Positions 1 to 64,000 of a DNA stretch of 64,000 nucleotides are shown one piece after another (positions within the stretch are counted from its first letter, which is position 1; each line of letters begins with the position of its first letter). Source of the DNA: Thermoplasmata archaeon (GTDB taxonomy: Archaea > Thermoplasmatota > Thermoplasmata > Lutacidiplasmatales > UBA184); the NCBI GenBank assembly GCA_035945215.1, contig DASZAJ010000002.1, positions 34,129 to 98,128 on the forward strand, read 5' to 3'. The position numbers and the translations under genes were made by a program. Below the pieces are notes generated by a model, which ran no database searches, was not told where the DNA came from, and worked only from the letters and a program-made list of their open reading frames with translations.

Positions 1-1950
1 TGTCCGAGCCCGATCCGAGCGTGGAGACCGCGGAGAAGACGACGGTCTGGCCGACGTCCGCCGAGGACCGGCTCGCCGCGGCGCTGAGGGTGGGGTCGGC
101 GAAGACCGTCAGGGTGACCGATCCGCTCGACGTGCCCACGCCGTTCGAGTCGATGACGTGGACGGAGACCACGAAGGCGGCCGAGCTCGTCACGGAGTTC
201 GGCGCCACGCAGCTGACGGTAGCCGTCGATCCGGAACAGCCCGAGGGGAGGCCCGACCAGCTGTAGCTGAAGCCGCCGCTGCCCAGTGCGGCGGTGGCCG
301 TGAACGAGACGAGTTGGCCGACGTCGGCGCTCGCCCGGGTCTCACTCGCCGACACCGTCGGGTCGGAGAAGACGGTGAACGCAAGCGGGCTGCTCGTGAC
401 CGACTTCGCGTTCGAGTCGGTCACCGTGGCGCTCACCGTGGAGGCGGCGGGCGTGGTCACGGTACAGCTGACGTCGGGGGAGGCCGGTGCCGCCGGGCAG
501 CCGGCGGGCAGCCCGGTCCAGGCGAACGCGTAGGTGCCCGATCCGGAGGCCGCCGTGGCCGTGAAGACGACGGTCTGCCCCACGTCCGCCGATACCGGCG
601 ACGCCGATACCGTGACCGTCGGATCCGGGAAGACGTTGAAAGTGACGACGTTGCTCGAGGCCGACATTCCGTTGGAGTCGGTCACCGTCTCCGAGACCAG
701 GTAGGTTCCCGAGGTGGTCACGGACGCGCAGGCCACCGAGGCCGTCGCCGGGCTCGCCGGGCAGCCGGCCGGTAGGCCCGTCCAGGCGATGGTGACGCCG
801 CCCGAGCCGCCCACGGTCGTCGAACCGAAGGTCACCGGCTGACCGATGTCCGCCGAGGCGACGCTCGGGACGACGGAGGTCGCCGGGTCGGCGAAGACGG
901 TGAAGCTCAGCGGGGCGCTCGTGGCCACGAAGCCGTTCGAGTCCGTCACCTGCGCGGTGATGGAGTAGGTGCCCGCGGCGCTCGGGTTGCAGGTGACCGT
1001 GCCGCTCGACCCGCTGCAGCCCGTCGGAAGGCCGGCCCACGCCCACAGGAGACCGCCGGAGCCCGACGAGGTCGGGAGATCCGTGAAGGTCACGGCCTGG
1101 CCGACGTCGGCGGACGCGCGGCTCGGCGAGGGCGACGCGAGCGCGGGGTCCGAAAAGACGGAGAACGACGTCGCTCCGCTCGATCCACTGCCCCCGTTCG
1201 AGTCGGTGACGGTGACGCTGACCGAGAAGCTCCCGGAGGCGCTGACGGTGCACGTGATGGAGGCCGTGGTCGGTGCGATCGGACAGCCCGTCGGCAAGCC
1301 GCTCCAAGCAAAGGTGAACCCGCCGGATCCGCCGGCGGCCGCAGCGCCGAAGTTGACCAGTTGTCCGACGTCGGCCGACGCGGCCGAGGGCGATAGGGAG
1401 ACCGTCGGATCCGCGTCCACCACGAACAATAGGGTGCTGCTCGTGTAGGAGCCGCCGATCGTGCTGTACGGCCCGTCGGTCACCGTCGCCGAGATCGAGT
1501 AGGTCCCGGCGGTTCCGAGGCTGGCGCAGGTGACGGTTCGGGTCGTGGTGCCCGAGCAGCCGGCCGGTAGACCGTTCCAGGAGAAGACGAGCCCCCCGGC
1601 GGTCCCGCCAGATTCGATCGTACTGAACGTCACGGATTGGCCGACGTCGGCGGAGGTCCGCGATGCCGTGGGGGTGGTGACGGTCGGATCCGGGTTCACG
1701 ACGACCGTCATGCTCGAGGTGGCCGTGCTCCCCACATTGTCGGTGACGGTCACCGTGGCGGTGTACCCGCTCGGGCCCGACGCTGTGGCGTAGGCGTGGC
1801 TGGCGGTCGGCGAAGCCGTGGTGGCGGTCGCGCCGTCGCCAAAGCTCCAGGCGTAGGAGGCGTACGGCGTGAATCCGAGCATCGCCGTGGCCGTGAACGT
1901 GACGGTGACGCCGACGTCCGTCGGGGGCTCGCTCGCGGGGGACGTTAGGG
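1..1950 (-). repeat. One canonical PKD domain followed by about 7 PKD-like Cys-pair repeats
   Basis: YAWSFGDG near 1840. Repeats of DVGQxVxF...W-x-GLP-x-GC...C...VTD with DVG near 1650, 1370, 1110, 850, 580, 320 and 55. Confidence 0.8.
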
Positions 1951-4900
1951 CGAGGCTGACGGTCAGGTCGGTGGTGACGGTGTAGTTGAAGCTCGCCTGG
2001 AGGCCCGTATCGGTGGCGGTGATGAGGACCGGCCCCGCCGCTTCCCGGGGGATGGTGAACGTCCCGCAGGTGAAGCTTCCGTTGGCCAGGGTCGAGGTCG
2101 ACGGACAGATGCTCGACCCGGAGGAGCCGACGGGGGTCCAGACGACGTTAACGGTCTGGGAGGCGAAGAAGCCCGTCCCGTTCACCCAGATGACCCCGCC
2201 CACCATCAGGTCGTCCGGCTGGGCGATGATGGTCGGAACCACGGTGAGTCCGGCGGTCGCCGAATTCGAGTGCGCGTCGGTCCCGGTCAGGGTGTACTTT
2301 GCCGCCGGCGTGGCCGGTATCACCGAGCTGCACGAGAACGTCCCGAGGGCGTCGGCGGTCCCCGAGCACAGGGTACCCGGCGTCCAGGTGACCGTGACGG
2401 TGTCGCCCGCGGTAAACCCTTGGCCGTCGACGGTGACCGTGGTGCCCGCGATCCCGTAGCCTCGGGCCTCGCCGCTCGTCGGGGTTACGATGATGAACGG
2501 CCCGACGGTGAACACGGCGCTCGCGGTGTTGGTCGCCGGGTCCACCGCCGTTACGGCGTGACCGCCGATCGGAGCGGAGGGCACGGTGAACGTGCAGGTG
2601 AATCCGCCCGTGGCGCTCGTCGAGAGCGAGCCGGAGGTGCAGGTGAGGCTGGTCGTAGGGCCGCTCCAGGTCAGGGTCACGGACGACGACCCGATGAACC
2701 CGGTTCCGGTGGCGGTGGTCGAGCTGCCCACGATCCCGGCCGACGGGGTGAGAACGAGGTTCGATCCCACCAGGTACGTGGCCGTCGCCGAGTTGCTCGA
2801 CGTATCGGTGGCCGTTACGAGGTGGCCCCCGTGGACGGCCGCCGGTACCGTGAACGAGCAGGAGAAGAAACCGGTGGCGTTCGTCGTCGCGCTGCACAGG
2901 GCGAGGGCGCCCGGCGCCCAGGTGACCGAGGTCACGAGCGCGCCGCCGAAACCGTTCCCGATCGCGGTGGAGGTCGATCCGACCACCCCCACGGCCGGGG
3001 CGAGCGCGAGGCTCGAGACGATCGTGAACGTGCTGGACGCCGAATTGGACGACGCATCGGTCGCGGTCACGGAGTGGGGTCCCGCGACCGCCGGGGGGAC
3101 CTGGAAGGCGCAGGTGAACGACCCCGTGGCGCCGGTGACGAGCGAGCCGCTCGTGCACGCGAGGCCGATGTTGGGGGCGGTCCAGGCGAGGCCCACGTTG
3201 GAGGTGCCGGCGAATCCGGTGCCCGAGGCAGTCGTGCTGCTGCCGACGATACCGCTCGTCGGGCTGAGGACGAGCTTCGCCGTCACGGTGAACGAGGTGG
3301 TCGCCAAGTCGCTCGCGGCGTCCGTACCGGTCACCGTGTGGGCGCCATTGACGGCGGCCGGGACGACGAAGGAGCAGCTGAAGTCACCGGTGGGATTCGT
3401 CGTGGAAGTGCACAGGGTCGCTCCGCCCGGTGACCAGGAGACGGTCACCGCCGAGCTACCGGCATACCCGTGGCCCGATGCCGTGACGGGGGTGGCCACC
3501 GGCCCGACCGAGACGCTCAAGGAGATCGAAGGGGCGACGGTGAACGTCGCGCTCGCGGTCTGGGCGCCGGCGCTGCCGGTCACCACGTTCGCGCCGATCG
3601 GGGCGCTGGGAACGGTGATCGAACAGCTCCAGTCGCCGACCGCGCCCACGGTGCCGGTCGGGGTGCAACTGACCGCCCCGCCCGAGAAGGTGACCGAGAA
3701 CGACGCGCCGCTCGGGAACCCGGCCCCGGTGACGACCACGCTCGTGCCGACGATCCCGCCCGTCGGACTGAGGCTCAAACTGGGGGCGACCGTGAACGTC
3801 GCGGTGGCGCTGTTGCTCGAGGCGTCGGTCCCCGTGACCGTGTGGGCGCCGGTGACCGCATGGGGGACGGTGAAGGTGCAGGTGAACGATCCCACGGTCG
3901 ACGAGGAGGCGGTGCACAACGTAGCCCCGCCGGGCGACCAGGTCACGGTCACCGCAGCACTCCCGGCATACCCGGTCCCGGTGGCCGTCGCGGAACTACC
4001 GACGATCCCCGAGGAGGGGGCGAGGGCGAGGCTCGCGTCGACCGTGAAGGTCGCGCTCGCGCTGTTCCCCGATCCGTCCGCGGCGACGAGGGTGTGGGCC
4101 CCGTGGACGGAGGGGGGGACGGTGAACGTCAGGTCATACGAACCGGTGGCGGGGGAGGACGCGGAGCCGCCCACGATCGTCGACCCATCCCAGGTGTCGG
4201 GGCTGGGGAAGATCAACAACGACGATCCATAGCCGGTCATGAAAGCGACGAACGTCGAACCGACCACGCCGCTGGTCGGCGAGAGGACCACATGGGGCAC
4301 CACCGTGAACGACGTCGACGCGGTGTGCGAGCTCGCATCCGTCGCCGCGACCGTGTGAGCCCCGGCGAAGGCGGCCGGCACGGTGAACGTGCAGCCGAAC
4401 CCGCCCGCGGAGGAGGTCGTCAGGGAACCGGAGGTGCACGATAGGGTCGTGGAGCCGTCCCAGGTCAGCGTGATCGTGCTGGCGCCGGCGTACCCCGTGC
4501 CGGTGACCGTCGCCGAGCTTCCGACGATGCCGCTGGTGGGCGATATGGTCAGGTTGGCGACGATCGAGAACGTTGCCGACGCCGTATTCGACGCGGCATC
4601 GGTCGCGGTGATCGCGTGGGCCCCAAAGACCCCGGCAGGGACCGTGAACGAGCAGGCGAACGCGCCCGTGAGGTTCGTCGAACCCGTGCAGACCGTCACG
4701 GCGCTCACGGAGGCGAAGCTGACCGATACGGCCGCGGCCGAAGCGAACCCGTTCCCGAGCACGCTGACGGAGCTCCCGACGGCCCCCATCGCCGACCCCG
4801 GCGCGGTGATCACCAGGCTCGAGGACGTCACGAAGGTGGCCGATGCGGTGTTCGACGACGCGTCGGTCGCGCGGACGAGATGGCCCCCGGCCGTCGAGGG

Positions 4901-7900
4901 TGGGACCAGGAACGTGGCGCTGAACCCCCCCGTCGAGTCCGAGGTGAACGTCGCCTGGGGGGCCGAGGAGCACGAGCTTCCGCCGGTGCAGGTGAGGGCC
5001 TGGCTGCCGCCCCAATTCATCGAGACGGTCGAGCTGGCCGCGAACCCCGTGCCCGTGACGGTGACCGTGGTTCCAACCGCTCCGCCGGTCGGAGCGAGCG
5101 TGATCTTGGAGGTCACCGTGAACAAGGCGCTCGCGGTACTCGCGTTCACCGACGAGTCGGTGCCGTGGAACGTGTAGGTACCCGCGGCGGTCGCGGGGAC
5201 CGTGAAGAAGCTCCCGCACGCGGCGGGGGTGAAGCTCCCCGACGAGTTCGCGCTCAGGGTGCAGACGAACGTGATCGAGGTCCACGATACGCTGACGGTG
5301 ACCGAGGCGGAGGCGCCGTAACCCGATCCGCTCACCGAGACGACCGTTCCGACGGGCCCGCTCGTCGGGGATACGGTGAGCGTCGGCTCGACGGTGAAGA
5401 TCGTGCTCGCCGCGTTGGTGCCGTCGGAGCCGGTGACGGAGTGGCCCCCTTGGAAGGCGATCGGTACGGTGAACGAGCAGCTGACATCGCCGACCGCGTT
5501 GCTCGTCGCGGAGCACAGCGTCCCGCTCGGCTTCCAGCTCATCGTCACACTCGCGGTTCCGGCAAAGCCGGTCCCCGTGGCGGTCACCGAGGTTCCCACC
5601 TGGCCGCTCGTGGGGACGATGGAGACCTCGGGAAGGATCGAGAAAGTGGCCGTGGCGGAGTTGGCGGTCGGGGACGCCGAGTCGGTACCCGTCACGGTAT
5701 GGCTGCCGGCGACGGCGTGCGGCGCGGTGAAGCTGCACGAGAAGCTGCCGAAGGAGTTCGTGGTGGCGGTGCACAAGGTCGCGCCGCCGGGCGCCCAACT
5801 GACCGTCACCGCGGAAGCGGCCGCGAACCCGAAGCCGGTCGCGGTGATCGCGGTGGTCCCGACCACGCCGCTCGTGGTGCCCAGCGTGAGGCTTGGGAGC
5901 ACCTTCAGCGTGGCACTCGCCGTGTTGGAGGCACTGTCCGTCGCGGTGGTCGTATAGGTCCCGGCGGGAGTTTGTGGGATCGAGAAGACCGCGCAGGAGA
6001 AGTCACCGGTCGACGCGACCGAGCCCGTGCAGCTGAAGGTGGTCGGTCCGGCGAAGGTGATGCTGGCGGTGATCGACGCGCCGGAGGCGAACCCGGTCGC
6101 GGCCCAGCCATAGGCGGTCCCTTCGGTCCCGCTCGTGGGCGAGATCGAAAGGGCCGGCTCCACGGTAAAGCTCGAGGTCGCTGAGCTTGGCGAACCGCTG
6201 GACTCGGTTCCGGTGATCGTGTACGTGCCTTGGGCCGTGTGGGCGACCGTGAAGGTGCACGACCACTGCCCGAGGGCGGAGACCACGGATCCCACGGTGC
6301 AGCTGATCGTGCTCGCCGCCGACCAGGTGACCGTGACCGAGGCCCCGGTCGAGTACCCGTTCCCGCTGACGGTAGCCGAACTGCCGACGATGCCGCTCGT
6401 GGGGGAAACCGATTCACTGGGCCCGACGGTGAACGGAGCGGAAGCGGTGTTGCTTGCGGCATCCGTCGCCGTGACGCTGTGGGCTCCCTGATCGGCGGTC
6501 GGGACGGTGAACGAACAGCTGAAACCGCCGGTGGCGCCCGTCGTGGCCGTGCACAGCGTGCCCGCCCCGGACGGACTCCAAGTCACGGTGGTGCTCGACG
6601 ACGCCGCGAACCCGGTTCCGGTGATCGTGGAGGAGGACCCGACCGGCCCGCTCGTCGGCGACAGGGAGACCGCGCTCGTCACGCTGAACATCGTCGCGGC
6701 CGAGTTGGTCGAGCTGTCGGTGGCGGTCACGGTGTGGCTCCCCGCGACGGCGGCCGGAACGGTGAAGCTGCACGAGAAGTCGCCCGCCGCGCTGGTGGTC
6801 GCCGAACACAGGGACGCCGCCCCCGGGGACCAGGTGACGGCCGTCAGCGAACCGCCGGCGAAGCCGTGACCCGACACGGTGACACTGGTGCCGACCGGAC
6901 CGGAGGTCGGGGAGAGTTGGATCGTCGAGACGACGGTGAAGGTGGCGCTCGCGGTGTTGGAGGAATGGTCGGTCGCACTGACCGTATGAGCTCCGATCAC
7001 CGCCGATGGCACTGTGAACGTGCAGGTGAAGGTACCGTTCGCGTGGGTCGTGATGGCCCCCTGGGTGCACGTCATGGCGGCCGCGTCGAAGGAGATCGTG
7101 GTAGTGGAGCTGCCCGCGAAGCCGGTCCCGGTGGCGGTCAGGGTGCTGCCGACCGGTCCACTCGAGGCGGATAGCGCCAGGCTGGGATTCACGGTGAAGG
7201 AAGCCGCGGCGGAGTTCGACGAACCGTCGGTCCCCGTGACGGTGTGGACTCCCTGAACGTCCGACGGGACCTGGAAGGTGCAGCTGAACGACCCCGAGCT
7301 GTTCGAGGTCGCCGTGCAGACCGTGATCGAGCCGGGCGACCAGGTCACCGTGACCGAGGACGAGGCCGCAAACCCACTGCCCGACGCGGTCGCGCTCGAC
7401 CCGACCACGCCGCTGGAGGCCGAGAGCGTCACCTGCGACGAGACGGTAAAAGTCGCCGTGTTGAAGTTGGAAGGAATGGCATTGTCGGCCGCGGTCACCG
7501 TATGCGTGCCCTGGACGGCGGGGGGGACCAGGAAGGAGCAGGAGAAGCCGCCGCCCGAACTGGTCGTTGCCGAGCACAACGCGACGGCGTTGGGCGACCA
7601 CGTGACGGCGACCGAAGCCGTGGCGGCGAACGAGGTTCCCGTGACGGTCACGCTCGTGCCGACGGGGCCGCTCGAGGTGGACAGGGAGATGCTGCAACCG
7701 CTGTTGCAGGTCGCCAGCGGCCGGGCCGGCGCGGCTCCGCCCGACGGAGCGCTCGTCGTCCAGTACGTTGCCAAGGCGGTATTCGGGGGGGAAGCCAGGT
7801 CGGTGGCGGTGACCGAGTGGGGCCCCACGGCACCCGTGGGCACGACGATCGGACAGACGAACGAGCCGTCCGCCGCTGTCGACGCCGTCTGGCCGGCGCT

Positions 7901-9580
7901 GCAAAGGATCGGGCTGTTGTCCCAAGCGATCTGGACGGGCGTGGAACCGGCGAACCCGCCCCCGATGAGATCGATGATCGTGCCGGCCGGGCCGCTACCC
8001 GGGGCCAGGGTAAGGCTCGGAGTGACCAGGAGCGAGATACTCGGGGCTCCGCCGGAACCCGCGAGCGTCGTCAGGTCCCGAACATTCAGTTGGTGCGACC
8101 CGGCGGTGGCCGCTGGGACCACGAACAGGCAGGAAAATCCGCCATTGGCGGTTACCGTGGTGCACAGCGACTTCGACGATGTGTCCCAGCCCACAGCGAC
8201 CTTCGAGTTCTCCCAGAATCCCGTACCGGTAAGGACCACGTAGGCTCCCACCGCAGCGGTCGCCGAAGAGAGGGCCAGAGCCGGCGCGACGTCGACCGCC
8301 CCGGAGGGAATGGCCAGGACCCCGTTCGACTCGATGGCGAGTGTGTGCGGTCCGCGCACCGTGGCCGGGACGGTGATCGCGCATTCGACAGAGCCGGTCG
8401 GCGTGGTCTTCAGGGTGACCGACGAACAGGCGATCGTCGCCCAATCCCACAGGACCGAGTACGCGGCGTTCGCCGGGAGGCCCTCCGCCGAAACCGAGAT
8501 CGTGTCGCCGACCTGGGCGTTTTGGGTGGACAGCGAGGCGCTCGGCCCGACCGAGACGGTGGCGCCGACCGAGATCGTCGAACCGCCGCCCAGGATCTGG
8601 GCTATGATGGGGTGCGCGCCGTTCGAAAGGGTCGGGACAGTGAAACCACACCGGAACGTTCCGGACGCCGAGGCGACGCCCGCGCATGCCGCACCCCCGG
8701 CGGCCCACTGAATCTCGACGTTGGCGAAAGCGGGGAACCCGGTTCCGGTGGCAATTTCGGATTCGCCGACGGTGGCGGTCGCCTGGGATAGGACGACGCT
8801 CGGAGTGACGGTGAAGCCGACCCTCACCGAGGCGGAGGCGGAACCCGCGCCCCCCGAGTAGGAAAGGAAGTGCTGACCCTCCGGTGAGGAGGGCACGAGG
8901 AATGAACAGGTTAGGCTTCCCAGGCGGTCGGAGACCGTGGTGCAAACCGACCCGATCAGGGGCCATTCGAGTGAGATGCGTTCGAACGCGGGGAACCCCG
9001 TGCCTATGGCGTTCGCGCGCGTCCCGACGCTCCCTGAGTGCGAAGAAAGACCTAGTGTCGGGGTAACCACGAACGTCGCGCTAGAGGTATCGGCGATCCT
9101 CGCCGAATCGGCGACCGTCACGGCGTGCGGTCCAGCGGGGCCAGCCGGGACTTTCAATGAGCAACTGACCACCCCTGCTGCGCTTGTGAGGGGAGAAAGG
9201 CTTGAACACGGAATGGCCGCTCCATCCCAGGCGACTGTGAAGGCCGAACTCGGGAGAAACCCGGAACCCGTGACGACAAGTGAGGTCCCGACCCCCCCTT
9301 GGCTCAAGAACAAGGACAAGCCGGGGTTCAGAGCGGGGTTCGACCGCAGGCTCGGCGAACCGGCAAGGGCGCCATGCGAGGCCCCCTCCGGTCCTATCGC
9401 GTGATTAGAGATCCCAAGCGTCCCCCCGGAAGCTCCGAAGAGTGTAGACAAAACCATCGCGAGTAGGACAGTCCAGATCACGAGGGTCATCCCTCGGGGG
9501 CGAGGTTGTCGCGATGCAGACTCGCTGACAAAATGCTCGTTCGGCCGGCTGGGAGACTCCGGGCTCAAGGAGGAGGGCAT
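1..9580 (-). CDS. Giant exported repeat protein, >3,190 aa, 3' end beyond the left edge: signal peptide, about 28 Ig/IPT-like Cys-pair repeats, then PKD and PKD-like repeats
   Basis: Hand translation from ATG 9580 (alternative ATG 9490) gives MPSSLSPE...MTLVIWTVLLAMVLSTLFGASGG (hydrophobic leader), then repeats such as GSFTCTFTVP. The same frame at 58 reads DVGQTVVFSAVSTLGSGS. Every sampled segment is in this frame and the track lists no closed ORF in it, consistent with an ORF that has no stop inside the window. Confidence 0.9.
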   Translation of the reverse strand, partial: MPSSLSPESPSRPNEHFVSESASRQPRPRGMTLVIWTVLLAMVLSTLFGASGGTLGISNHAIGPEGASHGALAGSPSLRSNPALNPGLSLFLSQGGVGTSLVVTGSGFLPSSAFTVAWDGAAIPCSSLSPLTSAAGVVSCSLKVPAGPAGPHAVTVADSARIADTSSATFVVTPTLGLSSHSGSVGTRANAIGTGFPAFERISLEWPLIGSVCTTVSDRLGSLTCSFLVPSSPEGQHFLSYSGGAGSASASVRVGFTVTPSVVLSQATATVGESEIATGTGFPAFANVEIQWAAGGAACAGVASASGTFRCGFTVPTLSNGAHPIIAQILGGGSTISVGATVSVGPSASLSTQNAQVGDTISVSAEGLPANAAYSVLWDWATIACSSVTLKTTPTGSVECAITVPATVRGPHTLAIESNGVLAIPSGAVDVAPALALSSATAAVGAYVVLTGTGFWENSKVAVGWDTSSKSLCTTVTANGGFSCLFVVPAATAGSHQLNVRDLTTLAGSGGAPSISLLVTPSLTLAPGSGPAGTIIDLIGGGFAGSTPVQIAWDNSPILCSAGQTASTAADGSFVCPIVVPTGAVGPHSVTATDLASPPNTALATYWTTSAPSGGAAPARPLATCNSGCSISLSTSSGPVGTSVTVTGTSFAATASVAVTWSPNAVALCSATTSSGGGFSCSFLVPPAVQGTHTVTAADNAIPSNFNTATFTVSSQVTLSASSGVVGSSATASGSGFAASSSVTVTWSPGSITVCTATSNSSGSFSCTFQVPSDVQGVHTVTGTDGSSNSAAASFTVNPSLALSASSGPVGSTLTATGTGFAGSSTTTISFDAAAMTCTQGAITTHANGTFTCTFTVPSAVIGAHTVSATDHSSNTASATFTVVSTIQLSPTSGPVGTSVTVSGHGFAGGSLTAVTWSPGAASLCSATTSAAGDFSCSFTVPAAVAGSHTVTATDSSTNSAATMFSVTSAVSLSPTSGPVGSSSTITGTGFAASSSTTVTWSPSGAGTLCTATTGATGGFSCSFTVPTADQGAHSVTATDAASNTASAPFTVGPSESVSPTSGIVGSSATVSGNGYSTGASVTVTWSAASTISCTVGSVVSALGQWSCTFTVAHTAQGTYTITGTESSGSPSSATSSFTVEPALSISPTSGTEGTAYGWAATGFASGASITASITFAGPTTFSCTGSVASTGDFSCAVFSIPQTPAGTYTTTATDSASNTASATLKVLPSLTLGTTSGVVGTTAITATGFGFAAASAVTVSWAPGGATLCTATTNSFGSFSCSFTAPHAVAGSHTVTGTDSASPTANSATATFSILPEVSIVPTSGQVGTSVTATGTGFAGTASVTMSWKPSGTLCSATSNAVGDVSCSFTVPIAFQGGHSVTGSDGTNAASTIFTVEPTLTVSPTSGPVGTVVSVSGSGYGASASVTVSVSWTSITFVCTLSANSSGSFTPAACGSFFTVPATAAGTYTFHGTDSSVNASTASALFTVTSKITLAPTGGAVGTTVTVTGTGFAASSTVSMNWGGSQALTCTGGSSCSSAPQATFTSDSTGGFSATFLVPPSTAGGHLVRATDASSNTASATFVTSSSLVITAPGSAMGAVGSSVSVLGNGFASAAAVSVSFASVSAVTVCTGSTNLTGAFACSFTVPAGVFGAHAITATDAASNTASATFSIVANLTISPTSGIVGSSATVTGTGYAGASTITLTWDGSTTLSCTSGSLTTSSAGGFGCTFTVPAAFAGAHTVAATDASSHTASTSFTVVPHVVLSPTSGVVGSTFVAFMTGYGSSLLIFPSPDTWDGSTIVGGSASSPATGSYDLTFTVPPSVHGAHTLVAADGSGNSASATFTVDASLALAPSSGIVGSSATATGTGYAGSAAVTVTWSPGGATLCTASSSTVGSFTCTFTVPHAVTGAHTVTGTDASSNSATATFTVAPSLSLSPTGGIVGTSVVVTGAGFPSGASFSVTFSGGAVSCTPTGTVGAVGDWSCSITVPSAPIGANVVTGSAGAQTASATFTVAPSISLSVSVGPVATPVTASGHGYAGSSAVTVSWSPGGATLCTSTTNPTGDFSCSFVVPAAVNGAHTVTGTDAASDLATTSFTVTAKLVLSPTSGIVGSSTTASGTGFAGTSNVGLAWTAPNIGLACTSGSLVTGATGSFTCAFQVPPAVAGPHSVTATDASSNSASSTFTIVSSLALAPAVGVVGSTSTAIGNGFGGALVTSVTWAPGALALCSATTNATGFFSCSFTVPAAVHGGHLVTATDTSSNSATATYLVGSNLVLTPSAGIVGSSTTATGTGFIGSSSVTLTWSGPTTSLTCTSGSLSTSATGGFTCTFTVPSAPIGGHAVTAVDPATNTASAVFTVGPFIIVTPTSGEARGYGIAGTTVTVDGQGFTAGDTVTVTWTPGTLCSGTADALGTFSCSSVIPATPAAKYTLTGTDAHSNSATAGLTVVPTIIAQPDDLMVGGVIWVNGTGFFASQTVNVVWTPVGSSGSSICPSTSTLANGSFTCGTFTIPREAAGPVLITATDTGLQASFNYTVTTDLTVSLALTSPASEPPTDVGVTVTFTATAMLGFTPYASYAWSFGDGATATTASPTASHAYATASGPSGYTATVTVTDNVGSTATSSMTVVVNPDPTVTTPTASRTSADVGQSVTFSTIESGGTAGGLVFSWNGLPAGCSGTTTRTVTCASLGTAGTYSISATVTDGPYSTIGGSYTSSTLLFVVDADPTVSLSPSAASADVGQLVNFGAAAAGGSGGFTFAWSGLPTGCPIAPTTASITCTVSASGSFSVSVTVTDSNGGSGSSGATSFSVFSDPALASPSPSRASADVGQAVTFTDLPTSSGSGGLLWAWAGLPTGCSGSSGTVTCNPSAAGTYSITAQVTDSNGFVATSAPLSFTVFADPATSVVPSVASADIGQPVTFGSTTVGGSGGVTIAWTGLPAGCPASPATASVACASVTTSGTYLVSETVTDSNGMSASSNVVTFNVFPDPTVTVSASPVSADVGQTVVFTATAASGSGTYAFAWTGLPAGCPAAPASPDVSCTVTTPAASTVSATVTDSNAKSVTSSPLAFTVFSDPTVSASETRASADVGQLVSFTATAALGSGGFSYSWSGLPSGCSGSTATVSCVAPNSVTSSAAFVVSVHVIDSNGVGTSSGSVTLTVFADPTLSAAASRSSADVGQTVVFSAVSTLGSGSD
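1980..9300 (-). repeat. About 28 tandem, diverged ~87-aa protein repeats (~260-nt period)
   Basis: The motif G-x-F-x-C-x-F-x-V-P recurs near 9150, 8900, 8640, 8370, 8120, 7840, 7530, 7270, 7010, 6760, 6500, 6250, 5980, 5720, 5460, 5190, 4910, 4640, 4380, 4115, 3865, 3610, 3360, 3095, 2845, 2580, 2320 and 2050. Confidence 0.85.
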
Positions 9581-9593
9581 GTCGGCGCCACAA

Positions 9594-9751
9594 TAGCCAG
9601 TCTATATCATTGTTGTGGGAAAATTTCCGTTTTTTCGACGAAAAATCATCCCCTGATTCTGAATTGTATACTGTAAATGAAACTACGAATCCTAACTAGT
9701 TCGGCTTTGAGTCGGCTGAACTGAAATTGCATCCCTTTATATTCATCGAGA
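9594..9751. promoter_or_regulatory. AT-rich divergent promoter region with two TATA-like boxes and palindromes
   Basis: Minus-strand GATATAG at about 9602-9608, roughly 25 nt before ATG 9580. Plus-strand TTTATAT at 9736-9742, roughly 25 nt before GTG 9767. Palindromes: ggaaa-a-tttcc (9618-9628), tttttcg-a-cgaaaaa (9631-9645) and aactagtt (9694-9701). Confidence 0.65.
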
Positions 9752-11188
9752 ATGTGCCGCGCGCTTGTGCGGGTGGCTCCGTCGATCGTTCTTTCGCGCG
9801 CGGAGGGTCGGGAACTCAACGCATTGTGCACGAGCCCCGGGACCCTTCCGAGATTGGCGCTACGGGCATGGATCGTGCTCCGATCTTCCGAAGGGGTCGA
9901 CAACCGAACTATCGCATCCGAATTCATGGTGGACGAGGCGACGGTGGCGCTCTGGAGACGAAGATTTCTGGTCCATCGAATCGCCGGAATCCTCTCGGAC
10001 GCCCCCCGATCGGGCCGGAAGCCCAGGATTCCCGCTGCCCTCGTTGCCAAGATCGCTGCAGCTCGGAGCGTAGGACCATTCGGGGCGGCGAATACTCCGA
10101 CGAGCCGGGCGGTCGCGCGAGAGATGCGGGTCAGCCAATCCACGGTCGTAAGAATCTGGAAGACCCACGAAGGCCCGACCTCCACCGACGTATCGGTCGA
10201 TGAGGACACCCCCCTTCCCGCTCGGCCCATCCGGGATGTTCGAGGCATCTACCTCTGCGGTGAGGATCGGTGCGTGGTGCTCATCTCCCAGAAGGACGAG
10301 CCCACGTCGGCCATCGAAGCGCGGGACACGGGAACGAGACACTCGCGAGGACCGCTTCCGGTCGAAACCCCCCGTCGTCCCCCTCGGGACCCGTTGGCGG
10401 CGGTTCGTGTGATCTATCGTACCATACTTCCGGAACCCGGGGCTCACGACCGACTGGGGGATTTCCTACTCTTCCTCCGAGGCGTCGAGTTCCACCTCGG
10501 CCCAAATGAGATTGCCCATGTCCTGCTCCAGACGAGCCTTCTCGGGAAGGACGCGACGCTCCTTCGGTGGTTGCGCCGTCGGCCCGGGTTCGTATTGTAC
10601 CTGTCGTCCGCCGGGACGACCCCCAGCCGTCCGAGCTTCGATTTGCCCGATGGCCTCACGACGCAGGGGGTGCGTCCCAGCAGCCTGCGCAGTCTTCCGA
10701 AGCTGATCGACGCCTTCCGGGTCTTTTCGGTGACTTCGGATCGCCATCCGCGCCCATTTGCCTGGACCCTTCCCGAAGTCCCGTCCTCGGCGTCGATCGC
10801 GAGCCATCGCGCTCCGACGCCGCGAGCGGTCTCGGTCACCGCGCATTGGCTGACACCGCCCATCCTCGGGAGCGAGGCGAATACCCTGGGTGGGTCGATC
10901 GGGGCGGAGCCTATCGCGCCGTCCACGTCGATGGCTTTCCTTCCGATTCGGGCGGGCTTGGCGGGAGGGTTCGCGACTCGCCTCGAACCCCCAGCCATTC
11001 CACGGGGTTCCTTGCCTTCGGGCGCACCGATTTCGGAGGCATCGAACGTAACGCCCACCGGTCCTTCGGATGGCCCATCCTCCTCGATCGCGTCCGGGGT
11101 CCCATCGTCCCCAGGGCCCCTGGACGGGCGTCTTCGGAAGGCCCCCCCCGGTTCCCATTCCCCCTCGCCACGAGAAGGGACCGGGTAG
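9752..11188 (+). CDS. IS630-family transposase homologue with intact HTH region, degenerate DDE domain and Pro/Ser-rich tail (probable start GTG 9767)
   Basis: LALRAWIVLRSSEG, TVALWRRRF, DAPRSGRKPRI, DVRGIYL and HPRPFAWT match IS630 blocks. The usual LxxDN reads LLQT and the usual WLNxVE reads SRPSFD. Confidence 0.85.
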   Translation: MCRALVRVAPSIVLSRAEGRELNALCTSPGTLPRLALRAWIVLRSSEGVDNRTIASEFMVDEATVALWRRRFLVHRIAGILSDAPRSGRKPRIPAALVAKIAAARSVGPFGAANTPTSRAVAREMRVSQSTVVRIWKTHEGPTSTDVSVDEDTPLPARPIRDVRGIYLCGEDRCVVLISQKDEPTSAIEARDTGTRHSRGPLPVETPRRPPRDPLAAVRVIYRTILPEPGAHDRLGDFLLFLRGVEFHLGPNEIAHVLLQTSLLGKDATLLRWLRRRPGFVLYLSSAGTTPSRPSFDLPDGLTTQGVRPSSLRSLPKLIDAFRVFSVTSDRHPRPFAWTLPEVPSSASIASHRAPTPRAVSVTAHWLTPPILGSEANTLGGSIGAEPIAPSTSMAFLPIRAGLAGGFATRLEPPAIPRGSLPSGAPISEASNVTPTGPSDGPSSSIASGVPSSPGPLDGRLRKAPPGSHSPSPREGTG

Positions 11189-11479
11189 TACGGACCGGCG
11201 CGCACCGCGGCGGGCTGGGTCCCGAATCCTATCTCCGCCACGTTATCCTAGATGCGCAGATCGGTCGATCGGGCCAGGGTGAGCCGGCACCGATCGAACT
11301 GAGGGCCGCGGTCCGAATCGGGAACCTTTGAATTCGAGGGACCTCGCCGATCGCCTCCCGGAGCGGACAAGGCTAGTGGCAGCCCCGACGAGGACGCACG
11401 TTGGATCGATCCCGTGCGGTGACGATCCGGGTGCTAGAATTGTATGTAGTCCCAAGGAATCCGGCGGGACGGTGGGCTC

Positions 11480-11824
11480 GTGTTTTGTCCGCAGTGCGGG
11501 AAGGAACTCCCGCCGGATGCGATGCATTGTCCGGGCTGTGGCAGTCCCCGCGCGGCGGCCGGGCCCCTACCGGAGGGCAACGCACCGTCCATGCCGCGGC
11601 CCCCACCCCGGACGGACAGCGTGGACGCCCTCATCGGGGACGCCAAGCGAGCTGCCCTGGAACTGGCGGTGTTGTCGACTCGAATCTCCCAGCGGCTCAT
11701 CGAGCGGGCGGACGCCGCCGCCAAGGATCCCTCGGGCACGGCCCGAAACGCGGCCCGCAAGGCGGCGGCCGAACTGGACAAGGCCCGCAAGGGGATCGAG
11801 CAGGCCCTCGAGCAACTGAAGTGA
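11480..11824 (+). CDS. Zinc-ribbon protein with helical/coiled-coil C-terminus
   Basis: CPQC...CPGC at the N-terminus; Ala/Lys/Glu-rich helical tail. Confidence 0.8.
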   Translation: MFCPQCGKELPPDAMHCPGCGSPRAAAGPLPEGNAPSMPRPPPRTDSVDALIGDAKRAALELAVLSTRISQRLIERADAAAKDPSGTARNAARKAAAELDKARKGIEQALEQLK

Positions 11825-11879
11825 TGGGCGGGACCGCCGGTTCGATGACCGGCGGGGAGGGCGGGCCCCGGGCGGGCGC

Positions 11880-12329
11880 CTACCGGGGAAGTCGGTGCCG
11901 CTTCAGGACCAGCCGCCCCTTGCGGTTGGTCGCTGCCACCAGGTGACGGTCGCTGGCGCCCAACACCAGGATCTCGCCATCGGCCAACTTGTGCGTTTGC
12001 GAACCAGCCATCGCCGCGGGCGGGAGACTGGGTGAAGCTGGATCGACCGCCCGAGGGGCCGCTGGGCGGCCCCGTTGGACCGCCTGGCCGAGCCGGTAGA
12101 TCTTCTCCCGGCCGGACTTGACCATCGATAGTTCGCCCCGACGGACCAAGAGTCGCAGTGCGTTATAAATGGAATTTCGATGGTACTTTTTCCCCCGGAC
12201 CTTGGCTAGGCGTTTCGCGATCTCGGAGGTGGACATTCGAGCCCCCGCGCCGACCCCCCGCAATTCGGCCATGATCCAAGAAGGCGTTCCGCGACGGCCT
12301 TTCGGCGACCTTGCATCTCCCCGGGACAT
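11880..12329 (-). CDS. Winged-helix DNA-binding protein
   Basis: MSTSEIAKRL...HRNSIYNALRLLVRRGELSMVKSGREKIYRL fits a wHTH pattern. Confidence 0.7.
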   Translation of the reverse strand: MSRGDARSPKGRRGTPSWIMAELRGVGAGARMSTSEIAKRLAKVRGKKYHRNSIYNALRLLVRRGELSMVKSGREKIYRLGQAVQRGRPAAPRAVDPASPSLPPAAMAGSQTHKLADGEILVLGASDRHLVAATNRKGRLVLKRHRLPR

Positions 12330-12594
12330 GGCACTGAGTAGAACTCCTCCTTCCTAAAGGTGCCGATGCCTATATCGCTCGACCGGCGAGGGAGAAATCG
12401 GGTTTTCGGGGACGGGATGGGCCGCACGGCGACTCATGAAAACTGTCACTTGCGGCCCGACCGGGCGTGAGGGTGCGATTCCCACGACTTGGCCAGTGGC
12501 ACGGACGCCGACCCCGGTCGGGCTCCGATGGCGCCCGACCCTGGGTACGATCGGACGGAGGGGGAAGGGATTCCGGACACTCCGCGCGGGCGGA

Positions 12595-13281
12595 TCAGGA
12601 CGTGGGGTTGGGGGTCGCGCTCGTCGACGGCGTAGCGGAGGGTTGGGGGAGACTGATCAATCCGAGGAAGAGTAGAACGATGCCAATGAACTCCGAATAG
12701 TACAGCGCGATCGGGAACGAGGCGATGTACAATGTTCCCCCCGCCCCGAGGATCACCGCCCCTCCGGCCATCAGGAGGGATTGCCAGCGCCACGAGTGCC
12801 ACAGTGACAAGGCTGTCGCGGCAAGGAGGATCACGGTAGCCGGGACCGTCACAAGGGAGGAGAGCTCGATGAGCAGCAACGGGGGGTTGCCAGCGATGAT
12901 CCCCGATTGGACCATCGCCGAGGGGAGGGGGGTCACCGCACAGGCCACCCCGACCACCAGGCACCCGCCGAGCGTGTAGTAGGTGTAGATCCGCTCGATC
13001 CGGGGACTTCGAAGGATCTTGGTCGCGCCCAGCGAGAGGACGCCGACGATCGCCGCGGAGAAGAAGACGTACGCTTGCAGCAGAGGACTCGTCACGATTC
13101 CGACGTAGACGACCGCCTCGATCGCCATCGCGGCCGCCGCGAGAGCCAGGCCGCTCCCCCACATCAATTGCGAGCGCGTTCGGGTCTGACGGAACCGCCA
13201 CACCCCCCGAGCGGCGAGCGCGGTGAGCAACCCGCAGAGCGCCGTAAGCGAGATCGTCAGGGCGATGAACTCCCCGTTCAT
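12595..13281 (-). CDS. Stand-alone 7-TM membrane protein (alternative start 13305)
   Basis: Seven hydrophobic segments from MNGEFIALTISL to FIGIVLLFLGLISL, with no cytoplasmic output domain. Confidence 0.75.
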   Translation of the reverse strand: MNGEFIALTISLTALCGLLTALAARGVWRFRQTRTRSQLMWGSGLALAAAAMAIEAVVYVGIVTSPLLQAYVFFSAAIVGVLSLGATKILRSPRIERIYTYYTLGGCLVVGVACAVTPLPSAMVQSGIIAGNPPLLLIELSSLVTVPATVILLAATALSLWHSWRWQSLLMAGGAVILGAGGTLYIASFPIALYYSEFIGIVLLFLGLISLPQPSATPSTSATPNPTS

Positions 13282-13459
13282 CGGCGCCCCCTCCGACGGA
13301 GCCATGGAATCCCGGGAATCGGAGCCCGCATGCGCCTCGCCTTCTTCCGGGAGGCGGCCCCGCTTATCCGCCCACGGCTCGTACGATACTTGTTCGGCGA
13401 CGGCGGGATCGCGAAACCGGCGAGGGCGCCCCCGACCGGCCGAGGGGCGGGAAACTCGG

Positions 13460-16072
13460 CTACGTCGGTTCGTCCGGAGGTCGCCGGCTGGACCGGCGGG
13501 AAGAGGCCCCTCGGGGGGCCTTCCCCCGCCACAACGACTGCCCGATCCAGATCGCGACGCCGGCCCCCGCCACGGCCGCGAGGATGAGGAGACCGAAACC
13601 TTCCGTCGCGGGCAGGCCGAGCACATCCGAGGAACCTGGCGCCCGGACCGCGTTGGCCCGGAAGTTGACGGTCACCGTGACCGCCGACCCATTGATCAGG
13701 AACGCCCCCTCGCGCGGAGTCGACGTGAATCCGGCGACCGGGGCGACGCTGTACCCGTAGGTCCCGTTGGACAGACCAGGGAAGCGGATCGAACCCGATC
13801 CGCTGGCGGGCTTCCCGTCCAGGGTCACGCTCCACCCAGCCCCCGTCGGCAAACCCTTCTCCTCGAAGATGACCGGGTAGGTCACGGGGACGAAGGCGAC
13901 GGCCTCCAGGAGTGAGACGCCGGCCACGTTGGACGTCCCGAACGCGTTCCCCAGCGGTGTGTAACTCGAGTTCGACGATGCCAGCGTGTAGGTGTAGCTT
14001 CCGTTCGTGAGCGCGAAGCTGATGTTGGCGCCGACGGAGTGGGCGACCGCACCGCCGGTCAGGTTCACCGACCACGCGCCCCCGATCGGCAGGCCCGTTT
14101 CGACGAAGGTAACCGCGAAGGTAACGTCGCTGAACCGCACCGGGACATTGGCGGGCCCGCCGACCACCGCGAACTGGCCCCCCGGCGCGATGAAGCGCGG
14201 ATCCTGGACCGCGATGGAATAACTGTAGGTTCCGTTCGCGATCTGAAGACCCAGATCGGACGTCGCCCCGGCGAGCAGGGGTCCCCCGGTGAGGTTCACC
14301 CACCAGCCGACGCCCGTCGGCAATCCGACCTCCGCGAAGTCGACGGCGTACACGACCTCGGTCCAGGCCACGAGGCGGCTGACCGAAGCTCCGTGGACAT
14401 CGATGCTCCCGGTGAAGTTCGTCGTCGTCCAACCCGCGATCCCGGCGACCCGGAACGGGTACGTCCCATTCCTCTCGAGGAAGTGGATCGAGGCGACCGT
14501 CGGGCCGAGCGAGACACCCCCCAATGTGACCGACCACGCCGTGGACGTCGGGAGTCCCGTCTCCGCGAAATTCACATTGTAGGTGACGGGTACAAAGGTC
14601 AGCGGCGAGGTCACGTCGGTGCCATTGACCGAGACCGTACCGCTGCGAGCGGCGAAGGTCGGATCGCTGGAGGTGACGGTGAAATTGTACACGCCGTCCC
14701 CGGCCCGCACGATCAGCTCGGAGGTGTTCGAGGAGGCGATCGGCTCGCCGGTGACGTTCACCGACCAAACCGTCCCGCTCGGGAGCCCTGATTCGTTGAA
14801 GATGATTCGGTGCCAAGTCGGGAAGAAGCTCACGTTGTTGGACCCGAAATTGACGACGTAGATGTATCCGTTCGCCGGGTCGTAGGCCGTCGCCCAGGGA
14901 TAGGAGCCGGCGGGCACGGAATATAGTACCGAAGTGCCGTCGATCACGCTCACGTTGTTGGACGCGTCGTTGGCGACGTAGACGTAGCCATTGCCGTCGT
15001 TATAGCTCGGGAGCTCGGGTCCGGATCCGACTGGGATCGTCGCGATGACCAGTCGGTCATGGAGCACACTGACGGTCCCGCCCACGGCATTCGCGATGTA
15101 TACGTCGCCCGAGCGAGCATCGTAGACCCCCGAATAGGGGCCGGACCCCACGGGGACCGTGGTGAGCACGGTGGTGTTGTTGAGGATGCTCACCGAGTTG
15201 GCCCCGTAATCGGGTACATAGACCTCCCCGTTCGAGGGGTCGAAGATCGGGGTCTCGGGCTCGCCCGAGACGTTCACGGTGCGGATGAGCTGGGTGCCGT
15301 TGAGGACGCTCACCGTGTTCGAATTGTAATTCGAGACGTAGACCCGGCCCGTGGCGCTGTCGAACGCCAGTCCGTCGGGGCTCATCCCGACCGTGACCGT
15401 CCGAACGAGGCTGGTCCCGTTCAAGATCGACACTGCATTGACGTTGTCGTCGACGACGTAGACGTAGCCGTTCGCCGGGTCATACCCGATCGCGTAGGGA
15501 CCGTATCCGGCCCCGGGCGACCCGACCAGTTTCGTCCGATTGAGCACGCTCACGTTGTTGCTCGCCGAGTTCGCCACGTACACCCATCCGTTCCCCGGGT
15601 CGAAGGTGGCCTGGGCCGGGGAACTCCCGAGGCTCGGCGAGGCGATGACGCGGGAGCCGTTGATGATGCTCAGATTGTTCGAGCCGCCATTGATCACATA
15701 GACCCATCCGTTCGCGGTATCGACGGTGGCGGCAATGGGGGTCATGCCCACGTGGACCGAGGATACGTTCGGGGCGTGGGGGGCCATCGGCGGGACCGTT
15801 CGACCACCCTCGGGAACCGGTCCGGACCGAGGGACCACCGGGGACCCGGCAACCGTCCCAGTGGCATTGCTCGGGGACGTGGTGGGCCCTGAAAGGTCGG
15901 CTGCCGAGTACGGGACGTTCACCGTGGTCCGGTGGGGGCTCACCAATGACAGACTACCGACGTGGAAAGACCCTTCCCCCGGGACCCATCCGTTACTGGG
16001 AAGGAGCAAGGCGAGCGCGACGATCGCGAGCCAAATCGGTACGGCCGGGCGGCCCGGACCGAACGTCAGCAC
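13460..16072 (-). CDS. Surface protein: 8 YVTN/YncE-type propeller repeats, 5 thermopsin-type repeats, C-terminal TM anchor
   Basis: Eight GxxP...DxxNGxVYVxNxxSNxVS repeats; five VxFxExGLPxGxxWxVxL repeats; signal peptide; TM followed by a basic tail; many N-x-S/T sequons. Confidence 0.9.
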   Translation of the reverse strand: MLTFGPGRPAVPIWLAIVALALLLPSNGWVPGEGSFHVGSLSLVSPHRTTVNVPYSAADLSGPTTSPSNATGTVAGSPVVPRSGPVPEGGRTVPPMAPHAPNVSSVHVGMTPIAATVDTANGWVYVINGGSNNLSIINGSRVIASPSLGSSPAQATFDPGNGWVYVANSASNNVSVLNRTKLVGSPGAGYGPYAIGYDPANGYVYVVDDNVNAVSILNGTSLVRTVTVGMSPDGLAFDSATGRVYVSNYNSNTVSVLNGTQLIRTVNVSGEPETPIFDPSNGEVYVPDYGANSVSILNNTTVLTTVPVGSGPYSGVYDARSGDVYIANAVGGTVSVLHDRLVIATIPVGSGPELPSYNDGNGYVYVANDASNNVSVIDGTSVLYSVPAGSYPWATAYDPANGYIYVVNFGSNNVSFFPTWHRIIFNESGLPSGTVWSVNVTGEPIASSNTSELIVRAGDGVYNFTVTSSDPTFAARSGTVSVNGTDVTSPLTFVPVTYNVNFAETGLPTSTAWSVTLGGVSLGPTVASIHFLERNGTYPFRVAGIAGWTTTNFTGSIDVHGASVSRLVAWTEVVYAVDFAEVGLPTGVGWWVNLTGGPLLAGATSDLGLQIANGTYSYSIAVQDPRFIAPGGQFAVVGGPANVPVRFSDVTFAVTFVETGLPIGGAWSVNLTGGAVAHSVGANISFALTNGSYTYTLASSNSSYTPLGNAFGTSNVAGVSLLEAVAFVPVTYPVIFEEKGLPTGAGWSVTLDGKPASGSGSIRFPGLSNGTYGYSVAPVAGFTSTPREGAFLINGSAVTVTVNFRANAVRAPGSSDVLGLPATEGFGLLILAAVAGAGVAIWIGQSLWRGKAPRGASSRRSSRRPPDEPT

Positions 16073-16338
16073 GGCCCGCCGAGCGGCGCCGGAGGCCTTA
16101 AACCGGCCGCCTAGATACTGACGCAGGGGTACGCCCGGAGGGTCGTTGGATCCCCCCCCGCGACAGCGGAAGATCTCTACACCGATCTCCCTGGCCGCTT
16201 ACCTCCGGACCCCCGGAGGATCCCGGCGCCGGACCGGGGCGTCGCCCACCGACCCCCCCCGGTGGGGGCACTAGCGGGCCGCGCCATCGGAATGGGGCCC
16301 GGCGGTCGATATCGGGCTCAGCCTCGAACCTCGCTTGA

Positions 16339-17007
16339 TCAACCTTCCCCGAGCCCTTCCGACCGGCCTCTCGCGGCGAGACCGAGTGTGAGTGCGGCAA
16401 TCCCCGACGCGAGGAGGTACACTGGTAGCCCTGTATACGTGGCCGACCACACAGCTGGCGCAATGGTTCGAGCCGGATTCAGGGAACTTCCTGTCCACGG
16501 TCCGATGAGGTACGTCGAGATGCCGACGACCGTTGGGGGCAGGAGGAGGCGCCATCGGTAGCGCCCTTCCCCCGCATCCGTCACCACGACGACCGAGATC
16601 ACCAGGGCGCCGGTGAAAAGGAGCTCAAGAACGAAGGTCCGGACCAGGTCCCCGCCGGCGGGGACCGTCGAACCGAGGTGCGCGCCATCGCCCAGGGCCC
16701 CGAGGACGATCCCGGACGCGGCGAAAGCACCGATGGATTGCGCCCCGATGTAGGGCAGCGCGTCCCGCCGCGGGAAACGACGGCTGATGACCAAGGCGAT
16801 CGTAACGGCGGGATTCAGGTGCGCCCCCGACTGGCGGGCCCATAGGCCGATCGGGATCAGGACGGCCAGGAACCAAGCCGCCGCGATGACCCACAGGGGA
16901 GCGCCACCCAGCCGGCCGGCGAGAACGATCGTCCCGGTCCCGATCGCGACGAGCGTCGCGGTCCCGATCGCTTCCGCGACGAGCCGCCGCCCCAGCGGGA
17001 CGGTCAC
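16339..17007 (-). CDS. MIP-family aquaporin/aquaglyceroporin, probable arsenite channel
   Basis: HLNPAVT and SLNPART motifs. GTG start at 17007 overlaps the arsC stop codon (GTGA). Confidence 0.9.
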   Translation of the reverse strand: MTVPLGRRLVAEAIGTATLVAIGTGTIVLAGRLGGAPLWVIAAAWFLAVLIPIGLWARQSGAHLNPAVTIALVISRRFPRRDALPYIGAQSIGAFAASGIVLGALGDGAHLGSTVPAGGDLVRTFVLELLFTGALVISVVVVTDAGEGRYRWRLLLPPTVVGISTYLIGPWTGSSLNPARTIAPAVWSATYTGLPVYLLASGIAALTLGLAARGRSEGLGEG

Positions 17008-17453
17008 CGGGAGGGCGGGCGTCCCGAGGCCGTTGCGGGAAGGTCCTGCGCCCGTAGTTCGTCTTGGAGGGCCCGAACCTTCTCGCGGATCTGGTCTCGG
17101 ACCCGGCGGAACCCCACGTCGTCGAGCTTGCCGGGATCGTCCAAGGCCCAGTCCCGGACCGGCAGCTGTCGCAGCCGCGCCGGGCAGCTCGCATCGTCGA
17201 GGCAACCCATGGTGACCCGGACTGAAGCCCGGTCCATCAAATCGTCCGACAGCAGCCTTGGGGCGTGCGGAGGCAGTGGCACCCCGATCTCCCGAAGCAT
17301 CGGCCCGGTCCGGGGTCCGGCCTGCGGGGCCGGGCGCGTCCCGGCCGAGGCGGCGGTCCATCCCTTCGGGGGATCCGCGTTGAATATCGCCTCGGCCATC
17401 AACGAACGGCCCGCGTTCTGCACGCAGACGAACAGGACCGTCCGGTCCCCCAT
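17004..17453 (-). CDS. arsC: Arsenate reductase, LMW-PTP (thioredoxin-type) fold
   Basis: FVCVQNAGRSLMAEA P-loop, SAGT, distal TMGCLDDASC cysteine pair, and DW-x-LDDP. Confidence 0.88.
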   Translation of the reverse strand: MGDRTVLFVCVQNAGRSLMAEAIFNADPPKGWTAASAGTRPAPQAGPRTGPMLREIGVPLPPHAPRLLSDDLMDRASVRVTMGCLDDASCPARLRQLPVRDWALDDPGKLDDVGFRRVRDQIREKVRALQDELRAQDLPATASGRPPSR

Positions 17454-17559
17454 CAGCAGCAGTCCTCGCAACAATCCGGGCAGCACGGCGCCGGGCAGCA
17501 GGTCGACGGACTGCAGCACGGCCGCTTCGCCAAGTTCTCGGTCATGTTCGCCTCCACCA

Positions 17560-17574
17560 CTTCAATAGCTGAAG
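17560..17574. promoter_or_regulatory. Inverted repeat, candidate operator between arsC and the HxlR gene
   Basis: cttca-atagc-tgaag in the 152-nt divergent intergenic region. Confidence 0.3.
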
Positions 17575-17605
17575 CGCTCATAAGCATCCGCTACGTACGG
17601 ACAGA

Positions 17606-17932
17606 GTGTCGCAATGCTGCGAGGGGGCGCTCGAGTGCCCGTGCCCGCCGATCGGGCTCATCGACGTGGTCGGCAAGAAATGGGCGGTCTGCGTCGTCTC
17701 CCTGCTCGGTAAGTACGGCCGGGTCCGGTTCGGGCCCATCCAGGAGTGCCTCTCTGGGGTCAGCCCGGCCACCCTCACCTCCACCCTGCGGGCCCTCGAA
17801 CGCTCGCGTCTGCTCCGCCGGGTTCCGGCCGAGGGGCCCCGAGGGCCGGTCAAGGCGTACGAACTGACGCCGAGCGGGCACACCCTGTACGAAAGCCTCC
17901 GCCCGCTGGCCGCCTGGCTCCGCACGACGTGA
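17606..17932 (+). CDS. HxlR-family wHTH regulator with Cys-rich N-terminus
   Basis: CP..LIDVVGKKW, RF..IQ..L.GVSPATLTSTLRALE and YELTPSG match HxlR; N-terminus is MSQCCEGALECPC. Confidence 0.88.
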   Translation: MSQCCEGALECPCPPIGLIDVVGKKWAVCVVSLLGKYGRVRFGPIQECLSGVSPATLTSTLRALERSRLLRRVPAEGPRGPVKAYELTPSGHTLYESLRPLAAWLRTT

Positions 17933-18017
17933 TCCCTGCCTTGCCGCCGCTCCCTCGGGGCCCATAGGGTTCCAGCGCCGAGGCGGGCGGTGGGCCAGGG
18001 CCCCGCGAGGGATCGGG

Positions 18018-20294
18018 TTACTCGGACGGCGGGGGCCGCTGCGCCCTTCGTCGGTAGAGGAGGCCGGCCGCCGCGGCCGCGGCGATCACGACCGCCGCTA
18101 CGATGATCAGCTCGGTTCCCATGGCGGAAGTGGCCAATCCTCCAGGGGTGCTTGAACTGGAAGTGACCGCCACGTTCTGTGCGGACGAGGCGGTCGCCCC
18201 GAGCGCGTCCGTGACCTCCACATGGAGCGGGAACGTCCCGGTCTTCGAGAACGTGAACGAGGCGGAGGTCGAAGACGCACTGCTCCCATCCGGCAGCGTC
18301 CACTTGATCACGTAGGGGGATTTCCCCCCGGTGACGGTGGCCGACCACGTCCCGACGAATCCGGGCGCCGCGCTCTGCGGCCCGTTGATGTTCACCGAGA
18401 GGCCCGGCGCGACCGCGAGCACCACTTGGCCGGTGGCCGTAACGTTCGCCGCATCCTGGACGCTCAGATGGACCGTGTGCGAGCCCGATGTCGTAAACGT
18501 GTGGTCGACGGTCGGGCCCGTCGCGGTGGCCCCGTCGTCGAAGCTCCAGCTATAGGAGAGCGGGGCGATGCCCCCGGCCACGGTGGCGTTCCAGGCGGTC
18601 GACCAACCGACCTCGGCCGGACCGGGCGGCCCGAAGTGGACCGAGGGAGCGGCGAGGACCGCGATGGTCCGGCTCGCGGTCCCGGTTCCCCCGGCCGTGT
18701 CCCGGACCTGCAGCGACGCCGTATAGGTGCCCGGAGCGGAGTACGCGTGGACCGCACTGGCCGCGGCCGAGTGGCCGCCATCGCCGAACGTCCAGGCGAA
18801 ACTCGGCCCGCCGGAGCCCCCTGAGCTCGAGCCCGAGAAAGCGATCCCGACGCCCACGTCCTCCCGGGCCGGGGTCGCCGCGATCGACGCGATCGGACCG
18901 ACCACCACCCGGATCGCCGAGGCGCCGGCCGCCGAGCTCCCCGCACCGTCCGTCACATTGACCGAGATGGTGTACGATCCCGGCGCGCCGTACGAATGGC
19001 TCCCGGGATTCCCACTGGAGGTGGTGCCGTCGCCCCAGCTCCAGGCGAGGGTGCGCGCCGGCTCGCCCCCGACCGCCGCGGCTTGGAAGTTCACGAGCTC
19101 GCCGGCTTCGGCGCTGGCCGGCCCGGTGATGTTGGTAACGGTGAGGGGGAGCGAGAGGACGTCCGTCGTGCTGTACTGGTTCCATCCCCCCGCGACGACG
19201 AAGGAGTGCTCGACCGGATCCCACGCCGAGACCCCGTAAACGTGGAAGTTGGGTTGGCCGGACGCTCCCTGGGCGAGCCAGGCGGTCCCGTTGAACCACC
19301 ACGTGCCCGTGCTCGCGACCTGGGCGCTGGTCATACCGCCGGTGAGGACGATCCGGCCCAGGTCCGTATCGTACCCGACCGCGGGGGCGCAGAGTCCGGT
19401 AGGTCCCCCCGACGGGACGGCGACGTGGGTCCACGAGCCCCCCGTGAAGGTCCAGGTGTCCCCGATGCACTGGGAGAGTCCGTTGAGGCCGCTATACAGG
19501 ACAATGTCGTGGTGGGTCGAGTCGTACGCCAAGGAGGCCCAGGTTCGCACCGGGGGCGGGTTCGTGGCGGCGATCCGGCTCCAGTTTCCGAGCTTGTACA
19601 GCCAAAGGTCATTGAGCAGCGTGCTGCCGGAAGGGTCGGAGTTGTTGTATCCGCCGAAGAGGACCACCCCCCCGAGATCGGGGTCGTAGACCATCGATCC
19701 CGCAAGCCGGGCCGCTGGGGAGGGGTTCAGGTGCGCCGAGGTCCAGGAACCGCCCGAGTAGAACCAGGTAAGGTTCGTGTAGCTGAAGGGGGAATAGGAG
19801 GCGAGGCCGCCGAACATGATGACCCGGTGTTCGAGCGGATCGTAGGCGAGCGCCGGTCCGTCCAGGGGGCCCGGGGACCCCTGGGTCGGTAGAAGGCTCC
19901 AGGCGCCGGCCGAGTAAGCCCAGGTGTCCGCGAGGTTGGTTCCGGCCCAGTTGTCCCCCCCGTAGAACATCATGTACCCGTCCGTAGCGTCCCAGGTCCC
20001 CTCGGTGAACCAGAAGTTGGGGAGCAGGGTCGGACTTTCCGAGGTGATGTTCCACCATCCGGTCACCGGGCCGGTGGCGACGTGGGCCGAGAGCGCGACG
20101 CCGGCGGCGTGGGGGGTTCCCATCGCATGGACCGGGAAGATCCCGGAACCGGCGGATCGACCGGGGGCACCGGCCCCGCCGACGGTAACGGCGTGAAGAG
20201 CGGGCGAGAGCGCCACCAACCCCCCGGGGGCGAGCATGGCGCCGACGATCGCCAAGACGGCCAACATGCCCCGCACGCGCACCGAGATTCTCAC
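18018..20294 (-). CDS. Surface protein: 6 Kelch-like repeats, PKD domains, C-terminal TM anchor
   Basis: Repeats of YD...LFGG...DTW...W; WSWGDG, WTFGDG and WSFDDG PKD motifs; signal peptide; TM followed by RRR. Confidence 0.9.
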   Translation of the reverse strand: MRISVRVRGMLAVLAIVGAMLAPGGLVALSPALHAVTVGGAGAPGRSAGSGIFPVHAMGTPHAAGVALSAHVATGPVTGWWNITSESPTLLPNFWFTEGTWDATDGYMMFYGGDNWAGTNLADTWAYSAGAWSLLPTQGSPGPLDGPALAYDPLEHRVIMFGGLASYSPFSYTNLTWFYSGGSWTSAHLNPSPAARLAGSMVYDPDLGGVVLFGGYNNSDPSGSTLLNDLWLYKLGNWSRIAATNPPPVRTWASLAYDSTHHDIVLYSGLNGLSQCIGDTWTFTGGSWTHVAVPSGGPTGLCAPAVGYDTDLGRIVLTGGMTSAQVASTGTWWFNGTAWLAQGASGQPNFHVYGVSAWDPVEHSFVVAGGWNQYSTTDVLSLPLTVTNITGPASAEAGELVNFQAAAVGGEPARTLAWSWGDGTTSSGNPGSHSYGAPGSYTISVNVTDGAGSSAAGASAIRVVVGPIASIAATPAREDVGVGIAFSGSSSGGSGGPSFAWTFGDGGHSAAASAVHAYSAPGTYTASLQVRDTAGGTGTASRTIAVLAAPSVHFGPPGPAEVGWSTAWNATVAGGIAPLSYSWSFDDGATATGPTVDHTFTTSGSHTVHLSVQDAANVTATGQVVLAVAPGLSVNINGPQSAAPGFVGTWSATVTGGKSPYVIKWTLPDGSSASSTSASFTFSKTGTFPLHVEVTDALGATASSAQNVAVTSSSSTPGGLATSAMGTELIIVAAVVIAAAAAAGLLYRRRAQRPPPSE

Positions 20295-20421
20295 GGTTCG
20301 GACCCGGCGGTCCGACCGGTTCTAGTTAAAAAAAACCGAGGTGGAATTACTGGCCGACCGTAGGGGGTACCGGCCCCCCGGCGGTCGACCGTGCCCCCCG
20401 AGGGCCGACGGCGTCCTTCCC

Positions 20422-21192
20422 TCACGCGGCGTTTCGAAGATCCTCCGGGGCCCAGGCGACGAACCGTCCTCGCCAATCGCTCGCCAGCCGTCGTCGGTCC
20501 AGGGGAGGGTCGGTGTACATCCGTCGCACGATCTCCGCGTGGACGGGAGCGGGTATCGACCCGAGTCCGAAGGCGAACGTTTCGAGCACCGCGAGCCGTT
20601 CGTCGAGCGTGAGGTCCGTGAGCGACGGCGCCGGGATGACACGCACCACCTTGGGGGGGGCGATCGCTCGCAATTGGCGAAGGGTGTGTTCGTACCGCCG
20701 CGCCCGTTCGGGGACCGGATGGCCGAGCTCGGCGGCCATCTTGCGGTAGCGCTCCCGGAGCTCTCGGGAGGCCCGTCCGGCCTGCCACTCGGCCCAATCG
20801 GAGACGAGGACGACGACGGTGCGGCGACTCACCCGGCCCAGCTCGGCGAGCGCCGCGCGCGGATCCGGCACGAGCTGCAGGACGTTCGCCATGAACGCGG
20901 CGTCCACGGCCCGATCGGGGAGGGGCAGGCGGTGGACGTCCGCGCGCAGCAGGGTCCCGACCCCTTTCCGACGCGCCACCCGGATCATCCCCATCGAGAG
21001 ATCGACGCCGATCACCGAGTACTGGCGCGCCCCCAGGGCGAGGGCGAAACGTCCCGTACCGACCCCCGCGTCGAGGATCGTCGTGCAACCATCGAGCAGG
21101 CCCTCGAGGGTCCCCAGCTCCTCCGGCGAGGGCGCAGGCCGGATCCTATCGTAGAACGGAGCGACCTCGTCGAATTCGGCCCGGGCCGCCAT
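20422..21192 (-). CDS. Class I SAM-dependent methyltransferase
   Basis: ILDAGVGTG, GVDLSMGM and ADVHRLP motifs. Confidence 0.88.
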   Translation of the reverse strand: MAARAEFDEVAPFYDRIRPAPSPEELGTLEGLLDGCTTILDAGVGTGRFALALGARQYSVIGVDLSMGMIRVARRKGVGTLLRADVHRLPLPDRAVDAAFMANVLQLVPDPRAALAELGRVSRRTVVVLVSDWAEWQAGRASRELRERYRKMAAELGHPVPERARRYEHTLRQLRAIAPPKVVRVIPAPSLTDLTLDERLAVLETFAFGLGSIPAPVHAEIVRRMYTDPPLDRRRLASDWRGRFVAWAPEDLRNAA

Positions 21193-21535
21193 CCGAGGGG
21201 GTATCCCGTTCCCCTACACGAATCTTGGGTTCTCCGGCGTCGACGTTGGAGTCGGGGCCCGGCGTCCGAGGATGCCCGCAGCAGCCACGCCAGTCTTCTC
21301 GGCCCCGACGTTCGCGGGTCCGATCAGACCGGGGTCTGCCCTTTCGAACGGGTCCGGCCGAAGCCTCTGTCGCAGATCCGGATCCACCGGAGGGACGGCG
21401 AAGCGCGCGGACGACCTCCCCATGGGGGCCCCGAATGCTCCCGGCGAGTCCTCGGTTCCTCCGTACGGAGCTGATCGGGAGAGCCAAAGGCACCCGTGCG
21501 ATCACGGGCCGGGGCCTGGATCGGATCCCGCCGGG

Positions 21536-22246
21536 TCAGCTGTCGCGTTGCGACCACTGCCGCACGACCCGTTCGCCGGCCTCGGTCAGGGAGAGATCCG
21601 GCCGATCCTCCACGATCTCGACGTAGCCTTCCGAGATCGCCCATTCCTTGATGGGGACGAGTTGGGGCGAGATCTCCGAGAGGCTCGGGAAAACGAACAA
21701 TTGGAGCAGCCGGACCGCCGGGTGTTGGGACTTCGAGAGGGCGATATGGGAGTGGTGCGCCCCGAGGGACCGTACTACTTCGACCGCGCGGTCCCCGGCG
21801 ATGGTCGGGAGTCCGTACGGGCACAGGAATCGGGAGTTCTCGTTCGGCTGGTCCTGGAACCAAGCCTCGTATTCGAGGTGGTCGGAGATGCAGCCGGGGG
21901 TCCAGTACTGGGTGATGGTCTCGCCGGCGGCCGTCACGCCGTCCGGATGAAGGGCCAGAAACGACCGGACCTCCGCGGCGGGTCGCAGGCGTCCCTCCGC
22001 CCGCTCGACCTGTTCGTGGTCGAGGATCGCCACGCACCCCAGCTGGCCCGGGGACCGCGAGGCGAGCGCCGCCTCGTAGAAGCGCTTCTGTTCGTCGCTC
22101 GTCACCCAATACGTGGCGGCTTGCCCCGCGGGGGCCCCGGCGAGGAAGGCGATTGCGTGTTCGCGGGCCTCGAGCCGATCCACGTGGAAGCTAAGGCAAT
22201 GCGAGCCGGCGGGCAGCTCCTCGAGGGCATCGATGACGACGGGCAT
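21536..22246 (-). CDS. MEDS-like sensory domain protein with a short wHTH-like tail
   Basis: GSHCLSFH, LEYEAWF, FLCPY and HHSH are MEDS-like; the C-terminus reads LSLTEAGERVVRQW. Confidence 0.65.
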   Translation of the reverse strand: MPVVIDALEELPAGSHCLSFHVDRLEAREHAIAFLAGAPAGQAATYWVTSDEQKRFYEAALASRSPGQLGCVAILDHEQVERAEGRLRPAAEVRSFLALHPDGVTAAGETITQYWTPGCISDHLEYEAWFQDQPNENSRFLCPYGLPTIAGDRAVEVVRSLGAHHSHIALSKSQHPAVRLLQLFVFPSLSEISPQLVPIKEWAISEGYVEIVEDRPDLSLTEAGERVVRQWSQRDS

Positions 22247-22499
22247 CTCGGCGCCTTGGGTACTTGGTCCAGCCCTCGGTAAATACCCTCCGGGCCGGGG
22301 AGGGCCACCGGCGGGGTCACCCGACTTCGCTCCCGGATCGTCCAACGCGGGGTCGGGGCGCTTCCAGCGCGCCGATAGGTCGCGAGACGACGAAGAGGCG
22401 GACGGGCGGGGACGACTCGCCTCCCGACCTTCGCGGGAGCGGGTCCTCTAACCTCCGGGACGGACCGAGGAATCCCTCGACGGGCGACCCGGCGGGAGC

Positions 22500-22907
22500 T
22501 CAGCGGACCCGCATTCGGTTGTTCTTGGGCTGGTGCTCGACTTCCGCCCAGCCGAGCGCCTCCATCACGGGGGGCACGTAGTTCGCGAACCGGCCCCGGA
22601 GGCCTTTCTTCATCCCATACCAGCCACCGACCGGATTCGATGGCGCCCTCGCCCAGGCTTCAACGGTGCCGGGCGTGGCCGGCTTTTGCTCGTCCGCGCT
22701 CCCGAGGGGCATCCAATCCCCATGCGATCGGAGCATCGTTCGGAGGTCCTCGAGGCACCTCAATTGGTACTGGAGCGTCGTGCTCCCCACCGTCACGACC
22801 AGCGCCGGCGGCACGGCCCCCTCGTCCCGGTACGCTTGGAATTCGGATAGACCGCTCGGCGTCTTGAGTTCCCAAGGCTTCTCCCGGGTGCCCGATCCTT
22901 TCGACAT
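22500..22907 (-). CDS. Conserved small protein, probably DUF6855-like
   Basis: GT...PWELKTP, LGSADEQKPA..GTVEAWAR...NPVGGWYG.KKGLRGRF recalled from a conserved bacterial family. Confidence 0.7.
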   Translation of the reverse strand: MSKGSGTREKPWELKTPSGLSEFQAYRDEGAVPPALVVTVGSTTLQYQLRCLEDLRTMLRSHGDWMPLGSADEQKPATPGTVEAWARAPSNPVGGWYGMKKGLRGRFANYVPPVMEALGWAEVEHQPKNNRMRVR

Positions 22908-23111
22908 CCTGAGCGGACCGGGAGTCCGGGTATTAGAACCCAGATGTTACAGGGTTAACCCGACGGGAGGGAGCCCTCACCGAGGGCGGGCGTGTCCGAC
23001 GGTCCTTCGACGTATGTTTACGGAGATCGGGCCGGGGACGGCCTCCCCCCTTCGTCCATCGAGGGGGCTGGACGGGGCGGAGTCGAGGTCTCCGAACGGT
23101 CGAGGCCGGCC

Positions 23112-24233
23112 TCAGGTCCCCTGCAGGGCCTGGCGAAGATCGTCGATGAGGTCCTCCGGATGTTCGAGCCCGACGGAGAGGCGCAGGAGGTTCTGGGGCG
23201 TGGTGGAGTCCGGACCCTCGGCCGAGGCCCGGTGCTCGATGAGGCTCTCGACCCCGCCGAGGCTCGTCGCATTGACGAACAGCTTGACCCGGCCGGCGAC
23301 CTTGAGCGCCGCCGTCCGGCCCCCGCGGACCCGCAACGACAGCATCCCCCCGAATGCGGACATCTGTTGCCGGGCGACTTCGTGCCCCGGGTGGGCGGCC
23401 AGGCCGGGGTAATGGATGGCCTCCACACCGGGAGCCCCTTCGAAGGCGGTGACGATCGCCATCGCGTTGGCCGAATGCTGCGGCATCCGGACCGCGAGCG
23501 TCCGAAGGCCCCGGAGGATCAACCAGGAGTTGAACGGGGACCCGACGGCCCCGAGCACCCGACGGATCTGCTGTAGCGGCACGACCGATTCGTGAGACTT
23601 TCCCACCAGGGCGCCTCCCTGAACGTCGCTATGCCCGCCACAGTACTTCGTGGTCGAGTGCAAGACCCAATCCGCCCCGAGGGAGATCGGCTGTTGGAGG
23701 ATCGGCGTGGCGAACGTATTGTCGACAAGCAGTTGCGCGCCGGATCGGTGGGCCAGGTCGGATAGCTTCCGAAGGTCCAGGATCTGCAGGAGCGGGTTCG
23801 AAGGCGTCTCGGCCCAGACCAGTTTGGTGGCGGGGCGCAGCGCCCCGGCCGCGGCGTCCAGGTCCGTGAGATCCGCGAAGGAGCTGTCGATCCCCCAGTG
23901 CGGGAGGAAGTCCCGGGCGAGCGTCCGCAGGGCGTGATAGATATCCGTCGCGAACAGAACGTGGGAACCGCGGGGCAAGCTCTGCAGAGCCGCCGCCGCG
24001 GCGGCCATGCCGGACCCGAAGACGACGCTGGCGCCCCCGCCTTCGAGATCCGCGAGGGCTGTCTCCAGCCGGGTCTGGATCGGATTACCGTCCCGGATGT
24101 AGTGGAAGCCCTGCGCGGCTTCGTACGACGGAGCGTGTTCGAACGTGGTGGACAGCGACAGCGGGGGGGCGATCGCCCCGGTGGAACGGTCCACCTCGCC
24201 TCCGGAATGGACGGCCAGCGTCTCGCGCCTCAT
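23112..24233 (-). CDS. PLP-dependent trans-sulfuration enzyme (cystathionine gamma-synthase/lyase family)
   Basis: HSTTKYCGGHSD PLP-lysine motif, ETPSNP, DNTFATP, SLGGVESL and RLSVGLE. Confidence 0.93.
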   Translation of the reverse strand: MRRETLAVHSGGEVDRSTGAIAPPLSLSTTFEHAPSYEAAQGFHYIRDGNPIQTRLETALADLEGGGASVVFGSGMAAAAAALQSLPRGSHVLFATDIYHALRTLARDFLPHWGIDSSFADLTDLDAAAGALRPATKLVWAETPSNPLLQILDLRKLSDLAHRSGAQLLVDNTFATPILQQPISLGADWVLHSTTKYCGGHSDVQGGALVGKSHESVVPLQQIRRVLGAVGSPFNSWLILRGLRTLAVRMPQHSANAMAIVTAFEGAPGVEAIHYPGLAAHPGHEVARQQMSAFGGMLSLRVRGGRTAALKVAGRVKLFVNATSLGGVESLIEHRASAEGPDSTTPQNLLRLSVGLEHPEDLIDDLRQALQGT

Positions 24234-24645
24234 GTATCATCGCTCGGCATGATCCCCCACGACGACGTCGGCCCCTAAGGCCGTTGGCCCGGTTCGTCGG
24301 ATCCGAGCGGAGGCCCGGAACGCACCATGGGCGCCGAACCGGGCCACGTCGGGCCGTCGACGGGGCCCACGTTCGCCGCGACCACAATGGCTACATGGGT
24401 GGCTCGCCATGAAACCGATGATGGTCGGCGGCTAGGACGCCGACCAGCGGACCGGACGAAGGGAATCTCTGGTCAGGTCTGAAAATGGTGTTCGGACTCC
24501 TGGGAAGACCGCCGGGCCCCGAAGGGTTCGCTCGGGGTGGTCCCTGCGCCCCCACGAAGGGCCCGCCGACCGGCTCCGAAGGCGAGGCCGCCCCTCCCCG
24601 AGCGTCCCGGAGCGCTCACGTCCCTCGGGGACGGGGGCGCAACCC

Positions 24646-26040
24646 ATGACGCTCGCCTCATCCCGATCCCTCCCCCTGGTGCTCGGATGGGGGCTCGCGC
24701 TCGGCGCGGTGTTCGTCCTTCTTCTCTCCTCGCTCCTAGGGCCCGGGGAGGAACCGATCGGCCTGACGGGGCCCGGTTTCATCCTGCTGTCCGCGATCCT
24801 GGTGGCGGTCGTCGCCGCCCTGCTCACCGTCGTCATGCTCCGGAGGTTGCGGGAGGCCCAGGAGGACGAGGAGGCCCAGCTCCTGCTCGATCTCGCCCGA
24901 GGCACGCTGCTCCTGATCGACGAAGGCGGGACGGTCCGGTACGCCAACCACCGGGTCCTGTCCCTTCTGGGATACACCGTCCGGGAGGTGGTCGGCGCGC
25001 CGTTGGCCGGCCTCGTCGAGCCAGGATCGATCGGACCCTTGAACGCCTACCTCGATCGGCCCCGCGGGGCAGGTGAACTCCCGGCCCTCGATATCCGGGG
25101 CCGTCGCAAGGACGGGACCTCGATCCCCTTGCAGGCGGCCGGGTATTCGGCATCCCTGCACGGCCGGCGGCTCGCCGGCGTCCACCTGCGCGACATGACC
25201 GAACGCGATGAATTGGTCCAAGCGCTCGCCGATCGGGCCGCGGAGCTCGCCCGCTCGAACCGGGACTTGGAGCAGTTCGCCTACGTCGCCTCGCACGACC
25301 TCCAAGAGCCGTTGCGGATGGTGGGCAGCTACACTCAGCTCATCCAGAAACGGTACCGAGGGCGGGTCCTCGACGCCGAGGCGGGCGAGTTCCTCGGCTA
25401 TGCCCAGGAAGGGGCGACCCGGATGCGTCAGATGATCGAGAATCTCCTCGCGTATTCGCGCCTCGGCACCCAGGGGAACCCGTTCCGGCCGCTCTCCTTG
25501 GAGGAGGTCTTCGCGGTCGCGATCCGGAACCTCCAAGGCCCCATCACGGCCTCCGGGGCGAAGGTGACCCATGGGAAACTGCCCTCGATCGACGGGGACT
25601 TCTCCCAACTCGTCCAACTGTTCCAAAACCTGATCGCGAACGCGATCAAGTTCCGGGGCCCCGGCAGCGTCGAGATCGCCGTGACGGCGGAGCGGACCGG
25701 ATCGGATTGGCTGATCGCCGTCCGGGACAACGGGATCGGGATCGCGCCGGAGCAACAGGACAAGATCTTCGTCATCTTCCACCGGCTCCACCGCCGGGAG
25801 GAGTACCCCGGGTCGGGGATCGGGCTCGCCACCTGCAAGAAGGTCGTCGAGCGCCACGGCGGACGCATCTGGGTCGAGAGCACCGGTACGCCCGGCGCGG
25901 GCACCACCTTCTCCTTCACGCTCCCCGCCGGGCACCGGGTCGGCGGCCCGGTCGCTCCGAGAGCTCCGGCGCCGCCGGCGAGCGAGCAGGCCGAACAGGC
26001 CCGCACGCTGATCGAAGAGCGGTTGGCCGAGCTCATCTAG
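24646..26040 (+). CDS. Membrane PAS sensor histidine kinase (Cph1-like transmitter)
   Basis: Two TM helices, PAS domain, FAYVASHDLQEPLR H-box, NLIANAIKF, DNGIGI and GSGIGL. Confidence 0.93.
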   Translation: MTLASSRSLPLVLGWGLALGAVFVLLLSSLLGPGEEPIGLTGPGFILLSAILVAVVAALLTVVMLRRLREAQEDEEAQLLLDLARGTLLLIDEGGTVRYANHRVLSLLGYTVREVVGAPLAGLVEPGSIGPLNAYLDRPRGAGELPALDIRGRRKDGTSIPLQAAGYSASLHGRRLAGVHLRDMTERDELVQALADRAAELARSNRDLEQFAYVASHDLQEPLRMVGSYTQLIQKRYRGRVLDAEAGEFLGYAQEGATRMRQMIENLLAYSRLGTQGNPFRPLSLEEVFAVAIRNLQGPITASGAKVTHGKLPSIDGDFSQLVQLFQNLIANAIKFRGPGSVEIAVTAERTGSDWLIAVRDNGIGIAPEQQDKIFVIFHRLHRREEYPGSGIGLATCKKVVERHGGRIWVESTGTPGAGTTFSFTLPAGHRVGGPVAPRAPAPPASEQAEQARTLIEERLAELI

Positions 26041-26170
26041 ACCGATCCGCCCGGGGGGCCGGAGAGGGCGACCCCGGGGGAGCCGAATCGCGCGACGCTC
26101 GGCCGCCCCCAATCGCGAGCGAGCAGTTCTATATTCCCCGCGGCTATCTTCCCACGGCGGACGCCGATCG

Positions 26171-26611
26171 ATGCGAGAGTACCCAGCCCCGTTGCACATC
26201 CTTCTCGCCGAGGACAACCCGGCGGACGTCCGCTTGATGCGCGAGCTGCTCAAGGAATCGACGATCGTCACCGAGCTGCACGTGGTGTCCGACGGGGAGG
26301 AAGCGGTCGCGTACATGCGAAAGCGGGGCAAGTACGTCGACGCCCCACGGCCCAATCTCGTCCTGCTCGATCTGAACATGCCCAAGCGCGACGGCCGCTC
26401 CGTCCTCCGGGAGGTCAAGGCCGATCCGGAGCTCAAGCGGATCCCGGTGATCGTGCTGACCACCTCCGGAGCGGAAGAGGACATCCGACAGTCCTACGAT
26501 GCCCACGCCAACTGCTACGTCCGGAAACCCACCGACTTCGCCGATTTCCAAACGATCTTCCAAAAATTCGAGACGTTCTGGTTCACCGCGGCGGAAATTC
26601 CTACCACCTGA
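26171..26611 (+). CDS. Stand-alone response regulator (Rcp1-like)
   Basis: LLAEDNPAD, LLDLNMP, VLTTS and YVRKP. Confidence 0.92.
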   Translation: MREYPAPLHILLAEDNPADVRLMRELLKESTIVTELHVVSDGEEAVAYMRKRGKYVDAPRPNLVLLDLNMPKRDGRSVLREVKADPELKRIPVIVLTTSGAEEDIRQSYDAHANCYVRKPTDFADFQTIFQKFETFWFTAAEIPTT

Positions 26612-26633
26612 CGGGGGGGAGCCCCGAAGGAGC

Positions 26634-27857
26634 ATGGAGGAGGGGATCCGAGTCCTCTTGGTCGAGGACAGCCCCGGCGACGCGCGGCTCGTCGGCGTCT
26701 TGCTGGAGGAGGAACCCGGCGGCCCATTCCACCTCGAGGTGGCGGGAACGATCGCCGACGCGCTGCGGCGGATGCAGCGCTCGGGCGTCGATATCGTCCT
26801 GCTGGACCGGCAGCTCCCGGACAGTCTGGCGTGGGAGGGCCTTCGCGCGATCCGCCAGAACGCCCCCCGGGTGCCCGTCGTGGTCCTGACCGGTTCGGTC
26901 GACCCGCGGATCTCCTTCGAAGCCGCCGAGAACGGGGCCCAGGACTGCCATGTGAAGGGCGTTTTTCCGAGCGGCGTCCTCGGTCGGACGATCGTCTCGT
27001 CGATCGTCCGCCACCAGACCGAAGAACGGCTGGCGCAGGGGCGCGACCTCGACTCCCGACTGAAGGAGGCCCTCGGCAAGATCCCGGAGGGCCTGGCCGT
27101 CTTCGAGGGTCCGTCGATCACGTACCTCAATCCGTCGTTCACGGAAGTCACCGGATTCACGCTCGACGAACTGCGTCGACCCCCCCCTTGGCTGCGGCGC
27201 GTCAGCGAACCGCCCCCCACGGGCGCCCCGGCCTCCGCCTCGGGATTGGGCCCCGCGCGATTCGATCACGGGGATTTCTTCCTCGACCGCAAGGACGGGA
27301 GCACGGTCGATATCGAGTACGTGGCGAAGTCGTTCGGGCGGGGGCCGGGCTCCCGGACCCTGCTGTGGCTGCGCGTCGTCGCCGCCGCGGGCGGACCTCC
27401 CCCGCCGGCCGAATCCTCGCCCATCCCGGTCGGGGTCCCACCCAAGGAAGTCCCGCGGGCGGTCCGGTCCGGGCGCCCCCATGGGCCGACGCCGGCCCCC
27501 CCGGGTTCCTCGCTCGATGCCGCCACGTGGGTGCGATTGCGGGAACTGGCGGGCACCTCGCCGACGTTCCTCCCCTTGCTGGTGGCGAACTTCTTGGCCG
27601 AGGGCCGGGCCCTATTGCGCCAACTGGACACTTCGTTGCGGAGCCTCGACATCCCTTCGGTCCGACGCGCCGCGCACACGCTGGCGGCCTCGAGCGCCCA
27701 GGTCGGCGCCTTCCAACTTCAATTGCTCTGCCAGCGCCTGGAAACGCCGGACGAAGGTTCGGCCGACGCGGACCAGGCGAGCGCGCTGGTCCAGGAGGTG
27801 GCGCGCGAGTTCGCCCACGTGGTGACCGAGATCGACAAGCTGCGGATCGAACCGTAA
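26634..27857 (+). CDS. REC-PAS-Hpt phosphorelay protein
   Basis: VLLVEDS...LLDRQLP receiver; PAS-like YLNPSFTEVTGF...RKDGS; C-terminal AAHTLAASSAQVGA Hpt-like motif. Confidence 0.82.
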   Translation: MEEGIRVLLVEDSPGDARLVGVLLEEEPGGPFHLEVAGTIADALRRMQRSGVDIVLLDRQLPDSLAWEGLRAIRQNAPRVPVVVLTGSVDPRISFEAAENGAQDCHVKGVFPSGVLGRTIVSSIVRHQTEERLAQGRDLDSRLKEALGKIPEGLAVFEGPSITYLNPSFTEVTGFTLDELRRPPPWLRRVSEPPPTGAPASASGLGPARFDHGDFFLDRKDGSTVDIEYVAKSFGRGPGSRTLLWLRVVAAAGGPPPPAESSPIPVGVPPKEVPRAVRSGRPHGPTPAPPGSSLDAATWVRLRELAGTSPTFLPLLVANFLAEGRALLRQLDTSLRSLDIPSVRRAAHTLAASSAQVGAFQLQLLCQRLETPDEGSADADQASALVQEVAREFAHVVTEIDKLRIEP

Positions 27858-27893
27858 CCGACGGCGGTGCACGCCGCCCGAACGAGCTCGGCG

Positions 27894-28343
27894 TCAGCGG
27901 GGGGGCGCGTCGAGCGACCGCAGGACCGCCCCGATCACCTCGAGGTCGATCGGCTTCTCGACGAGCCGGGTCGCCCCCTCGGCGAGCAGCTCCTGGACCC
28001 TCGGATCCTCGGGAGGGTTGCCCGTGCACAGGACGATCCGGACCGCCGGATTCCGATCGCGCATGTGCCGTACGGCGGCGTCGCCGACGGACCGGTGGGC
28101 GGCGGGCCCCGTCAGGTAGTCGAGGAAGCTCCCCGGTCCCGAGCGGCTCGGGCGACCCTCGGGGAGACTGATGTCCAGGAAGACCACGTCGGGGTGGACC
28201 TCGTCGAACAGCTCCACGGCCTCGTGGAAGGACTCGGCGTCCCAGATGTGGTCCGGGTCGACCTGATGGCGAACGAGCGCCTGCGTGAGCATGAGCCGGA
28301 TGACTGGGGAGTCGTCGACGATCAGGAAGTTGAGCGTCGTCAT
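27894..28343 (-). CDS. Stand-alone receiver-domain protein with an internal insertion
   Basis: FLIVDDS, VFLDISLP, VLCTG and EKP. Confidence 0.85.
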   Translation of the reverse strand: MTTLNFLIVDDSPVIRLMLTQALVRHQVDPDHIWDAESFHEAVELFDEVHPDVVFLDISLPEGRPSRSGPGSFLDYLTGPAAHRSVGDAAVRHMRDRNPAVRIVLCTGNPPEDPRVQELLAEGATRLVEKPIDLEVIGAVLRSLDAPPR

Positions 28344-28526
28344 CCGTCCACTCCGAGTTCGCGTCCCGACACGGGCTAGACCATGGAGACCATGCTGGAT
28401 TATCACTTCGCTGGCCGAGAGGCCGTGGGACGCGAAGGCGGCGCTCCGGGGCCTCGCCCTCCGATCGGCAGTCGACGAGCCGGGGCTCGCGATCCCCGCT
28501 CGGCCTGGCCTATCCGAGTCCCGACC

Positions 28527-29204
28527 TTAGGGCGCCCCGGGGCTGCCGGACGGTCCGTTGGGCTCCGCCGTCTCGGCCCGCTTCGCCTCGGCCTGGGCCT
28601 GCAGGACCTGGGCTTCCGCTTCCTTGGCGGCCGTCCGGTCCCGGCGACGCCGAGCGTCGACCAAGCGCTCGAACGCCGACAGCTCCACCTCCCCAGCCCG
28701 CAGCTGGGGATCGAGCCGTCGCTTGGCCGAGTAGTTCACGAGCGGTCCGGAGTGGAGGTTGGCGTTGCCGATCGCGGCGATGTCGCCATCCTTGGTCCGG
28801 ATCCATACACTTCGGATCGCGACCCGGACGATGGTGCCCCGGACCCCGCCGAAGGAGATCTCGTCCCCGACGCGGATCAGCCGATCGTTGAGCAACAAGA
28901 CCCCCGCGATCATGTCGGTCAAGGTGCTCTGGAGCGCAAGGGAAAGGGCCAGCCCGGCGATCCCGGAGATCGTCAGGATCGTGAACAAGGAGGCCAGCCC
29001 CGTGAAGACGACGACGAGGTAGGCGGCGAGGGCGATCCACAGGATCGTGAGCGCATCACTGATCCCGCGGACGGTCGTCGGCTGGGCCCTCGCCCGCCGC
29101 GCGACGGTCTGGATCAGGCTCCTCAGGAGGGCGAAGACCGCCCCGGAGCCGGCGACGATCGCGGCCGAACCCAGGATGTCGGTGAGCAGGAGGGAGAGTG
29201 CCAT
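28527..29204 (-). CDS. mscS: MscS-family mechanosensitive channel (short form)
   Basis: Three TM helices, ALSLALQSTLTDMIAGV, IRVGDEI and G.IVRVAIRSVWIRT.DG. Confidence 0.82.
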   Translation of the reverse strand: MALSLLLTDILGSAAIVAGSGAVFALLRSLIQTVARRARAQPTTVRGISDALTILWIALAAYLVVVFTGLASLFTILTISGIAGLALSLALQSTLTDMIAGVLLLNDRLIRVGDEISFGGVRGTIVRVAIRSVWIRTKDGDIAAIGNANLHSGPLVNYSAKRRLDPQLRAGEVELSAFERLVDARRRRDRTAAKEAEAQVLQAQAEAKRAETAEPNGPSGSPGAP

Positions 29205-29357
29205 GGGGGCCGCGCACCGTCCAGCCGACGGCACCGATAACGGGTGCGCTCGGGATCGTCGACCGGGGGCCCGGTCGGGAACTCCCGCCGTCGGGTTCTC
29301 CCGTCGACCGAGGGGGCGGCCGGGTTGGGCCCCCGACCGGACGGATCCCCGGCGGCC

Positions 29358-32273
29358 CTACGGGCGCTTCCGAGGCCCCCGATGGCGGCGGAGCACGACC
29401 CACCCGGCCGCCCCGGCCACCGCGATCGCGGCCGCGGCGACCCCCAGGTAGACGACCGGACCCCCCGACGCATTCGAGGCCCCGTTCGTCGACGGGGCGG
29501 CGACGACCAATACCGTCGTGGCGGAACGCACGCTGAATCCGTTGCCGTCCGTAACGAGGACGTAGACGGCATGGTGGCCCGGTTCGCCGAACTGACAGGT
29601 GGCGCTCGCCGCGTGTCCCTGGCAGCCCGAGCCGGCCCAGGCGAACGAGTAGCTGCCGTCCCCGCCGGACGCCACGACGTGGACGGACACGGGCGCCCCG
29701 GCCACGATCGGGGTCCCGTTCGTGGTGGGGGCGGTGACGGTCGGGTCCTTGAAGATCACGAGGGCGGTGGCGGGCGGGATCGCATCGCCCCCGCTCGCAT
29801 CGGTGACTTCGACCTGGATCGTCACAACGCCCGCAGAAGAGGGAACGCAACTGATGGCGGTGGCGGTGCTGGCGCCGGTACAGTTCGCCGGGAGGCCCGA
29901 CCAAGCCAGAACCGGGTTCCCATCGCCGCCAGTGACGGAGGTCGAGATCGCCAACGGCTGGCCGACATCGATCGCGCGCGGATTCACGTCGGGCGCGGCC
30001 GCGGCGAGCGCCGGGTAGACCACGAACGTCCGGTTCGGACTCTGGGCGGTCTCGCCAAAGCTATCGTTCGCGACCAGGGCGATCGAATACGTCCCGGAAG
30101 CGTCGAACCGGCAGGTCAGCGACAGTCCGGGGGCGGAGGGGCAGACCGTCGGCAGGCCGGTCCACGCCAGGTTCAGGAGGGTCCCCGATCCGCCGGTGAC
30201 GGTCGCATTGAATCGAACGGCCGCCCCCACATCCGTACTCGGGAGGCTCGCGGAGACGGCCCCTACGGTCAGGGGTCGAATGATGGTGTACGGGAGGATG
30301 GAGGAGGTCGAGGACCGGCCGTTGGAATCGGTAAACGAGTACGAAATCGACAACGTCGCCGGGACCGGGAAAACGCAGCGGGCGCGCGCCGTGGCGAGAC
30401 CGGAACACTGCGGGGCGGAGATCCCGTGCCAAACGTACCCCGAGTAGGCACCCGTCCCGCCCGCGGGGCGCGCGGCGAAGGTCACCGACCGGTTCGTGAC
30501 CGAGCTCGCGTTCGTCACGCCGGGCGCGGCCGTGACCACCGGCGCGTCCCCGTGAGGGTCGGCGAAGACGGTGAACGGGACCGAGTCGAGGAGCGTCGCG
30601 TTCGACTGGTCGGTCACATTGAAGCTCAAGACGAAGGCGCCGACCTGGATGGGCGTGCAGGTGAAGTTGAACGCCGCTGGCTCGTTCAACGGGTTCGGCG
30701 GGGTATAGTTCAGGCTGGACGGGCACCCGAGGCCGAGGGGGGGGCTGACGTTCCAGCTCACGTTCAGCCGACCGGCCCCGATCCCCCAGATCGCGCCGGT
30801 GACCGCCATGGAGGCCCCTAGATCCAGGGATTGGAGGGGGTTCCCCGGCGGAACGAACGCGATCGGACCGACCCCAAGCACCGTGGAGACGAAGCTCACC
30901 GTGTTCCCTACCTGGTTCGAGATGTACAGGTCGCCGAGGCCGCCGGCCCCGGCGCCGAACGTCGGGCCCCAGCCGACGGTGATGTTGCCGATCACTCGGG
31001 TCCCATGCAGGACGGACAGGGAACCGTTCGACGTTCCGCTGCCGAAATCGGTGACGTACATATCGGTGTTCGCCGGATCGTAGATCGCCTGTTCGGGCGA
31101 GGCCCCCACGGAGACGGACGTCTGCAGGGTCGTCCCCGCGATCACGCGCACGGTGTTGGCGGAATTGTCCGTCACGTAGACCCGGTCGGTCGCGGGATCG
31201 AAGGTGCAGGCGTTCGGGCCGCCGCTGTCGGAGATGTTGGTGACGTCGTGCGTCCCGTTAATGACCGTGATGCCCCCGGATCCGAGCGAATTCGGCTGGT
31301 AGACGAGGTCGCTGACCGGATTCAGGCAGGGTGCCGTAGGGCCCGATCCGACGACCAGGGTCGCCGCGATCCGCGTCCCGTTGATGACGGTGATATGACC
31401 GTTGCCGACGGCCGCGTTGCCGGAGACATACACGAGACCGTTCTCCGGGTCGAACAGGACCCAGCTCGGCTGGTTGCCCACGCTCAGGGTGGAGACGAGA
31501 CCGGTGCTGTTGAAAATGCTGACCGTGTTCGATCCGAAGTTGGCGATGTAGAGGTCCCCATTCCGAGGATCCACGACGAGGCTGTAGGGCTGGGAGCCGG
31601 TCTTGAGAGCGCCCACCACCTGGGTCCCGTTGATCACGCTGACGTTCCCGGAGCCCGTGTTCGCGACATAGGCCCAACCGCTCGAATCGTTGACCGCGAT
31701 GGCGGTCGGCGCGGAGCCGACGGTCACCGTGGCGATCACACGGATCCCCTGGATGACCGTCACCGTCTTTCCACTCTCGTCGGGCACGTACGTGTAGCCG
31801 TTGACTCCGTCAAAGGTCGGGGGTCCGGGGAAGGCAATGCCTTTCGACGGGGTCCCAAGAACCGTGCCCACCTCGGGGCGGATGGCGGGCCCATTGCCGC
31901 CGTTCGTCCCGAGCCGACCGCCCAGGACCGAGGGACAAGATGCCGGTCCCGGCGGCGGGGCCCAGAGGCGACATGGACCCGCGGCGGTCGACGCCCCCGA
32001 AAACTCCCAAGCGGGATTCCCCGCTCCCGTTCGGTCGGGGCTCTCCGTTCGCCCGACGCCCGCGGCCGCGACGTCGGGATGCGACATGGAGGAGGGACGC
32101 CCGGGTCCCGCAGCCATATCGGACGGTGTCATCGGCCCACGTCGGGCGTTCGGCGCGTTCCCAAGGACGGTGGGAATCGCGACCAGGAGCGTGAGGGCCA
32201 TAACCACGATCCCGAGCGAAGGGGCTCGATCGGGCCGGCCAAATCCGGAGAGTATCCTGGTCATGATCATCAT
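29358..32273 (-). CDS. Surface protein: 8 YVTN repeats, Cys-pair PKD-like repeats, C-terminal TM anchor
   Basis: GxxP...DPxNGxxY repeats; DVG...W.GLP..C....C repeats; TM followed by RRHR. Confidence 0.9.
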   Translation of the reverse strand: MMIMTRILSGFGRPDRAPSLGIVVMALTLLVAIPTVLGNAPNARRGPMTPSDMAAGPGRPSSMSHPDVAAAGVGRTESPDRTGAGNPAWEFSGASTAAGPCRLWAPPPGPASCPSVLGGRLGTNGGNGPAIRPEVGTVLGTPSKGIAFPGPPTFDGVNGYTYVPDESGKTVTVIQGIRVIATVTVGSAPTAIAVNDSSGWAYVANTGSGNVSVINGTQVVGALKTGSQPYSLVVDPRNGDLYIANFGSNTVSIFNSTGLVSTLSVGNQPSWVLFDPENGLVYVSGNAAVGNGHITVINGTRIAATLVVGSGPTAPCLNPVSDLVYQPNSLGSGGITVINGTHDVTNISDSGGPNACTFDPATDRVYVTDNSANTVRVIAGTTLQTSVSVGASPEQAIYDPANTDMYVTDFGSGTSNGSLSVLHGTRVIGNITVGWGPTFGAGAGGLGDLYISNQVGNTVSFVSTVLGVGPIAFVPPGNPLQSLDLGASMAVTGAIWGIGAGRLNVSWNVSPPLGLGCPSSLNYTPPNPLNEPAAFNFTCTPIQVGAFVLSFNVTDQSNATLLDSVPFTVFADPHGDAPVVTAAPGVTNASSVTNRSVTFAARPAGGTGAYSGYVWHGISAPQCSGLATARARCVFPVPATLSISYSFTDSNGRSSTSSILPYTIIRPLTVGAVSASLPSTDVGAAVRFNATVTGGSGTLLNLAWTGLPTVCPSAPGLSLTCRFDASGTYSIALVANDSFGETAQSPNRTFVVYPALAAAAPDVNPRAIDVGQPLAISTSVTGGDGNPVLAWSGLPANCTGASTATAISCVPSSAGVVTIQVEVTDASGGDAIPPATALVIFKDPTVTAPTTNGTPIVAGAPVSVHVVASGGDGSYSFAWAGSGCQGHAASATCQFGEPGHHAVYVLVTDGNGFSVRSATTVLVVAAPSTNGASNASGGPVVYLGVAAAAIAVAGAAGWVVLRRHRGPRKRP

Positions 32274-32739
32274 TCGTTGACGTCCCGACCGGTTTCGGCG
32301 GCGGAATCCGGCGACCCCCCTCTTAAGGAATGAGGGAATTTACTGCGACGATCTGGTGCCGGAACCCCGAACCGTGGATCCTTGGTTGAAGAATGGCTCC
32401 GCGCGTCCGGGAACCGGCGCCCGGTTCCGCGAGAACCCCCCTACTTACCCGGCGCGACCCGAGCCCACCGCGCCGGGCCCGAACTTCGAACGTCAGCTGT
32501 CCGGTGACGTCGCGGAGGGCGAGCGATCGGTCGCAGCGCATGCCGCCGTCCCCCGACGTCGGCGCGTCGTAGGATACCAAGATAAGGTCGCAGGGTCATC
32601 GAACTGCCGACGGCTTGCTCGGGGAATGGTAGGATTTGGTTTCGCCCCGCCGATTCGTCGACCCCGCAAGAGAAGCTGTCCGGTCCCCCCCGGTCGGGCT
32701 GACGGAATCGCCCGACCCGCGCGTCCAGGAGTCTGATCC

Positions 32740-33543
32740 TTGGACAACTGGGCCCTCGCGATCGGGTTGGTCTCGCTTTCGGTGTCGCCGGTTTATGGCT
32801 ATGTGGGCAACCGATTGCGACTGCGGCCCGTACCCGCTCACGCCCAACTGGCTTCGGCCCAGTTCACCGCCTGGTGGTGGGGTCTGGGAGCCTCGACCGC
32901 GGTCAGCGGGGTCGAAGGAATCCTCTGGTCGTTCCACGCCTTGAGCCTGCCGCTCGCCGTGACGTTCCTGACCTTCTCGGGGATCCTCGACTGCGTGTTC
33001 CTTTGGGGACTCTTGGGGTATCTGACGTACCTGTACACCGGCCGGAATCTCCTCCTCGAGTGGAGTGTGTTCTACTCGATCTTCTTCCTCGCCTTCGTCT
33101 ACTACGTGAACGCCGTCGATCCGATCGGCGTGGCCGCCAAGAACGGGATCCCCTCCGTCACGTTCGCGGTCAGCCCGTTCAACGCCGGTCCTGTCGTGAT
33201 CTTCGTGGTCATCGGCCTCGTCGTCCCCGAGCTCGCCGGGATCGTCCTGTACTTTTCGCTCATTCGCCGGACCTCGGATCGGACGCTGCGCTACCGGATC
33301 GCGCTGGTCACGCTCTCGCTCGCGGTCTTCTTTGGCATCTCCTTCTATACCCCGCCCGGGAATCTGATCTCCCCCCTCGCCTGGAACCTCGCCCGAGCCT
33401 TGATCGAGGCGGGATCGTCCCTGATCTGCCTGATCGCCTACCTCCCCCCGGCCGGGGTGCGGCGATGGTTGCGGATCGACCCGATCGCCGGCCCGGAAGG
33501 CGCGTCGGGCAAAACAAGGCAGGCTCCGCGAGCGGCCGGGTAG
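32740..33543 (+). CDS. Stand-alone 7-TM membrane protein
   Basis: Seven hydrophobic segments, no soluble output domain and no Lys in helix 7. Confidence 0.8.
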   Translation: MDNWALAIGLVSLSVSPVYGYVGNRLRLRPVPAHAQLASAQFTAWWWGLGASTAVSGVEGILWSFHALSLPLAVTFLTFSGILDCVFLWGLLGYLTYLYTGRNLLLEWSVFYSIFFLAFVYYVNAVDPIGVAAKNGIPSVTFAVSPFNAGPVVIFVVIGLVVPELAGIVLYFSLIRRTSDRTLRYRIALVTLSLAVFFGISFYTPPGNLISPLAWNLARALIEAGSSLICLIAYLPPAGVRRWLRIDPIAGPEGASGKTRQAPRAAG

Positions 33544-33631
33544 GCCCACCTCGGCGGGTCGCGTCGTCGAACTTTTCCAGTCCTCTCCCCCCAAAGGTTG
33601 TATGAGGCCCCCCGGCGCTCTCCCTCGTCCC

Positions 33632-34339
33632 ATGGCACCCTTCACGGTGCGCGAGCTCGGCCCGGAGACCTGGCCGGACTTCGTCCGGATCATCGAGAAG
33701 CACCACGGCGTCTGGGGGGGCTGCTGGTGCCTTACCTTCCACCTTCCGCCGGGCCACCCGGTGCGCGATATCCCGCAACGAAGAGCCCTGAAGGAGGATC
33801 TCGTTCGAACCCACCGGGCCCACGCGGCCCTCGTCTATGATGGGGCCGATATCGTCGGATGGTGTCAGTTCGGACCCCCGGCCGAACTTCCCGGCCGGGC
33901 TACCGCCTACGGGCGATTGGGCATCGCTCCGCCGGATTGGCGGCTCCCCTGCTTCTTCGTCGATCGAGGTCGTCGGGGGGAAGGCGTGGCCCGGAAGGCG
34001 CTCGAGGCCGCTCTCTGGATCATCGCCGCGCGCGGAGGGGGTATCGTGGACGGCTACCCCCAGGACCTGGACGGGCGGCGAACCTCCAATTCATTCCTAT
34101 GGGGCGGGACCGCCTCGATGTTTCAGGCCGCCGGATTCTCGCGCGTCGCCCAACTCGGTCCAACCAAGTGGATCGTCCGATGCCGGATCCGACCGCGGGG
34201 TCGCGATCCTCCCCGAGGGTCCATCGGATCCGGGGTGGTCGTCCGGGGGAGATCGCGTCCCCGACAGCCACGCGCCGTTCGGCCGGGTCGATCGGTTCGG
34301 ACCGGCCCCCGCCGATGGGGATCGTTGAGGCTTAGTTAG
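33632..34339 (+). CDS. GNAT-family acetyltransferase
   Basis: WGGCWC, VGWCQFGP, CFFV...RGEGVARKAL and FQAAGF. Confidence 0.85.
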   Translation: MAPFTVRELGPETWPDFVRIIEKHHGVWGGCWCLTFHLPPGHPVRDIPQRRALKEDLVRTHRAHAALVYDGADIVGWCQFGPPAELPGRATAYGRLGIAPPDWRLPCFFVDRGRRGEGVARKALEAALWIIAARGGGIVDGYPQDLDGRRTSNSFLWGGTASMFQAAGFSRVAQLGPTKWIVRCRIRPRGRDPPRGSIGSGVVVRGRSRPRQPRAVRPGRSVRTGPRRWGSLRLS

Positions 34340-34676
34340 GCCGCTACGCCTGCGGGCCCGCCGGCGATCCTCGCACCAGTTGCGAGGATCCCGGACCGCT
34401 TTCGGGCCGCTCGGGCGCAAATCGGTCGAACCCGGAGGGGCGGAACGGCGCATGAGCCACCTTCGCGGGAGGGAGCCGTCTCTGTCGGCCCAAGGTCGAT
34501 TGGGCGCATTTTACCGGCGGCCTCGCGTTGCGCAGACCGTGGGGTTTTCCTAACGCGCAGCCGGGAAGGGAGCGTCCGGTCGATCGACGCGTTGGTTTCG
34601 CGGGGAGCGCTCGGTCCCCGAGGACCTAGAGAAGCTTCGAGGCGACGACTATCTAATCGTAGTCCATCGGTCGTTC

Positions 34677-35450
34677 ATGCCCGACCGGAAACCGGAGTCG
34701 AACGAAGAACGGGACGGCGCCGAGATACCGACGGATCTGCTGGAGAGTATCTCCGAGAAGGACTCGAACCAGGGTAGTCCGTTGGGCCGGCGGACCTACC
34801 AGCCTGTGAAAGGATCCTCGGCGACCGTGGCCGGGCCGACCAAGTCGACCTCCCTGCCCACCGCCCCTGGCAAGGCTCCGAAGTGGGAGCAGAGCGTTTC
34901 GTTCGAAACGGGCGACCCGGACCGACCGTACGTGCTCGGCAAAGTTTGGAACAAGGTACTCAGCGTTGCGGCCATCGCCTTATCGGTCGCGGCAATCGCG
35001 GCGGCGCTGGCGATCCCCGGACCGGTCGGGCCGCCCGGCCTCCACGGCGCGACGGGAGCCACCGGCGGAGTCGGACCTATCGGGCCGACGGGCGCGATCG
35101 GGGCCAACGGTTCCGCGGGGGGAGCGGGACCCGCCGGTCCCCCCGGTCCGGCCGGCACTCCGGCGACGGTGTTGTGGGCGGCCGTCGATTCGAACGGAAC
35201 TTTGTACCACGGGAGCGGGGTTACCTCGGTCCAAGGGAGCTCGACCGCGCCCGGAAATTACACCGTGACCTTCAATCGAGCCGTTGCGGCCTGCAGCCTC
35301 GAGGTGACTGCCGGGTCGTGGCCCGGTTCGGGACCCCGCGCGGTGACTCCGGTCACGCTCGAAGTCGCGGGAAGCCCTGACGCGGTGGCGGTTCTCACGA
35401 ATCCGGGAGCTCCCGCCCCTGGGTCGTTCTATCTCGACGTATTCTGTTAG
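34677..35450 (+). CDS. Membrane-anchored collagen-like protein
   Basis: TM segment VLSVAAIALSVAAIAAALAI, then 16 Gly-X-Y triplets (GPVGPP...GPAGTP), then a small beta-rich C-terminal domain. Confidence 0.78.
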   Translation: MPDRKPESNEERDGAEIPTDLLESISEKDSNQGSPLGRRTYQPVKGSSATVAGPTKSTSLPTAPGKAPKWEQSVSFETGDPDRPYVLGKVWNKVLSVAAIALSVAAIAAALAIPGPVGPPGLHGATGATGGVGPIGPTGAIGANGSAGGAGPAGPPGPAGTPATVLWAAVDSNGTLYHGSGVTSVQGSSTAPGNYTVTFNRAVAACSLEVTAGSWPGSGPRAVTPVTLEVAGSPDAVAVLTNPGAPAPGSFYLDVFC

Positions 35451-35645
35451 GGGAGGATGCGATCCGGGATCAGCGTCGTCGGTTCGTCGACCAGGGGGCT
35501 ACCTCCGTCTCCCGCGAAGACCCCCGGGTGACGCGGCTCCATTCTCGACGGGATGGGGGCTTGATCCGCGCGCCGCCGGGTCGGTCCAAAGGTGATCGAA
35601 CGTACTGGGGGATCGGCTGGCCGGACAAGCCGTCCGGGGACGATT

Positions 35646-36050
35646 CTATGGATGCACCACGAACCCAGCTTGCCGAAAGTCATCATCGAAAGCAAAGGCG
35701 TCATCGATTCCGATCGAATGCATGATGACGAAGCTGGCGCAGTCCGTTACGCTCCACCTCTTGTCCTTGTGCGAGGTCATTAGATCGATCGCGTCGCGGT
35801 GATGTACACGCTCTACCCAGAACAGCTCGACGCCCGTCCCCTGGCTGATCCCATCTGAGAAAGCGACGGCAGGGCCCAATCCCAACCGCCGCCGGATCAC
35901 GGTCACCGCTTCAGCCAGAACGTAGTTCGTAGTCGCCTGCTTGCCGAAATCGCCGCGACCGATGCGATGTTGGAACTCGACGGCCTCCGAATGATCGCGG
36001 TCGTGGGAATCGGCTAGGGCGAGCCACGCACTCGTGTCAACGAAGATCAT
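35646..36050 (-). CDS. vapC: PIN-domain toxin
   Basis: FVDTSAW, VLAE, TDC.SF and FDDDF acidic tetrad. Confidence 0.9.
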   Translation of the reverse strand: MIFVDTSAWLALADSHDRDHSEAVEFQHRIGRGDFGKQATTNYVLAEAVTVIRRRLGLGPAVAFSDGISQGTGVELFWVERVHHRDAIDLMTSHKDKRWSVTDCASFVIMHSIGIDDAFAFDDDFRQAGFVVHP

Positions 36051-36286
36051 CGCGCCGGGCCGTAGAGTTCATCATCATGGTCTCGAGACGCGCGGTGTCC
36101 CTTCCGACCGCTCGCCCCGAGGGGAAAAATGTGAAAGATGGGGTCCTTCGGGTCGACCTTGTCGTCGTTGAGGTAGGCGTGCAGAGCCTTGCGCACCACC
36201 TCTTTCATCGACTCGCCTGAGGTCGCGGCCCTCTGTCTTAGCAGCCGATACTCCGACTCGGGAATCTGGGCCTGGACCAAGGTCAT
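36047..36286 (-). CDS. vapB: RHH/CopG-type antitoxin
   Basis: VQAQIPESEYRLLRQRA...SMKEVVRKAL; overlaps the vapC start by 4 nt. Confidence 0.82.
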   Translation of the reverse strand: MTLVQAQIPESEYRLLRQRAATSGESMKEVVRKALHAYLNDDKVDPKDPIFHIFPLGASGRKGHRASRDHDDELYGPAR

Positions 36287-36310
36287 ACGACATTGAACAT
36301 CCTACATACG

Positions 36311-36317
36311 ATATAAA
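36311..36317 (-). promoter_or_regulatory. TATA box of the vapBC operon (probably leaderless transcript)
   Basis: TTTATAT on the minus strand, 25 nt before ATG 36286. Confidence 0.6.
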
Positions 36318-36705
36318 CTATGCCGACCACCTCGATGGATCCAACGAACCGCACGAGGGTTTCCCGCACTGATCGACAATCTGCGGCCCTGGAGGAGCCC
36401 GGCTCCCACTGTTGGGTTCGCCTTCACTCTCGACGAAGGTTGAGCAAGGCCACCCCGCCTCGAGAAAGGGAAGGCCCCCCGCGGTCGGAGAGCGAGCTCA
36501 CTTCTCCCCCATTAGCACTTAGGGGGCATAAGTCGAAGCACGGCCCTTTGAATGATGCTCAAGGGGTAGGCACTCACCCTAGGGACTAGAACCTGAAGCA
36601 CCCTAGAGTCAAGCCGTCGAGGGCGATCTGCAAGCTCTCCTCAAGTCGGGAGGGATGCGCGATCCCTCTGCGCTTTGGCAGGGTGCAAGGGATATTGGAC
36701 CGACG

Positions 36706-37854
36706 TCAGGCGCTGCCCATGGGGGCGGCGCGTCGAATCGGGGGCGGGGCGACGGCCGTGCCCTCCTGGCCCGCAGCCTGGGCGGACGGCGAATGGGACG
36801 ACGGAGATGGGATCGACAAGGCGGGGGTCGTCCCCGCCCCGTGCGTGAACGGGCGATCGTAGCGATGGTCCGTCAGGACCTCCAAGCCGTCCAAAGGCTG
36901 TCGCACGACGACGATCTCGGAGAGCCAATCTTGCAGGGCCGGCAGGACGGGGGTCGTGGTGCGATGGTCGCGACCGCTGCGCCCCCCGCCCCCGGAGAGA
37001 TGGGCCATGAAGACCGAGCGGTCGTCAGTGACGAACAAGAACGGGCGAAGGCCGCAATCGCCGAGCGCGGTGTGAAAGAGTCCCTCCGGTCGACGACCGG
37101 ACCGCAGGGCCCCGTGCAGGAAGGTGACCTGCGGGGGGAACCCACCCACCCAGCGGACGACGGCGGCCGGGTTGAGGAACGTTCGAGGCTGGACGATCCC
37201 GTCCCGGAGTATTCGCCGTTCGAACCTCCCGAAGTGAGCCCGCGCGCCGCCACCGCCGCTTGGATTGACGCCCTTCGGGCCGGTGGTCGCCCCGAGAAGT
37301 CCGATAGCCGCCTCCAGCTCCGCAGGGGAAAGGGCGCCGCCGCTGGAGCCCCGGGGGGAGGCCGGTATCGGTTGGGGATAGGCGAGGTCGCCTTCAATTC
37401 CGACGGCGCGAGCCCACGCGGCCTCGAAGTCGAAGAACACGGGAACCGCCGGCTGCCGGGTGTCGACGGCAACGACCAGGTCGGATCGGTGGCGGGGCGG
37501 CGCGACGATCTCTCGGGCGAGGGCCCGCATCGGGGCCCCCGGTTTCGAGGCGAAAACCCCGAACACGGCCTCGGCGCTCGCCCAGAGCAAGAGGTTCTCG
37601 GGTCGGTCCCTCCACCGGTGGACTGTGGCCCAAACGGATTCCAGAAAGGGTTGGGCGATCGCGAAGGTCAAGATCGGCCGCCCGAGCGCGGCGAAGTCGG
37701 GAACGTAGCGATCGACCAGCCAGTTCCTTTCGTAGGTTCTTCGTCGAACCGTCCCGCGAGTCCGTCGGGGGAGTTCTCGAGTCGCCGTTCGAAGCTCGGC
37801 GCCCGCGAGGATCGCCCGGACGACCGCCCCTTCCGCATCGCTGACGCTCCTCAT
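36706..37854 (-). CDS. Hypothetical protein with two Lrp/AsnC-reminiscent halves
   Basis: RYVPDFAALGRPILTFAIA and RILRDGIVQPRTFLNPAAV resemble Lrp linker segments; the resemblance is weak. Confidence 0.55.
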   Translation of the reverse strand: MRSVSDAEGAVVRAILAGAELRTATRELPRRTRGTVRRRTYERNWLVDRYVPDFAALGRPILTFAIAQPFLESVWATVHRWRDRPENLLLWASAEAVFGVFASKPGAPMRALAREIVAPPRHRSDLVVAVDTRQPAVPVFFDFEAAWARAVGIEGDLAYPQPIPASPRGSSGGALSPAELEAAIGLLGATTGPKGVNPSGGGGARAHFGRFERRILRDGIVQPRTFLNPAAVVRWVGGFPPQVTFLHGALRSGRRPEGLFHTALGDCGLRPFLFVTDDRSVFMAHLSGGGGRSGRDHRTTTPVLPALQDWLSEIVVVRQPLDGLEVLTDHRYDRPFTHGAGTTPALSIPSPSSHSPSAQAAGQEGTAVAPPPIRRAAPMGSA

Positions 37855-38023
37855 CGCCGGTGCGCCCTCCGAGAACTGCCGCAGACCGCTGATTCGGGGT
37901 TCCGACGGGAGCGGGGCCGATAGATGGGTGGCGAGTCGGGGCCCCTGGGGGGCTGAGCGGGCCGATCGTGGGGTCGCCGTACCGTTCGGGCCGGGGCAGC
38001 CCCTCCGAGGCGGTTCGCAGGCA

Positions 38024-40873
38024 CTAGTACAAGTCCTCCAGCGAGTCTTCCGGGCCGAACTGTGGCGGGGAAGCACCCGGGACCGACGACCCCTCGCCGG
38101 CCTCCCCCTCGAGCGGGCCGGAAGTCGCCGGCGGGTCAGCCGCGCCCGGCTGGAGATACGCCGCGTACAGCGGGCTTCCTTGGAGTCCTCGTCGTCGGGG
38201 AGGGGCCCGCTCGACGACCCTCAACCCGACGAACGCGGCGAAGGACAAGGCGGCGGCCGCTACGAACCACGGGAAGTCGGTCGAAAGCTGACCCAGCAAA
38301 CTGGGGCTGCCCGGAGCGGAGTGGGTGGCCGGAACCGCGCCGACCACGAACGTGACCGCATCACTGGTCACCGAGCCGCCGCCGCTGTCCGTCACGGTCA
38401 GGCGGACCGGGAAGGAGCCGGCGTGGGTCGCGGTGCAACGCTCGGACACGAACAGAACGGAGGTGCACGTCAATCCATTCGTCTGCCAGTCGAGCTGGTA
38501 GCTGCCCACGCCTCCCGAGATCGCCGCGCTCAAGACGGTGGACCCGCCCACCGGAACCCCGAGCGGATCGCCGCTGAGGGAAGCCGTCAGCGGGCCGCCG
38601 CCGGGCACGACCAGGACATCCCAGCTGGACTGCGCCAGATGGCCCGCACGATCGGCGACGGTCAGCACCGAGGTGTAGTACCCTGGCGCAGCGAAGGTGT
38701 GGGTCGGCTGCGCCAGAGTGCTTTGGGCCCCATCCCCAAACGACCAGGCGTACGAATACCCCGGAACCCCGCCCTGGACTAGCGTTTGAAAGTTCAGCGC
38801 GAGGGGCGCCGCGCCGACGTGCGAGCTCGCGAGCAGGGTAAGGTTGAGGGCGACCGTCAGATTCTCCGTCGCAAACACGACGTTTCCGACCCCGTCCGTG
38901 GCGCCCACCGTAGCCGTGAACGGCCCGTTCGTGGTGAAGATGTGGGAGATGTTCTGCAGGTCGCCGCCCGAGCCTCCATCCCCGAACGACCAGGAGTACG
39001 AGTACGGGCTCGTCCCGCCGCTGGCGGTTGCGGTGAAGTTGACGAGTTGGCCCAGCGAGGGCGCCGTCGGGGAGGCCGAGATCTTCAGCGAGAGCGCCGG
39101 GTGCACATGCTCGACGAAGCTGGCATTGACCCGGCCCCCGCCCGAATCGTTCGCCCATACTCGCACCGTGTAGTTTCCAGAACCTGAGAAGGCATGGCTC
39201 GGGTTTGCGCCGGTCCCACCCGCTCCGTCGCCAAAGTTCCAAGCATACCCGATAGCCGGGACTCCCCCGGTCGTGGGGGCGGAGAATGCCGTCGAGAATC
39301 CGACATCCGTGGGATTCGGTGTCCCGGAGGGCCTCGTCGATGGGACCGTCATTACGGTGACCTGGGTCGTGACGACCCGTTGATGTCCCGCCGAGTCGGC
39401 CAATGTGAGGTTGACCGAGTAAGCGCCGGCGGTCGTGTAGGCGTGGGCCGGCGTCGCCAGGGAGCTAGAACCTCCATCACCGAAGCTCCACGCCCAGCGG
39501 AACGGCGCCGTCCCGAGCGTGAAGTTCGAGCTGAACGTCACCGAAGCACCGACGTCCACCGGGTTCGGCGATGCGTTGGAGGAGACACGGCCGAAGTCCG
39601 GCGTCCCGGTCCATTGCCAAACTTGATCCGTGATGTTCCAGTACTTGCTGGCCCCGTGGGAGTAGATGAATCCTCCGAACAGGATGCTTGAATTCGTCGC
39701 CGGATCCCACGCGAGAGTCGCGAGCTCCGTCGATGGCTCGACCGCCGGATTCAATCGGCTCCAATTCCCGTCGAACTGCCAGGTGGAGAGGTGGGGCGGC
39801 GAGGATTGGCTCACGGGGTCTCCGGCCAAAAGCACGATGCGTTGCGTGGCGTTGTCCCACGTCGCCGTTGGGTAGTACTGATCCGTGGGCTGGACCGTCA
39901 GGTTCGCCGTGAGGTTGTGCCAGAGTCCCCCCCGGAACAGCCAGGTCTCGTTGGTCGAAGAGATCCCCGAGGGAACCATCTTCTCGGTCGTCCCCCCGAA
40001 CAACAGCACCCCGTGATTGAACGGGTCGTCCACGAGAGCTCCGCTGAAGGTATGCGGTGGGTAGGCGGCCGGGGTCCCGTTCATCGACTGGGTGAGGTTC
40101 GTCCAATTGCCACCGGCATACGCAAATGTCGGCGTGGGCCGTAGGGAGTTGATGGTGTCGGCAATGACCACGTACTGGTCGGTCGAATCATAGGTCGCCA
40201 TCAGGGTGCCCTGATCGCGCGGCCCCGAGAACGGGAACGTCGACGGAGGGGTGAGCTGGACCCAACCGCTCGCCGTCAGCTTCCAGAAATCCTGACAACC
40301 TCCGTTCGGGCAGACGGAACTGAAGCCCCGCCCGCCGGCGAGGAGGAGATAGCCGTCCCGCGCGTCGTAGGTGAGACTCGCATCATATCGGGTGGGGGGA
40401 GCTGTCCCGAGACTCGCGGTGATGTTCTTCCACGTTCCATTTTGGAACGACCAGGTGTCGTTCAAGTATCGGACGGGCACCGATCCATTCTCGGTGTAGA
40501 AGATTCCCCCGAACAGGATCAAGCGTTTGGAGGAGGGCTCGTAGGCCATGGCCGCGCCCCACCGGGGGCTCGGCGCGTTCGGGCCGCTCAGATTCACCCA
40601 GACGGCCGAGGCGTTTGATGACACGAGGGGAGTCCGGCTCGTCGCAGCGCTGGAAAGGTCCGCGAACTTCGCAGGGGAGATGGCCGTCGCACCCGGGAGC
40701 GTTCCCGGCGATCCGCCGCTCCCCGCGGCCATCGGGACGCCTCCGGCATGGCTGAGAATCGCGAACGGCGAGAGGATGAGGGCGAGCCCCACCGCGAAAA
40801 GTAGGGTTCGATCGGTCTTCGGGATGCGATGGTCACGCAGGTTCTCGGCGTCCGCTTGGCGTTGCTCGATCAT
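38024..40873 (-). CDS. Surface protein: 6 Kelch-like repeats, 4 PKD domains plus one PKD-like domain, TM anchor (start uncertain)
   Basis: MAYEP..LILFGG-type repeats; four W(S/N)FGDG motifs; hydrophobic leader; C-terminal TM. Confidence 0.9.
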   Translation of the reverse strand: MIEQRQADAENLRDHRIPKTDRTLLFAVGLALILSPFAILSHAGGVPMAAGSGGSPGTLPGATAISPAKFADLSSAATSRTPLVSSNASAVWVNLSGPNAPSPRWGAAMAYEPSSKRLILFGGIFYTENGSVPVRYLNDTWSFQNGTWKNITASLGTAPPTRYDASLTYDARDGYLLLAGGRGFSSVCPNGGCQDFWKLTASGWVQLTPPSTFPFSGPRDQGTLMATYDSTDQYVVIADTINSLRPTPTFAYAGGNWTNLTQSMNGTPAAYPPHTFSGALVDDPFNHGVLLFGGTTEKMVPSGISSTNETWLFRGGLWHNLTANLTVQPTDQYYPTATWDNATQRIVLLAGDPVSQSSPPHLSTWQFDGNWSRLNPAVEPSTELATLAWDPATNSSILFGGFIYSHGASKYWNITDQVWQWTGTPDFGRVSSNASPNPVDVGASVTFSSNFTLGTAPFRWAWSFGDGGSSSLATPAHAYTTAGAYSVNLTLADSAGHQRVVTTQVTVMTVPSTRPSGTPNPTDVGFSTAFSAPTTGGVPAIGYAWNFGDGAGGTGANPSHAFSGSGNYTVRVWANDSGGGRVNASFVEHVHPALSLKISASPTAPSLGQLVNFTATASGGTSPYSYSWSFGDGGSGGDLQNISHIFTTNGPFTATVGATDGVGNVVFATENLTVALNLTLLASSHVGAAPLALNFQTLVQGGVPGYSYAWSFGDGAQSTLAQPTHTFAAPGYYTSVLTVADRAGHLAQSSWDVLVVPGGGPLTASLSGDPLGVPVGGSTVLSAAISGGVGSYQLDWQTNGLTCTSVLFVSERCTATHAGSFPVRLTVTDSGGGSVTSDAVTFVVGAVPATHSAPGSPSLLGQLSTDFPWFVAAAALSFAAFVGLRVVERAPPRRRGLQGSPLYAAYLQPGAADPPATSGPLEGEAGEGSSVPGASPPQFGPEDSLEDLY

Positions 40874-41201
40874 GGGTTCCTGGGCGACGGACGCTCGCCT
40901 CGATGATAAATCAAGGCGCAAAATCGACCTCGATGGTTCGCCGGGGCAGCACCGATCCGGTCGGTTCTCCGGGCGATGCTGGTGGACTATCGAGGGGCCC
41001 GGAGGCGAACCCAAGAGCCCAGCCTTCTGGGAGCGGTTCTCGTCTCGACAACTCATCGGACCATTTCCATAGGCGACGGGCTGGCTGAGGCAGCAGGGAA
41101 AGCGATGACCCCTCCCATCGACCTTCATTCGGGGCGCTACGTTATCGCCGGTTCACCGGCCATCACGAAGTTTAAGAAACGGCCCCCCTACGAGAGCTGC
41201 C

Positions 41202-41633
41202 ATGGCCGCCAAGAAGGCTTCCAAGGGGTTCACCGACGAGGAACGCGCCGCGATGAAGGATTACTCGCAGGAGCGGAAGATCGTTTGGGGGAAGAACCGG
41301 GCCGACGACGAACGCGCGGTGCTGGCCAAGATCGAGTCGTTCCCCGAGCCGGACCGGTCCATCGGCCACCGACTGCACAAGATCATCGGGGCGTCCGCGC
41401 CGGGACTCTCCCCTCGGCTTTGGTACGGGATGCCGGCGTACAGCAAGGAGGGCGACGTGCTCTGCTTCTTCCAACCGGCAAGCAAGTTCAAGGCGAGATA
41501 CGGCACGTTGGGCTTCAACGATAAGGCCAGGCTCGATGAGGGTACCGTCTGGCCGACCTCCTTCGCCGTGAGGGAATTGACGCCTTCGGACGAGGCTCGG
41601 ATCTCGGCTCTCGTAAAGAAAGCGGTAAGTTGA
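41202..41633 (+). CDS. DUF1801/YdhG-like protein
   Basis: APGLSPRLWYGMPAY, CFFQPASKFKARYGTLGF. Confidence 0.85.
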   Translation: MAAKKASKGFTDEERAAMKDYSQERKIVWGKNRADDERAVLAKIESFPEPDRSIGHRLHKIIGASAPGLSPRLWYGMPAYSKEGDVLCFFQPASKFKARYGTLGFNDKARLDEGTVWPTSFAVRELTPSDEARISALVKKAVS

Positions 41634-41822
41634 TCATCGCCGCTGGCCGGGACCCCCCCGGGCGTCCCCCATTTTCCAAACGAGGGGCCCATAGAGCGAG
41701 GCGACGGCGGAACTTGCCCTAGAACCCCTTCCGTCGGTCGGTAGGTCCCCCCATGCCGAATTCCATCGATCGACCTTCAGGGCCGACCGCCGGTAGTCAC
41801 TATGGACAATGGACCGACTCGT

Positions 41823-42230
41823 CTATCCGAGCCACTCGGTCTCGGGGATATCTTTGAAGTGGGGATCCCCTGTCAATACAGTTCCGTTGCGAGCACGGGC
41901 TGTCGCAAGAATGATGGCGTCCCCTAGTCCCGGCATGTTCGTGCGCTTCGCCCGTGCCGTGGCCCGAAGATCCTTGTCGGCCTGAGGTACTGCGAGAGCC
42001 ACTGCGAGGCTGATTTCAGCGATCCCGCTGAGGCCGCGCATGACTCGAAGACGGGATTCGATCGTGGGCCTGTCGAGTCCATCCCGATCGAATTTTCGGC
42101 AGACCTCAGCCAGGACGAGATCGGGGGTCACGGCCGGTCGGCCCCCACCGAGGACTTCTTTCACCTTGGGCCCTTGCTGCCCAGCTGTGAAAAATTCGAT
42201 CCAGGCATCTGAGTCAATGATGACGGTCAA
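41823..42230 (-). CDS. vapC: PIN-domain toxin (TTG start inferred)
   Basis: IIDSDAWIEF, VLAEV, LGDAIILATA and LTGDPHF. Confidence 0.88.
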   Translation of the reverse strand: MTVIIDSDAWIEFFTAGQQGPKVKEVLGGGRPAVTPDLVLAEVCRKFDRDGLDRPTIESRLRVMRGLSGIAEISLAVALAVPQADKDLRATARAKRTNMPGLGDAIILATARARNGTVLTGDPHFKDIPETEWLG

Positions 42231-42426
42231 GTCTATCCGCCTCTCTGTAACTCGAAACCTTTCCCGAAAGGCTCCCATAAGCAGAATCGAGCAACTCCTT
42301 TCGCTTGATGCGCAGAAGAGCGCGCAGCGTTTCGTCGGCGGTCTTTGTGTTCAGGATACGCTGGAAGCGTTCAAGCTCGTCGAGGGCCTCCCTAGACACC
42401 CGCATGGTCGTTAGGGCTTCGCTCAT
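42214..42426 (-). CDS. vapB: Putative antitoxin (RHH-like)
   Basis: LTTMRVSREALDELERF...TADETLRALL; overlaps the PIN gene start. Confidence 0.75.
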   Translation of the reverse strand: MSEALTTMRVSREALDELERFQRILNTKTADETLRALLRIKRKELLDSAYGSLSGKVSSYREADRLDRHH

Positions 42427-42702
42427 GACGGGTCCTGAATACCGTATGCCGTATATCAACTCGCTGGGGACGTTGGAATCTGCTCGGTGGGGGTCCTCTC
42501 CAATGGGCGTCGGAACGACACCTCCGCTCCGCCGCCGGGAACACCACAGCGGGGGCTCACATGGAGCCATCTGTCCTCCCACCTCGCCCCACCTCGAATG
42601 CCCGGAAACCATAACTCGACCAATCCAGGAACGCGTTGGCCGATTCGTCGGACCGATGCAGTTTCTTCGCCCCGTCGCAATACGGTTCCCTAGGATGACT
42701 TC

Positions 42703-43221
42703 GTGAGCTTCCTCGTCATCATCCGGGGCCCATTGGGAGTCGGCAAGTCGGTGGTCTCGCGGAGAATTTCCGAGATCTTCCGCGCGGAGTACATCTCCAT
42801 CGATGACCTCCTGGACGAACACGGCCTCTGGAATACCGGCGAACTATCCGAGTTCCTCGCGGCGAATCGCTTCGCGATCGAAGTAGCCGGAACGGCCCTG
42901 CGGGAACGGAGGCCGGTGATCGTGGATGGGAACTTCTACTGGGAGGCGCAAATCGAGGACTTGCTGGCGCATCTCAAGGTCCCCAGCTTCGTGTTCACGC
43001 TGGCCGCTCCGCTTGAAGTTTGCATCCAGAGGGATGCGGGACGTCGCTTACCCCATGGCGCCGAAAGCGCCCGAGCGGTCTATGCGAAGGCGACCGAGTT
43101 CGCCTATGGATCGACCGTGGATGCCTCCGGAACCGTCGAGACGGTGGTCCGGGACCTGTTGTCGCGGTTGGGCCGCGAGGGTCATCCGCCCCCTCCGGAC
43201 CCGTCTCGTTCATGGTCGTAA
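42703..43221 (+). CDS. P-loop small-molecule kinase (AAA_33-like)
   Basis: IIRGPLGVGKS, VIVDGNF and LAAPLEVCIQRD. Confidence 0.85.
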   Translation: MSFLVIIRGPLGVGKSVVSRRISEIFRAEYISIDDLLDEHGLWNTGELSEFLAANRFAIEVAGTALRERRPVIVDGNFYWEAQIEDLLAHLKVPSFVFTLAAPLEVCIQRDAGRRLPHGAESARAVYAKATEFAYGSTVDASGTVETVVRDLLSRLGREGHPPPPDPSRSWS

Positions 43222-43408
43222 CGTGCGCCCTCTTGGCGGTTCCAAACCAATCCGCGTCGGGGGATCTGAACCGCCAACATGACTCGAGCGGAACTAGGGG
43301 CCCATCCGTCGCCAAACCACGAAATCGCCCACCTTGACGAGGGCCTTGGCGGAATGCGCCATTCGGACCACGCTCCTCTCGCGAGAAAGTGCGCTGGGAG
43401 TAGCGGCG

Positions 43409-43792
43409 TCATTTCTCGACGATCTTCCAGTACGAATCCTTCCGGGCGACTTTCCCGCCCTCGAACTCCCATAGGTCGCATCCCTGAACTCGAACCTTCT
43501 CACCTTGCGGCGTGGTGCCCGTGAGGAGCCACTCCGAGACCCCGCGGTCCCCCGCCACCCAGTGCCGATCCTCTCCGTAATGGACGTCCGGGAGACCCTC
43601 GAATCGACGCGCCAGGCCGGCTCGGACATTCGCTTTGCCGACGTACCGGTTTCCCCAGGGATCCGGGCCTCGCGGGAAATCGAAGGTGCAATCCTCCGAG
43701 AAGTAACCCATGATCGCGTCTAGGTCGTGTCGATTGAACACGGCCAAGATCGCTTCGAGGGTCTGCACGGTGACCGCGTCCGGCGGGGTCAT
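43409..43792 (-). CDS. SnoaL/NTF2-like protein
   Basis: AVFNRHDLDAIMGYFSEDC, VSEWLLTGT, GCDLWEF and KDSYWK. Confidence 0.88.
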   Translation of the reverse strand: MTPPDAVTVQTLEAILAVFNRHDLDAIMGYFSEDCTFDFPRGPDPWGNRYVGKANVRAGLARRFEGLPDVHYGEDRHWVAGDRGVSEWLLTGTTPQGEKVRVQGCDLWEFEGGKVARKDSYWKIVEK

Positions 43793-44111
43793 CGCGCCCA
43801 GCGGAGCCTCACGACGTTTTGAGCCGTTCGGGCCGTCCACCGATGCCGACGCCTGCCGGCCATCGCTCTCGAGACCGCCGTTCGGACGAGGAGGGTTGTG
43901 CCTTCGGCCATTAACCCAGCCTCTTCGAGTGTGGGAGCACTCACCTTGAAGACCGAGGTGGTGAGACAAGGACCCTTCCGGCAGCTGGGCTCCGAAACGG
44001 CCGTGAAATTGGCCGACCGCGAACGACGCGGACATCGCCCCGGGTCGGAGCGAACCTCCCCGCGACAGTCCAATATGCGGGCCGCTCAAGGGCGCTTGCC
44101 TTGCTCGCCGT

Positions 44112-45080
44112 TCAGAACATGTCGCCGCGATGGCAGGAGAATCGGGAACTCGCGGCGGTCCGACGCAGCACGGCCACCGACCGATCGGTTGGGTCGGGGA
44201 GCGCCCGCGCCATCAGCGTCTTGTGACAACTACGCGCCAATGAAAAGCCCCGCTCTTCGAGTTGTTCCTGGGCCTCTACGACGAAGGTAGTACATCCGAG
44301 CTCGAGCCACCGGCCCCGGGCTCGGGCTTGCATTCCGTCCAAGAGGGCCGGAATGAACTCCGGCCGCAGGACGAGGGCTTCATTGACCTCGACGCCGCGT
44401 GCGTTCTCCTCGCCAGCGAAGTAGCCCACGGCGGCTCCGCCGTGCAGGAGCAAGTGATGGTCCTTGGCGTTCCTCCATCCGAGGGCGAAACGCGCCGGGA
44501 AGGCCCTCGAAAAACGGTCTCGGAAGCCCCATCGACCGCGCGTCGACCGTCGTCGCAGCGACGTGAGCAATCGCCCGTCTCGCCCGCGGGCCCCGCGCAG
44601 GCGGAATCCCTTGGGCAAACGAGGGGCTCGTTTCTCCCCCGGTGGCCGGACCGCCGTCGGTGGGGAGTAAATGTCCCGGTAACCGAGTCGCTCGTACAGC
44701 CGATGCGCGCCCCAAGATCGCTGCGTCCACAGCATCGCCCATCGGTGCCCCGCCACGGATTCCCGCCGATGGGCTTCCGTAAGGAGGGCCGTGCATAGCC
44801 CCCGGTGAAGGGCGTCCGGGCGAACGACCACGTTCTCGATCCCCGAAATCTCCTCGGTCCCCCGCGACGCCGTCAGGCGATAGTGCCCGATCATGACTTG
44901 GGCGAGGACCTCGTCGCCCTCGACCGCGACGAGTCCGAGGTAACTCGCCAGCGGTACCCCGAGCGACCGGACCCGATTCAGGAACTTTCGGTCGAACGGC
45001 GTGTCCCGGTCCGACCAAACCAAGGTTCCCCAACTCGCGGTGAGATATTCCGGAAGCTCGGAGATGGGGAGAATTCGCAT
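44112..45080 (-). CDS. GNAT acetyltransferase (Eis-like, tandem fold)
   Basis: ENVVVRPDALHRGLCTALL and AHRLYERLGY. Confidence 0.82.
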   Translation of the reverse strand: MRILPISELPEYLTASWGTLVWSDRDTPFDRKFLNRVRSLGVPLASYLGLVAVEGDEVLAQVMIGHYRLTASRGTEEISGIENVVVRPDALHRGLCTALLTEAHRRESVAGHRWAMLWTQRSWGAHRLYERLGYRDIYSPPTAVRPPGEKRAPRLPKGFRLRGARGRDGRLLTSLRRRSTRGRWGFRDRFSRAFPARFALGWRNAKDHHLLLHGGAAVGYFAGEENARGVEVNEALVLRPEFIPALLDGMQARARGRWLELGCTTFVVEAQEQLEERGFSLARSCHKTLMARALPDPTDRSVAVLRRTAASSRFSCHRGDMF

Positions 45081-45554
45081 GCCTTCTCGTTCGTCGGCAG
45101 GCGGCTCCTCGCCTATCGTTTTGCCCCCGCGAATAGGACCCTAAAGTTTGATCTTCGAGCGTCCTTACCTGGGCCCTATCGGGGAATTCCGGACCCCGAA
45201 CGGGGCGCGCCCCTCCGTAGGTCCTTCCCAGGTCGCTGGTGGAAACCTACCTAGCCCGGGGACCGCCGCAGGAGGCCGGGAAGCGGACTCCGTGGACGTT
45301 TCGCGTCGACGGATCGGTTGTGACGCGGCGACCCTCGCCCTTCTCAGATCGCGGGGATCGCCGGTCGCGGAACCGAGAACACAGGGGGCGATGCCAGCGC
45401 GAGGAGCCTATCGATGGTCCGAGAACCCCTTATTGACGTTGACCGGTTCAGGTGCACGATGCGGAGATCCTCGACTCGAACGCGCCGCCCGAACCCCGAT
45501 CATCGTTCGCCCCAAAAGGAACGCTTAAATCCTCGTAAAACTGATTCGTTTAAC

Positions 45555-45773
45555 ATGACGCCCTTTCGGATAGCCGGGCATGTCCGGCGGGTCGGCAATG
45601 GACTTGCCTTGATGATCCCACTCCGCGAGGCCCGTCGGGCGGGATTGGCGGCGGGGGATCCCGTCGACGCGGTCCTGCAAAGTGCCGTGGCCGATGCATT
45701 TGGGCTGTTGGCGGATCTCCCGTACCGGCCGTTCGAACGGGCCAAGGAGGGATTCTGGCGTGACCGAATCTGA
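45555..45773 (+). CDS. vapB: AbrB/SpoVT-type antitoxin
   Basis: VRRVGNGLALMIP...GLAAGDPV; overlaps the downstream PIN gene. Confidence 0.82.
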   Translation: MTPFRIAGHVRRVGNGLALMIPLREARRAGLAAGDPVDAVLQSAVADAFGLLADLPYRPFERAKEGFWRDRI

Positions 45774-46161
45774 TGTCCTATTCGACACGTGGGCATGGTG
45801 GGAATATCTGCACCAAACACCGACGGGCGCTTCCCTCCGAATGCGATACTTCGTCGACGGTACGGCTCGTGTCCATACTTCTTCCTTAACGATCGCGGAG
45901 GTCTCGGCTCGATTGGACGCGGATGGAGCGTCGGATCGGATTGCCCCGGCCTGCAGCGCCATACGACGAATGAGCCATCTGTGGGACGTCACCGCGGACA
46001 TCGCCCAGGAGGCCGGACCGATCCGAAGGGAGTTACGCGACCGGGCACGTTCGGCCAGCCTCGCCGACGCGATCATTCTGGTGACCGCCCGGAAGGCCGG
46101 AGCTCGGTTGGTCAGCGCCGACCCGGCGTTTCGCGGTATTGCGGGAGTCATCTCCAGTTAG
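45760..46161 (+). CDS. vapC: PIN-domain toxin (GTG start inferred)
   Basis: LFDTWAWWEY, TIAEV, LADAIILVTA and VSADPAF. Confidence 0.88.
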   Translation: MTESDVLFDTWAWWEYLHQTPTGASLRMRYFVDGTARVHTSSLTIAEVSARLDADGASDRIAPACSAIRRMSHLWDVTADIAQEAGPIRRELRDRARSASLADAIILVTARKAGARLVSADPAFRGIAGVISS

Positions 46162-46481
46162 CAATCGGGAGCCCAAATCTCGGACTTGGGCCCGCCCTAG
46201 GTCATGAGCGCGATTTGCCCTGCCGGCGGTCCCCTATTCATCCCGATGAGCAGGACCCGGATTGCATCCAGGCCGCCCCCCCCCAATACAGGCTCCGCCT
46301 CGCTCGGGCCCAACGGCATCGGCGAGACATCGCCCGATCCACAAAGTGCGACGGGGAGCGGCTGGGACATCCACCCGAGGTCGGGTCGGTCCACGGACCC
46401 CTCTCTGCTTTTGAGCCCTGACGTTGCATGGCGACGCGCGAATTCGAGCCTGTTATCTGAACTGATTCGTCTGGGCAAGGC

Positions 46482-47267
46482 GTGCGGTCGTCCGCTCGAT
46501 TCACGATGGTCCTCGGCCTGGCCGCGCTAGGCACGGTCGGCCTAGCGATCGGACTTCTGACGCCGTTGTGGTCGTTCAATGAGTCGTTTCCGGGAACCTC
46601 CTACACCTCCCCTTCCCGGTTGTTCTCGATCGGCCCACCAGGGGATTACTTTGTGTCCCCGAATCTGCAGCCCGGGACACCTCGCCCCGTACAATCCGCG
46701 CTGGACCTTGATATCGCGCTGTGGGCCGACCTTGCAATCGGGATCCTTGCGGGCCTCGTCGCCGTATTTCGGGGCGCTATCGCCCGCGATCGAGCGTTCT
46801 TCCCTGCCCTGGTCCATGGTGCTACGATCGTCGACCTGGGCCTCTCCGTCCTGGCCGCAGCAATGATCGTAGCTTGGGGACCCACCGCCTACGCCCCCGG
46901 GACGCAGTGCGCGAGTTGCACAACGTATTCCGGCCAAGCCCGCTTCTTCTTCTGGTCGTGGACTCCGCAAGTGGGCGCCTTCGCGGTTCTGATCGCCGCC
47001 GTCGCGTTCGTGGCCGCATTCTTCCTTGAGGTGAGGGGAGGGAAGGATCCCGTACGTTGGCCGGCGCGATACGGATCCGTTGGGGTGGCCTCGGGAATCG
47101 CCTTGTTCTCGCTCGTTATCGGCGACAACTGGCAGGCCTGGTACCCGACGGGAACCCCGAATCTCGTCCTCTGGATCTTGATCGTGGGGATTCCGGTCGT
47201 TTCGGCCGTGTTCGCCATCCGAGCGATCCGACGGTTCCGACGCCAGCGACCTCGAGAATCCCATTGA
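46482..47267 (+). CDS. Multi-pass membrane protein of unknown function
   Basis: About six hydrophobic segments and a CASC motif in a loop. Confidence 0.7.
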   Translation: MRSSARFTMVLGLAALGTVGLAIGLLTPLWSFNESFPGTSYTSPSRLFSIGPPGDYFVSPNLQPGTPRPVQSALDLDIALWADLAIGILAGLVAVFRGAIARDRAFFPALVHGATIVDLGLSVLAAAMIVAWGPTAYAPGTQCASCTTYSGQARFFFWSWTPQVGAFAVLIAAVAFVAAFFLEVRGGKDPVRWPARYGSVGVASGIALFSLVIGDNWQAWYPTGTPNLVLWILIVGIPVVSAVFAIRAIRRFRRQRPRESH

Positions 47268-47599
47268 CACCGTCACCGCGGTCGATCCCGAACTATCAGG
47301 GCTTTCTTCGTTCCCCAAGCGCCCCCGTTCGAACCAGGCCCCTCAGCTTGTTGGGGCATCGGAGCCGGCCCCCCATTTGTGAACCCAAGGACCCGTACGC
47401 AGTCGGAACCGCGTCGGACCAACCCACTCGCGGGCCAGGATTCGAATCTTCATCATCACCGTCGAATTCATCCCCGGGCCTCGTAGCAGGTTCTTACGGC
47501 CCAATCGAGTGGTGGCCTCTGAGGCGGGTCGGAAGGCAGTTCGGCCGGCCCGGCCAGAGGATAACTCACCGGGACGAGGTCCAGACTACGTAGCTACTT

Positions 47600-48205
47600 T
47601 CAATCCTTACTTGGGCGATGGGTTCGCTTCCGGCGAATCCGCCTCGGTACTCGACGCAGCCTCGGCTGAGGACGCCCGAGTAGGACCCCCGCCCTCTTCC
47701 GTAGAATCGCCGCGGCGGCCCGACCCACCGCCGGAGCGTTCAGACCGTCCGTTTGGATGACGAATTCACCGCGGACCGGCGCAGGCTGCCACCCCAGGTT
47801 GCTGGCCCGGACATATCGCGCGCTTACCGTGGTCTTCCGGGCGACCGCGTTTTCCGGCGACACCACAAGTCGGAGAAGAACGACTGAAGGATCGCGGCGC
47901 GATCGTCGCATGATTCGCAGGAAGCGATCTACCTCACGGTGGGTCAGAAGTTCGCCAGGGTCAGTGATCAGGTTCAACCCGCGACCTGAGATAATCCTCG
48001 CGTGGAGGGCGAGAATCTCGATTTCGGCGGGCCATTCATCCTCGAGGTGCTCGCCGTGCGGGTCGCTCGGATGGAAGGCGCCCGCGGCGTCCGCATCGAG
48101 GACGTAGAATCTGAACTCCCGACGTCCCGCGAGCGCTCGTAGGAGGGTGGATTTGCCGGCCCCCATCGGACCTCGGATAATCACGACCAGTGGGTTGGGC
48201 GCCAT
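47600..48205 (-). CDS. P-loop kinase (AAA_33-like)
   Basis: IIRGPMGAGKST. Confidence 0.78.
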   Translation of the reverse strand: MAPNPLVVIIRGPMGAGKSTLLRALAGRREFRFYVLDADAAGAFHPSDPHGEHLEDEWPAEIEILALHARIISGRGLNLITDPGELLTHREVDRFLRIMRRSRRDPSVVLLRLVVSPENAVARKTTVSARYVRASNLGWQPAPVRGEFVIQTDGLNAPAVGRAAAAILRKRAGVLLGRPQPRLRRVPRRIRRKRTHRPSKD

Positions 48206-48389
48206 CGGACCATGAGAGTCAAGGGTGGAACGCCAAAGCCATTGCGACCGCGAGGGCGCGGAATCCCGGGAATGTACGCTGGGAAATCGCACGGCGAATA
48301 TCGTTCCGGCCCCAAATGTAGGCTACCTCCTCGTTCGCTCTTCAAGGTCGACCGAGGGTTTTTCTGAGACAGGCTCTGTCCCCGGCGCC

Positions 48390-48920
48390 GTGAACGTTCG
48401 GGAGCTTCGATGGGGGGATTACGAAGGCTGGGTTGCCCTGTACTACTCCCGATACGACGAACTCGCCGCCAACCCGGGCTTGGGAGTCTTCACGATGGAG
48501 CAGCGACCAACCTTGGGTGAGGAATCGGCCCACTTTGGAAACGTCTGGAAGCGGATACTTGCGGGCGACATGCTCGCTTCTGTAGCGGAGGACGATCGTA
48601 GCCTGGTGGGCCTCTGTACGGTAGTTCGAGCGGGCCATCTCGAAGACCATCACGTCGGCTCTCTCGGAATCGCGATCCTGCCGAGCCATCGTAACCGCGG
48701 TATCGGCACCCAGCTGATGCAACACGTCCTGTCAGAGTGCGAGGGTAAGTTTTCAGTCCTAACCTTGAATGTGATCGCGGGGAACGAGCCAGCGCTTCGA
48801 CTCTACCGCCGTTTCGGCTTCACCCAACGGGGCCGAGTACCCGGGACCTTCCGTCGCGCTGGGGTGGTATTCGACGAGATCATCATGTCGAGGGAGATAG
48901 GCCCCCCGAACCCTCCATGA
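48390..48920 (+). CDS. GNAT acetyltransferase (start inferred)
   Basis: LGIAILPSHRNRGIG and NEPALRLYRRFGF. Confidence 0.87.
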   Translation: MNVRELRWGDYEGWVALYYSRYDELAANPGLGVFTMEQRPTLGEESAHFGNVWKRILAGDMLASVAEDDRSLVGLCTVVRAGHLEDHHVGSLGIAILPSHRNRGIGTQLMQHVLSECEGKFSVLTLNVIAGNEPALRLYRRFGFTQRGRVPGTFRRAGVVFDEIIMSREIGPPNPP

Positions 48921-49037
48921 GACGATGAAGGCAACCGTTGCCGGGACCTAGGCGTGGGACTCAGGCGTCCCGAAAGGCCGCGCAACCAGCCCGAAGCCAC
49001 GAGGTACGTCCCTGGGGCGGCATCGGCCCGGCTTTCC

Positions 49038-49328
49038 CTAGCCCAGGACCTCGATCAATCGATTTCGGAACTTGGTACGGCCCACGTTTCGAACCGCGTG
49101 GATCTCCGGGGCGCGGTCCCAGACAAAATCTCCCCGGCGCAAGGTAAGCCTCAGGGTTCGGCCATCCGATCCGATGAGCTCGAGGCGAGCCGGGTCAAGA
49201 CAAATCGAAAGGTATGGGTGATCGTGTCGGTGGAGCGGATAGGTTTCGCCCGGCTTCAACACCATCTCCCAGACCCTGATTCGCCGGTTCCGAAGTAGGA
49301 GCGTATCGGCAATTGGGGTTCGGGGCAT
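49038..49328 (-). CDS. Cupin-domain protein
   Basis: LKPGE...HRHDHPY and IHAVRNVG. Confidence 0.85.
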   Translation of the reverse strand: MPRTPIADTLLLRNRRIRVWEMVLKPGETYPLHRHDHPYLSICLDPARLELIGSDGRTLRLTLRRGDFVWDRAPEIHAVRNVGRTKFRNRLIEVLG

Positions 49329-49654
49329 GGGGTTAAGGAATCCCGTTCGAAGATAAACTCAGTCATGTCCCGGGGCCGAATACCGAGCTGACGCGGCCCC
49401 ATCGGTGGCCTCCATCGGTTGGAACGGTTCTCCGATCGACGAAGACCTTGGGCTCGGCGGGGGAGAGTCCAACTCAGGTTGGCCCCACGTTGAACTTCGG
49501 GTCGCGACACTTTCCCCGGCGAGGACCCTGCGACCGGTCCATGGACCGACGAATCGAGGTGATCAGTGCCCGGCGGGCGAAGACGCGATTGCCCGGCTCG
49601 CCGATACAGGGCCAACTCGCCGCCGCTGGGTGCGACCCCCCGGATTCGGGGGGC

Positions 49655-50494
49655 CTAAGGCACCGGCGGGCGACCCTTCTCGCGGGGGAACGTCGTCCGC
49701 TTGGACAGAGGGATCTTGGTCGTTCCTAAGCTGCCGTTCGCTGCAAACTCGAAAATCTCGAGGACCGAGGCCTCGCGGCCGCGCCCCACCCAGGGCAACG
49801 TGGCCTGAGCCGAAGGAATGCCGAGCCTCCGGATTCTTTCCTCGATCGCATTCCCGGCATCGAACGGGATCGCGGAGCTAACTTTCCCCCGTTGAGTGTG
49901 AAGGGTGATGACCCACCCTTTCGGCGGGTCGGCGGCGCGCTGCGGGCTGGTATAGACCGCGTGGGACATGGAACCTCTGAGGTTGGGGTCGCTCCACGAG
50001 AACTGTACCGGGCCCCCACGACGGGATTCGACGGTCAGTCCCTGATCATCGAAGCATAGTTCCGTGGGTTCGTTCATGAGAGCGCCGATCGCCGCGATTG
50101 CGAGCAGGCCCGCGCCCAGGGCAATGAGGCTCGAGGCGTCCGTAATCGGATCTCGGACCGCCCCGATGGAAGCAAGCCTCAGCCCGGGGAACAACACTAC
50201 TCCGACAGCTAGAATAATGGCGCCCGCGACGGCGAATACTATACGGCCAATTCGTGAGACCGCCGCGCTGCTTCCCGCCGGACGAAGGTCGACGACTTGC
50301 GGTCCCCCACTGGGAAGGGGTGAACCACTGCCCGGAGTCGCCCCGACCCCCACAGGCCGGATGAACCACGGGTTGCCAAGAGCTTGGCGACCGCCAGGCT
50401 TGATGAACTGAATCCCATCGGTCGGAGAGGGAGAAGCCTCCTCGAAGACGGCGGCCCGACTAGATCGCCCCACACGTCTGCCTCCCGAGCTCAC
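49655..50494 (-). CDS. Hypothetical membrane protein (2 TM plus a PH-like segment; true start probably downstream)
   Basis: Two hydrophobic helices followed by ELCFDDQGLTVE...FSWS. Confidence 0.55.
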   Translation of the reverse strand: MSSGGRRVGRSSRAAVFEEASPSPTDGIQFIKPGGRQALGNPWFIRPVGVGATPGSGSPLPSGGPQVVDLRPAGSSAAVSRIGRIVFAVAGAIILAVGVVLFPGLRLASIGAVRDPITDASSLIALGAGLLAIAAIGALMNEPTELCFDDQGLTVESRRGGPVQFSWSDPNLRGSMSHAVYTSPQRAADPPKGWVITLHTQRGKVSSAIPFDAGNAIEERIRRLGIPSAQATLPWVGRGREASVLEIFEFAANGSLGTTKIPLSKRTTFPREKGRPPVP

Positions 50495-50610
50495 CAGAGT
50501 TGTGGCGATCGGGAGCGAATCGCGTTTTGGTCAATTGAGGAACCACGCCTGACCGCTAGTCTTGCCAAGACCCCGGCGCCACCTACGTTGATAACCTTGG
50601 AGTCGTAGGC

Positions 50611-51462
50611 ATGCCCATGGGGAACGCCGAAGGAAAGGTGGCGCTGGTCACGGGTGGGACTTCCGGCATCGGGAAGGCGGCCGCGATCGGCCTCGCCCGA
50701 GCGGGGGCTAAGGTAGTCCTCTTCTCGAGAGACCCCGCTCGAGGGGCCGCCGCCGTTGCGGAGATTACACGTCTAGTGCCGGGCGCGTCCGTTGAGGTCG
50801 TCGACGGCGATCTTGCCTCGTTCGCTTCGATTCGAGCGGGCGTCGCGAAGCTATTGGCACGTTTTCCGACGATCAATATCGCGGTGTTCGCCGCCGGTGT
50901 CTTTCTGAAACACCGGAGTGAGACCGCAGATGGAATCGAACGAACCTTCCAGGTGAACTACCTGGGTCATTTTCTTCTTGCGAACCTCTTGGCGGACGCC
51001 CTCAAGCGGGGAGCGCCGAGTCGGCTAGTGGTCGTAGCTTCGAGGTACGGAAATGCGAGGATCCCGTTCGATGACCTGATGGTGACCCGGCGGAAATATA
51101 CGATCATGAACTCGGTCCCCACGACGAAGCTCGCCGAAGTGATGCTCGTCCAGGAGCTCGCAGAACGATGGACTTCGAGCGGGGTCGTGGTGAACGCGAT
51201 CCACCCGGGCCTCGTTTCCCACACCCACCTGCTCGATGAGGTCGGGGGTTTCTGGAAGTTCCTGACGACGCTCTTCGGAGGGACACCGGAGAAGGGTGCT
51301 GACACGGCAGTTTGGCTCGCAACCTCCCCGGATGCAGGTCAGGTATCTGGCCGACTATGGGCGAAGCGTAAGCCGATCCCGACACCCGGTGACGGGTCGA
51401 ATCCCGAAGCCCGAAAGCGCCTCTGGGAAGTGAGTTCGCAACTCACACATACCGGTCCCTAG
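50611..51462 (+). CDS. SDR-family oxidoreductase (retinol-dehydrogenase-like), non-canonical active site
   Basis: VTGGTSGIGK, FQVNYLGHFLL and NAIHPG; the YxxxK position reads VPTTK. Confidence 0.88.
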   Translation: MPMGNAEGKVALVTGGTSGIGKAAAIGLARAGAKVVLFSRDPARGAAAVAEITRLVPGASVEVVDGDLASFASIRAGVAKLLARFPTINIAVFAAGVFLKHRSETADGIERTFQVNYLGHFLLANLLADALKRGAPSRLVVVASRYGNARIPFDDLMVTRRKYTIMNSVPTTKLAEVMLVQELAERWTSSGVVVNAIHPGLVSHTHLLDEVGGFWKFLTTLFGGTPEKGADTAVWLATSPDAGQVSGRLWAKRKPIPTPGDGSNPEARKRLWEVSSQLTHTGP

Positions 51463-51815
51463 GCAGCGGCTTCGGGACCCGGTTTCGGCAGGTACTTCGC
51501 ACCCGCAGGTCAGGTCATCCTGTCGTCGGCCGAACTCGTGGCGAACGGGCCAACCCCCTTGCGGCATTGCCCGACGTGGCCCAGGACTGACCGCAGCCTC
51601 TGCGTCGACCGGCCCTCGGTGGCGAACGGCTCGGACCGGAAGGTTCGATCGCAGGGTCGAACCTGTCAATGGCTCTGTGTTGAACGCCTCAATCCCGTTT
51701 TCAAAAGACCGGTTGATGCGGCGCTGCGTTTGCGTGGAATTGGTCAATTTGTCATCGGGCGCACTATGAATCCGAGAGTCCACACGCAACGAGAATGCGG
51801 GTTCCAGTCGCCGAT

Positions 51816-52235
51816 CTATTTCTTGGATCCCATCGGGCGGGAAAGTGGAGACGTCACTTCCACGAGATTCCCGTCGGGATCGTAAATCTGGAAGTTCCTT
51901 AGTCCCATCATCGGCCGGTCTGCTGGCGGGGATGCGATGGCGACCCCTGCGGCCTTGATCCGAAGGTACTCCGAATCGGCATCGGCGACTTGGATGGCGA
52001 GGACCAATCCCTCCCGCCGCCACGCTCGCGGAGTGGGACCCCCGAGGCCCCCTACGGTCTTCCAGAATGCATGGTCGAGAAGGACGAGCTTGGTCGCGTC
52101 GGTAGCGAATTCGGCGTAGGGACTCTCGCCTTCGCCGTGGAGACCGATGACGTCGCGATAGAAGTGCAGAGAAGCCTCGAAATCTCGAACCACGAGCATC
52201 GGTCCGAAAAACGAGGGCGTCGGGGAGCTTTTCAC
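51816..52235 (-). CDS. VOC/glyoxalase-family protein
   Basis: LVVRDFEASLHFY and RNFQIYDPDGNLVEV. Confidence 0.9.
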   Translation of the reverse strand: MKSSPTPSFFGPMLVVRDFEASLHFYRDVIGLHGEGESPYAEFATDATKLVLLDHAFWKTVGGLGGPTPRAWRREGLVLAIQVADADSEYLRIKAAGVAIASPPADRPMMGLRNFQIYDPDGNLVEVTSPLSRPMGSKK

Positions 52236-52312
52236 CAGGAGCCCGACGACGGGGTCCTATATCTGAATCCCGTCTAGTAATTGAATTTAATCCGAGAGCC
52301 TGAGGCCGTTAG

Positions 52313-52888
52313 ATGGCGAGATGGGGCTACCCTCGAAGAGATACGGCGATGCTCGAGGCGCGCCGCTTCGAGGGCGCCGCCCTCCTGTTGCGTGGGATGA
52401 CTCAGCGTGAAGTAGCGCATCGGTTGGGGGTAAGCTTCACTGCGGTCTGGTCTTGGCGCCGGCGGCTCCATTCGCACGGCGTTGAGGGACTCCGAGCTCG
52501 GCGTCGGCCAGGCCGACCCCCCAAGGTCGATCGAATGATCCAAGCCGATCTTGCCCGGATCCTTGCGACGGATCCGATCGCTCGCGGACACACCGCAGGA
52601 GCTTGGACACTAGACCGACTGGCGTCGGAGCTAACGGTGCATTGGGGGGTTACGTACTCCCGAGGGGCGATCTGGCGGATCCTTCGCCAACAGGGATTTC
52701 GGTGGAAAGGGGCGGGCTCCTCCGACCGATCGAGGAATGGAGCAATCCGACAAGCCGCGGTGGACGCCCAATCGGGCTGGTCGCCCGGGCCTCGACTGAT
52801 CTTGCTGATCAGGTCGCGCAATCAACGGACCGCCAGGCAGGTAAAGCCGGGAAGAAGGCGAGAACGTCAACTCACGCTCCCCCGCTGA
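52313..52888 (+). CDS. IS630-type N-terminal HTH protein (OrfA-like) with no DDE partner
   Basis: TQREVAHRLGVS..AVWSWRRR, RRPGRPPK and WTLDRL...GVTYSRGAIWRILRQQGF. Confidence 0.8.
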   Translation: MARWGYPRRDTAMLEARRFEGAALLLRGMTQREVAHRLGVSFTAVWSWRRRLHSHGVEGLRARRRPGRPPKVDRMIQADLARILATDPIARGHTAGAWTLDRLASELTVHWGVTYSRGAIWRILRQQGFRWKGAGSSDRSRNGAIRQAAVDAQSGWSPGPRLILLIRSRNQRTARQVKPGRRRERQLTLPR

Positions 52889-52951
52889 CCGGGAATGACG
52901 GCGGCCAAATTGATGGGAGGGACACTTTCCGCGGGGCAGACCGACCGCTGA

Positions 52952-53293
52952 CTACCTTGCGGACAGGAAGAGCGATTCGATGAGCTTGTAATCGATCTGA
53001 CCCGTCGGGACGAAGCGGACGCAACCTTTCCCGACCTTCAACTTCCTGAGGCGCGCTCGATGTTTGGCGATGACCTGCTCCCCGACATAGAGCGAGATGT
53101 ATTGGACCTGGCTCGCAAACGCGAGGCCCACTGAGGGGCTGCGCCGGAAGGTCGGCATCCCGTATTCCATTCTTTCCTCAAAGCCGACCAGGGTCTTCCG
53201 GGCGATCGCTCGAATTCGGTCCATCGCTTCCCGCCGGTCCTCCGGCAGCTCCGCCAGGTAGGCATCCACCGTCTTTGCCTTGCTCTGGACCAT
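52952..53293 (-). CDS. DUF1801/YdhG-like protein
   Basis: TVDAYLAELPEDRR, EYGMPTF and GKGCVRF. Confidence 0.87.
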   Translation of the reverse strand: MVQSKAKTVDAYLAELPEDRREAMDRIRAIARKTLVGFEERMEYGMPTFRRSPSVGLAFASQVQYISLYVGEQVIAKHRARLRKLKVGKGCVRFVPTGQIDYKLIESLFLSAR

Positions 53294-53688
53294 TCCCGAA
53301 CTCTGCCCCTAACCCGGACCAAGATGCCTGGATTGCAGGGGATCTTGTAGTGGGTGAGAATCGGCCTGATATGACCCCGACTGCGCGGTCGTTGGCCGAC
53401 AGGGCCGCCTTCTCGGGCGACCAATGCCCTCGATCTCGGGGCTTCGGGCGACTCTACCATAGTTGCGCCGTCCATCACCCTTCCCCCACCCCCGAAGAGA
53501 ATCGGATCAAGGCGTTCGGCGTTGGGAAACCACGTCCGAGTGCGATGGCATGAATGCAGGAAACCGTCCTGCTCTCGATCACAACGAGATTGGATGCTCA
53601 CGGCGTGGGTCCCAATCACCGCGGACCGAGCCCCCCCGGCCTCCTCGAAAATCCTTTGCCAGCGAGGATTCTATCGACGCAATCCGCC

Positions 53689-54381
53689 ATGAAGGTCACG
53701 ACAGTCTTTTTCGACTTCGGCGGCACACTGGCCCACTACGCGCCACCGGGCGACGACCCCATCGCGGTGTGGAAATCCACGGGCGCCCAATTCGGACAAG
53801 AGTTCCCGAGGTCGAGCGTTGAAGACGCACTCGAGAAGGTCACCCGGAGTCTGGGGCGTGAGATCTTTGGGTATCGGGGACGAACACAGGAGTTCTGGCG
53901 CCGGTTCGACGGGGCGATCCTAGACGAGTTGGGAATCACCCACGATAGGGAGGGCCTTCTGCGGGCCTTCGAAGCGATATTCCAGGATCCTTCGCGCGTC
54001 GTGCTCTATCCGGAGGCACGATCGGCGCTCACGAAGCTTCGTGCACTCGGCCTTCGGACGGGGCTCATTTCGAATCACAGCGACGAACTATTGAAAATCC
54101 TCGAGTACCACCGCCTTACCCCTCTCTTCGATTCCGTAACCTACTCCCAAGAAGTCGGAGCCGACAAACCCGACCCGGCCATCTTTTTGGCCGCTTTGCG
54201 GAGATCGGCGTGTCAAGCGTCCGAAGCGGTACACGTGGGAGATTCTGTGAAGCAGGACGTAGACGGCGCCCGGAGGAGTGGGCTGATACCGATTTGGATC
54301 GACCGTACGGGTAGGGATGTTCCCGACCCTTGCCCAAGGATCCGCTCGCTCGACGAGATTCCAGAACTCCTTCGGAGATAG
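53689..54381 (+). CDS. HAD-superfamily hydrolase
   Basis: FFDFGGTL, LISN, KPDPAIF and HVGDS...DVDGA. Confidence 0.9.
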   Translation: MKVTTVFFDFGGTLAHYAPPGDDPIAVWKSTGAQFGQEFPRSSVEDALEKVTRSLGREIFGYRGRTQEFWRRFDGAILDELGITHDREGLLRAFEAIFQDPSRVVLYPEARSALTKLRALGLRTGLISNHSDELLKILEYHRLTPLFDSVTYSQEVGADKPDPAIFLAALRRSACQASEAVHVGDSVKQDVDGARRSGLIPIWIDRTGRDVPDPCPRIRSLDEIPELLRR

Positions 54382-54587
54382 GAGCCCATGGATGTCAAAG
54401 GCGGGGGCAATCCCCGGGCGGAAGGATTCCTGCCCTGAATGCGAGTGTGTTCCGCTTCGAGCGACGGCGCACGGCGTGGGGTCAGGATTCGCGGCAGGCC
54501 GCGATGCAGCGTGGACAGTGATCGGATCGGCAGTAGCTCAGTCCTAGCTCCATTTGACACACCGTCAAGTCTTATCGAATAAGCCGT

Positions 54588-55079
54588 ATGGGTGGTCCCA
54601 TGCCCGAAGACAGTCGGCGGGTCTACGCGACCCATCTCGCCCGAATCTCCAAGTCGATCGCCGTTCCGCTGCGGTACGCCTACGATTGGTGCACCGACTT
54701 TCGAACGGATGATGGCAAGTTCTCCCGCTCTAAACCCCGATTCCAAATGCTCCACCTATCGGAGGACCGGATCGTCCGAGTACGCCGCTCTCCACCGAAG
54801 GTCAAGCCGCTGAAGGTCGCCGTTGAACTGGTCCGACTGCACCCTCCCGATGCCTGGCACGTGGACCAGATCGATGAGGCGGACCTCGAAACTGTCGATT
54901 ACAAGCTCACTCGCCTGGGTCCGAAGAAGACGCGCCTCACCTTGGTTCTCGTCGAGCGCTGGATGGTTCCGAACTTTCCTCCCAAGGCCGACTGGGTCAA
55001 GGGCACCAAGCTCTACTGGGACAACTTAGTAGCCGCCCTAGAGGACCGCTACCGACAGGGTTTGCCGGCCCAAGGATAG
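54588..55079 (+). CDS. Hypothetical protein, possibly START/SRPBCC fold
   Basis: SKSIAVPLRYAYDWCTD at the N-terminus and a C-terminal YWDNLVAALE helix. Confidence 0.6.
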   Translation: MGGPMPEDSRRVYATHLARISKSIAVPLRYAYDWCTDFRTDDGKFSRSKPRFQMLHLSEDRIVRVRRSPPKVKPLKVAVELVRLHPPDAWHVDQIDEADLETVDYKLTRLGPKKTRLTLVLVERWMVPNFPPKADWVKGTKLYWDNLVAALEDRYRQGLPAQG

Positions 55080-55256
55080 GGCCCCTCGGGGTGCTCCTCC
55101 GAGTATCCGCTCGAGGCGGGAACTAGCAAGGGTGGGTATCGTCCGCAGGGTGATTGCCTCCATACGAGCCCTAGAGGGTGGATGTAGGGCCGAAGGACGA
55201 GCGGACCGAGCCGACCGAAGCTCGAGGCAAGCCCGTATCAAGAGCAAGAAGGCAGG

Positions 55257-56441
55257 TCACACAGGAGGGGACTCGGTCCGTCCGCGTGGGCCTCGGTAGA
55301 TCCCTTCTATTGCGATGATGGATGCAATGGTTGTCCCTACGGCGACCGCATAGAGGAGCGGGGCTCCTCCGAGTAGGAGGCTCAAGCTCCCCAAGAAGGG
55401 GCCCGCGCTCCACATCGTCGAATTGACGAGGGAGAATACCCCGAGATATTCTGCCCGATGCCCCGTGGGCGCGATTCGTGAGACGAATGCCAGCATCCCC
55501 GGCCCCATCAAAGCGAACCCTAGCCAACGAAGGACTTGGCCGGGGACGAACCACTGCCAACTCGTGGCGAAGGAAAAGAACAGCAACCCGGCGAGCATGA
55601 TCATCGTCCCGTAGAAAATCCCCCGGATCTCCCCGCGTCGGTCGATGTATCGGCCGAACGGGATCGAGACGATGCCCGCCGCCACCAACCCGGAGATCGC
55701 GATGATCGAAACGTCGAGGTTGCTCGCCCCCAGGTGGACCGCGTCCACCCCGTAGAATGTGGCGACCGCTCCCGCGCCGAGCGAGCGCACCGAGACGGCC
55801 ACGGCGAATACAGTGACTGGACGGAATTCACGCAGCGGCCTTCGGGTCGGAGAGGGGGTCTGGCGGAGGTCCGGAACCCAAAGGGCCACGACGAGGACCG
55901 TGCCCACCATCACCGCCGCGACGAAGTAAAAGACGACGCCCGGGCCGAACGGCAGCACCAGGGCACCCGCGACCACAAAGCCAACGATGCTACCCCAGGA
56001 CGAGGTGGCGTTCAATAGCCCATATCCGGTGCCCCGGGCCTGCGTCGCGCTGACGTCCGCCACGAAGGCATTCAACGCGGGCGCGGCGCACGAGAGGACG
56101 ACCTGGGCGGCGATGAATGCCGCGCCGCAAGCCAGGGCACTCGGCAAGAAGGGAATGGCGAGGAAGAGGGGAAACGACCCAATCTCGCCGAGGAGCAAGA
56201 AGGGTTTGCGCCGCCCCAACCGATCGGACCACCGACCGACCACCGGCCCCGTCAGGCTCGCCAGAATGTATCCCGCTGAGACGAGGCCCAATGCGAGAGC
56301 GTCGGACGCCCCTCGAGCTTCGACGAGGAAGAGGGGCATGTAGACCACGAACAAACCGCCCCGATTGCTGGCAAGCAATTGGTAGACTGCGAGCGTCCAC
56401 AGGGTCGTCGAGGAATCGGAGGACCCGACGCTAGTTGCCAT
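55257..56441 (-). CDS. MFS transporter (12 TM)
   Basis: GRWSDRLGRRK and GRYIDRRG motif A repeats. Confidence 0.9.
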   Translation of the reverse strand: MATSVGSSDSSTTLWTLAVYQLLASNRGGLFVVYMPLFLVEARGASDALALGLVSAGYILASLTGPVVGRWSDRLGRRKPFLLLGEIGSFPLFLAIPFLPSALACGAAFIAAQVVLSCAAPALNAFVADVSATQARGTGYGLLNATSSWGSIVGFVVAGALVLPFGPGVVFYFVAAVMVGTVLVVALWVPDLRQTPSPTRRPLREFRPVTVFAVAVSVRSLGAGAVATFYGVDAVHLGASNLDVSIIAISGLVAAGIVSIPFGRYIDRRGEIRGIFYGTMIMLAGLLFFSFATSWQWFVPGQVLRWLGFALMGPGMLAFVSRIAPTGHRAEYLGVFSLVNSTMWSAGPFLGSLSLLLGGAPLLYAVAVGTTIASIIAIEGIYRGPRGRTESPPV

Positions 56442-56751
56442 TGACCAACGTTGCCAGGGGATTGAGTACCTTGAATGTTGCCGGGTGCGAAGGATGCCCT
56501 GAAGGCTTCATCTGAGGCCGCCCTAGGAGGGGTCGAGTTTGCTAGCGACGCCCCCCCGGCTGATCTCTCGACGGCGACCCCCCCGAGGGGGGTCAACTTC
56601 TGGTCAATCGTCAGGATCCTTTCGCAGGCGTTGTCTTGACCATCGAGGGCGAATCCGCCGTTGAACTCGGTCCCCAGCAGTCTAGCCGAGGGGCAGTCGC
56701 CCACGTTTGTCTTCCGAACACGGCGCGAAGCTGCCCATAATCAAGTCAATC

Positions 56752-56772
56752 TTTATATAAACATAGATTTAT
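56752..56772 (+). promoter_or_regulatory. TATA box overlapped by an inverted repeat (candidate ArsR operator)
   Basis: TTTATATA at 56752-56759 and ataaa-cataga-tttat at 56757-56772, just before ATG 56782. Confidence 0.6.
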
Positions 56773-56781
56773 GCCTTGGCC

Positions 56782-57141
56782 ATGTGGAACCCAGGACAGG
56801 CGTTCGGCATCCTGGCGGAGCCGACCCGGTTGCGGATCGTGGAGCGATTGCGCGTCGGAGAGCAGAGCGTCGGGGAGCTCGTGAGTCGACTTTCGGTCTG
56901 CGAACCGGGGGTGTCGCGCCATCTCCGAATACTACACCAGGCCGGTTTCGTCCAGGTGCGCGCGGAGGGGCAGAGACACTTCTACTCGCTACGCCGACTT
57001 CCGTTTCAAGAGCTGGACGAATGGGTCCACGAATTCCGGGACGTCGTAGAAGGGCGCCTTGACCGACTTGGCAAGTTGATCGAGCTGGACGCCTCAGCAT
57101 CTCATCCCATTCGTCATCGGCCGGGGAGGACGCAGCCATGA
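56782..57141 (+). CDS. ArsR/SmtB-family regulator
   Basis: LAEPTRLRIVERL, SVGEL and VSRHLRILHQAGFV. Confidence 0.9.
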   Translation: MWNPGQAFGILAEPTRLRIVERLRVGEQSVGELVSRLSVCEPGVSRHLRILHQAGFVQVRAEGQRHFYSLRRLPFQELDEWVHEFRDVVEGRLDRLGKLIELDASASHPIRHRPGRTQP

Positions 57142-57656
57142 CGGCGCAGGCCAAGAACCACCCGCAGCCCGATGAGCGGGCAATCTTCACTCAGCCGAGT
57201 GAGTTTGAGACCCAGATGACCCGGATCTTCCGGGGCTCGCCGGAGAAGCTGTTTCACATTTACAACGACCCTGGGACGATCCCGCTCATCTGGGATCCCG
57301 ACCCAACAAAAGTTACGGTCGAAACACTGGACTTTCGAGTTGGAGGGCGATTCTCGATCGCCGTCCGAGGGGAGGGCGATTCCACGAGCCGGTTTATGGG
57401 CGAATTCCTTCAAATCATTCCCGGCCGTCGAACCGTCGTCCGTTGGCATGCGAGCAACCGGCCGGACTCCCCCGTCGTGGAGACCGATGATTTCGAGCCC
57501 GTCGGGTCGTTCACGAAGGTAACCATTCGCTGGCAGCATGTCAGCCATGAGGGTCGCGACCGGATGGCCGGCCCGGCGTTCGAATCGCTCATGAATGAGC
57601 AGTCGGCGAGGATCGACGAACTTCTCTCCACTTCGAATGCCGAGCGGAGGAGGTGA
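57138..57656 (+). CDS. SRPBCC/AHSA1-like protein
   Basis: TRIFRGSPEKLF and LDFRVGGRF; ATGA overlap with the ArsR gene. Confidence 0.85.
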   Translation: MTAQAKNHPQPDERAIFTQPSEFETQMTRIFRGSPEKLFHIYNDPGTIPLIWDPDPTKVTVETLDFRVGGRFSIAVRGEGDSTSRFMGEFLQIIPGRRTVVRWHASNRPDSPVVETDDFEPVGSFTKVTIRWQHVSHEGRDRMAGPAFESLMNEQSARIDELLSTSNAERRR

Positions 57657-57803
57657 GTCCTAAGCCTCCCCCGTGAAATCTTTACTCCGGCTCCAGTCGG
57701 GGGACGTCGCGGTGCGGAGTTCTCTCCGTAGGCACACTGCCATTGTCCCCGTCGAATGAGATCGCAGTGAACTTCGCCCGCAACGCCGGGGACACGGCTC
57801 GTT

Positions 57804-59288
57804 TCATCCCGCGGCAGCGGTTGCTTCCGGGATGGGGTCAGCGCTGGCTGGACGATGTTCGGTTCGATCGGTGACCGCTACGGAAATTAGGGCGCCGAGA
57901 ACCGATAGGATCGCCGAAACGGCCAGGGCATAGCGCAACCCCGATACGAACTGGCTGGCGGAGCGCAGACTCCCTTCGGCGGTGAATGCCGCGGTTGCGC
58001 CGGCGATGACAAACGCCCCCCCGAACCGTTGCATCGAATTGAAAATTCCCGATGCCTTCCCAAACTCCGCCCTTGGGACGGCGGAGAACGCCGCCAATGG
58101 GACGCAGGGAAGGACCATTGATATCCCGACCCCGGCGACAATGAGTGCGGGCACGAGCGCCTCGTACGATATCGTCGGGCTCGCGAGGTCGATGATCGCG
58201 GCCAGCCCCACCGCCTGGAGCAGCAACCCGATGATCATCAGTGGGCGAGGCCCGATTCGATCTGCCAATCGCCCTGCGAGAGGCGCTACGATGAGCGGGG
58301 TGGCGGTCCACGGAAGGAACCTGATCCCGGCATCAAAAGGGGAGTAGCCTAGGACGTACTGGAAGTATTGAGACATGAACAGCGCTGCCGAGATCAGCGC
58401 ACCCAAGCTGAGGAATGCGACGATATTCGCCGCGAGGAAGGTTCGATTCCGGAAGAATCGAGCCGGGAGGATCGGCGATTCCGCCGTACGCTCCCATATA
58501 GCCAAGGCTCCGAGTAGCACAACCCCGACCGCGAACGAAAGGATTACCTCCGGCGCGTACCAACCGAGGCTACCGCCGCGGATCAGTCCCCAAAGCAGGG
58601 CGACGCTCGCGGCCGTGACGATCGCGGCCCCCCCGAGGTCGAGACGCGACTCGTCGCCGTGCGATTCGGGGATCAGGCGCATGGAGAGCGCTGCTGCAAC
58701 GATCCCAATAGGCACATTGATCCAGAATATCCAATGCCAGGTCAGCGCTTGGGTGATCCCGCCTCCGACCACTGGGCCGGCCGCTACCGCGACCCCGGCG
58801 ACGCCGCCAAAGATTCCGAGGACCGCCCCACGTCTTTGTGGGGGAAAGGAGGCAACAAGGATCGAAAGGCTCGTCGGCATCACGATGGCCGCACCGACCC
58901 CTTGGACGACCCGCGCGAGGATCAGGACGACAATATCGGGTGAGAGAGCGCAGGCGGCCGAAGAAACCGAAAAGATGGTGAGTCCGAGAACGAACAGGTT
59001 CCGACGACCATACCGGTCCCCTAGCGACGCGGCCGTGATGATTCCGGCCCCAAAGGCGAGCAGGTAGCCGCTGAGGATCCACTGGAGGGACGCAACGTCT
59101 CCCCCCACGTCGTGATGGATGAGAGGCAAGGCCGTGACGACGACGAGGCCGTCGAGGACCACCATGAAGACTCCGATCGACGCAAGCGCGAGGGTCCACC
59201 TTGCATGCGCCGCGGCGGGCGGAGAACGTTGCAGGTCCGCCGGCGGTCGCTGGGCGGAGGTCGACTCACCTGACACGGCCACGAGCAC
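57804..59288 (-). CDS. DHA2 (EmrB/QacA) family MFS efflux pump
   Basis: FMVVLDGLVVVTALP, SLGDRYGRR and WHWIFWINVPIG; about 14 TM. Confidence 0.92.
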   Translation of the reverse strand: MLVAVSGESTSAQRPPADLQRSPPAAAHARWTLALASIGVFMVVLDGLVVVTALPLIHHDVGGDVASLQWILSGYLLAFGAGIITAASLGDRYGRRNLFVLGLTIFSVSSAACALSPDIVVLILARVVQGVGAAIVMPTSLSILVASFPPQRRGAVLGIFGGVAGVAVAAGPVVGGGITQALTWHWIFWINVPIGIVAAALSMRLIPESHGDESRLDLGGAAIVTAASVALLWGLIRGGSLGWYAPEVILSFAVGVVLLGALAIWERTAESPILPARFFRNRTFLAANIVAFLSLGALISAALFMSQYFQYVLGYSPFDAGIRFLPWTATPLIVAPLAGRLADRIGPRPLMIIGLLLQAVGLAAIIDLASPTISYEALVPALIVAGVGISMVLPCVPLAAFSAVPRAEFGKASGIFNSMQRFGGAFVIAGATAAFTAEGSLRSASQFVSGLRYALAVSAILSVLGALISVAVTDRTEHRPASADPIPEATAAAG

Positions 59289-59533
59289 CCGCGATGGACT
59301 ATTTCAATGAGTTTGGACGCGCTGAGACGCTACTAGACCCAGGTCCCTCCATCGTGGACGCGCCCGTCAAGCACGCGAGACCAAAGGTATCGGCCCAACT
59401 TGCATTGGGCGTAGTAACCGGTCGAAGGGCGCGGCCCCGGCCATGGGACAACGATTGATTCGCGTCAATCGAACCACTCAATTCCCTAACTCTATGAACT
59501 GCGGGGGCTCGGGCCCACCGTAGCCCCTGATCC

Positions 59534-60838
59534 ATGAACCTGGTCGCCGCGGTGCTCATCTCGGCAATCTTCGGAGCGGTGATCGCTCGCCAACTGTCCG
59601 CCCAGGGGCCCCCTATCTGGGCCATCCTCGTCGCCGGATCCTTCGCTACTGTCGCATTGGGAGTGCTTTCCGTGGACGAGGCCGAGGCCTCGTTCGCTTC
59701 CTCCGTGCCGACCCTAGCCTTCCTCGGTTCGCTCTTCCTGTTCGCGGGAGCGCTGGAGGGAGCGGGAGCGCTCGATCATCTGGCTCGGTGGATCCTTGAC
59801 CGGGCCCGACGGCCCGCCGCGCTCCCGTTCGATCTCTTCGTCGGTCTTGGAATCGTTTCCGCGTTCATGGTGAACGACGCCCTGGTCGTAATCGGAGTGC
59901 CGCTGTTGATCGGGGTGGCAACCCGATTGAAAGCCGACCCGAAGCCCCTCTTGCTCGTCCTCGCGTTCTCAGTGACGATCGGGAGCACCCTCACCCCGTT
60001 TGGCAACCCGCAGAACCTGCTCGTCGCGATCGCGAGCGGAGTCAGTTCCCCGGTGACGACTTTCCTACGCTATCTCGCGATCCCGACGGCGATCAACTTG
60101 CTCCTAGGGGGCTGGTATCTCCGCTGGGTCTACGGGCGCAAGATTCTGCCGGGCAGCAACTCGGCAGCCCGCTCTACGGGGAGAATGCGGCTCTTCCCCA
60201 GCCACGGATGGGGTCCGCGGTTGCGGTCTTACCCGGTTCTCGTGATCTTCCCGGGCACGATACTAGTGCTCGTGACGCTCGACCTCCTATCGGCGGTCAC
60301 TCGGGGCCCACAGATCCCGATCTGGGAGATCGCGCTCGCGGGAGCCGTCCTCCTCCTGCTCGTCAGCCCCGGACGAACTCAGACGGTCCAGCGGGTCAAC
60401 TGGTCGATCTTGCTCCTCTTTGCCGGCTTGTTTGTCGTCGTCGGAGGGGCCATTCAGGGCGGCGTGATTGGGACTCTCGAGGGGCTGTTCCCGATTCCCG
60501 GCCCCGGCCATTCGACGGGAGCGCTGCTCGCCGTGGTTGGGACTTCGACGGTGGGGAGCCAACTCGTCAGCAACGTCCCGTGGGTCGCCTTGCAGATCCC
60601 GGTCCTGACCGGTGCGGGGTATGGTGCCGGGACCCCGGTCATCTGGATGGCGCTCGCCGCGAGTAGCACGCTCGCCGGAAACATCACGTTCCTGGGGGCC
60701 GCGAGCAACATCATTCTGGTCGACGCGGCCGAGAAGCTCGGCGTCAAAATCCACCTTTCCGAGTTCGTGCGCGGTGGACTTCCTCTGGCCACCATGACGA
60801 TCGCAGTGCTTGTCCTATCCTTGTCTGTCGGCCTGTAG
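59534..60838 (+). CDS. ArsB/NhaD/SLC13-superfamily permease
   Basis: SAFMVND, TPFGNPQN, SQLVSNVP and LAGNITFLGAASNII. Confidence 0.88.
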   Translation: MNLVAAVLISAIFGAVIARQLSAQGPPIWAILVAGSFATVALGVLSVDEAEASFASSVPTLAFLGSLFLFAGALEGAGALDHLARWILDRARRPAALPFDLFVGLGIVSAFMVNDALVVIGVPLLIGVATRLKADPKPLLLVLAFSVTIGSTLTPFGNPQNLLVAIASGVSSPVTTFLRYLAIPTAINLLLGGWYLRWVYGRKILPGSNSAARSTGRMRLFPSHGWGPRLRSYPVLVIFPGTILVLVTLDLLSAVTRGPQIPIWEIALAGAVLLLLVSPGRTQTVQRVNWSILLLFAGLFVVVGGAIQGGVIGTLEGLFPIPGPGHSTGALLAVVGTSTVGSQLVSNVPWVALQIPVLTGAGYGAGTPVIWMALAASSTLAGNITFLGAASNIILVDAAEKLGVKIHLSEFVRGGLPLATMTIAVLVLSLSVGL

Positions 60839-61414
60839 GTCCCGGACGAGGCCCGGACCATGCCGTACCCCGATCAAGGCCGGCGAAACGGCAGTACGGC
60901 TGCGGAACGCACGCGTTCTATCAGGTGTTGTTGGAGCCCGAGGGGACGACCCGCCCGATCCGGCGAGCATCGGCAGTTCCAGCATCAAGCATCGGCGCGA
61001 TTCACCCGAGTCTGCCATACCCTTCGGTCGAGCAGCTTCGGATGCTCTCCTAGGCGGCCTCGGGCCGGCCGACCAGCAAAGGGTGGACCCCCCTTAGCCC
61101 ATGCCCCCGCAAATCGATTCGCGGAAGAGCTGTCGACGGCCTTGATGTAAACTTGCGAAATCGCAAGAAGTGCCGAGGGCCAAAGTGGGACTTGTGGGGC
61201 CAGCTCAGGGAGATCGGCCTTCTACGTCGTAAATACTCGCTCTGCAGTAGTACCACGTCTCAAGCCGCTATCTGGCCCCGATGACCAATTCCGGTTCGCC
61301 CACTTCGAACTCCAGGATCCGGATCGCCCGGTCCTGAAAGTGGACCTAGAACGATGCGCATTCCTCGACTTTTTCGCGTCGGGTTAAAGACCCACCCGCG
61401 CCCATGCCCCGCCG

Positions 61415-63580
61415 ATGTCCAAGACGGAGTTTTCTTTGGGAGTCCTGAACGACCGGATTCGACTAGCCTCGAGGGCTGGGAGCGTTCGACAAGCACCGGG
61501 GCCTGGAGTCATCCTACGTGTAGTCTGCCTGGTTGTCGTGCTTGGATTCACTTCGAATTGGGCCGCGGCGGGGACCCACCCAGGGACTTGGAAATCCCCC
61601 AACTCGGCGACCGGAGCTCTCCGGCCAGAAGGCGTGACGACCAACGTCGGACTGAATCTGAGGGTCTCCATCCACAATACCATGCCCAATGCCACCGGCA
61701 TCTACCAACAGCCGATCAGGATCGATAGCGCGGCGTTCAGGGCTTGGATCAACTCCAATTGGACCAATGGCCGGGTGTACGACGCGACTTCCGGAAACCC
61801 TCGGTACGCCTGGATCGAATCCGGGGCGAGCAACGTCTCCAACGGCACCTTGCTCTGGGTGAAGATGCCCTCGATTTCGGCGGGCGGCTGGTCCAATCTT
61901 ACGGTCTCCTTCGGAACTTTGACCTCATTCGACCTCGCCGCGACGGGATACATGGGCGAGGCCCCAGAGCTCAGCGCTTCGTATGGGGCGTTCGACAATG
62001 GGGCCAAGGTCTTCAATTTCTACGACGGTTTCGCGGGTACTTCGCTGGGTTCCGTTTGGCACGTGCGGGGAAGTTGGAATTACTCACTGGACAAGGGGAT
62101 CAATCTCGATTCCACGCCGGGTCAGGGAGGTGGCATCTTCACGAACAAGACGTTTAGCTACCCGGCCGTCGTCGACGCCTACAGCAACCTTTTCGAATCG
62201 AATCCAGCCATCTCCTACACCGGACAAGGCCTCGGGTACGGCGGCTGCATGGCATGCACGCCCTCGAATTCCAGCGCGGTCGGTTGGCAGGCTCAAACAT
62301 CGTTGAAGGACGGTCCTTCGCCCTGGGCGGCCCGGAACGCCACCCACGAGAACGGGACGTCCGTCTTCCCGACTCAAAGGTACGCCGTCTTCACGACGGA
62401 AGCGGTCAACCGATCGATCGCCTACTTCTTGGACAATTACCAGGGACTTCAGAGGTTGACCATTGGGATTCCGTTCGATCCCGTGCCGGTTATCGTAGCC
62501 CAGACCGGCTGGCCCGCGGGGCCCCTGACAAACCCGTTCAACACAACGTGGATCCGGGAGCGGACGTACGAGGCCCAGACCCCGACCGTCAAGGTAGGCG
62601 GAATCCCGGAATCCGCGGTGACCTTCCTCGCTTCGGGTTTGCCTTGGGGAACGAGTTGGACCGTCGCGCTCGGCCAATCCCCCGCTACATCCACCGGGCC
62701 CATCTCCTTCCTCGAGCCGAACGGAACGTACTCCTACACGGTCGGGGCGATCGCGGGCTTCAACGCCACCCCTAGCTCGGGGTCGGTCACCGTCGTCGGC
62801 GCACCGCTCAATGTGACGGTCCGGTTCACCGCTTCGAGTTCCACCACGTATTACGGTGTGGACTTCACCGAGACCGGACTCTCCTCCAGCGCCTCCTGGG
62901 TCGTAAACCTCAGCGGAACGACGCGAACCGCGACCTCGAGCACGATCGGGTTCACGGAGCCCAATGGATCCTACTCCTACTCCGTCTCCTGCGGGACGAA
63001 CTATACTGCAAGTCCGGCCTCGGGAAAGGTCAAAGTCGCCGGATCGATCGTGGCGGTGGCTATCACATGCCAAAACGCCACCGGGGGTTTCGTCCCGCTC
63101 AGGATGGTCGTCTTCGAATCGACCGGTGTCCCGGGAACCCTCGAGTGGAGCGTCACCCTGACCCCGGCGTCTTCGGGGCTGAGGATTCTGATCAGCACGC
63201 TTTCGATCACCCGAACGGCTGCGGGAGGACAGACCATCACCTTCCGAGCCAGTAGTGGGACCTACTCGTACTCGGCGCAGGCCGTTGGCTATTCGCCGCT
63301 CAACGGGACGGTAAGCATCGGTTCCGCGTCGACGTTGACGGTCGCCGTGAGCTTCCTGCCCCCTCCGCACTCCACGAACGGCCCGGCCCCTTCGGTCCTC
63401 CCGCAGTTCGCGGCGTTCGGCGTCGCGATCCTTGCGATCGGTGCGGTCGGCCTCGCCGCCACAGCCTATTGGGCACGGTCTCGACGTGTCGAGAGGGGTC
63501 GCGACCTGGTGCGAGGGATCGCCGAGATCGAATGGACGAACGACGGATCGGGCGAGCCCGCACCGCGGATGAACCGGTGA
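61415..63580 (+). CDS. Surface protein: DUF2341-like domain, 3 thermopsin-type repeats, TM anchor
   Basis: YQQPIRID, YAWIESG, LWVKM and GEAP.LS..YG.FDNG..VF.FYD.F; VxFxxxGL repeats; C-terminal TM followed by RSRR. Confidence 0.85.
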   Translation: MSKTEFSLGVLNDRIRLASRAGSVRQAPGPGVILRVVCLVVVLGFTSNWAAAGTHPGTWKSPNSATGALRPEGVTTNVGLNLRVSIHNTMPNATGIYQQPIRIDSAAFRAWINSNWTNGRVYDATSGNPRYAWIESGASNVSNGTLLWVKMPSISAGGWSNLTVSFGTLTSFDLAATGYMGEAPELSASYGAFDNGAKVFNFYDGFAGTSLGSVWHVRGSWNYSLDKGINLDSTPGQGGGIFTNKTFSYPAVVDAYSNLFESNPAISYTGQGLGYGGCMACTPSNSSAVGWQAQTSLKDGPSPWAARNATHENGTSVFPTQRYAVFTTEAVNRSIAYFLDNYQGLQRLTIGIPFDPVPVIVAQTGWPAGPLTNPFNTTWIRERTYEAQTPTVKVGGIPESAVTFLASGLPWGTSWTVALGQSPATSTGPISFLEPNGTYSYTVGAIAGFNATPSSGSVTVVGAPLNVTVRFTASSSTTYYGVDFTETGLSSSASWVVNLSGTTRTATSSTIGFTEPNGSYSYSVSCGTNYTASPASGKVKVAGSIVAVAITCQNATGGFVPLRMVVFESTGVPGTLEWSVTLTPASSGLRILISTLSITRTAAGGQTITFRASSGTYSYSAQAVGYSPLNGTVSIGSASTLTVAVSFLPPPHSTNGPAPSVLPQFAAFGVAILAIGAVGLAATAYWARSRRVERGRDLVRGIAEIEWTNDGSGEPAPRMNR

Positions 63581-63581
63581 G

Positions 63582-63998
63582 ATGTACCCCGCTCGACGGG
63601 TGTACCGGCTCCGACCGATGGCGGGCCTCGCCCCGGAGGGGCGCGAATTGGACCACGAGTACTCGGCCGCTGAAGGGGCGACGGTTTCCCCACCTCGAGG
63701 GCTGAGCTGGCAAGAATATCGGATCGGCGCCCGTATACTGCTCCACATCGCAACTTTCCCGAGGATGGACCCGGGAGAGACCGCCCCGGAGGGCCTGACA
63801 CAGTCGGGGATGGCCCGCCTTCTCGGATCAAACCGTGTCTCCGTGACTCAGGCTTTGCAATCGTTAGAAGATGGTGGTGCCGTGCGGGGCGTCCGAGGGC
63901 ATGCCCAAAATCACCGACGGCGCGTCAAGGTCTACCGGCTCACCCCCGAAGGCGAGGTTCTGGTCGACCACATTCGGGCCGGGATGGGCGGACGTTAG
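63582..63998 (+). CDS. Winged-helix (MarR-like) protein
   Basis: LTQSGMARLLGSNRVSVTQALQSLE...KVYRLTPEG; starts 1 nt after the upstream stop. Confidence 0.8.
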   Translation: MYPARRVYRLRPMAGLAPEGRELDHEYSAAEGATVSPPRGLSWQEYRIGARILLHIATFPRMDPGETAPEGLTQSGMARLLGSNRVSVTQALQSLEDGGAVRGVRGHAQNHRRRVKVYRLTPEGEVLVDHIRAGMGGR

Positions 63999-64000
63999 AA

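What the first reader, a model, noticed from the sequence alone, without database searches (positions are those of the whole stretch)
1..9580. Giant (>3,190 aa) surface protein missing from the ORF track
Seen: one minus-strand frame runs from ATG 9580 off the left edge, with a signal-peptide-like leader and about 36 tandem beta-rich modules. The track shows only its out-of-frame and antisense shadows. Inference: a very long filament or adhesin that projects beyond the cell envelope. Its terminal domain and anchor lie outside this window.
Basis: partly seen in the sequence, partly recalled or inferred. Interest (0 to 1): 0.7.

Follow-up and report, generated by a model that had tools for sequence, protein, structure and literature searches.

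The report
Large archaeal Ig/PKD-repeat surface protein
The open frame is real: it is the first two thirds of a roughly 4,670-residue, membrane-anchored surface protein of a soil Thermoplasmata archaeon, built from about 51 beta-sandwich modules; it is large, but it belongs to a big and already catalogued (though functionally untested) family.

Summary
Observation confirmed. The minus-strand frame from ATG 9580 to base 2 has 3,193 codons and no stop (about 57 expected by composition). GC3 is 0.88. It encodes a Sec-type leader, 28 Ig-like two-Cys modules of about 86 aa, then 7.3 PKD-like modules.

A 100% identical public contig carries the gene as a 4,518-aa call that starts at an internal GTG (9121). 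Counted from ATG 9580 the protein is about 4,671 aa and ends about 4.4 kb left of the window.

Two orthologs (56% and 66% identity) are collinear module for module. They share the MPSS/MAPS leader and a divergent HTH_32 neighbour. They end in more PKD modules, one TM helix, an RRR stop-transfer and a 58-85 aa cytoplasmic tail.

The module profile finds 13,452 representative proteins, some up to 7,284 aa. Named relatives are all Thermoplasmata "IPT/TIG domain-containing", "beta strand repeat-containing" or "hypothetical" proteins.

Best reading: a type-I anchored, disulfide-braced stalk whose fast-evolving N-terminal tip (Ig1-6) sits far from the membrane. A role in adhesion or contact is inferred, not shown.

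It is a new member of a known kind, of modest interest. The anchor of this copy was not read directly, and no transcript data were available.

The parts
2..9580 (-). 5' part (3,193 of about 4,671 codons) of the large surface-protein gene. The gene continues about 4,436 nt beyond window position 1.
   Evidence: Open frame with GC3 of 0.88. A 100% identical Logan contig carries a 4,518-aa gene call that starts at 9121.
9601..9610 (-). TATA-like element (ATGATATAGA; ATATA at -27..-23 from the ATG). Candidate archaeal promoter of a leaderless transcript.
   Evidence: Read from the sequence. The ortholog has TATAT at -25..-21. The promoter function is inferred.
9419..9580 (-). Leader, aa 1-54: basic n-region, hydrophobic core aa 31-48 (window 9437-9490), then GASGG, a candidate signal-peptidase site.
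   Evidence: The leader and the M(P/A)(S/P)S start are conserved in P0021 and in L004 frame 2.
7745..9325 (-). Ig-like modules 1-6 (aa 86-612). These form the membrane-distal tip and are the most divergent block.
   Evidence: Identity to the orthologs is 38-52% here against 55-89% elsewhere.
7697..7744 (-). Linker aa 613-628 that contains an extra Cys pair (CNSGC). It is strongly conserved in the orthologs.
1958..7696 (-). Ig-like (IPT/TIG-like) modules 7-28 (aa 629-2541), each 82-99 aa. Every module has either two Cys or none.
   Evidence: AF2 single module: pLDDT 97.9, seven-strand sandwich. Three-module model: pLDDT 96.4, pTM 0.83.
2..1957 (-). PKD-like modules 1-7 plus the start of module 8 (aa 2542-3193). 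This is the membrane-proximal block, which continues outside the window.
   Evidence: Pfam PKD 37.1 bits (cutoff 23.5) and PKD_4 36 bits (cutoff 27). Module HMM.
9944..11188 (+). Divergently transcribed HTH_32 / winged-helix gene (the ORF is open from ATG 9752). It is a conserved neighbour of the gene in all three genomes and a possible dedicated regulator.
   Evidence: Pfam HTH_32/HTH_29. 51% identity to the L003 neighbour. Also present in L004. The regulatory role is inferred.

Best explanation
Window 2-9580 (minus strand) is the 5' two thirds of a real gene of a high-GC soil Thermoplasmata archaeon.

The product is about 4,671 aa counted from ATG 9580. It is a type-I membrane protein. A Sec-type leader takes the chain across the membrane. 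The ectodomain is a collinear string of about 51 beta-sandwich modules: 28 IPT/TIG-like Ig modules, each braced by a Cys pair, followed by about 23 PKD-like modules. By the orthologs, the chain ends in one TM helix, an RRR stop-transfer and a 58-85 aa cytoplasmic tail.

Adjacent modules run strand-into-strand without linkers. The ectodomain should therefore be a stiff stalk, on the order of 150-200 nm if fully extended (inferred from about 3.5 nm per Ig domain in SiiE-type arrays). It holds the fast-evolving N-terminal modules Ig1-6 far from the membrane.

The most likely role is contact or adhesion to other cells or particles, or a spacer/brush on the cell surface.

Shown here: the gene, its architecture within the window, the fold, the family and the taxon of its relatives.
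Inferred from orthologs: the anchor and the tail.
Inferred from anatomy only: the length and the adhesive or spacer role.
For: - Open frame and coding signal.
- Purifying selection between strains: 32 of 39 substitutions at codon position 3, and only a frame-restoring indel pair.
- Identical sequence in two independent assemblies.
- Gene call of 4,518 aa on the identical contig.
- Module anatomy.
- Cys always in pairs: 68 Cys = 34 pairs. One module lacks both Cys, and so does the same module in P0019, while P0021 has both.
- AF2 models: pLDDT 97.9 for one module; pLDDT 96.4 and pTM 0.83 for three modules.
- Foldseek hits of the three-module model to the extender regions of SiiE, a large adhesion protein, Bap and the ice-binding adhesin.
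- Orthologs: P0021 (4,377 aa, 56% id over all 3,193 aa) and L004 (about 4,679 aa, 66% id). They are module-for-module collinear with almost no gaps.
- Ortholog C-termini carry a TM helix, RRR(R) and a tail.
- The leader and start are conserved in three genomes.
- The TATA-like box lies at about -25 in two genomes.
- The tip modules are the most divergent.
- Named relatives are Thermoplasmata proteins.
- The neighbours in the window are also type-I TM-anchored PKD/Kelch/NHL proteins.
Against: - The last 1,478 residues of this copy could not be read, so its TM anchor and tail rest on orthologs at 56-66% identity.
- No signal-peptide predictor was available. An uncleaved N-terminal anchor would make a double-anchored loop, and this is not excluded.
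- No transcript or peptide evidence: no RNA run holds the sequence.
- No recognisable ligand-binding, lectin or enzymatic domain.
- TM-scores to adhesin extender arrays are low (0.2-0.3), so only the kind of architecture is shared, not its geometry.
- The closest relative, L004, has a net +1 frameshift. The gene may be dispensable in some lineages, or that assembly may carry an indel error.
Confidence: 0.72

Rival explanations
1. It is a structural envelope component, not an adhesin. Many copies would form a canopy, S-layer-like coat or glycocalyx-type brush that protects a cell lacking a rigid wall. The length would set the thickness of a pseudo-periplasmic space.
For: - Same anatomy as in the main explanation.
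- Module number and order are strictly conserved across three genomes, which suggests length itself is under selection.
- The genome neighbourhood is rich in TM-anchored PKD/Kelch proteins of the type described for archaeal surface layers (Jing et al. 2002 as cited in PMC5498576).
- A Haloferax S-layer protein appears among the Foldseek hits.
- One third of the residues are Ser/Thr, and the protein is acidic.
Against: - A roughly 50-domain monomer is far larger than known S-layer subunits.
- There are only 10 N-glycosylation sequons in 3,193 aa.
- The distal tip evolves about twice as fast as the stalk, which fits an interaction surface better than a lattice.
- No lattice-forming domain is recognisable.
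Confidence: 0.18
2. The protein is released from the cell by cleavage near the membrane or at the conserved CNSGC linker. It would then act as an extracellular matrix or biofilm fibre rather than as a tethered stalk.
For: - The linker at aa 613-628 between the tip block and the stalk is unusually conserved (62-69% identity, with an identical CNSGCSISLSTSSGPVGTSVTV stretch beside it).
- Bap-type biofilm proteins are among the structural matches.
Against: - No protease site or autoprocessing domain was identified.
- The conserved TM helix and the conserved cytoplasmic tail motif in the family argue that the anchor is used.
Confidence: 0.07
3. It is a bacterial RTX-type giant adhesin exported by a type I secretion system (SiiE/LapA/MpIBP class).
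For: Tandem Ig-like extender architecture. Foldseek hits to SiiE (2yn3), 6xi3 and 5irb.
Against: - It has an N-terminal Sec-type leader instead of a retention module.
- The orthologs end in a TM helix and tail, with no RTX repeats and no NCBIfam or Pfam hit of that kind.
- No ABC/MFP/OMP genes lie nearby.
- All named relatives are archaeal.
Confidence: 0.01
4. The open frame is a by-product of high GC content (an antisense shadow of plus-strand genes), a pseudogene, or an assembly artefact of collapsed repeats.
For: In 70% GC DNA long shadow ORFs are common; several of 300-550 aa overlap this region.
Against: - Zero stops where about 57 are expected.
- The plus-strand frames are broken 20-170 times.
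- 13,452 homologous representative proteins.
- AF2 pLDDT of 98.
- Third-position substitution bias between strains.
- No DNA-level tandem repeats to collapse.
- Two assemblies are identical.
Confidence: 0.01

Closest known systems
Ortholog in NCBI assembly GCA_030040915.1, contig JASHSI010000122.1 (P0021, 4,377 aa), and the split ortholog on ENA ERZ25039458 contig_5858 (L004, about 4,679 aa)
   Same: - Same leader (MPSS/MAPS...LFGAS.G).
- Same 28 Ig-like modules in the same order, with the CNSGC linker, followed by PKD-like modules.
- Same divergent HTH_32 neighbour.
- 56% and 66% identity over the whole window part.

   Different: - P0021 has about 3 fewer PKD-like modules.
- L004 carries a net +1 frameshift.
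- The downstream neighbours (AhpC, FecCD, ABC) do not seem to be shared with this contig: no AhpC hit lies on a 58,899- or 214,140-bp contig.
Thermoplasmata proteins that NCBI names 'IPT/TIG domain-containing protein' or 'beta strand repeat-containing protein' (e.g. HLM70697.1, MGP8109752.1; cluster of P0020) and many 'hypothetical protein [Thermoplasmata archaeon]'
   Same: Same two-Cys Ig-like module in long tandem arrays, with an N-terminal leader, a C-terminal TM helix and a basic stop-transfer.
   Different: - Most are 800-2,800 aa and lack the PKD block.
- Many carry a stronger version of the cytoplasmic tail motif (EDIDALIARLERMSxQMFKK) than the orthologs of this protein.
Archaeal surface-layer proteins with PKD and beta-propeller domains (Methanosarcina; Jing et al. 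2002, as cited in PMC5498576)
   Same: PKD modules on the archaeal cell surface. The neighbourhood holds Kelch/NHL/YVTN + PKD + TM proteins. A role in cell-cell interaction has been proposed for these.
   Different: Those proteins are far shorter and combine propellers with a few PKD domains. Here there is no propeller and about 51 tandem sandwiches.
Giant bacterial Ig-repeat adhesins (SiiE, LapA-type 'large adhesion protein', MpIBP, Bap)
   Same: They work alike in outline: a long extender of tandem Ig-like domains that places a tip far from the cell. They are the best multi-domain structural matches.
   Different: - Different export (T1SS against a Sec leader).
- Different anchoring (outer-membrane retention module against a C-terminal TM helix).
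- Ca2+-bridged BIg domains against disulfide-braced modules.
- No RTX repeats.
- Low TM-scores (0.2-0.3).
- Bacterial, not archaeal.
Pfam IPT/TIG (PF01833), Big_6 (PF17936) and NCBIfam GxPGS_dom (NF058592)
   Same: Seven-strand Ig-like/E-set sandwich of about 85 aa. Weak sequence matches to all three.
   Different: - Scores sit at or below the curated cutoffs: TIG 21.4 vs 20.9; Big_6 24.8 vs 27.6; GxPGS 25 vs 45.
- Only 11-13 of the 28 modules match even at E <= 0.1.
- A 15-module relative (P0029) gets no Pfam hit at all.

Membership tests
PKD domain (Pfam PF00801 / PF18911) | Sequence score above Pfam's gathering threshold | tested here: met
   PKD 37.1 bits (cutoff 23.5) and PKD_4 36.0 bits (cutoff 27), aa 2546-2628. 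PKD/PKD_4 hits are also on record for the 4,518-aa call. The ortholog scores 88 and 71 bits.
PKD domain (Pfam PF00801 / PF18911) | Tandem beta-sandwich units of about 85 aa | tested here: met
   Seven complete units and one partial unit with a period of 86-93 aa, aa 2542-3193.
IPT/TIG domain (Pfam PF01833) | Sequence score above the gathering threshold | tested here: inconclusive
   Whole protein 21.4 bits vs cutoff 20.9. The ortholog scores 19.6, below the cutoff. Only 11 of 28 modules match at E <= 0.1; Big_6 matches 13 of 28.
IPT/TIG domain (Pfam PF01833) | Seven-strand Ig-like (E-set) beta-sandwich fold | tested here: met
   AF2 pLDDT 97.9 with seven strands. Foldseek returns only generic Ig-like/E-set matches (macroglobulin MG, CGTase domain, neocarzinostatin, CARDB), the best at E = 2e-3.
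Thermoplasmata two-Cys Ig-module surface proteins (no curated name) | Tandem copies of the 84-position module profile | tested here: met
   28 copies here. The profile finds 13,452 representative proteins at E <= 1e-3 and 1,494 at E <= 1e-30. Named members are Thermoplasmata proteins.
Thermoplasmata two-Cys Ig-module surface proteins (no curated name) | C-terminal TM helix, basic stop-transfer and cytoplasmic tail | not testable with these tools
   The 3' end lies outside the window and could not be fetched. The feature is present in both orthologs and in 69 of the 150 top family members, many of the rest being fragments.
RTX / type I secretion giant adhesins (SiiE, LapA, MpIBP) | Adjacent T1SS genes (ABC transporter, membrane-fusion protein, outer-membrane factor) | tested here: not met
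   None in the window or on the identical contig within 14 kb upstream. None next to the orthologs.
RTX / type I secretion giant adhesins (SiiE, LapA, MpIBP) | N-terminal retention module and no Sec leader; C-terminal RTX repeats and T1SS signal | tested here: not met
   A Sec-type leader is present. The orthologs end in a TM helix and tail, with no RTX family hit. The C-terminus of this copy was not read.
PGF-CTERM / archaeosortase-anchored archaeal surface glycoproteins | PGF-CTERM sorting signal at the extreme C-terminus | tested here: not met
   Tested on the orthologs only. NCBIfam scan of P0021 gives no sorting-signal hit. The TM helix is followed by 58-85 further residues. This copy is not testable.

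The most novel reading that the evidence does not exclude
The family is more than a passive stalk. Many members carry a conserved amphipathic motif in the cytoplasmic tail, behind the TM helix: (E)PEDIDxLIARLERMSxQMFKKxPKEL. The orthologs of this protein have a diverged form, NID(E/Q)TLAELEAIS.

This motif could dock an intracellular partner such as a cytoskeletal, sorting or ESCRT-like factor. These roughly 50-domain ectodomains would then be mechanically or functionally coupled to the cell interior. That would be an archaeal counterpart of integrin- or cadherin-type transmembrane adhesion receptors.

The motif is not covered by Pfam and has no significant match among PDB sequences.
Probability: 0.1. 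Interest if true: 0.7.

Novelty: new member of a known kind. Interest (0 to 1): 0.32.

Why it matters
The practical lesson is that a roughly 14-kb gene can drop out of an ORF listing simply because it runs off the window edge. Automatic gene callers also set its start about 150 codons too far downstream in two independent records.

Biologically, the gene documents a strictly collinear, roughly 51-module, C-terminally anchored surface stalk in uncultured soil Thermoplasmata. These archaea have a poorly known cell surface.

The fast-evolving distal tip and the conserved cytoplasmic tail motif of the family give concrete and cheap hypotheses to test: tip binding and tail partners. The kind of protein itself is not new. 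Large tandem Ig/PKD surface proteins are well known, and thousands of relatives are already in public databases under generic names.

Tried and rejected
- Searching the whole 3,193-aa fragment with the search for homologous proteins timed out.
- Searches with the N-terminal 640 aa and with a C-terminal chimera returned only proteins of about 1,250 aa or less. That tool cannot return the protein itself or its large orthologs. The chimera was the last 300 aa of the window part joined to the last 420 aa of P0021.
- Exact 60-mer searches of genome contigs and metagenome contigs found nothing.
- Protein-guided scans found no close relative in genome contigs. The best relatives in JGI metagenomes had at most 43% identity.
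- I tried to walk past the gene through the ortholog's downstream AhpC gene. This failed because no AhpC homolog sits on the 58,899- or 214,140-bp contig. The missing 1,478 residues therefore could not be read.
- The look-up of the 478-aa HTH ORF was not on record.
- P0018 (7,284 aa) is too long for the look-up of encoding contigs.
- No RNA run holds the sequence.
- Rfam and tRNA scans of the window were empty.
- TRF found no DNA-level module repeats.
- The idea that the tail motif is an ESCRT-III MIM1-like or LD-like motif got no significant support from a PDB sequence-profile search (best E = 0.13).
- The RTX-adhesin, PGF-CTERM and artefact readings were rejected, as set out in the membership tests and rival explanations.
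Full report

Yes. The reverse strand of window 1-9580 translates into 3,193 codons without a stop. Over the same bases the other five frames contain 11-170 stops, and none stays open for more than 622 codons. From base composition about 57 stops would be expected in this frame (P of none about 1.5e-25). GC at codon positions 1/2/3 is 0.52/0.68/0.88, the pattern expected of a coding frame in DNA of 70% G+C.

An in-frame TAG lies seven codons upstream of ATG 9580, and no alternative start codon lies between them. ATG 9580 is therefore the most upstream possible start.

The ORF listing omits ORFs that run off an end of the source. That is why only out-of-frame and antisense shadows of 80-554 aa are listed over this region.

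The sequence is not an assembly artefact:
- A 58,899-bp Logan contig of a soil metagenome run covers window 1-9800 with no difference.
- A second run assembled the same sequence independently (contigs of 9,752 and 5,112 bp, 0 differences).
- A 95%-identical strain from a different study shows only one compensated -1/+1 indel pair.
- Of its 39 listed substitutions, 32 fall on codon position 3 (P = 5e-10).
- Tandem Repeats Finder sees no DNA-level module repeats that could have been collapsed.

**2. Anatomy inside the window**

Residues 1-54 form a leader: a basic stretch (RQPRPRG), an 18-residue hydrophobic core (MTLVIWTVLLAMVLSTLF) and small residues (GASGG).

An iterated HMM delineates 28 modules of 82-99 aa between aa 86 and 2541, with the consensus PxLxLSPxSGxVGxSxTxxGTGFAxxxxVTVxW...C...GxFSCxFTVPxAxxGxHTVTATDxxSNxASATFTV. 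Mean column identity is 41%. Seven complete PKD-like modules and one partial one follow (aa 2542-3193).

The protein is 33% Ser+Thr. It is acidic (107 D+E against 32 K+R) and has only 10 N-X-S/T sequons.

Its 68 cysteines come strictly in pairs. There are two per module plus a CNSGC pair in the linker at aa 625/629. One module (Ig20) has lost both. The same module also lacks both in the closest relative, P0019, but has both in P0021. This coupled gain and loss argues for intramodule disulfides and hence an extracytoplasmic location (inference).

No other ORF of the window contains the module.

**3. Fold**

With the 28 paralogous modules as alignment, AlphaFold2 gives a seven-strand beta-sandwich at pLDDT 97.9. 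A three-module segment (Ig21-23) gives pLDDT 96.4 and pTM 0.83. The last strand of one module runs straight into the first strand of the next. This suggests a stiff, linker-less array; I could not inspect the coordinates.

Foldseek against the PDB gives only generic Ig-like/E-set matches for the single module, the best at E = 2e-3. For the triple module the top hits include extender regions of giant adhesins (SiiE 2yn3, 'large adhesion protein' 6xi3, Bap 7c7u, the ice-binding adhesin 5irb), invasin, titin and a Haloferax S-layer protein. TM-scores are only 0.2-0.3.

Curated sequence families cover the Ig-like module poorly:
- TIG 21.4 bits against a cutoff of 20.9.
- Big_6 and NCBIfam GxPGS_dom below their cutoffs.
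- 11 of 28 modules match TIG and 13 of 28 match Big_6 at E <= 0.1.

The PKD block passes Pfam's thresholds.

**4. The rest of the gene**

The Logan contig is 100% identical to window 2595-23281. On it the gene was called as a 4,518-aa product that starts at window 9121. That start is a GTG at residue 154, in the middle of module Ig1, and it cuts off the leader. Counted from ATG 9580, the protein is therefore about 4,671 aa. It ends about 4,436 nt to the left of window position 1, so 1,478 residues are missing.

I could not fetch that DNA (see section 8).

**5. Relatives**

A profile of the 28 modules, searched against 1.84 billion representative proteins, finds 13,452 proteins at E <= 1e-3 and 1,494 at E <= 1e-30. 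They include arrays of up to 79 modules (P0018, 7,284 aa).

Two are orthologs:
- P0021 (4,377 aa; NCBI GCA_030040915.1) is 56% identical over all 3,193 residues.
- P0019 (ENA ERZ25039458, a 977-kb contig) is 66% identical over aa 101-3193 of the window protein, the whole span that P0019 covers. There the gene is split by a net +1 frameshift into ORFs of 3,336 and 1,263 aa, spanning 14,041 nt or about 4,679 codons.

All three copies are collinear module for module with almost no gaps. They share the N-terminus (MPSS.../MAPS... and ...LFGAS.GT), although P0021 has no Met at the position of Met31. They also share a divergently transcribed HTH_32 gene (51% identity).

In the window and in L003 a TATA-like element lies 21-27 nt upstream of the ATG. 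This is the spacing expected for an archaeal promoter of a leaderless mRNA (established knowledge; function inferred). Together these points support ATG 9580 as the true start, against both automatic calls.

Both orthologs continue with PKD-like modules (20 in P0021; 13 in the last ORF of L004). They end with a hydrophobic helix (LELVAALIIVGLLVVAVAILLM / LELIAALLILIVVVIACVLIV), then RRR(R) and a tail of 58 or 85 residues ending in SKTNID(E/Q)TLAELEAIS.... NCBIfam finds no PGF-CTERM or other sorting signal.

The total length of L004 (about 4,679 aa) matches the 4,671 aa deduced for this copy. The missing part is therefore most likely about 16 PKD-like modules plus the TM helix and tail (inference).

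**6. Organism**

All relatives that carry a source name are from Thermoplasmata archaea:
- PKD proteins, thermopsin-PKD and kelch-PKD proteins.
- 'IPT/TIG domain-containing' and 'beta strand repeat-containing' proteins.
- 'Hypothetical' proteins.
- The peroxiredoxin next to the ortholog.

The runs that hold the sequence are soil metagenomes. The 62-71% G+C fits the soil order Lutacidiplasmatales, reported at about 69% GC in PMC9287336. That assignment is only a suggestion.

The window also encodes at least five other proteins with a leader, PKD/Kelch/NHL ectodomains and a C-terminal TM helix followed by basic residues. The same proteins are also on record from an NCBI contig of 214,140 bp, so the gene has very probably been annotated already.

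**7. How it most likely works**

Shown: a leader, 35 and a fraction beta-sandwich modules, paired cysteines, a high-confidence rod-like three-module model, purifying selection, and membership of a large Thermoplasmata family.

Inferred from orthologs: a single C-terminal TM anchor with a cytoplasmic tail, hence a type-I topology with the N-terminus distal.

Inferred from anatomy: about 51 modules at roughly 3.5 nm each would give a stalk of 150-200 nm. This uses the value known for SiiE-type arrays, taken from my own knowledge.

The six N-terminal modules are only 38-52% identical to the orthologs, while the stalk is 55-89% identical. This pattern is expected if the distal tip is the interaction surface and the stalk is a spacer of fixed length.

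I therefore favour a tethered contact or adhesion stalk (confidence about 0.7 for the architecture, about 0.45 for adhesion as such). The main rival is a structural canopy or brush (0.18). A shed matrix fibre is less likely (0.07). An RTX-type bacterial adhesin and an artefact are each about 0.01.

**8. What did not work**

- The full-length search timed out.
- The search for homologous proteins never returns proteins above about 1,250 aa.
- Exact and protein-guided scans of the genome and metagenome collections did not find this contig or a near-identical strain.
- Walking in from the ortholog's downstream gene failed because synteny is not kept on that side.
- No RNA run is available.

**9. 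Seen in passing**

At least 30 family members carry a strongly conserved cytoplasmic tail motif, (E)PEDIDxLIARLERMSxQMFKKxPKEL. It is not covered by Pfam and has no significant PDB sequence match. Its resemblance to MIM1 or LD motifs is from memory and was not supported.

**10. Verdict**

This is a new member of a known kind: tandem Ig/PKD archaeal surface proteins, in a family with thousands of database members. Interest is modest (0.32). The tail motif is the most promising lead towards something new.

Noticed in passing
Relatives outside the window: C-termini of P0005, P0029, P0035, P0048, P0067, P0079, P0082, P0091, P0122, P0003 and others; orthologs P0021 and L004:19956-23747: After the C-terminal TM helix, many family members share a cytoplasmic tail motif, (E)PEDIDxLIARLERMSxQMFKKxPKEL. 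The orthologs of the window protein have a diverged form, NID(E/Q)TLAELEAIS. Pfam has no family for it and no PDB sequence matches significantly. None of the other TM-anchored proteins in the window has it.
   Followed up: partly
window 13460-16072 (-), 18018-20294 (-), 29358-32273 (-), 38024-41128 (-), 61415-63580 (+): Five further large proteins with a leader, Kelch/NHL/lactonase-type propeller and/or PKD or DUF2341 ectodomains, and a C-terminal TM helix followed by basic residues. The region is dense in type-I surface proteins.
   Followed up: partly
window 9752/9944-11188 (+); L003:792-2165 (-); L004 about 8502-9519 (-): A divergently transcribed HTH_32/winged-helix gene sits next to the large gene in all three genomes (51% identity). 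It may be a dedicated regulator rather than a transposase. A conserved ATATAAAnnGATGCAATTT block lies in the shared intergenic region.
   Followed up: partly
window 9121 (GTG) versus 9580 (ATG); L004 10001 versus 9707: Automatic gene calls in two public records start the gene at an internal GTG inside module Ig1. They lose the conserved leader and about 100-150 residues.
   Followed up: yes
window 34677-35450 (+): A 257-aa protein with a TM helix followed by about 17 Gly-X-Y triplets (Pfam Collagen 27.2 bits, exactly at the cutoff) and a C-terminal globular part. This is a membrane-anchored collagen-like protein in an archaeal contig.
   Followed up: partly
L004:9707-23747: The closest relative of the gene spans 14,041 nt, which is not a multiple of 3. 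It is split into ORFs of 3,336 and 1,263 aa. This is either a single-base assembly error on a long-read-style contig or a real pseudogene.
   Followed up: partly
window about 39500-64000: G+C drops from about 0.67-0.70 to about 0.60-0.64 beyond roughly 39.5 kb. The gene content there shifts to transporters (MFS, CitMHS), GNAT and SnoaL-like proteins.
   Followed up: no
window 24646-26040 (+) and 26499-27857 (+): A PAS-HisKA-HATPase histidine kinase sits next to a receiver-PAS-Hpt protein. This is a phosphorelay pair inside the surface-protein-rich region.
   Followed up: no
P0018 (7,284 aa), P0024 (6,156 aa), P0160 (5,298 aa), P0132 (4,536 aa): Still larger members of the same module family exist, with up to 79 module matches. 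P0018 also ends in a TM helix and a tail.
   Followed up: no

Follow-up and report, generated by a model that had tools for sequence, protein, structure and literature searches.

The window, that is, the whole stretch of 64,000 nucleotides analysed, carries at 9752..11188 on the plus strand an open reading frame of 478 amino acids that is initiated by ATG and has zero internal stops, in agreement with the initial annotation, which had described a frame open over 478 codons with no frameshift or stop. The same annotation placed this gene opposite a giant surface gene, and it indeed lies head-to-head with a minus-strand frame of more than 3193 codons. The two genes and the elements between them are the following.

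2..9580, minus strand: gene of the giant surface protein, >3193 aa, open frame running off the window
9601..9608, minus strand: TATA-like box (plus-strand CTATAT) belonging to the giant gene, about 25 nt ahead of its ATG at 9580
9635..9645, unstranded: block TCGACGAAAAA, conserved with the consensus cgTCGAAAAA, some 55-65 nt ahead of the giant-gene start
9654..9667, plus strand: Repeat 1, TGATTCTGAATTGT, fixed offset -116, PWM rank 1 in the window
9686..9699, plus strand: Repeat 2, CGAATCCTAACTAG, fixed offset -84, PWM rank 21
9717..9730, plus strand: Repeat 3, TGAACTGAAATTGC, fixed offset -53 relative to the start (7 loci), PWM rank 3
9736..9742, plus strand: TATA box TTTATAT of the transposase-derived gene, centred about 28 nt before GTG 9767
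9767..11188, plus strand: coding sequence of a catalytically dead IS630-derived protein, delimited by a conserved GTG, full-length IS630 homology and orthologues

The ranks refer to about 128,000 positions scored with a leave-one-out PWM built without the window.

The likely true start of the transposase-derived gene is GTG 9767 and not the listed ATG 9752, which precedes the point where transcription is expected to begin. The GTG reads 'VRVAP' (V being read as M) about 24 nt downstream of the TATA box, and the codon at this position is GTG in eight of nine loci and TTG in the remaining one. The N-terminus 'MRVAPSIVL' proposed earlier therefore matches the conserved start at 9767, while the ATG listed with it is probably not used. 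The gene's own TATA box, also reported earlier, is kept at an identical offset in the aligned orthologous loci as TTTATAT or TTTAAAT. With a TATA box about 25 nt ahead of each start codon, the mRNAs of both divergent genes are probably leaderless, in line with the start at GTG 9767.

In the giant protein a membrane anchor at the N-terminus precedes Ig-like repeats (Pfam PKD, PKD_4, TIG, Big_6). Its N-terminus is orthologous in all loci, full-length orthologues measure 4377 and 4565 aa, and T26-A27-T28-A29 of its TATA-like box are invariant in a 9-locus alignment. The intergenic region has the same orientation in all loci and a length of 185-187 bp in seven of the nine measured; its ungapped identity is 47%, compared with 25.5 +/- 4% when the sequences are slid against each other. 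An Rfam search of 9300-11600 gave sub-threshold noise only, and a sigma-70/terminator scan is uninformative, as the host is an archaeon.

IS630 homology and the catalytic core

The protein falls into the following regions.

9767..10171, plus strand: bipartite helix-turn-helix (HTH, probably paired-like), putative DNA-binding region, N-terminal, aa 6-140 in ATG numbering
10217..10780, plus strand: RNase-H-like core derived from DDE_3, lacking the DDE triad, aa 156-343 by hhalign to intact IS630
10781..11185, plus strand: Pro/Ser-rich tail, predicted disordered, aa 344-478, pLDDT below 45
10922..10975, plus strand: conserved short motif STSMAFLPIRAGLAGGFA within the tail, aa 391-408, from family alignments

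Profile comparison identifies the protein as a homologue of IS630 transposases across both the HTH and the catalytic domains. Aligned by hhalign with 12 intact IS630 transposases, the family matches at a probability of 100% and E 4e-60 over 333 columns (query 11-348, template 3-344 of 364), which bears out the IS630 block order from MRVAPSIVL to HPRPFAWT that had been read from the letters. By phmmer, the protein finds true IS630 proteins carrying PF13358 at E 2e-22 with about 70% of the query covered. Its own Pfam matches comprise only HTH_32 and HTH_29 (aa 38-136), and DDE_3 (PF13358) gives no match even at E<=1. Likewise, the NCBIfam model of IS630 transposases (NF033545) scores 41.7 bits, below its cutoff of 100 bits, and aligns over model positions 2-108 of 299 only. 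These matches agree with the earlier remark that the HTH region is well kept.

The closest intact IS630 relatives are 31-35% identical to the protein and have the N-terminus 'MRxAP...' in common with it. In these relatives a terminal inverted repeat (TIR; in the active ones a clear CTAGTCTGnnGTTAC) is followed by a TATA box, about 25 nt and the ATG of 'MRxAP', so that the layout of a TATA box and then a leaderless start is common to them and to the dead gene. Among these intact relatives is the 1138-bp IS of L021. A scan of metagenome contigs returned 80 loci and gave no new family members, all 15 that we checked, including the best 11 (26-37% identity overall), being intact IS630 elements; it was used only to define the active relatives and their TIRs. 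A cluster look-up of the NCBI orthologues returned no name.

The core terminates in the IS630 C-terminal motif PRPFAWT, and its predicted beta/alpha elements have a pLDDT of 80-90. The first catalytic Asp (DEK) is aligned to Q180, near which D182 and E183 vary among orthologues, the second (LDN) to Q260 within 'LLQT', and the catalytic Glu (NxVE) to R293 by hhalign or to F296 by MAFFT, with no conserved acid there. Across all members of the core family none of the three DDE positions holds a conserved acid and no alignment restores the triad; the catalytic blocks are thus dead, as had been claimed. Many of the nearest database representatives likewise appear to lack the triad.

The HTH region is predicted with a pLDDT of 84-90. 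In a Foldseek search with the predicted structure the best match was the Mos1 transposase (4u7b), a weak one at E 7e-3, and the paired domains of Pax5, Pax6 and prd reached a probability of 0.91-0.97 but remained weak (E 0.03-0.05, TM 0.3-0.37). We attribute the weakness of these full-length matches to flexibly linked domains and the disordered tail. A search of PDB sequences with the family profile gave no match at E<=1. The added Pro/Ser tail of about 135 aa, already pointed out in the initial annotation, is absent from IS630 transposases; tails of 100-140 aa occur in the core family, where the short motif follows the pattern h-x-h-P-x-x-x-[AG]-[LI]-[SA]-G-[GA]-[YF].

Conservation, selection and loss of mobility

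The same triad-less gene was found at nine further loci (34-89% identity) from uncultured Thermoplasmata and soil metagenomes, and the DNA sequencing runs containing the locus also derive from soil; among RNA sequencing runs, none containing it was found. In all ten loci it diverges from an orthologous giant PKD/Ig surface-protein gene, whereas the opposite flank varies, with a Zn-ribbon gene in five loci and an acyl-CoA dehydrogenase or other genes elsewhere. Four Thermoplasmata MAGs each yielded a single locus in a scan of genomes; the search for syntenic single-copy orthologues that had been suggested was thus successful. All sequences are MAGs or metagenome contigs from one narrow lineage, with only about nine distinct representatives in 1.84 billion, and inheritance could therefore explain part of the synteny.

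Two triad-defective IS630-like representatives, P0017 and P0020, have no giant divergent gene next to them. The synteny rule is therefore limited to the core family together with P0011/L010 and P0013/L013.

Neither tblastn nor blastn detected a second copy within the 64-kb window, and paralogues were absent from every orthologous locus fetched. Inverted repeats flanking the gene amount to chance-level matches of 13-22 nt, consistent with the reported lack of TIRs, and the multiple near-identical copies with TIRs that would mark a mobile element were found neither in the window nor in the loci.

Purifying selection is as strong on the dead core as on the HTH region. Between the window and L001, at a dS of about 0.2, dN/dS is 0.13 for the HTH and 0.16 for the core, and the replicate pair L007 and L009 gives 0.18 and 0.14, respectively (Nei-Gojobori estimates without a codon-bias model). 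The proposed comparison of HTH and DDE regions thus yields values far below 1 for both, in two pairs, and a six-frame control confines the constraint to the annotated frame and its mirror. As omega of the core is about that of the HTH, the core has kept a role and is not in decay. The tail, in contrast, is near neutral (dN/dS 0.82) with none of six frames constrained, and an antisense gene below it (minus-strand ORFs 10444-11241 and 10466-11158) was rejected on the same ground.

These data bear on whether the gene is a decaying IS630 relic that stays open only since stops are rare at about 68% GC. High GC does yield many long spurious ORFs in the window, the tail evolves almost neutrally, and the L009 orthologue is frameshifted. 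However, the low omega of HTH and core is found in two independent pairs and only in the annotated frame, nine of the ten loci have kept an intact ORF at saturated dS, the family shares 60-odd invariant residues, and promoter and start codon are conserved. The L009 shift consists of one extra C within a CCC run and is probably a homopolymer error, even if this copy may be a pseudogene in its genome. Decay is thus already contradicted by the selection data, and we regard it as highly improbable.

Equally improbable in our judgement is a protein that is still mobile or cuts DNA through non-canonical residues and so might cause site-specific rearrangement or phase variation at the promoter of the giant gene. 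Three Asp residues (D162, D172 and D213) are invariant in the core and might be such residues, and in other organisms the genes of giant adhesins often show phase variation. Yet intact IS630 proteins conserve D162 and D172 just as well, and there the two lie away from the active-site positions; neither the promoter nor the gene is surrounded by inverted repeats; the gene is single-copy at a fixed location; and the intergenic region is constant in orientation and length across loci. Taken together, the orthologues, the synteny, the loss of the triad, dN/dS below 1 and the lack of TIRs or extra copies support the earlier reading of the gene as domesticated, and with high confidence we consider it an exapted IS630-family transposase.

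Proposed regulatory role

The intergenic region contains three phased direct repeats (YGAnTCnnAAnT) spaced 31-32 bp apart, which corresponds to about three helical turns. We propose that an IS630 transposase was immobilised and recruited as a host gene in the ancestry of one soil Thermoplasmata lineage, and that the protein may now be a regulator that binds DNA sequence-specifically. With the bipartite, probably paired-like HTH that it retains, it would bind the three repeats between the divergent leaderless TATA promoters. In Tc1/mariner-type transposases the RNase-H-like core mediates multimerisation, and the dead core could serve here as an oligomerisation module for cooperative binding. 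The outcome would be control of the giant gene and of the protein's own promoter. Activation or a role in DNA architecture fits better than simple occlusion, given that each TATA box has the sites on its upstream side.

Repeat 3 immediately precedes the TATA box, at the position taken by the left TIR in active relatives. The operator may therefore descend from an old transposon end, as the TATA-adjoining repeat sits at what is the left transposase-binding end in these relatives. Sequence homology of the repeats and the TIR is not claimed, the two being weakly similar with the AGTC core alone in common.

The fixed length of the intergenic region and its three conserved phased repeats lend weight to the proposed control of the giant gene, and we judge the chances that the protein regulates its giant neighbour to be evenly balanced. 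The three repeats could belong to another factor. PWM scores comparable to those of the repeats also occur at 58035 and 15320; since the genome has about 68% GC and the repeats themselves are rich in AT, the PWM gives a good score to any AT-rich spacer. Such high scores elsewhere would suit a domesticated DNA-binding protein that has no control over the giant gene, the neighbourhood being simply a shared promoter region. The protein might then regulate only itself, act as an architectural or nucleoid protein elsewhere, or take part in export or modification of the giant protein through protein-protein contacts of its tail, which does carry a conserved short motif; the evidence for domestication is equally compatible with all of these. 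Against them, the pairing with the giant gene is kept in 10/10 loci while the other flank is reshuffled, and the inter-promoter spacing varies by no more than +/- 1 bp among 7 loci, both of which are hard to explain if the two genes are functionally unconnected. We thus consider a protein without control of the giant gene unlikely, although by far the most serious of the alternatives. Overall, we lean towards the complete statement of a domesticated IS630 protein that would regulate both the giant gene and its own promoter.

Relation to known systems and significance

For eukaryotes it is textbook knowledge that DDE transposases have been recruited as DNA-binding proteins of the host; CENP-B, SETMAR and the Pax paired domain are domesticated Tc1/mariner/pogo transposases or derivatives of them. 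To our knowledge, such recruitment is hardly documented in bacteria and archaea, and dead transposase genes are usually dismissed as decay. Other transposon proteins have been exapted in prokaryotes, namely Cas1 from casposases, RAYT/TnpA-REP and the TnpB-like nuclease-dead repressors (TldR), which control the gene of a surface structure, flagellin.

Compared with the IS630 family (NF033545; HTH_29/HTH_32 and DDE_3, PF13358), the protein has the same domain order and the same length up to the PFxW motif. In contrast to that family, the dead gene lacks the DDE triad, a DDE_3 match and TIRs, falls below the NCBIfam cutoff, is single-copy at a fixed chromosomal place and has an extra tail of about 135 aa. 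Eukaryotic comparators are provided by a Drosophila screen (PMC13548663) and by the pogo domestications (PMC7386202). As in the eukaryotic domesticates, a member of the same superfamily is immobilised at a syntenic locus under purifying selection with its predicted bipartite HTH retained. The differences are an archaeal host and a prokaryotic IS630 ancestor, a dead core that is kept whole and constrained instead of a DNA-binding domain alone, and a tight pairing with one candidate target gene. Like TldR, the protein is a prokaryotic transposon protein that has lost catalysis and is a proposed regulator; the TldR family is nevertheless unrelated (RuvC/TnpB, RNA-guided), whereas here a DDE transposase would recognise DNA directly through its HTH. 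With archaeal HTH transcription factors at divergent promoters it has in common a divergent putative target and repeats upstream of the TATA boxes, but its domain is that of a transposase (probably paired-like) and not of the Lrp/AsnC, TrmB, ArsR or MarR type.

Our literature search found no paper on the domestication of an IS630 transposase in archaea or in prokaryotes at large, nor on this gene pair, and domestication is unmentioned in a 2026 survey of archaeal insertion sequences (PMC13343696). It is conceivable, though we hold this only tentatively, that the gene is the first described archaeal and one of very few prokaryotic cases of an IS630/Tc1-mariner DDE transposase domesticated into a dedicated transcription factor, with its core as oligomerisation module, an operator of three helically phased repeats derived from the transposon's left end and a giant cell-surface adhesin of more than 4000 aa as target.

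The case combines full-length ancestry, loss of the triad, synteny fixed over saturated divergence and strong purifying selection on HTH and dead core alike. A divergent promoter of 186 bp, which carries three phased repeats ahead of a giant surface-protein gene, is a concrete candidate target, and the case yields a testable model of how the end of a transposon and the protein that binds it may turn into an operator-regulator pair. The model also addresses why a dead RNase-H fold stays and how uncultured soil Thermoplasmata might control their largest surface protein. For annotation it carries the warning that 'IS630-like HTH' proteins without DDE_3 may be host genes. If true, it would provide an archaeal parallel to the eukaryotic route that led to paired-domain and CENP-B-like factors.

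A full-length IS630 derivative without catalytic residues

The open reading frame annotated at 9752..11188 (+), 478 amino acids, is present as claimed. The GC content of the window is ~68% (~0.70 at 1-30 kb, down to ~0.62 at 41-64 kb), and because long spurious ORFs abound at such a composition, coding status needed proof and could not be assumed. Pfam matched only HTH_32/HTH_29 (aa 38-136), and the NCBIfam IS630 model matched over the first 108 of its 299 positions, its 41.7 bits falling short of the cutoff of 100. The database search returned three groups: the window's own protein; six relatives (representatives P0002-P0007) at 42-88% identity with no recorded DDE_3; and genuine IS630 transposases that carry PF13358 and are 27-30% identical over ~70% of the query. 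When the family, i.e. this protein and its triad-less orthologues, was compared profile to profile with 12 intact IS630 transposases, the probability was 100% and the E-value 4e-60 over 333 columns. These columns cover almost the entire transposase as far as the C-terminal PFxW motif; the protein is thus a full-length IS630 derivative. In the AlphaFold model the HTH helices are well predicted (pLDDT 84-90), the alpha/beta core partly so (pLDDT 80-90) and the tail is disordered (pLDDT <45), with a single conserved short motif, STSMAFLPIRAGLAGGFA (10922-10975). Foldseek returned the Mos1 mariner transposase as the best match of the full-length model and Pax paired domains for its N-terminus, both with weak E-values.

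The protein is catalytically dead, as the initial annotation had read it: in MAFFT and hhalign alignments the DDE triad is gone throughout the family. At the DEK Asp position the window protein has Q180, and its orthologues have H, R, A or S. Q260 takes the place of the LDN Asp (E, R or S in other members), and R293 or F296 aligns with the NxxE Glu, a position at which no acid is conserved. D182/E183, previously taken as a first-Asp block shifted two residues downstream, are not conserved. Blocks invariant in intact relatives (DEKxQxQAL, HDY, LDNxxxHK, TPTxxSWxN) are all lost and the hydrophobic scaffold (RDVxGxY, FLxFLR, WLxRHPxF, PFxW) is retained. Among the 109 full-length representatives nearest the family profile (P0014-P0153 range), the aligned triad columns read D-D-E in only 39 and D-D-D in 7; judged from a MAFFT alignment at ~25% identity, many public IS630-like proteins may be catalytically defective. 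One of them, P0017 (D1 and E dead), has its gene just before that of a 654-aa Big_7 Ig-domain protein, and P0020 is located after ABC-2 permease genes.

The gene is also immobile. We found no inverted repeats flanking it, in line with the earlier reading, and neither the window nor any of the fetched loci contains a second copy. Multiple copies, which would have spoken against domestication, were not seen when 185,579 species-representative genomes were scanned: four loci emerged, one per genome, in four different 'Thermoplasmata archaeon' MAGs. The closest intact IS630 relatives, also metagenomic, share 31-35% identity and form 1138-bp elements whose TIR, CTAGTCTGnnGTTAC, is clear (L021:21-1158, L017:21-1158, also L012) and which occur in several contexts. 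Their left TIR lies immediately 5' of an archaeal-type TATA box placed ~25 nt before the ATG (MRxAP), suggesting that they are archaeal insertion sequences with a leaderless transposase mRNA. The window protein lacks the triad, TIRs and mobility that define an IS630 transposase and falls below the curated cutoffs.

Selection on the HTH and the dead core

We estimated dN/dS by the simple Nei-Gojobori method, the closest pair being the window and L001 (dS ~0.2).

dN/dS by region, window versus L001
HTH (aa 6-140): 0.13
Dead RNase-H-like core (aa 156-343): 0.16
Tail (aa 344-478): 0.82

In a second pair of loci, L007 and L009 (dS 0.8-1.0), the ratio was 0.18 in the HTH and 0.14 in the core. Constraint is therefore as strong on the dead catalytic domain as on the DNA-binding domain, and the expectation of constraint on the HTH only did not hold. 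A six-frame control found constraint in two frames only, the annotated one and its mirror, and the tail showed no constraint in any of the six frames; overlapping antisense ORFs were therefore ruled out. The L009 orthologue, on a 977-kb MAG contig (MFD00008.bin.2.88), carries a one-base frameshift (L009:10720-10735) where a CCC run has gained one C; we bridged it by removing one C solely for the dN/dS calculation. Read through, its core is intact and the ORF ends at 380 aa. A pseudogene is possible; the frameshift is probably a long-read homopolymer or assembly error, a long-read origin being assumed solely from the MAG name.

A fixed pairing with a giant surface-protein gene

Family members face a very large minus-strand gene in head-to-head orientation in 10 of 10 loci (the window, L001, L002, L003/L004, L005, L006, L007, L009, L010 at 35% identity and L013, encoding P0013, at ~34%), so that the syntenic orthologues sought in related Thermoplasmata exist. 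The window features are:

2-9580, minus strand: giant gene, open frame of >3193 codons running off the window edge, with PKD, PKD_4, TIG and Big_6 Ig-like domains
11480-11824, plus strand: zinc-ribbon protein (Zn_Ribbon_1), 114 aa, directly downstream of the IS630-derived gene
11880-12329, minus strand: basic protein, 149 aa, weak winged-helix-like match (MCM5_C, sub-cutoff)
12595-13626, minus strand: multi-pass membrane protein, 343 aa, without Pfam family

Where the contig extends far enough, the partner measures 4377 or 4565 aa and has PKD domains. The N-termini of the partners are orthologous, with an Ig-like domain after a membrane anchor (...VLSTLFGASGGTLG...). The window copy has ~70% GC and a positive GC skew; an RVT_1 match at its aa 2752-2778 is weak, sub-threshold and probably spurious. 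The opposite flank varies, with a zinc-ribbon gene in five loci (the window, L001, L005, L007 and L009; missing in L002, L003 and L006) and acyl-CoA dehydrogenase, sugar-nucleotide or other genes elsewhere. The conserved unit is the gene pair and not the wider region. The zinc-ribbon protein may be an accessory partner or reflect mere lineage-level synteny; homologues of the 149-aa and 343-aa proteins are encoded close to the gene pair in L005, L007 or L009.

The shared intergenic region is constrained in its spacing, with 185-187 bp between the giant-gene ATG (9580, minus strand) and a conserved GTG (9767) in 7 of 9 measured loci, and contains phased repeats:

~9601-9608, minus strand: TATA box of the giant gene, ~25 nt before its ATG
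9654, 9686 and 9717, plus strand: direct repeats, 32 and 31 bp apart, ~three helical turns
9736-9742, plus strand: TATA box of the IS630-derived gene, ~25 nt before the start codon, bearing out its reported own promoter element

Since the start codon is GTG in 8 of 9 loci and TTG in one, at a fixed distance from this TATA box, GTG 9767 and not ATG 9752 is probably the true start; public gene calls of the orthologues P0001, P0002, P0003 and P0007 begin at varied downstream ATGs and truncate the HTH. The placement of both TATA boxes implies that the two divergent transcripts would be leaderless. Over the last 150 nt, five divergent lineages share 47% ungapped in-register identity versus 25.5 ± 4% when slid. 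The repeats, YGAnTCnnAAnT, lie at -116, -84 and -53 from the start, and with a weight matrix built from the other loci only, those of the window rank 1st, 3rd and 21st among ~128,000 positions. This ranking is aided by composition, because the motif is AT-rich and the genome GC-rich, and positional conservation is the stronger argument. High scorers outside the intergenic region, a perfect palindrome CGAATTGTAATTCG (15320-15333) and CGAATTGAAAATTC (58035-58048), may be chance AT-rich hits or further binding sites. The stretch separating repeat 1 from the giant-gene TATA box also contains a conserved block distinct from the repeats, TCGACGAAAAA (9635-9645; in most loci cgTCGAAAAA), to which another factor could bind. 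Repeat 3 occupies the equivalent of the left TIR position in active relatives, suggesting that the putative operator descends from an old transposon end.

Occurrence and proposed function

The family is rare: of 1.84 billion clusters, seven representatives score above 480 bits, to which P0011 and P0013 are added. Its source is soil, and all sequences are metagenomic, from about ten loci of one lineage. Orthologues are nameless or 'hypothetical protein' in public records, and our literature searches turned up neither a described IS630 domestication in archaea or in prokaryotes generally nor any account of the gene pair. CENP-B, SETMAR and Pax are eukaryotic domestications of Tc1/mariner/pogo type. 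By analogy, the IS630-derived protein appears alike in mode to eukaryotic Tc1/mariner/pogo domestications (for example PMC13548663, PMC7386202). Protein and repeats are linked by circumstantial evidence. In the proposed mechanism the paired-like HTH would bind the three direct repeats and the dead core would act as an oligomerisation module, whereby the protein would control the giant gene and its own gene, through either activation or repression.

Follow-up and report, generated by a model that had tools for sequence, protein, structure and literature searches.

The 108-aa protein encoded at 17606–17932, which belongs to a specialised HxlR/DUF24 (MarR-like) lineage in Thermoplasmata, is probably a dedicated As(III)-responsive regulator of the divergent operon formed by a Cys-rich micro-ORF, arsC and an aquaglyceroporin gene. 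More tentatively, although we find it quite plausible, we propose that in soil Thermoplasmata a DUF24-based C11/C13/C29' sensor has replaced ArsR and that a family of poly-Cys peptides accompanies it as an As(III) buffer or chaperone.

Organization of the locus

The features identified at this locus of the window (the whole 64-kb stretch of DNA that was analysed) are as follows:

16339–17007, minus strand: MIP-family channel (AqpS/GlpF-like), 222 aa, GTG start, PF00230
17004–17453, minus strand: arsC, LMW-PTP-type arsenate reductase by motif and context, 149 aa, PF01451, Cys triad
17453–17545, minus strand: unannotated micro-ORF MTENLAKRPCCSPSTCCPAPCCPDCCEDCC, 30 aa with 10 Cys, GGAGG ribosome-binding site
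17551–17555, minus strand: Shine-Dalgarno sequence GGAGG, which precedes the ATG of the micro-ORF by 5 nt
17558–17576: putative operator, 7-5-7 inverted repeat CACTTCA-ATAGC-TGAAGCG, from family conservation
17578–17585: TATA-like element TCATAAGC, from column conservation in 79 loci (consensus TcaTAAgg)
17591–17599: second non-coding element that is conserved, CTACGTACG
17606–17932, plus strand: HxlR/DUF24 winged-helix regulator, 108 aa, GTG start, PF01638 (52.9 bits)

The regulator gene is thus divergent from the arsC and channel genes, which overlap at 17004–17007 (GTGA), where the GTG start of the channel gene (17007) lies over the TGA of arsC. Several elements of the original prediction are directly seen in the sequence, namely this translational coupling of arsC and the aquaporin gene, a divergent HxlR-family gene with six Cys residues (C4, C5, C11, C13, C29, and C48), and an inverted repeat between the divergent genes, found at 17558–17576. 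Pfam annotation of the locus also agreed with the prediction that no ArsR is adjacent, none being present within about 10 kb. The stretch 17454–17605 had been considered intergenic, and this holds for 17546–17605; the rest is occupied by the minus-strand micro-ORF. Because this conserved 30-codon Cys-rich ORF extends over 17453–17545, the true intergenic region is 60 bp long. In a search for RNA evidence, matches to this region came from soil DNA metagenomes only.

The arsC product matched the LMWPc family (PF01451) with 64.1 bits (cut-off 23.2) and contains a CX5R-S P-loop (C10-X5-R16-S17), C84, C90, and a DWALDDP motif, the triad C10, C84, and C90 being of the thioredoxin type. Its best NCBIfam models, both for arsenate reductase (thioredoxin), scored 59.6 versus 215 (NF010053) and 46.6 versus 174.3 (TIGR02691), and we regard the protein as a divergent relative, assigned by motif and context. 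The longer form called from the GTG at 17519 (171 aa) was rejected, since its N-terminal part translates the Cys codons into a Leu-rich sequence; this extension is not conserved, and arsC homologues, for example those of L045 and L071, begin at the short start, as do those in arsM or ACR3 loci. The channel protein scored 110.2 bits against PF00230 (cut-off 25) and carries 2 NPA motifs (NPAVT and NPART), but falls below the cut-off of TIGR00861 (108.9 versus 171). Its nearest solved structure is E. coli GlpF, and alignment to the W48/G191/F200/R206 filter of GlpF gives W45/T/S/R. We propose this predicted channel as the exit route for As(OH)3.

The regulator is modelled as an HxlR/DUF24 protein

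The match of the regulator to PF01638 (HxlR) covers residues 21–106 and exceeds the cut-off of 20.8 bits. No match to HTH_5 or HTH_20 (PF01022/PF12840) was obtained at E<0.01, and besides HxlR only a sub-threshold match to PadR was found. Therefore, the protein is ArsR-like in its proposed role but lies outside ArsR/SmtB membership. Its 324 homologues are nearly all from Thermoplasmata. The AlphaFold2 (AF2) monomer model (pLDDT 82.4, with only 46–64 for residues 1–20) contains helices at 16–22, 25–37, 42–48, 54–66, and 89–107 and strands at 70–77 and 80–87, and hence reproduces the winged-helix order α1-α2-α3-α4-β-β-α5 of the solved DUF24 structures. The top Foldseek matches of this model were HxlR (7bzd), QsrR (4hqm), YtfH (1yyv), YodB (5hs7), and HypR (4a5m), and a profile search of the PDB returned HxlR-family chains only. 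This indicates that the modelled fold is that of HxlR/DUF24 and not that of ArsR.

Three of the 6 Cys residues, C11, C13, and C29, are invariant in the family (78/78 members), the first 2 within a CPCPP motif. C48 is a Cys in 58 of the 78 members and Ser or Ala in the other 20; it is kept in the main regulator clade but not in one subclade, whose linkage to ars genes nevertheless persists (19 of these 20 adjoin arsC). The CC-x5-CxC motif of the original prediction did not prove to be conserved, since the C4/C5 positions vary among homologues from 0 to 2 Cys and the invariant residues are C11, C13, and C29. The 3 or 4 conserved Cys could in principle be ligands of a structural Zn or of an Fe-S cluster, in which case the protein would be a redox or O2 sensor or would act constitutively, and the number of residues conserved in the main clade (C11, C13, C29, and C48) fits either site. 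We nevertheless regard this as very unlikely because 20 members have Ser or Ala instead of C48, no Fe-S DUF24 protein appears among the structural matches, and the target genes are arsenic-specific.

An N-terminal Cys-Pro preceding helix 1 is conserved in DUF24 proteins (Cys14 in HypR, Cys6 in YodB). The C13-P14 pair of the regulator, invariant in 78/78 members, is in register with C14-P15 of HypR (EC13PPIGLIDVVGKKW in the regulator versus EGC14PVEFTLDVIGGKW in HypR, with D20/D21 and GKKW/GGKW aligned), and this register makes C13 equivalent to Cys14 and C29 to Ile30. HypR (YybR) of B. subtilis, a 2-Cys MarR/DUF24 redox sensor, responds to NaOCl or diamide by forming a disulfide and turns on a nitroreductase gene; in its dimer, Cys14 is at 8–9 Å from Cys49' across the subunits (PMC3351151). 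Ile30, the counterpart of C29, lines the Cys49' pocket, and C48, the last residue of helix 3, falls on Cys49 or beside it. Taken from the sequence register and from a monomer model whose N-terminus is of low confidence, this geometry, in which C13 occupies the position of the redox Cys14 and C29 and C48 that of the opposing-subunit pocket, suggests an intersubunit As(III) site. The 3 invariant Cys residues would be the candidates for its S3 ligand set, their closeness being deduced from HypR.

The same positions could serve a general thiol-stress sensor (for disulfide, electrophile, or oxidant stress) whose switch would be the oxidation or alkylation of Cys residues (such as a C13-C48' or C13-C29' disulfide) and not As(III) coordination, so that the ars genes would be induced within a thiol-stress response. 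The family membership itself, the correspondence of C13 to the conserved redox Cys of DUF24 proteins, and the location of C48 at or next to HypR Cys49 fit such a sensor, as does the fact that the DUF24 members characterised to date respond to oxidants or electrophiles. In addition, a response to diamide can occur in ArsR-regulated ars operons as well (PMC9137774). However, the conserved targets are all arsenic-specific (arsC, arsM, ACR3, and the GlpF-like channel), the locus shows none of the genes for thioredoxin, nitroreductase, dioxygenase, or quinone reductase that are typical of DUF24 regulons, and C48 is dispensable in 20 members, of which 19 adjoin arsC, whereas no member lacks the additional C11 and C29. 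We thus consider a general thiol-stress sensor unlikely and infer, from the structural and genomic data together, that the regulator probably senses As(III).

A conserved candidate operator lies in the predicted shared promoter region

The inverted repeat differs by 1 mismatch from the operator consensus of the family, cCACTTCA-N5-TGAAGtg. It is the only operator-like site in the 64-kb window, where 0.04 would be expected in shuffled sequence. In 70 of the 80 loci analysed (described below), the 90 nt preceding hxlR contain this putative operator with at most 1 mismatch, and only 2 copies were found away from hxlR in 818 kb. One of these 2 is exact and lies directly upstream of arsM in locus L028. 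The palindrome ACTTCA-N5-TGAAGT abuts the TATA-like box, again in 70/80 loci, and the offset between operator and hxlR GTG is constant at +46 in more than 52 loci.

The centre of the TATA-like element is located approximately 24 to 25 nt upstream of the hxlR GTG, and the divergent operon has its GGAGG approximately 26 nt away from this centre; judged by this spacing only, the element may be a core promoter element common to both directions. The regulator mRNA is probably leaderless. Between this box and the hxlR start, the CTACGTACG element consists of the overlapping palindromes TACGTA and CGTACG. The AT-rich spacer of the palindrome was also considered as the TATA box of the ars operon and rejected, because with this spacing transcription would start downstream of the ATG. 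The palindrome itself is situated between the TATA-like box and the ribosome-binding site of the operon, directly upstream of the TATA-like box of hxlR, and its occupancy would therefore block assembly of the pre-initiation complex in both directions.

A Cys-rich micro-ORF precedes arsC

The micro-ORF is the predicted first gene of the operon, with its TGA overlapping the ATG of arsC (TGATG). A Cys-rich ORF is present at this position in 52 of 79 loci, including loci without arsC, and is preceded by an SD-like GAGG or GGAG in 43 of these 52; its stop lies over the arsC start in 38/41 loci. The encoded peptides are 23 to 47 aa long with a median of 36% Cys, contain runs of up to 9 Cys, and share the consensus MPE..CCDPs.CCpGCCddCC. 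Loci with arsM have no micro-ORF; there, arsM occupies the promoter-proximal position instead. A profile search among 5.8 billion proteins, which gave 41 word-sharing candidates, revealed no significant relatives. Of 4 peptides analysed against Pfam, 3 gave no match and the fourth gave a sub-threshold, compositional match to Keratin_B2_2 (18.6 versus 27). The Pfam metallothionein families did not match either, so that the likeness to metallothioneins is compositional only. As in metallothioneins and the metallochaperone ArsD, the peptides are very Cys-rich, contain vicinal Cys pairs that could chelate As(III), and are predicted to be co-expressed with detoxification genes; unlike them, they comprise only 23 to 47 aa and show no sequence homology to either. 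Standard gene callers miss this ORF and mis-extend arsC instead.

HxlR homologues are linked to ars genes in Thermoplasmata

To analyze linkage we used 80 loci from GTDB species-representative genomes (approximately 77 species, 3 genomes contributing 2 loci each), which encode regulator homologues 54% to 85% identical to the window protein. The co-occurrence of HxlR homologues with ars genes implied by the original prediction was borne out, with 71/80 homologues divergent from and adjacent to arsC in a head-to-head arrangement. The architectures were arsC-aqp (49 loci), arsC-ACR3 (9), arsM-arsC-aqp (8), arsC alone (3), arsM-arsC-ACR3 (1), and arsM-arsC (1); hence, aqp follows arsC in 57/80 loci and ACR3 is found instead in 10. 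The partner genes scored above curated cut-offs (ArsM, NF008823, 296.9 versus 263; ACR3, TIGR00832, 391.4 versus 282.8).

No ars genes were found near the remaining 9 of the 80 homologues, most of which keep the micro-ORF. Five such loci with the regulator and micro-ORF pair (L023, L030, L052, L054, and L059), together with a second, distant lineage in which a Cys-triad HxlR is paired with a Cys/Gly-rich micro-ORF and the available flanks contain no ars genes (L112, L113, and L115), would fit a sensor of soft metals (Cd, Cu(I), Hg, or Zn) that acts mainly on the metallothionein-like micro-ORF, with ars genes added to the module in one lineage and co-expressed only incidentally. We consider this improbable, since the ars genes belong to the shared transcription unit in 71/80 loci, the arsM loci lack the micro-ORF and have arsM at the promoter instead, and no metal-efflux ATPase or CDF genes occur in the locus flanks inspected. 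Still, the pairing in the second lineage without ars genes indicates that the ancestral signal may have been a broader thiophilic stress. The closest non-ars-linked relatives retain the CxC, position 29 being Leu or Gln in 27/32 loci, and have no ars neighbours. Among 80 metagenome loci of the wider CxCP-HxlR clade, no ars neighbours were found except in L114 (arsM about 2 kb away) and L087 (a weak LMW-PTP), so that the ars link is specific to the Thermoplasmata branch.

We also considered that the adjacency is non-regulatory and that the ars operon is under the control of a distant ArsR/SmtB protein. A gene of this family is indeed present in the window, the only one, at 56776–57141 and thus 39 kb away (PF01022, 46.5 bits; NF033788, 77 versus 55). 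However, its product has a single Cys, the gene is translationally coupled to an AHSA1/SRPBCC gene and lies in a neighbourhood of MFS transporter genes that lacks ars genes, and both the operator and the linkage of hxlR to ars genes are kept in approximately 77 species and 3 operon types. Linkage and operator conservation of such width are hard to explain without function, and control by a distant ArsR is in our judgement extremely unlikely. No ArsR signature was found in the flanks of the 80 loci. A CitMHS-family protein encoded at 59534–60838, near the distal ArsR gene, was considered as ArsB and rejected for being DASS-like. The idea that an HxlR-type protein and not ArsR is the dedicated ars regulator is thus sustained by the linkage, the 3 architectures, and the operator in the shared promoter, but not in the part that relied on the CC-x5-CxC motif.

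Proposed mechanism and implications

In our model of the HxlR-type protein as As(III)-responsive regulator, a dimer would bind the ACTTCA-N5-TGAAGT palindrome and repress both the operon and its own gene, a polarity that we infer from the operator position. One subunit would provide C11 and C13, where helix 1 begins, as As(III) ligands, and the other would add C29 (helix 2) and, in most members, also C48 (end of helix 3). This pocket would be the inter-subunit pocket of the Cys14-Cys49' disulfide switch of HypR, and As(III) binding would shift the recognition helices so that the DNA is released. Upon derepression, ArsC would reduce As(V) to As(III), As(OH)3 would leave the cell down its gradient through the channel, and the Cys-rich peptide would probably buffer or pass on As(III).

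To our knowledge, all well-characterised arsenic-responsive regulators of ars operons are ArsR/SmtB proteins, and we found no description in the searchable literature of an HxlR/DUF24 protein tied to ars regulation. If correct, our proposal would introduce both a novel class of regulator and a novel protein component for ars operons, would give the first known function for an archaeal HxlR-family protein, and would make a DUF24 thiol switch acting as arsenite sensor a case of convergent evolution of metalloid sensing. The poly-Cys peptide, should it bind As(III), would represent a new class of small proteins in arsenic detoxification, and the regulator could provide an orthogonal As(III)-responsive biosensor part. 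Lutacidiplasmatales and their relatives are common in acidic soils and peat, and ArsR-based searches in the annotation of ars genes from soil metagenomes would miss regulation in these archaea.

Comparison with known systems

The ArsR/SmtB repressors are small dimeric winged-helix proteins encoded next to ars genes that act on a palindromic operator in the promoter and use 3 Cys as As(III) ligands, features that the regulator described here shares or is predicted to share. Examples are ArsR of E. coli R773, ArsR of A. ferrooxidans (Cys95/96/102), and ArsR1 of C. glutamicum (Cys15/16 and Cys55'), whose site combines an N-terminal Cys pair of one subunit with a Cys of the other, as predicted here. 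They differ in family and topology (the regulator matches PF01638 and not PF01022), and the regulator gene has an archaeal promoter context and is probably leaderless.

HypR and the modelled regulator share a fold, and the HypR switch, like the site predicted here, is located where helix 1 of one subunit faces helices 2 and 3 of its partner. In contrast to HypR, the regulator has 2 extra invariant Cys (C11 and C29) and arsenic-specific targets, and its operator position implies repression, whereas some characterised DUF24 members (HxlR and HypR) are activators. YodB, CatR, and QsrR are members of the same family with an N-terminal Cys and short inverted repeats as operators (Foldseek TM-scores 0.62 to 0.73), and the QsrR operator GTATA-N5-TATAC has the N5 spacing of the ars palindrome. 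Unlike the proposed arsenic regulator, they repress genes for quinone and diamide detoxification, have redox enzymes as their regulons, and respond to effectors that alkylate or oxidise a single Cys, and a literature search revealed no link of any of the 3 to ars genes.

The coupling of a reductase to an As(III) exit channel is known from arsR-aqpS-arsC-arsH of Sinorhizobium meliloti and from the aquaglyceroporin-ArsC fusions of actinobacteria. Those systems are under ArsR control and have no poly-Cys leader gene, whereas in the window arsC and the channel gene are coupled translationally through the GTGA overlap. At 222 aa the archaeal channel is also short, and the GlpF alignment gives it a W/T/S/R filter.

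The ars module and its divergent HxlR-family gene

The genes of the module are as follows:
16339-17007, minus strand: MIP channel (aqp; PF00230) with two NPA motifs
17004-17453, minus strand: arsC (PF01451, LMWPc) with a P-loop C10-X5-R16-S17 plus C84 and C90
17453-17545, minus strand: poly-Cys micro-ORF of 30 codons with 10 Cys, encoding MTENLAKRPCCSPSTCCPAPCCPDCCEDCC; conserved ATG at 17545 after GGAGG at 17555-17551
17606-17932, plus strand: hxlR, encoding an HxlR-family protein of 108 amino acids (PF01638, 52.9 bits)

The arsC-aquaporin GTGA overlap and the divergent six-Cys HxlR gene described in the original prediction were borne out by the sequence and the Pfam matches. The arsC TGA is overlapped by the GTG start of the channel gene (GTGA, 17004-17007), and the divergent gene product, which is an HxlR/DUF24 member, carries Cys at positions 4, 5, 11, 13, 29 and 48. 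The ArsC score lies far under the NCBIfam equivalog cut-offs, and we call the protein a putative arsenate reductase from motif and context, not from curated membership. The nearest solved structure to the MIP channel is E. coli GlpF, and the selectivity filter read from the alignment (W45/T/S/R versus W48/G191/F200/R206 in GlpF) would be compatible with a wide pore passing As(OH)3. The window has a G+C content of 66%, and its proteins match Thermoplasmata-labelled metagenome-assembled genomes from soil and peat, Candidatus Lutacidiplasma among them.

Four very large minus-strand proteins of the window (13460-16072, 18018-20294, 29358-32273 and 38024-41128) combine NHL- or Kelch-type beta-propellers with several PKD domains; secretion or membrane anchoring seems likely for at least the first two, and two of the four directly flank the ars module. 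Separately, 1-8711 contains a run of about 14 plus-strand ORFs whose coding signature is strong (GC3 0.84-0.95). None of the 13 scanned matched Pfam, and an HTH_32/HTH_29 transposase-like gene (9752-11188) follows. The run is a possible mobile or viral island.

The hxlR family is linked to arsenic genes

A protein search with the hxlR product returned 324 relatives (90% clusters). Among the 120 relatives listed, identity to the query was 71-100% and most proteins had 108 amino acids; every listed relative with an organism name was from Thermoplasmata. A locus scan with one genome per GTDB species gave 80 loci, in which neighbours were called by tblastn using the window proteins plus one ArsM and one ACR3 drawn from these loci, both above NCBI curated cut-offs (NF008823, 296.9 versus 263, and TIGR00832, 391.4 versus 282.8, respectively). 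Homologues of hxlR, with identity down to 54%, were head-to-head with an ars operon in 71 of the 80 loci, which confirms the co-occurrence with ars genes that had been proposed as a check. The partner genes vary across these 71 loci and are all arsenic-specific.

Genes divergent from hxlR in the 80 loci
arsC-aqp: 49 loci
arsC-ACR3: 9 loci
arsM-arsC-aqp: 8 loci
arsC alone: 3 loci
arsM-arsC-ACR3: 1 locus
arsM-arsC: 1 locus
no ars gene: 9 loci

The family has sharp limits. Of 1.84 billion representatives searched by profile, only 4 clusters fell below 1e-30, and generic HxlR proteins followed. The next-closest clade (metagenome loci L083-L111) keeps a CxCP motif and neighbours ABC transporters and cupins, and no ars genes were found beside it.

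Decayed modules were seen at two loci, one with fused or truncated hxlR, arsC and aqp fragments (L066, 5440-6267) and one retaining only aqp fragments and an hxlR without its N-terminus (L051, 3500-4067). At L114, an arsM gene (1248-2380, minus strand) is preceded by a gene for a protein of 96 amino acids that has a CC...CC motif at its N-terminus and a sequence resembling a SpoVT/AbrB-type domain, and that may be another non-ArsR arsenic regulator; an HxlR with CxC plus C29 lies about 2 kb from this arsM.

An ArsR elsewhere in the window

No ArsR lies adjacent to the module, as originally predicted, nor within about 10 kb of it by Pfam annotation. A scan for the ArsR-type helix signature over the 80 flanks and the window gave a single match, in the window:
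55257-56441, minus strand: MFS transporter
56776-57141, plus strand: ArsR/SmtB regulator (PF01022, 46.5 bits; NF033788, 77 versus 55) with one Cys
57138-57656, plus strand: AHSA1/SRPBCC gene, translationally coupled to the regulator gene (ATGA overlap)
57804-59288, minus strand: MFS transporter

By these profile matches the regulator is a genuine ArsR/SmtB member and could in principle control the ars operon. However, nothing points to this: it has one Cys, is coupled to the AHSA1/SRPBCC gene and sits between MFS transporters (one of DHA2/EmrB type), with no ars genes seen nearby. The HxlR-family protein is very probably dedicated to regulating the ars operon, a strong case for a purely computational one. 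In the full text of papers readable without subscription we found none linking HxlR/DUF24 to ars regulation, and the Lutacidiplasmatales genome paper makes no mention of arsenic, ArsR or HxlR.

A palindrome in the promoter region

The 7-5-7 palindrome at 17558-17576 has no second copy in the 64 kb window. With at most 1 mismatch and within 90 nt upstream of hxlR, it is present in 70 of the 80 loci; outside hxlR upstream regions it occurs only twice in 818 kb, one of these being an exact second copy directly upstream of arsM in L028. In that locus the putative operator is duplicated (5687-5703 and about 5940), one exact copy adjoining arsM and the other hxlR and a poly-Cys ORF, which therefore suggests separate operator-bearing promoters for the regulator, the peptide and arsM-arsC-aqp. 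The arms of the palindrome show no compensatory variation, so it resembles a binding site for a protein more than an RNA hairpin.

Alignment of 79 upstream regions anchored on the repeat gave the consensus cCACTTCA-Ata.c-TGAAGtgc-TcaTAAgg-cgcCgCTACGTACggaca.A-GTG. In more than 52 loci the hxlR GTG occupies position +46 relative to the repeat. This invariant GTG is preceded, at 24-25 nt, by the centre of the AT-rich box TCATAAGC (17578-17585), a spacing that fits an archaeal TATA box for a leaderless hxlR mRNA. On the opposite strand, about 26 nt separate the box from the GGAGG before the first ATG of the operon. The palindrome overlaps the expected position of the BRE (TFB-recognition element) of the hxlR promoter and, in the other-strand reading of the box, would lie between the TATA box and the ars transcript start. 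From this spacing, occupancy of the palindrome would repress both divergent promoters. Between the TATA-like box and the start of hxlR there is a second, strongly conserved element, CTACGTACG (17591-17599), with overlapping palindromes (TACGTA and CGTACG); it is unrelated to the half-sites of the main putative operator.

A poly-Cys micro-ORF opens the operon

The micro-ORF starts 14 nt from the palindrome, and its TGA overlaps the arsC ATG (TGATG). An equivalent ORF of 23-47 amino acids (median 36% Cys) occupies the same position in 52 of 79 loci, with an SD-like sequence in 43 of the 52 and a stop overlapping the arsC start in 38 of the 41 loci that allowed placement of both genes. The consensus is MPE..CCDP(S/T).CC(P)GCC(D/E)DCC, or Cys runs up to nine. 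It stands alone in the arsC-less loci L023, L030, L052, L054 and L059. In arsM loci, arsM occupies its promoter position and ArsM has CC pairs in its N-terminus. A T/C change in the TG(T/C) repeats leaves the encoded residues unaltered in either frame, so the case for the Cys frame rests on the SD and ATG conserved in that frame, the conservation of the MPE start and the copies that stand alone. The gene caller's extension of arsC to GTG 17519, a Leu-rich reading of the micro-ORF codons, was rejected as unconserved among arsC homologues.

The peptide matched no Pfam family, and no relatives were found among 5.8 billion predicted proteins. From its composition and position, our guess is that it buffers or hands over As(III). 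A main rival to an arsenite sensor is a broader soft-metal sensor with the Cys-rich peptide as its primary target, which gains some weight from three loci of a different, lower-GC lineage. In these, an HxlR gene encoding CC.CPCPC and the Cys at position 29 has, upstream on the minus strand, a divergent micro-ORF rich in Cys and Gly (L112, about 3405-3490; L113, about 2240-2345; L115, about 3790-3900; e.g., VKYELSCCGCGCGGGCCGPGCGCGGT...), and no ars genes were seen in their flanks. The pairing of regulator and Cys-rich peptide may thus be older than the ars link.

Conserved cysteines and comparison with known sensors

Across the 78 family members that the loci yielded, C11 and C13 (CPCPP motif) and C29 are invariant. 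Position 48 is Cys in 58 members; the other 20 have Ser or Ala there, and 19 of these still adjoin arsC. The N-terminal C4/C5 pair is represented by zero to two Cys. What is conserved is therefore not the CC-x5-CxC motif of the original proposal but a set of three Cys. In the wider non-ars clade, CxC occurs together with Leu or Gln at residue 29 in 27 of the 32 loci examined.

The AF2 monomer model (pLDDT 82.4, N-terminus poorly defined) has the DUF24 topology, with HxlR, QsrR, YtfH, YodB and HypR as best structural matches, and a profile search of PDB sequences returned HxlR-family chains only. In the B. subtilis redox sensor HypR, the Cys14 peptide is EGC14PVEFTLDVIGGK, Cys14 and Cys49' are 8-9 Å apart across the dimer, and the Cys49' pocket is lined by Trp27', Ile30', Leu31', Ile48' and Ile52' (PMC3351151). 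The window protein reads E10-C11-P12-C13-P14-P15-I-G-L-I-D20-V-V-G-K-K-W26 in this register, which places C13 at HypR Cys14 and C29 (W26+3) at Ile30 of the opposing pocket. Helix 3 spans 42-48 in both proteins and ends with C48, which coincides with Cys49 or is its neighbour. The conserved Cys thus all map to the switch region between the subunits of a known DUF24 sensor, in support of a predicted As(III) site formed by C11 and C13 of one chain and C29' of the other, with or without C48'.

The other main rival is a general thiol-stress switch. The best-supported mechanism is a repressor that leaves the DNA when C11/C13/C29 coordinate As(III) directly, and for the whole chain we consider it somewhat probable. 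The proposed C11/C13/C29' inter-subunit site would be analogous to the site of CgArsR1. The HxlR-family protein would work like an ArsR without being one.
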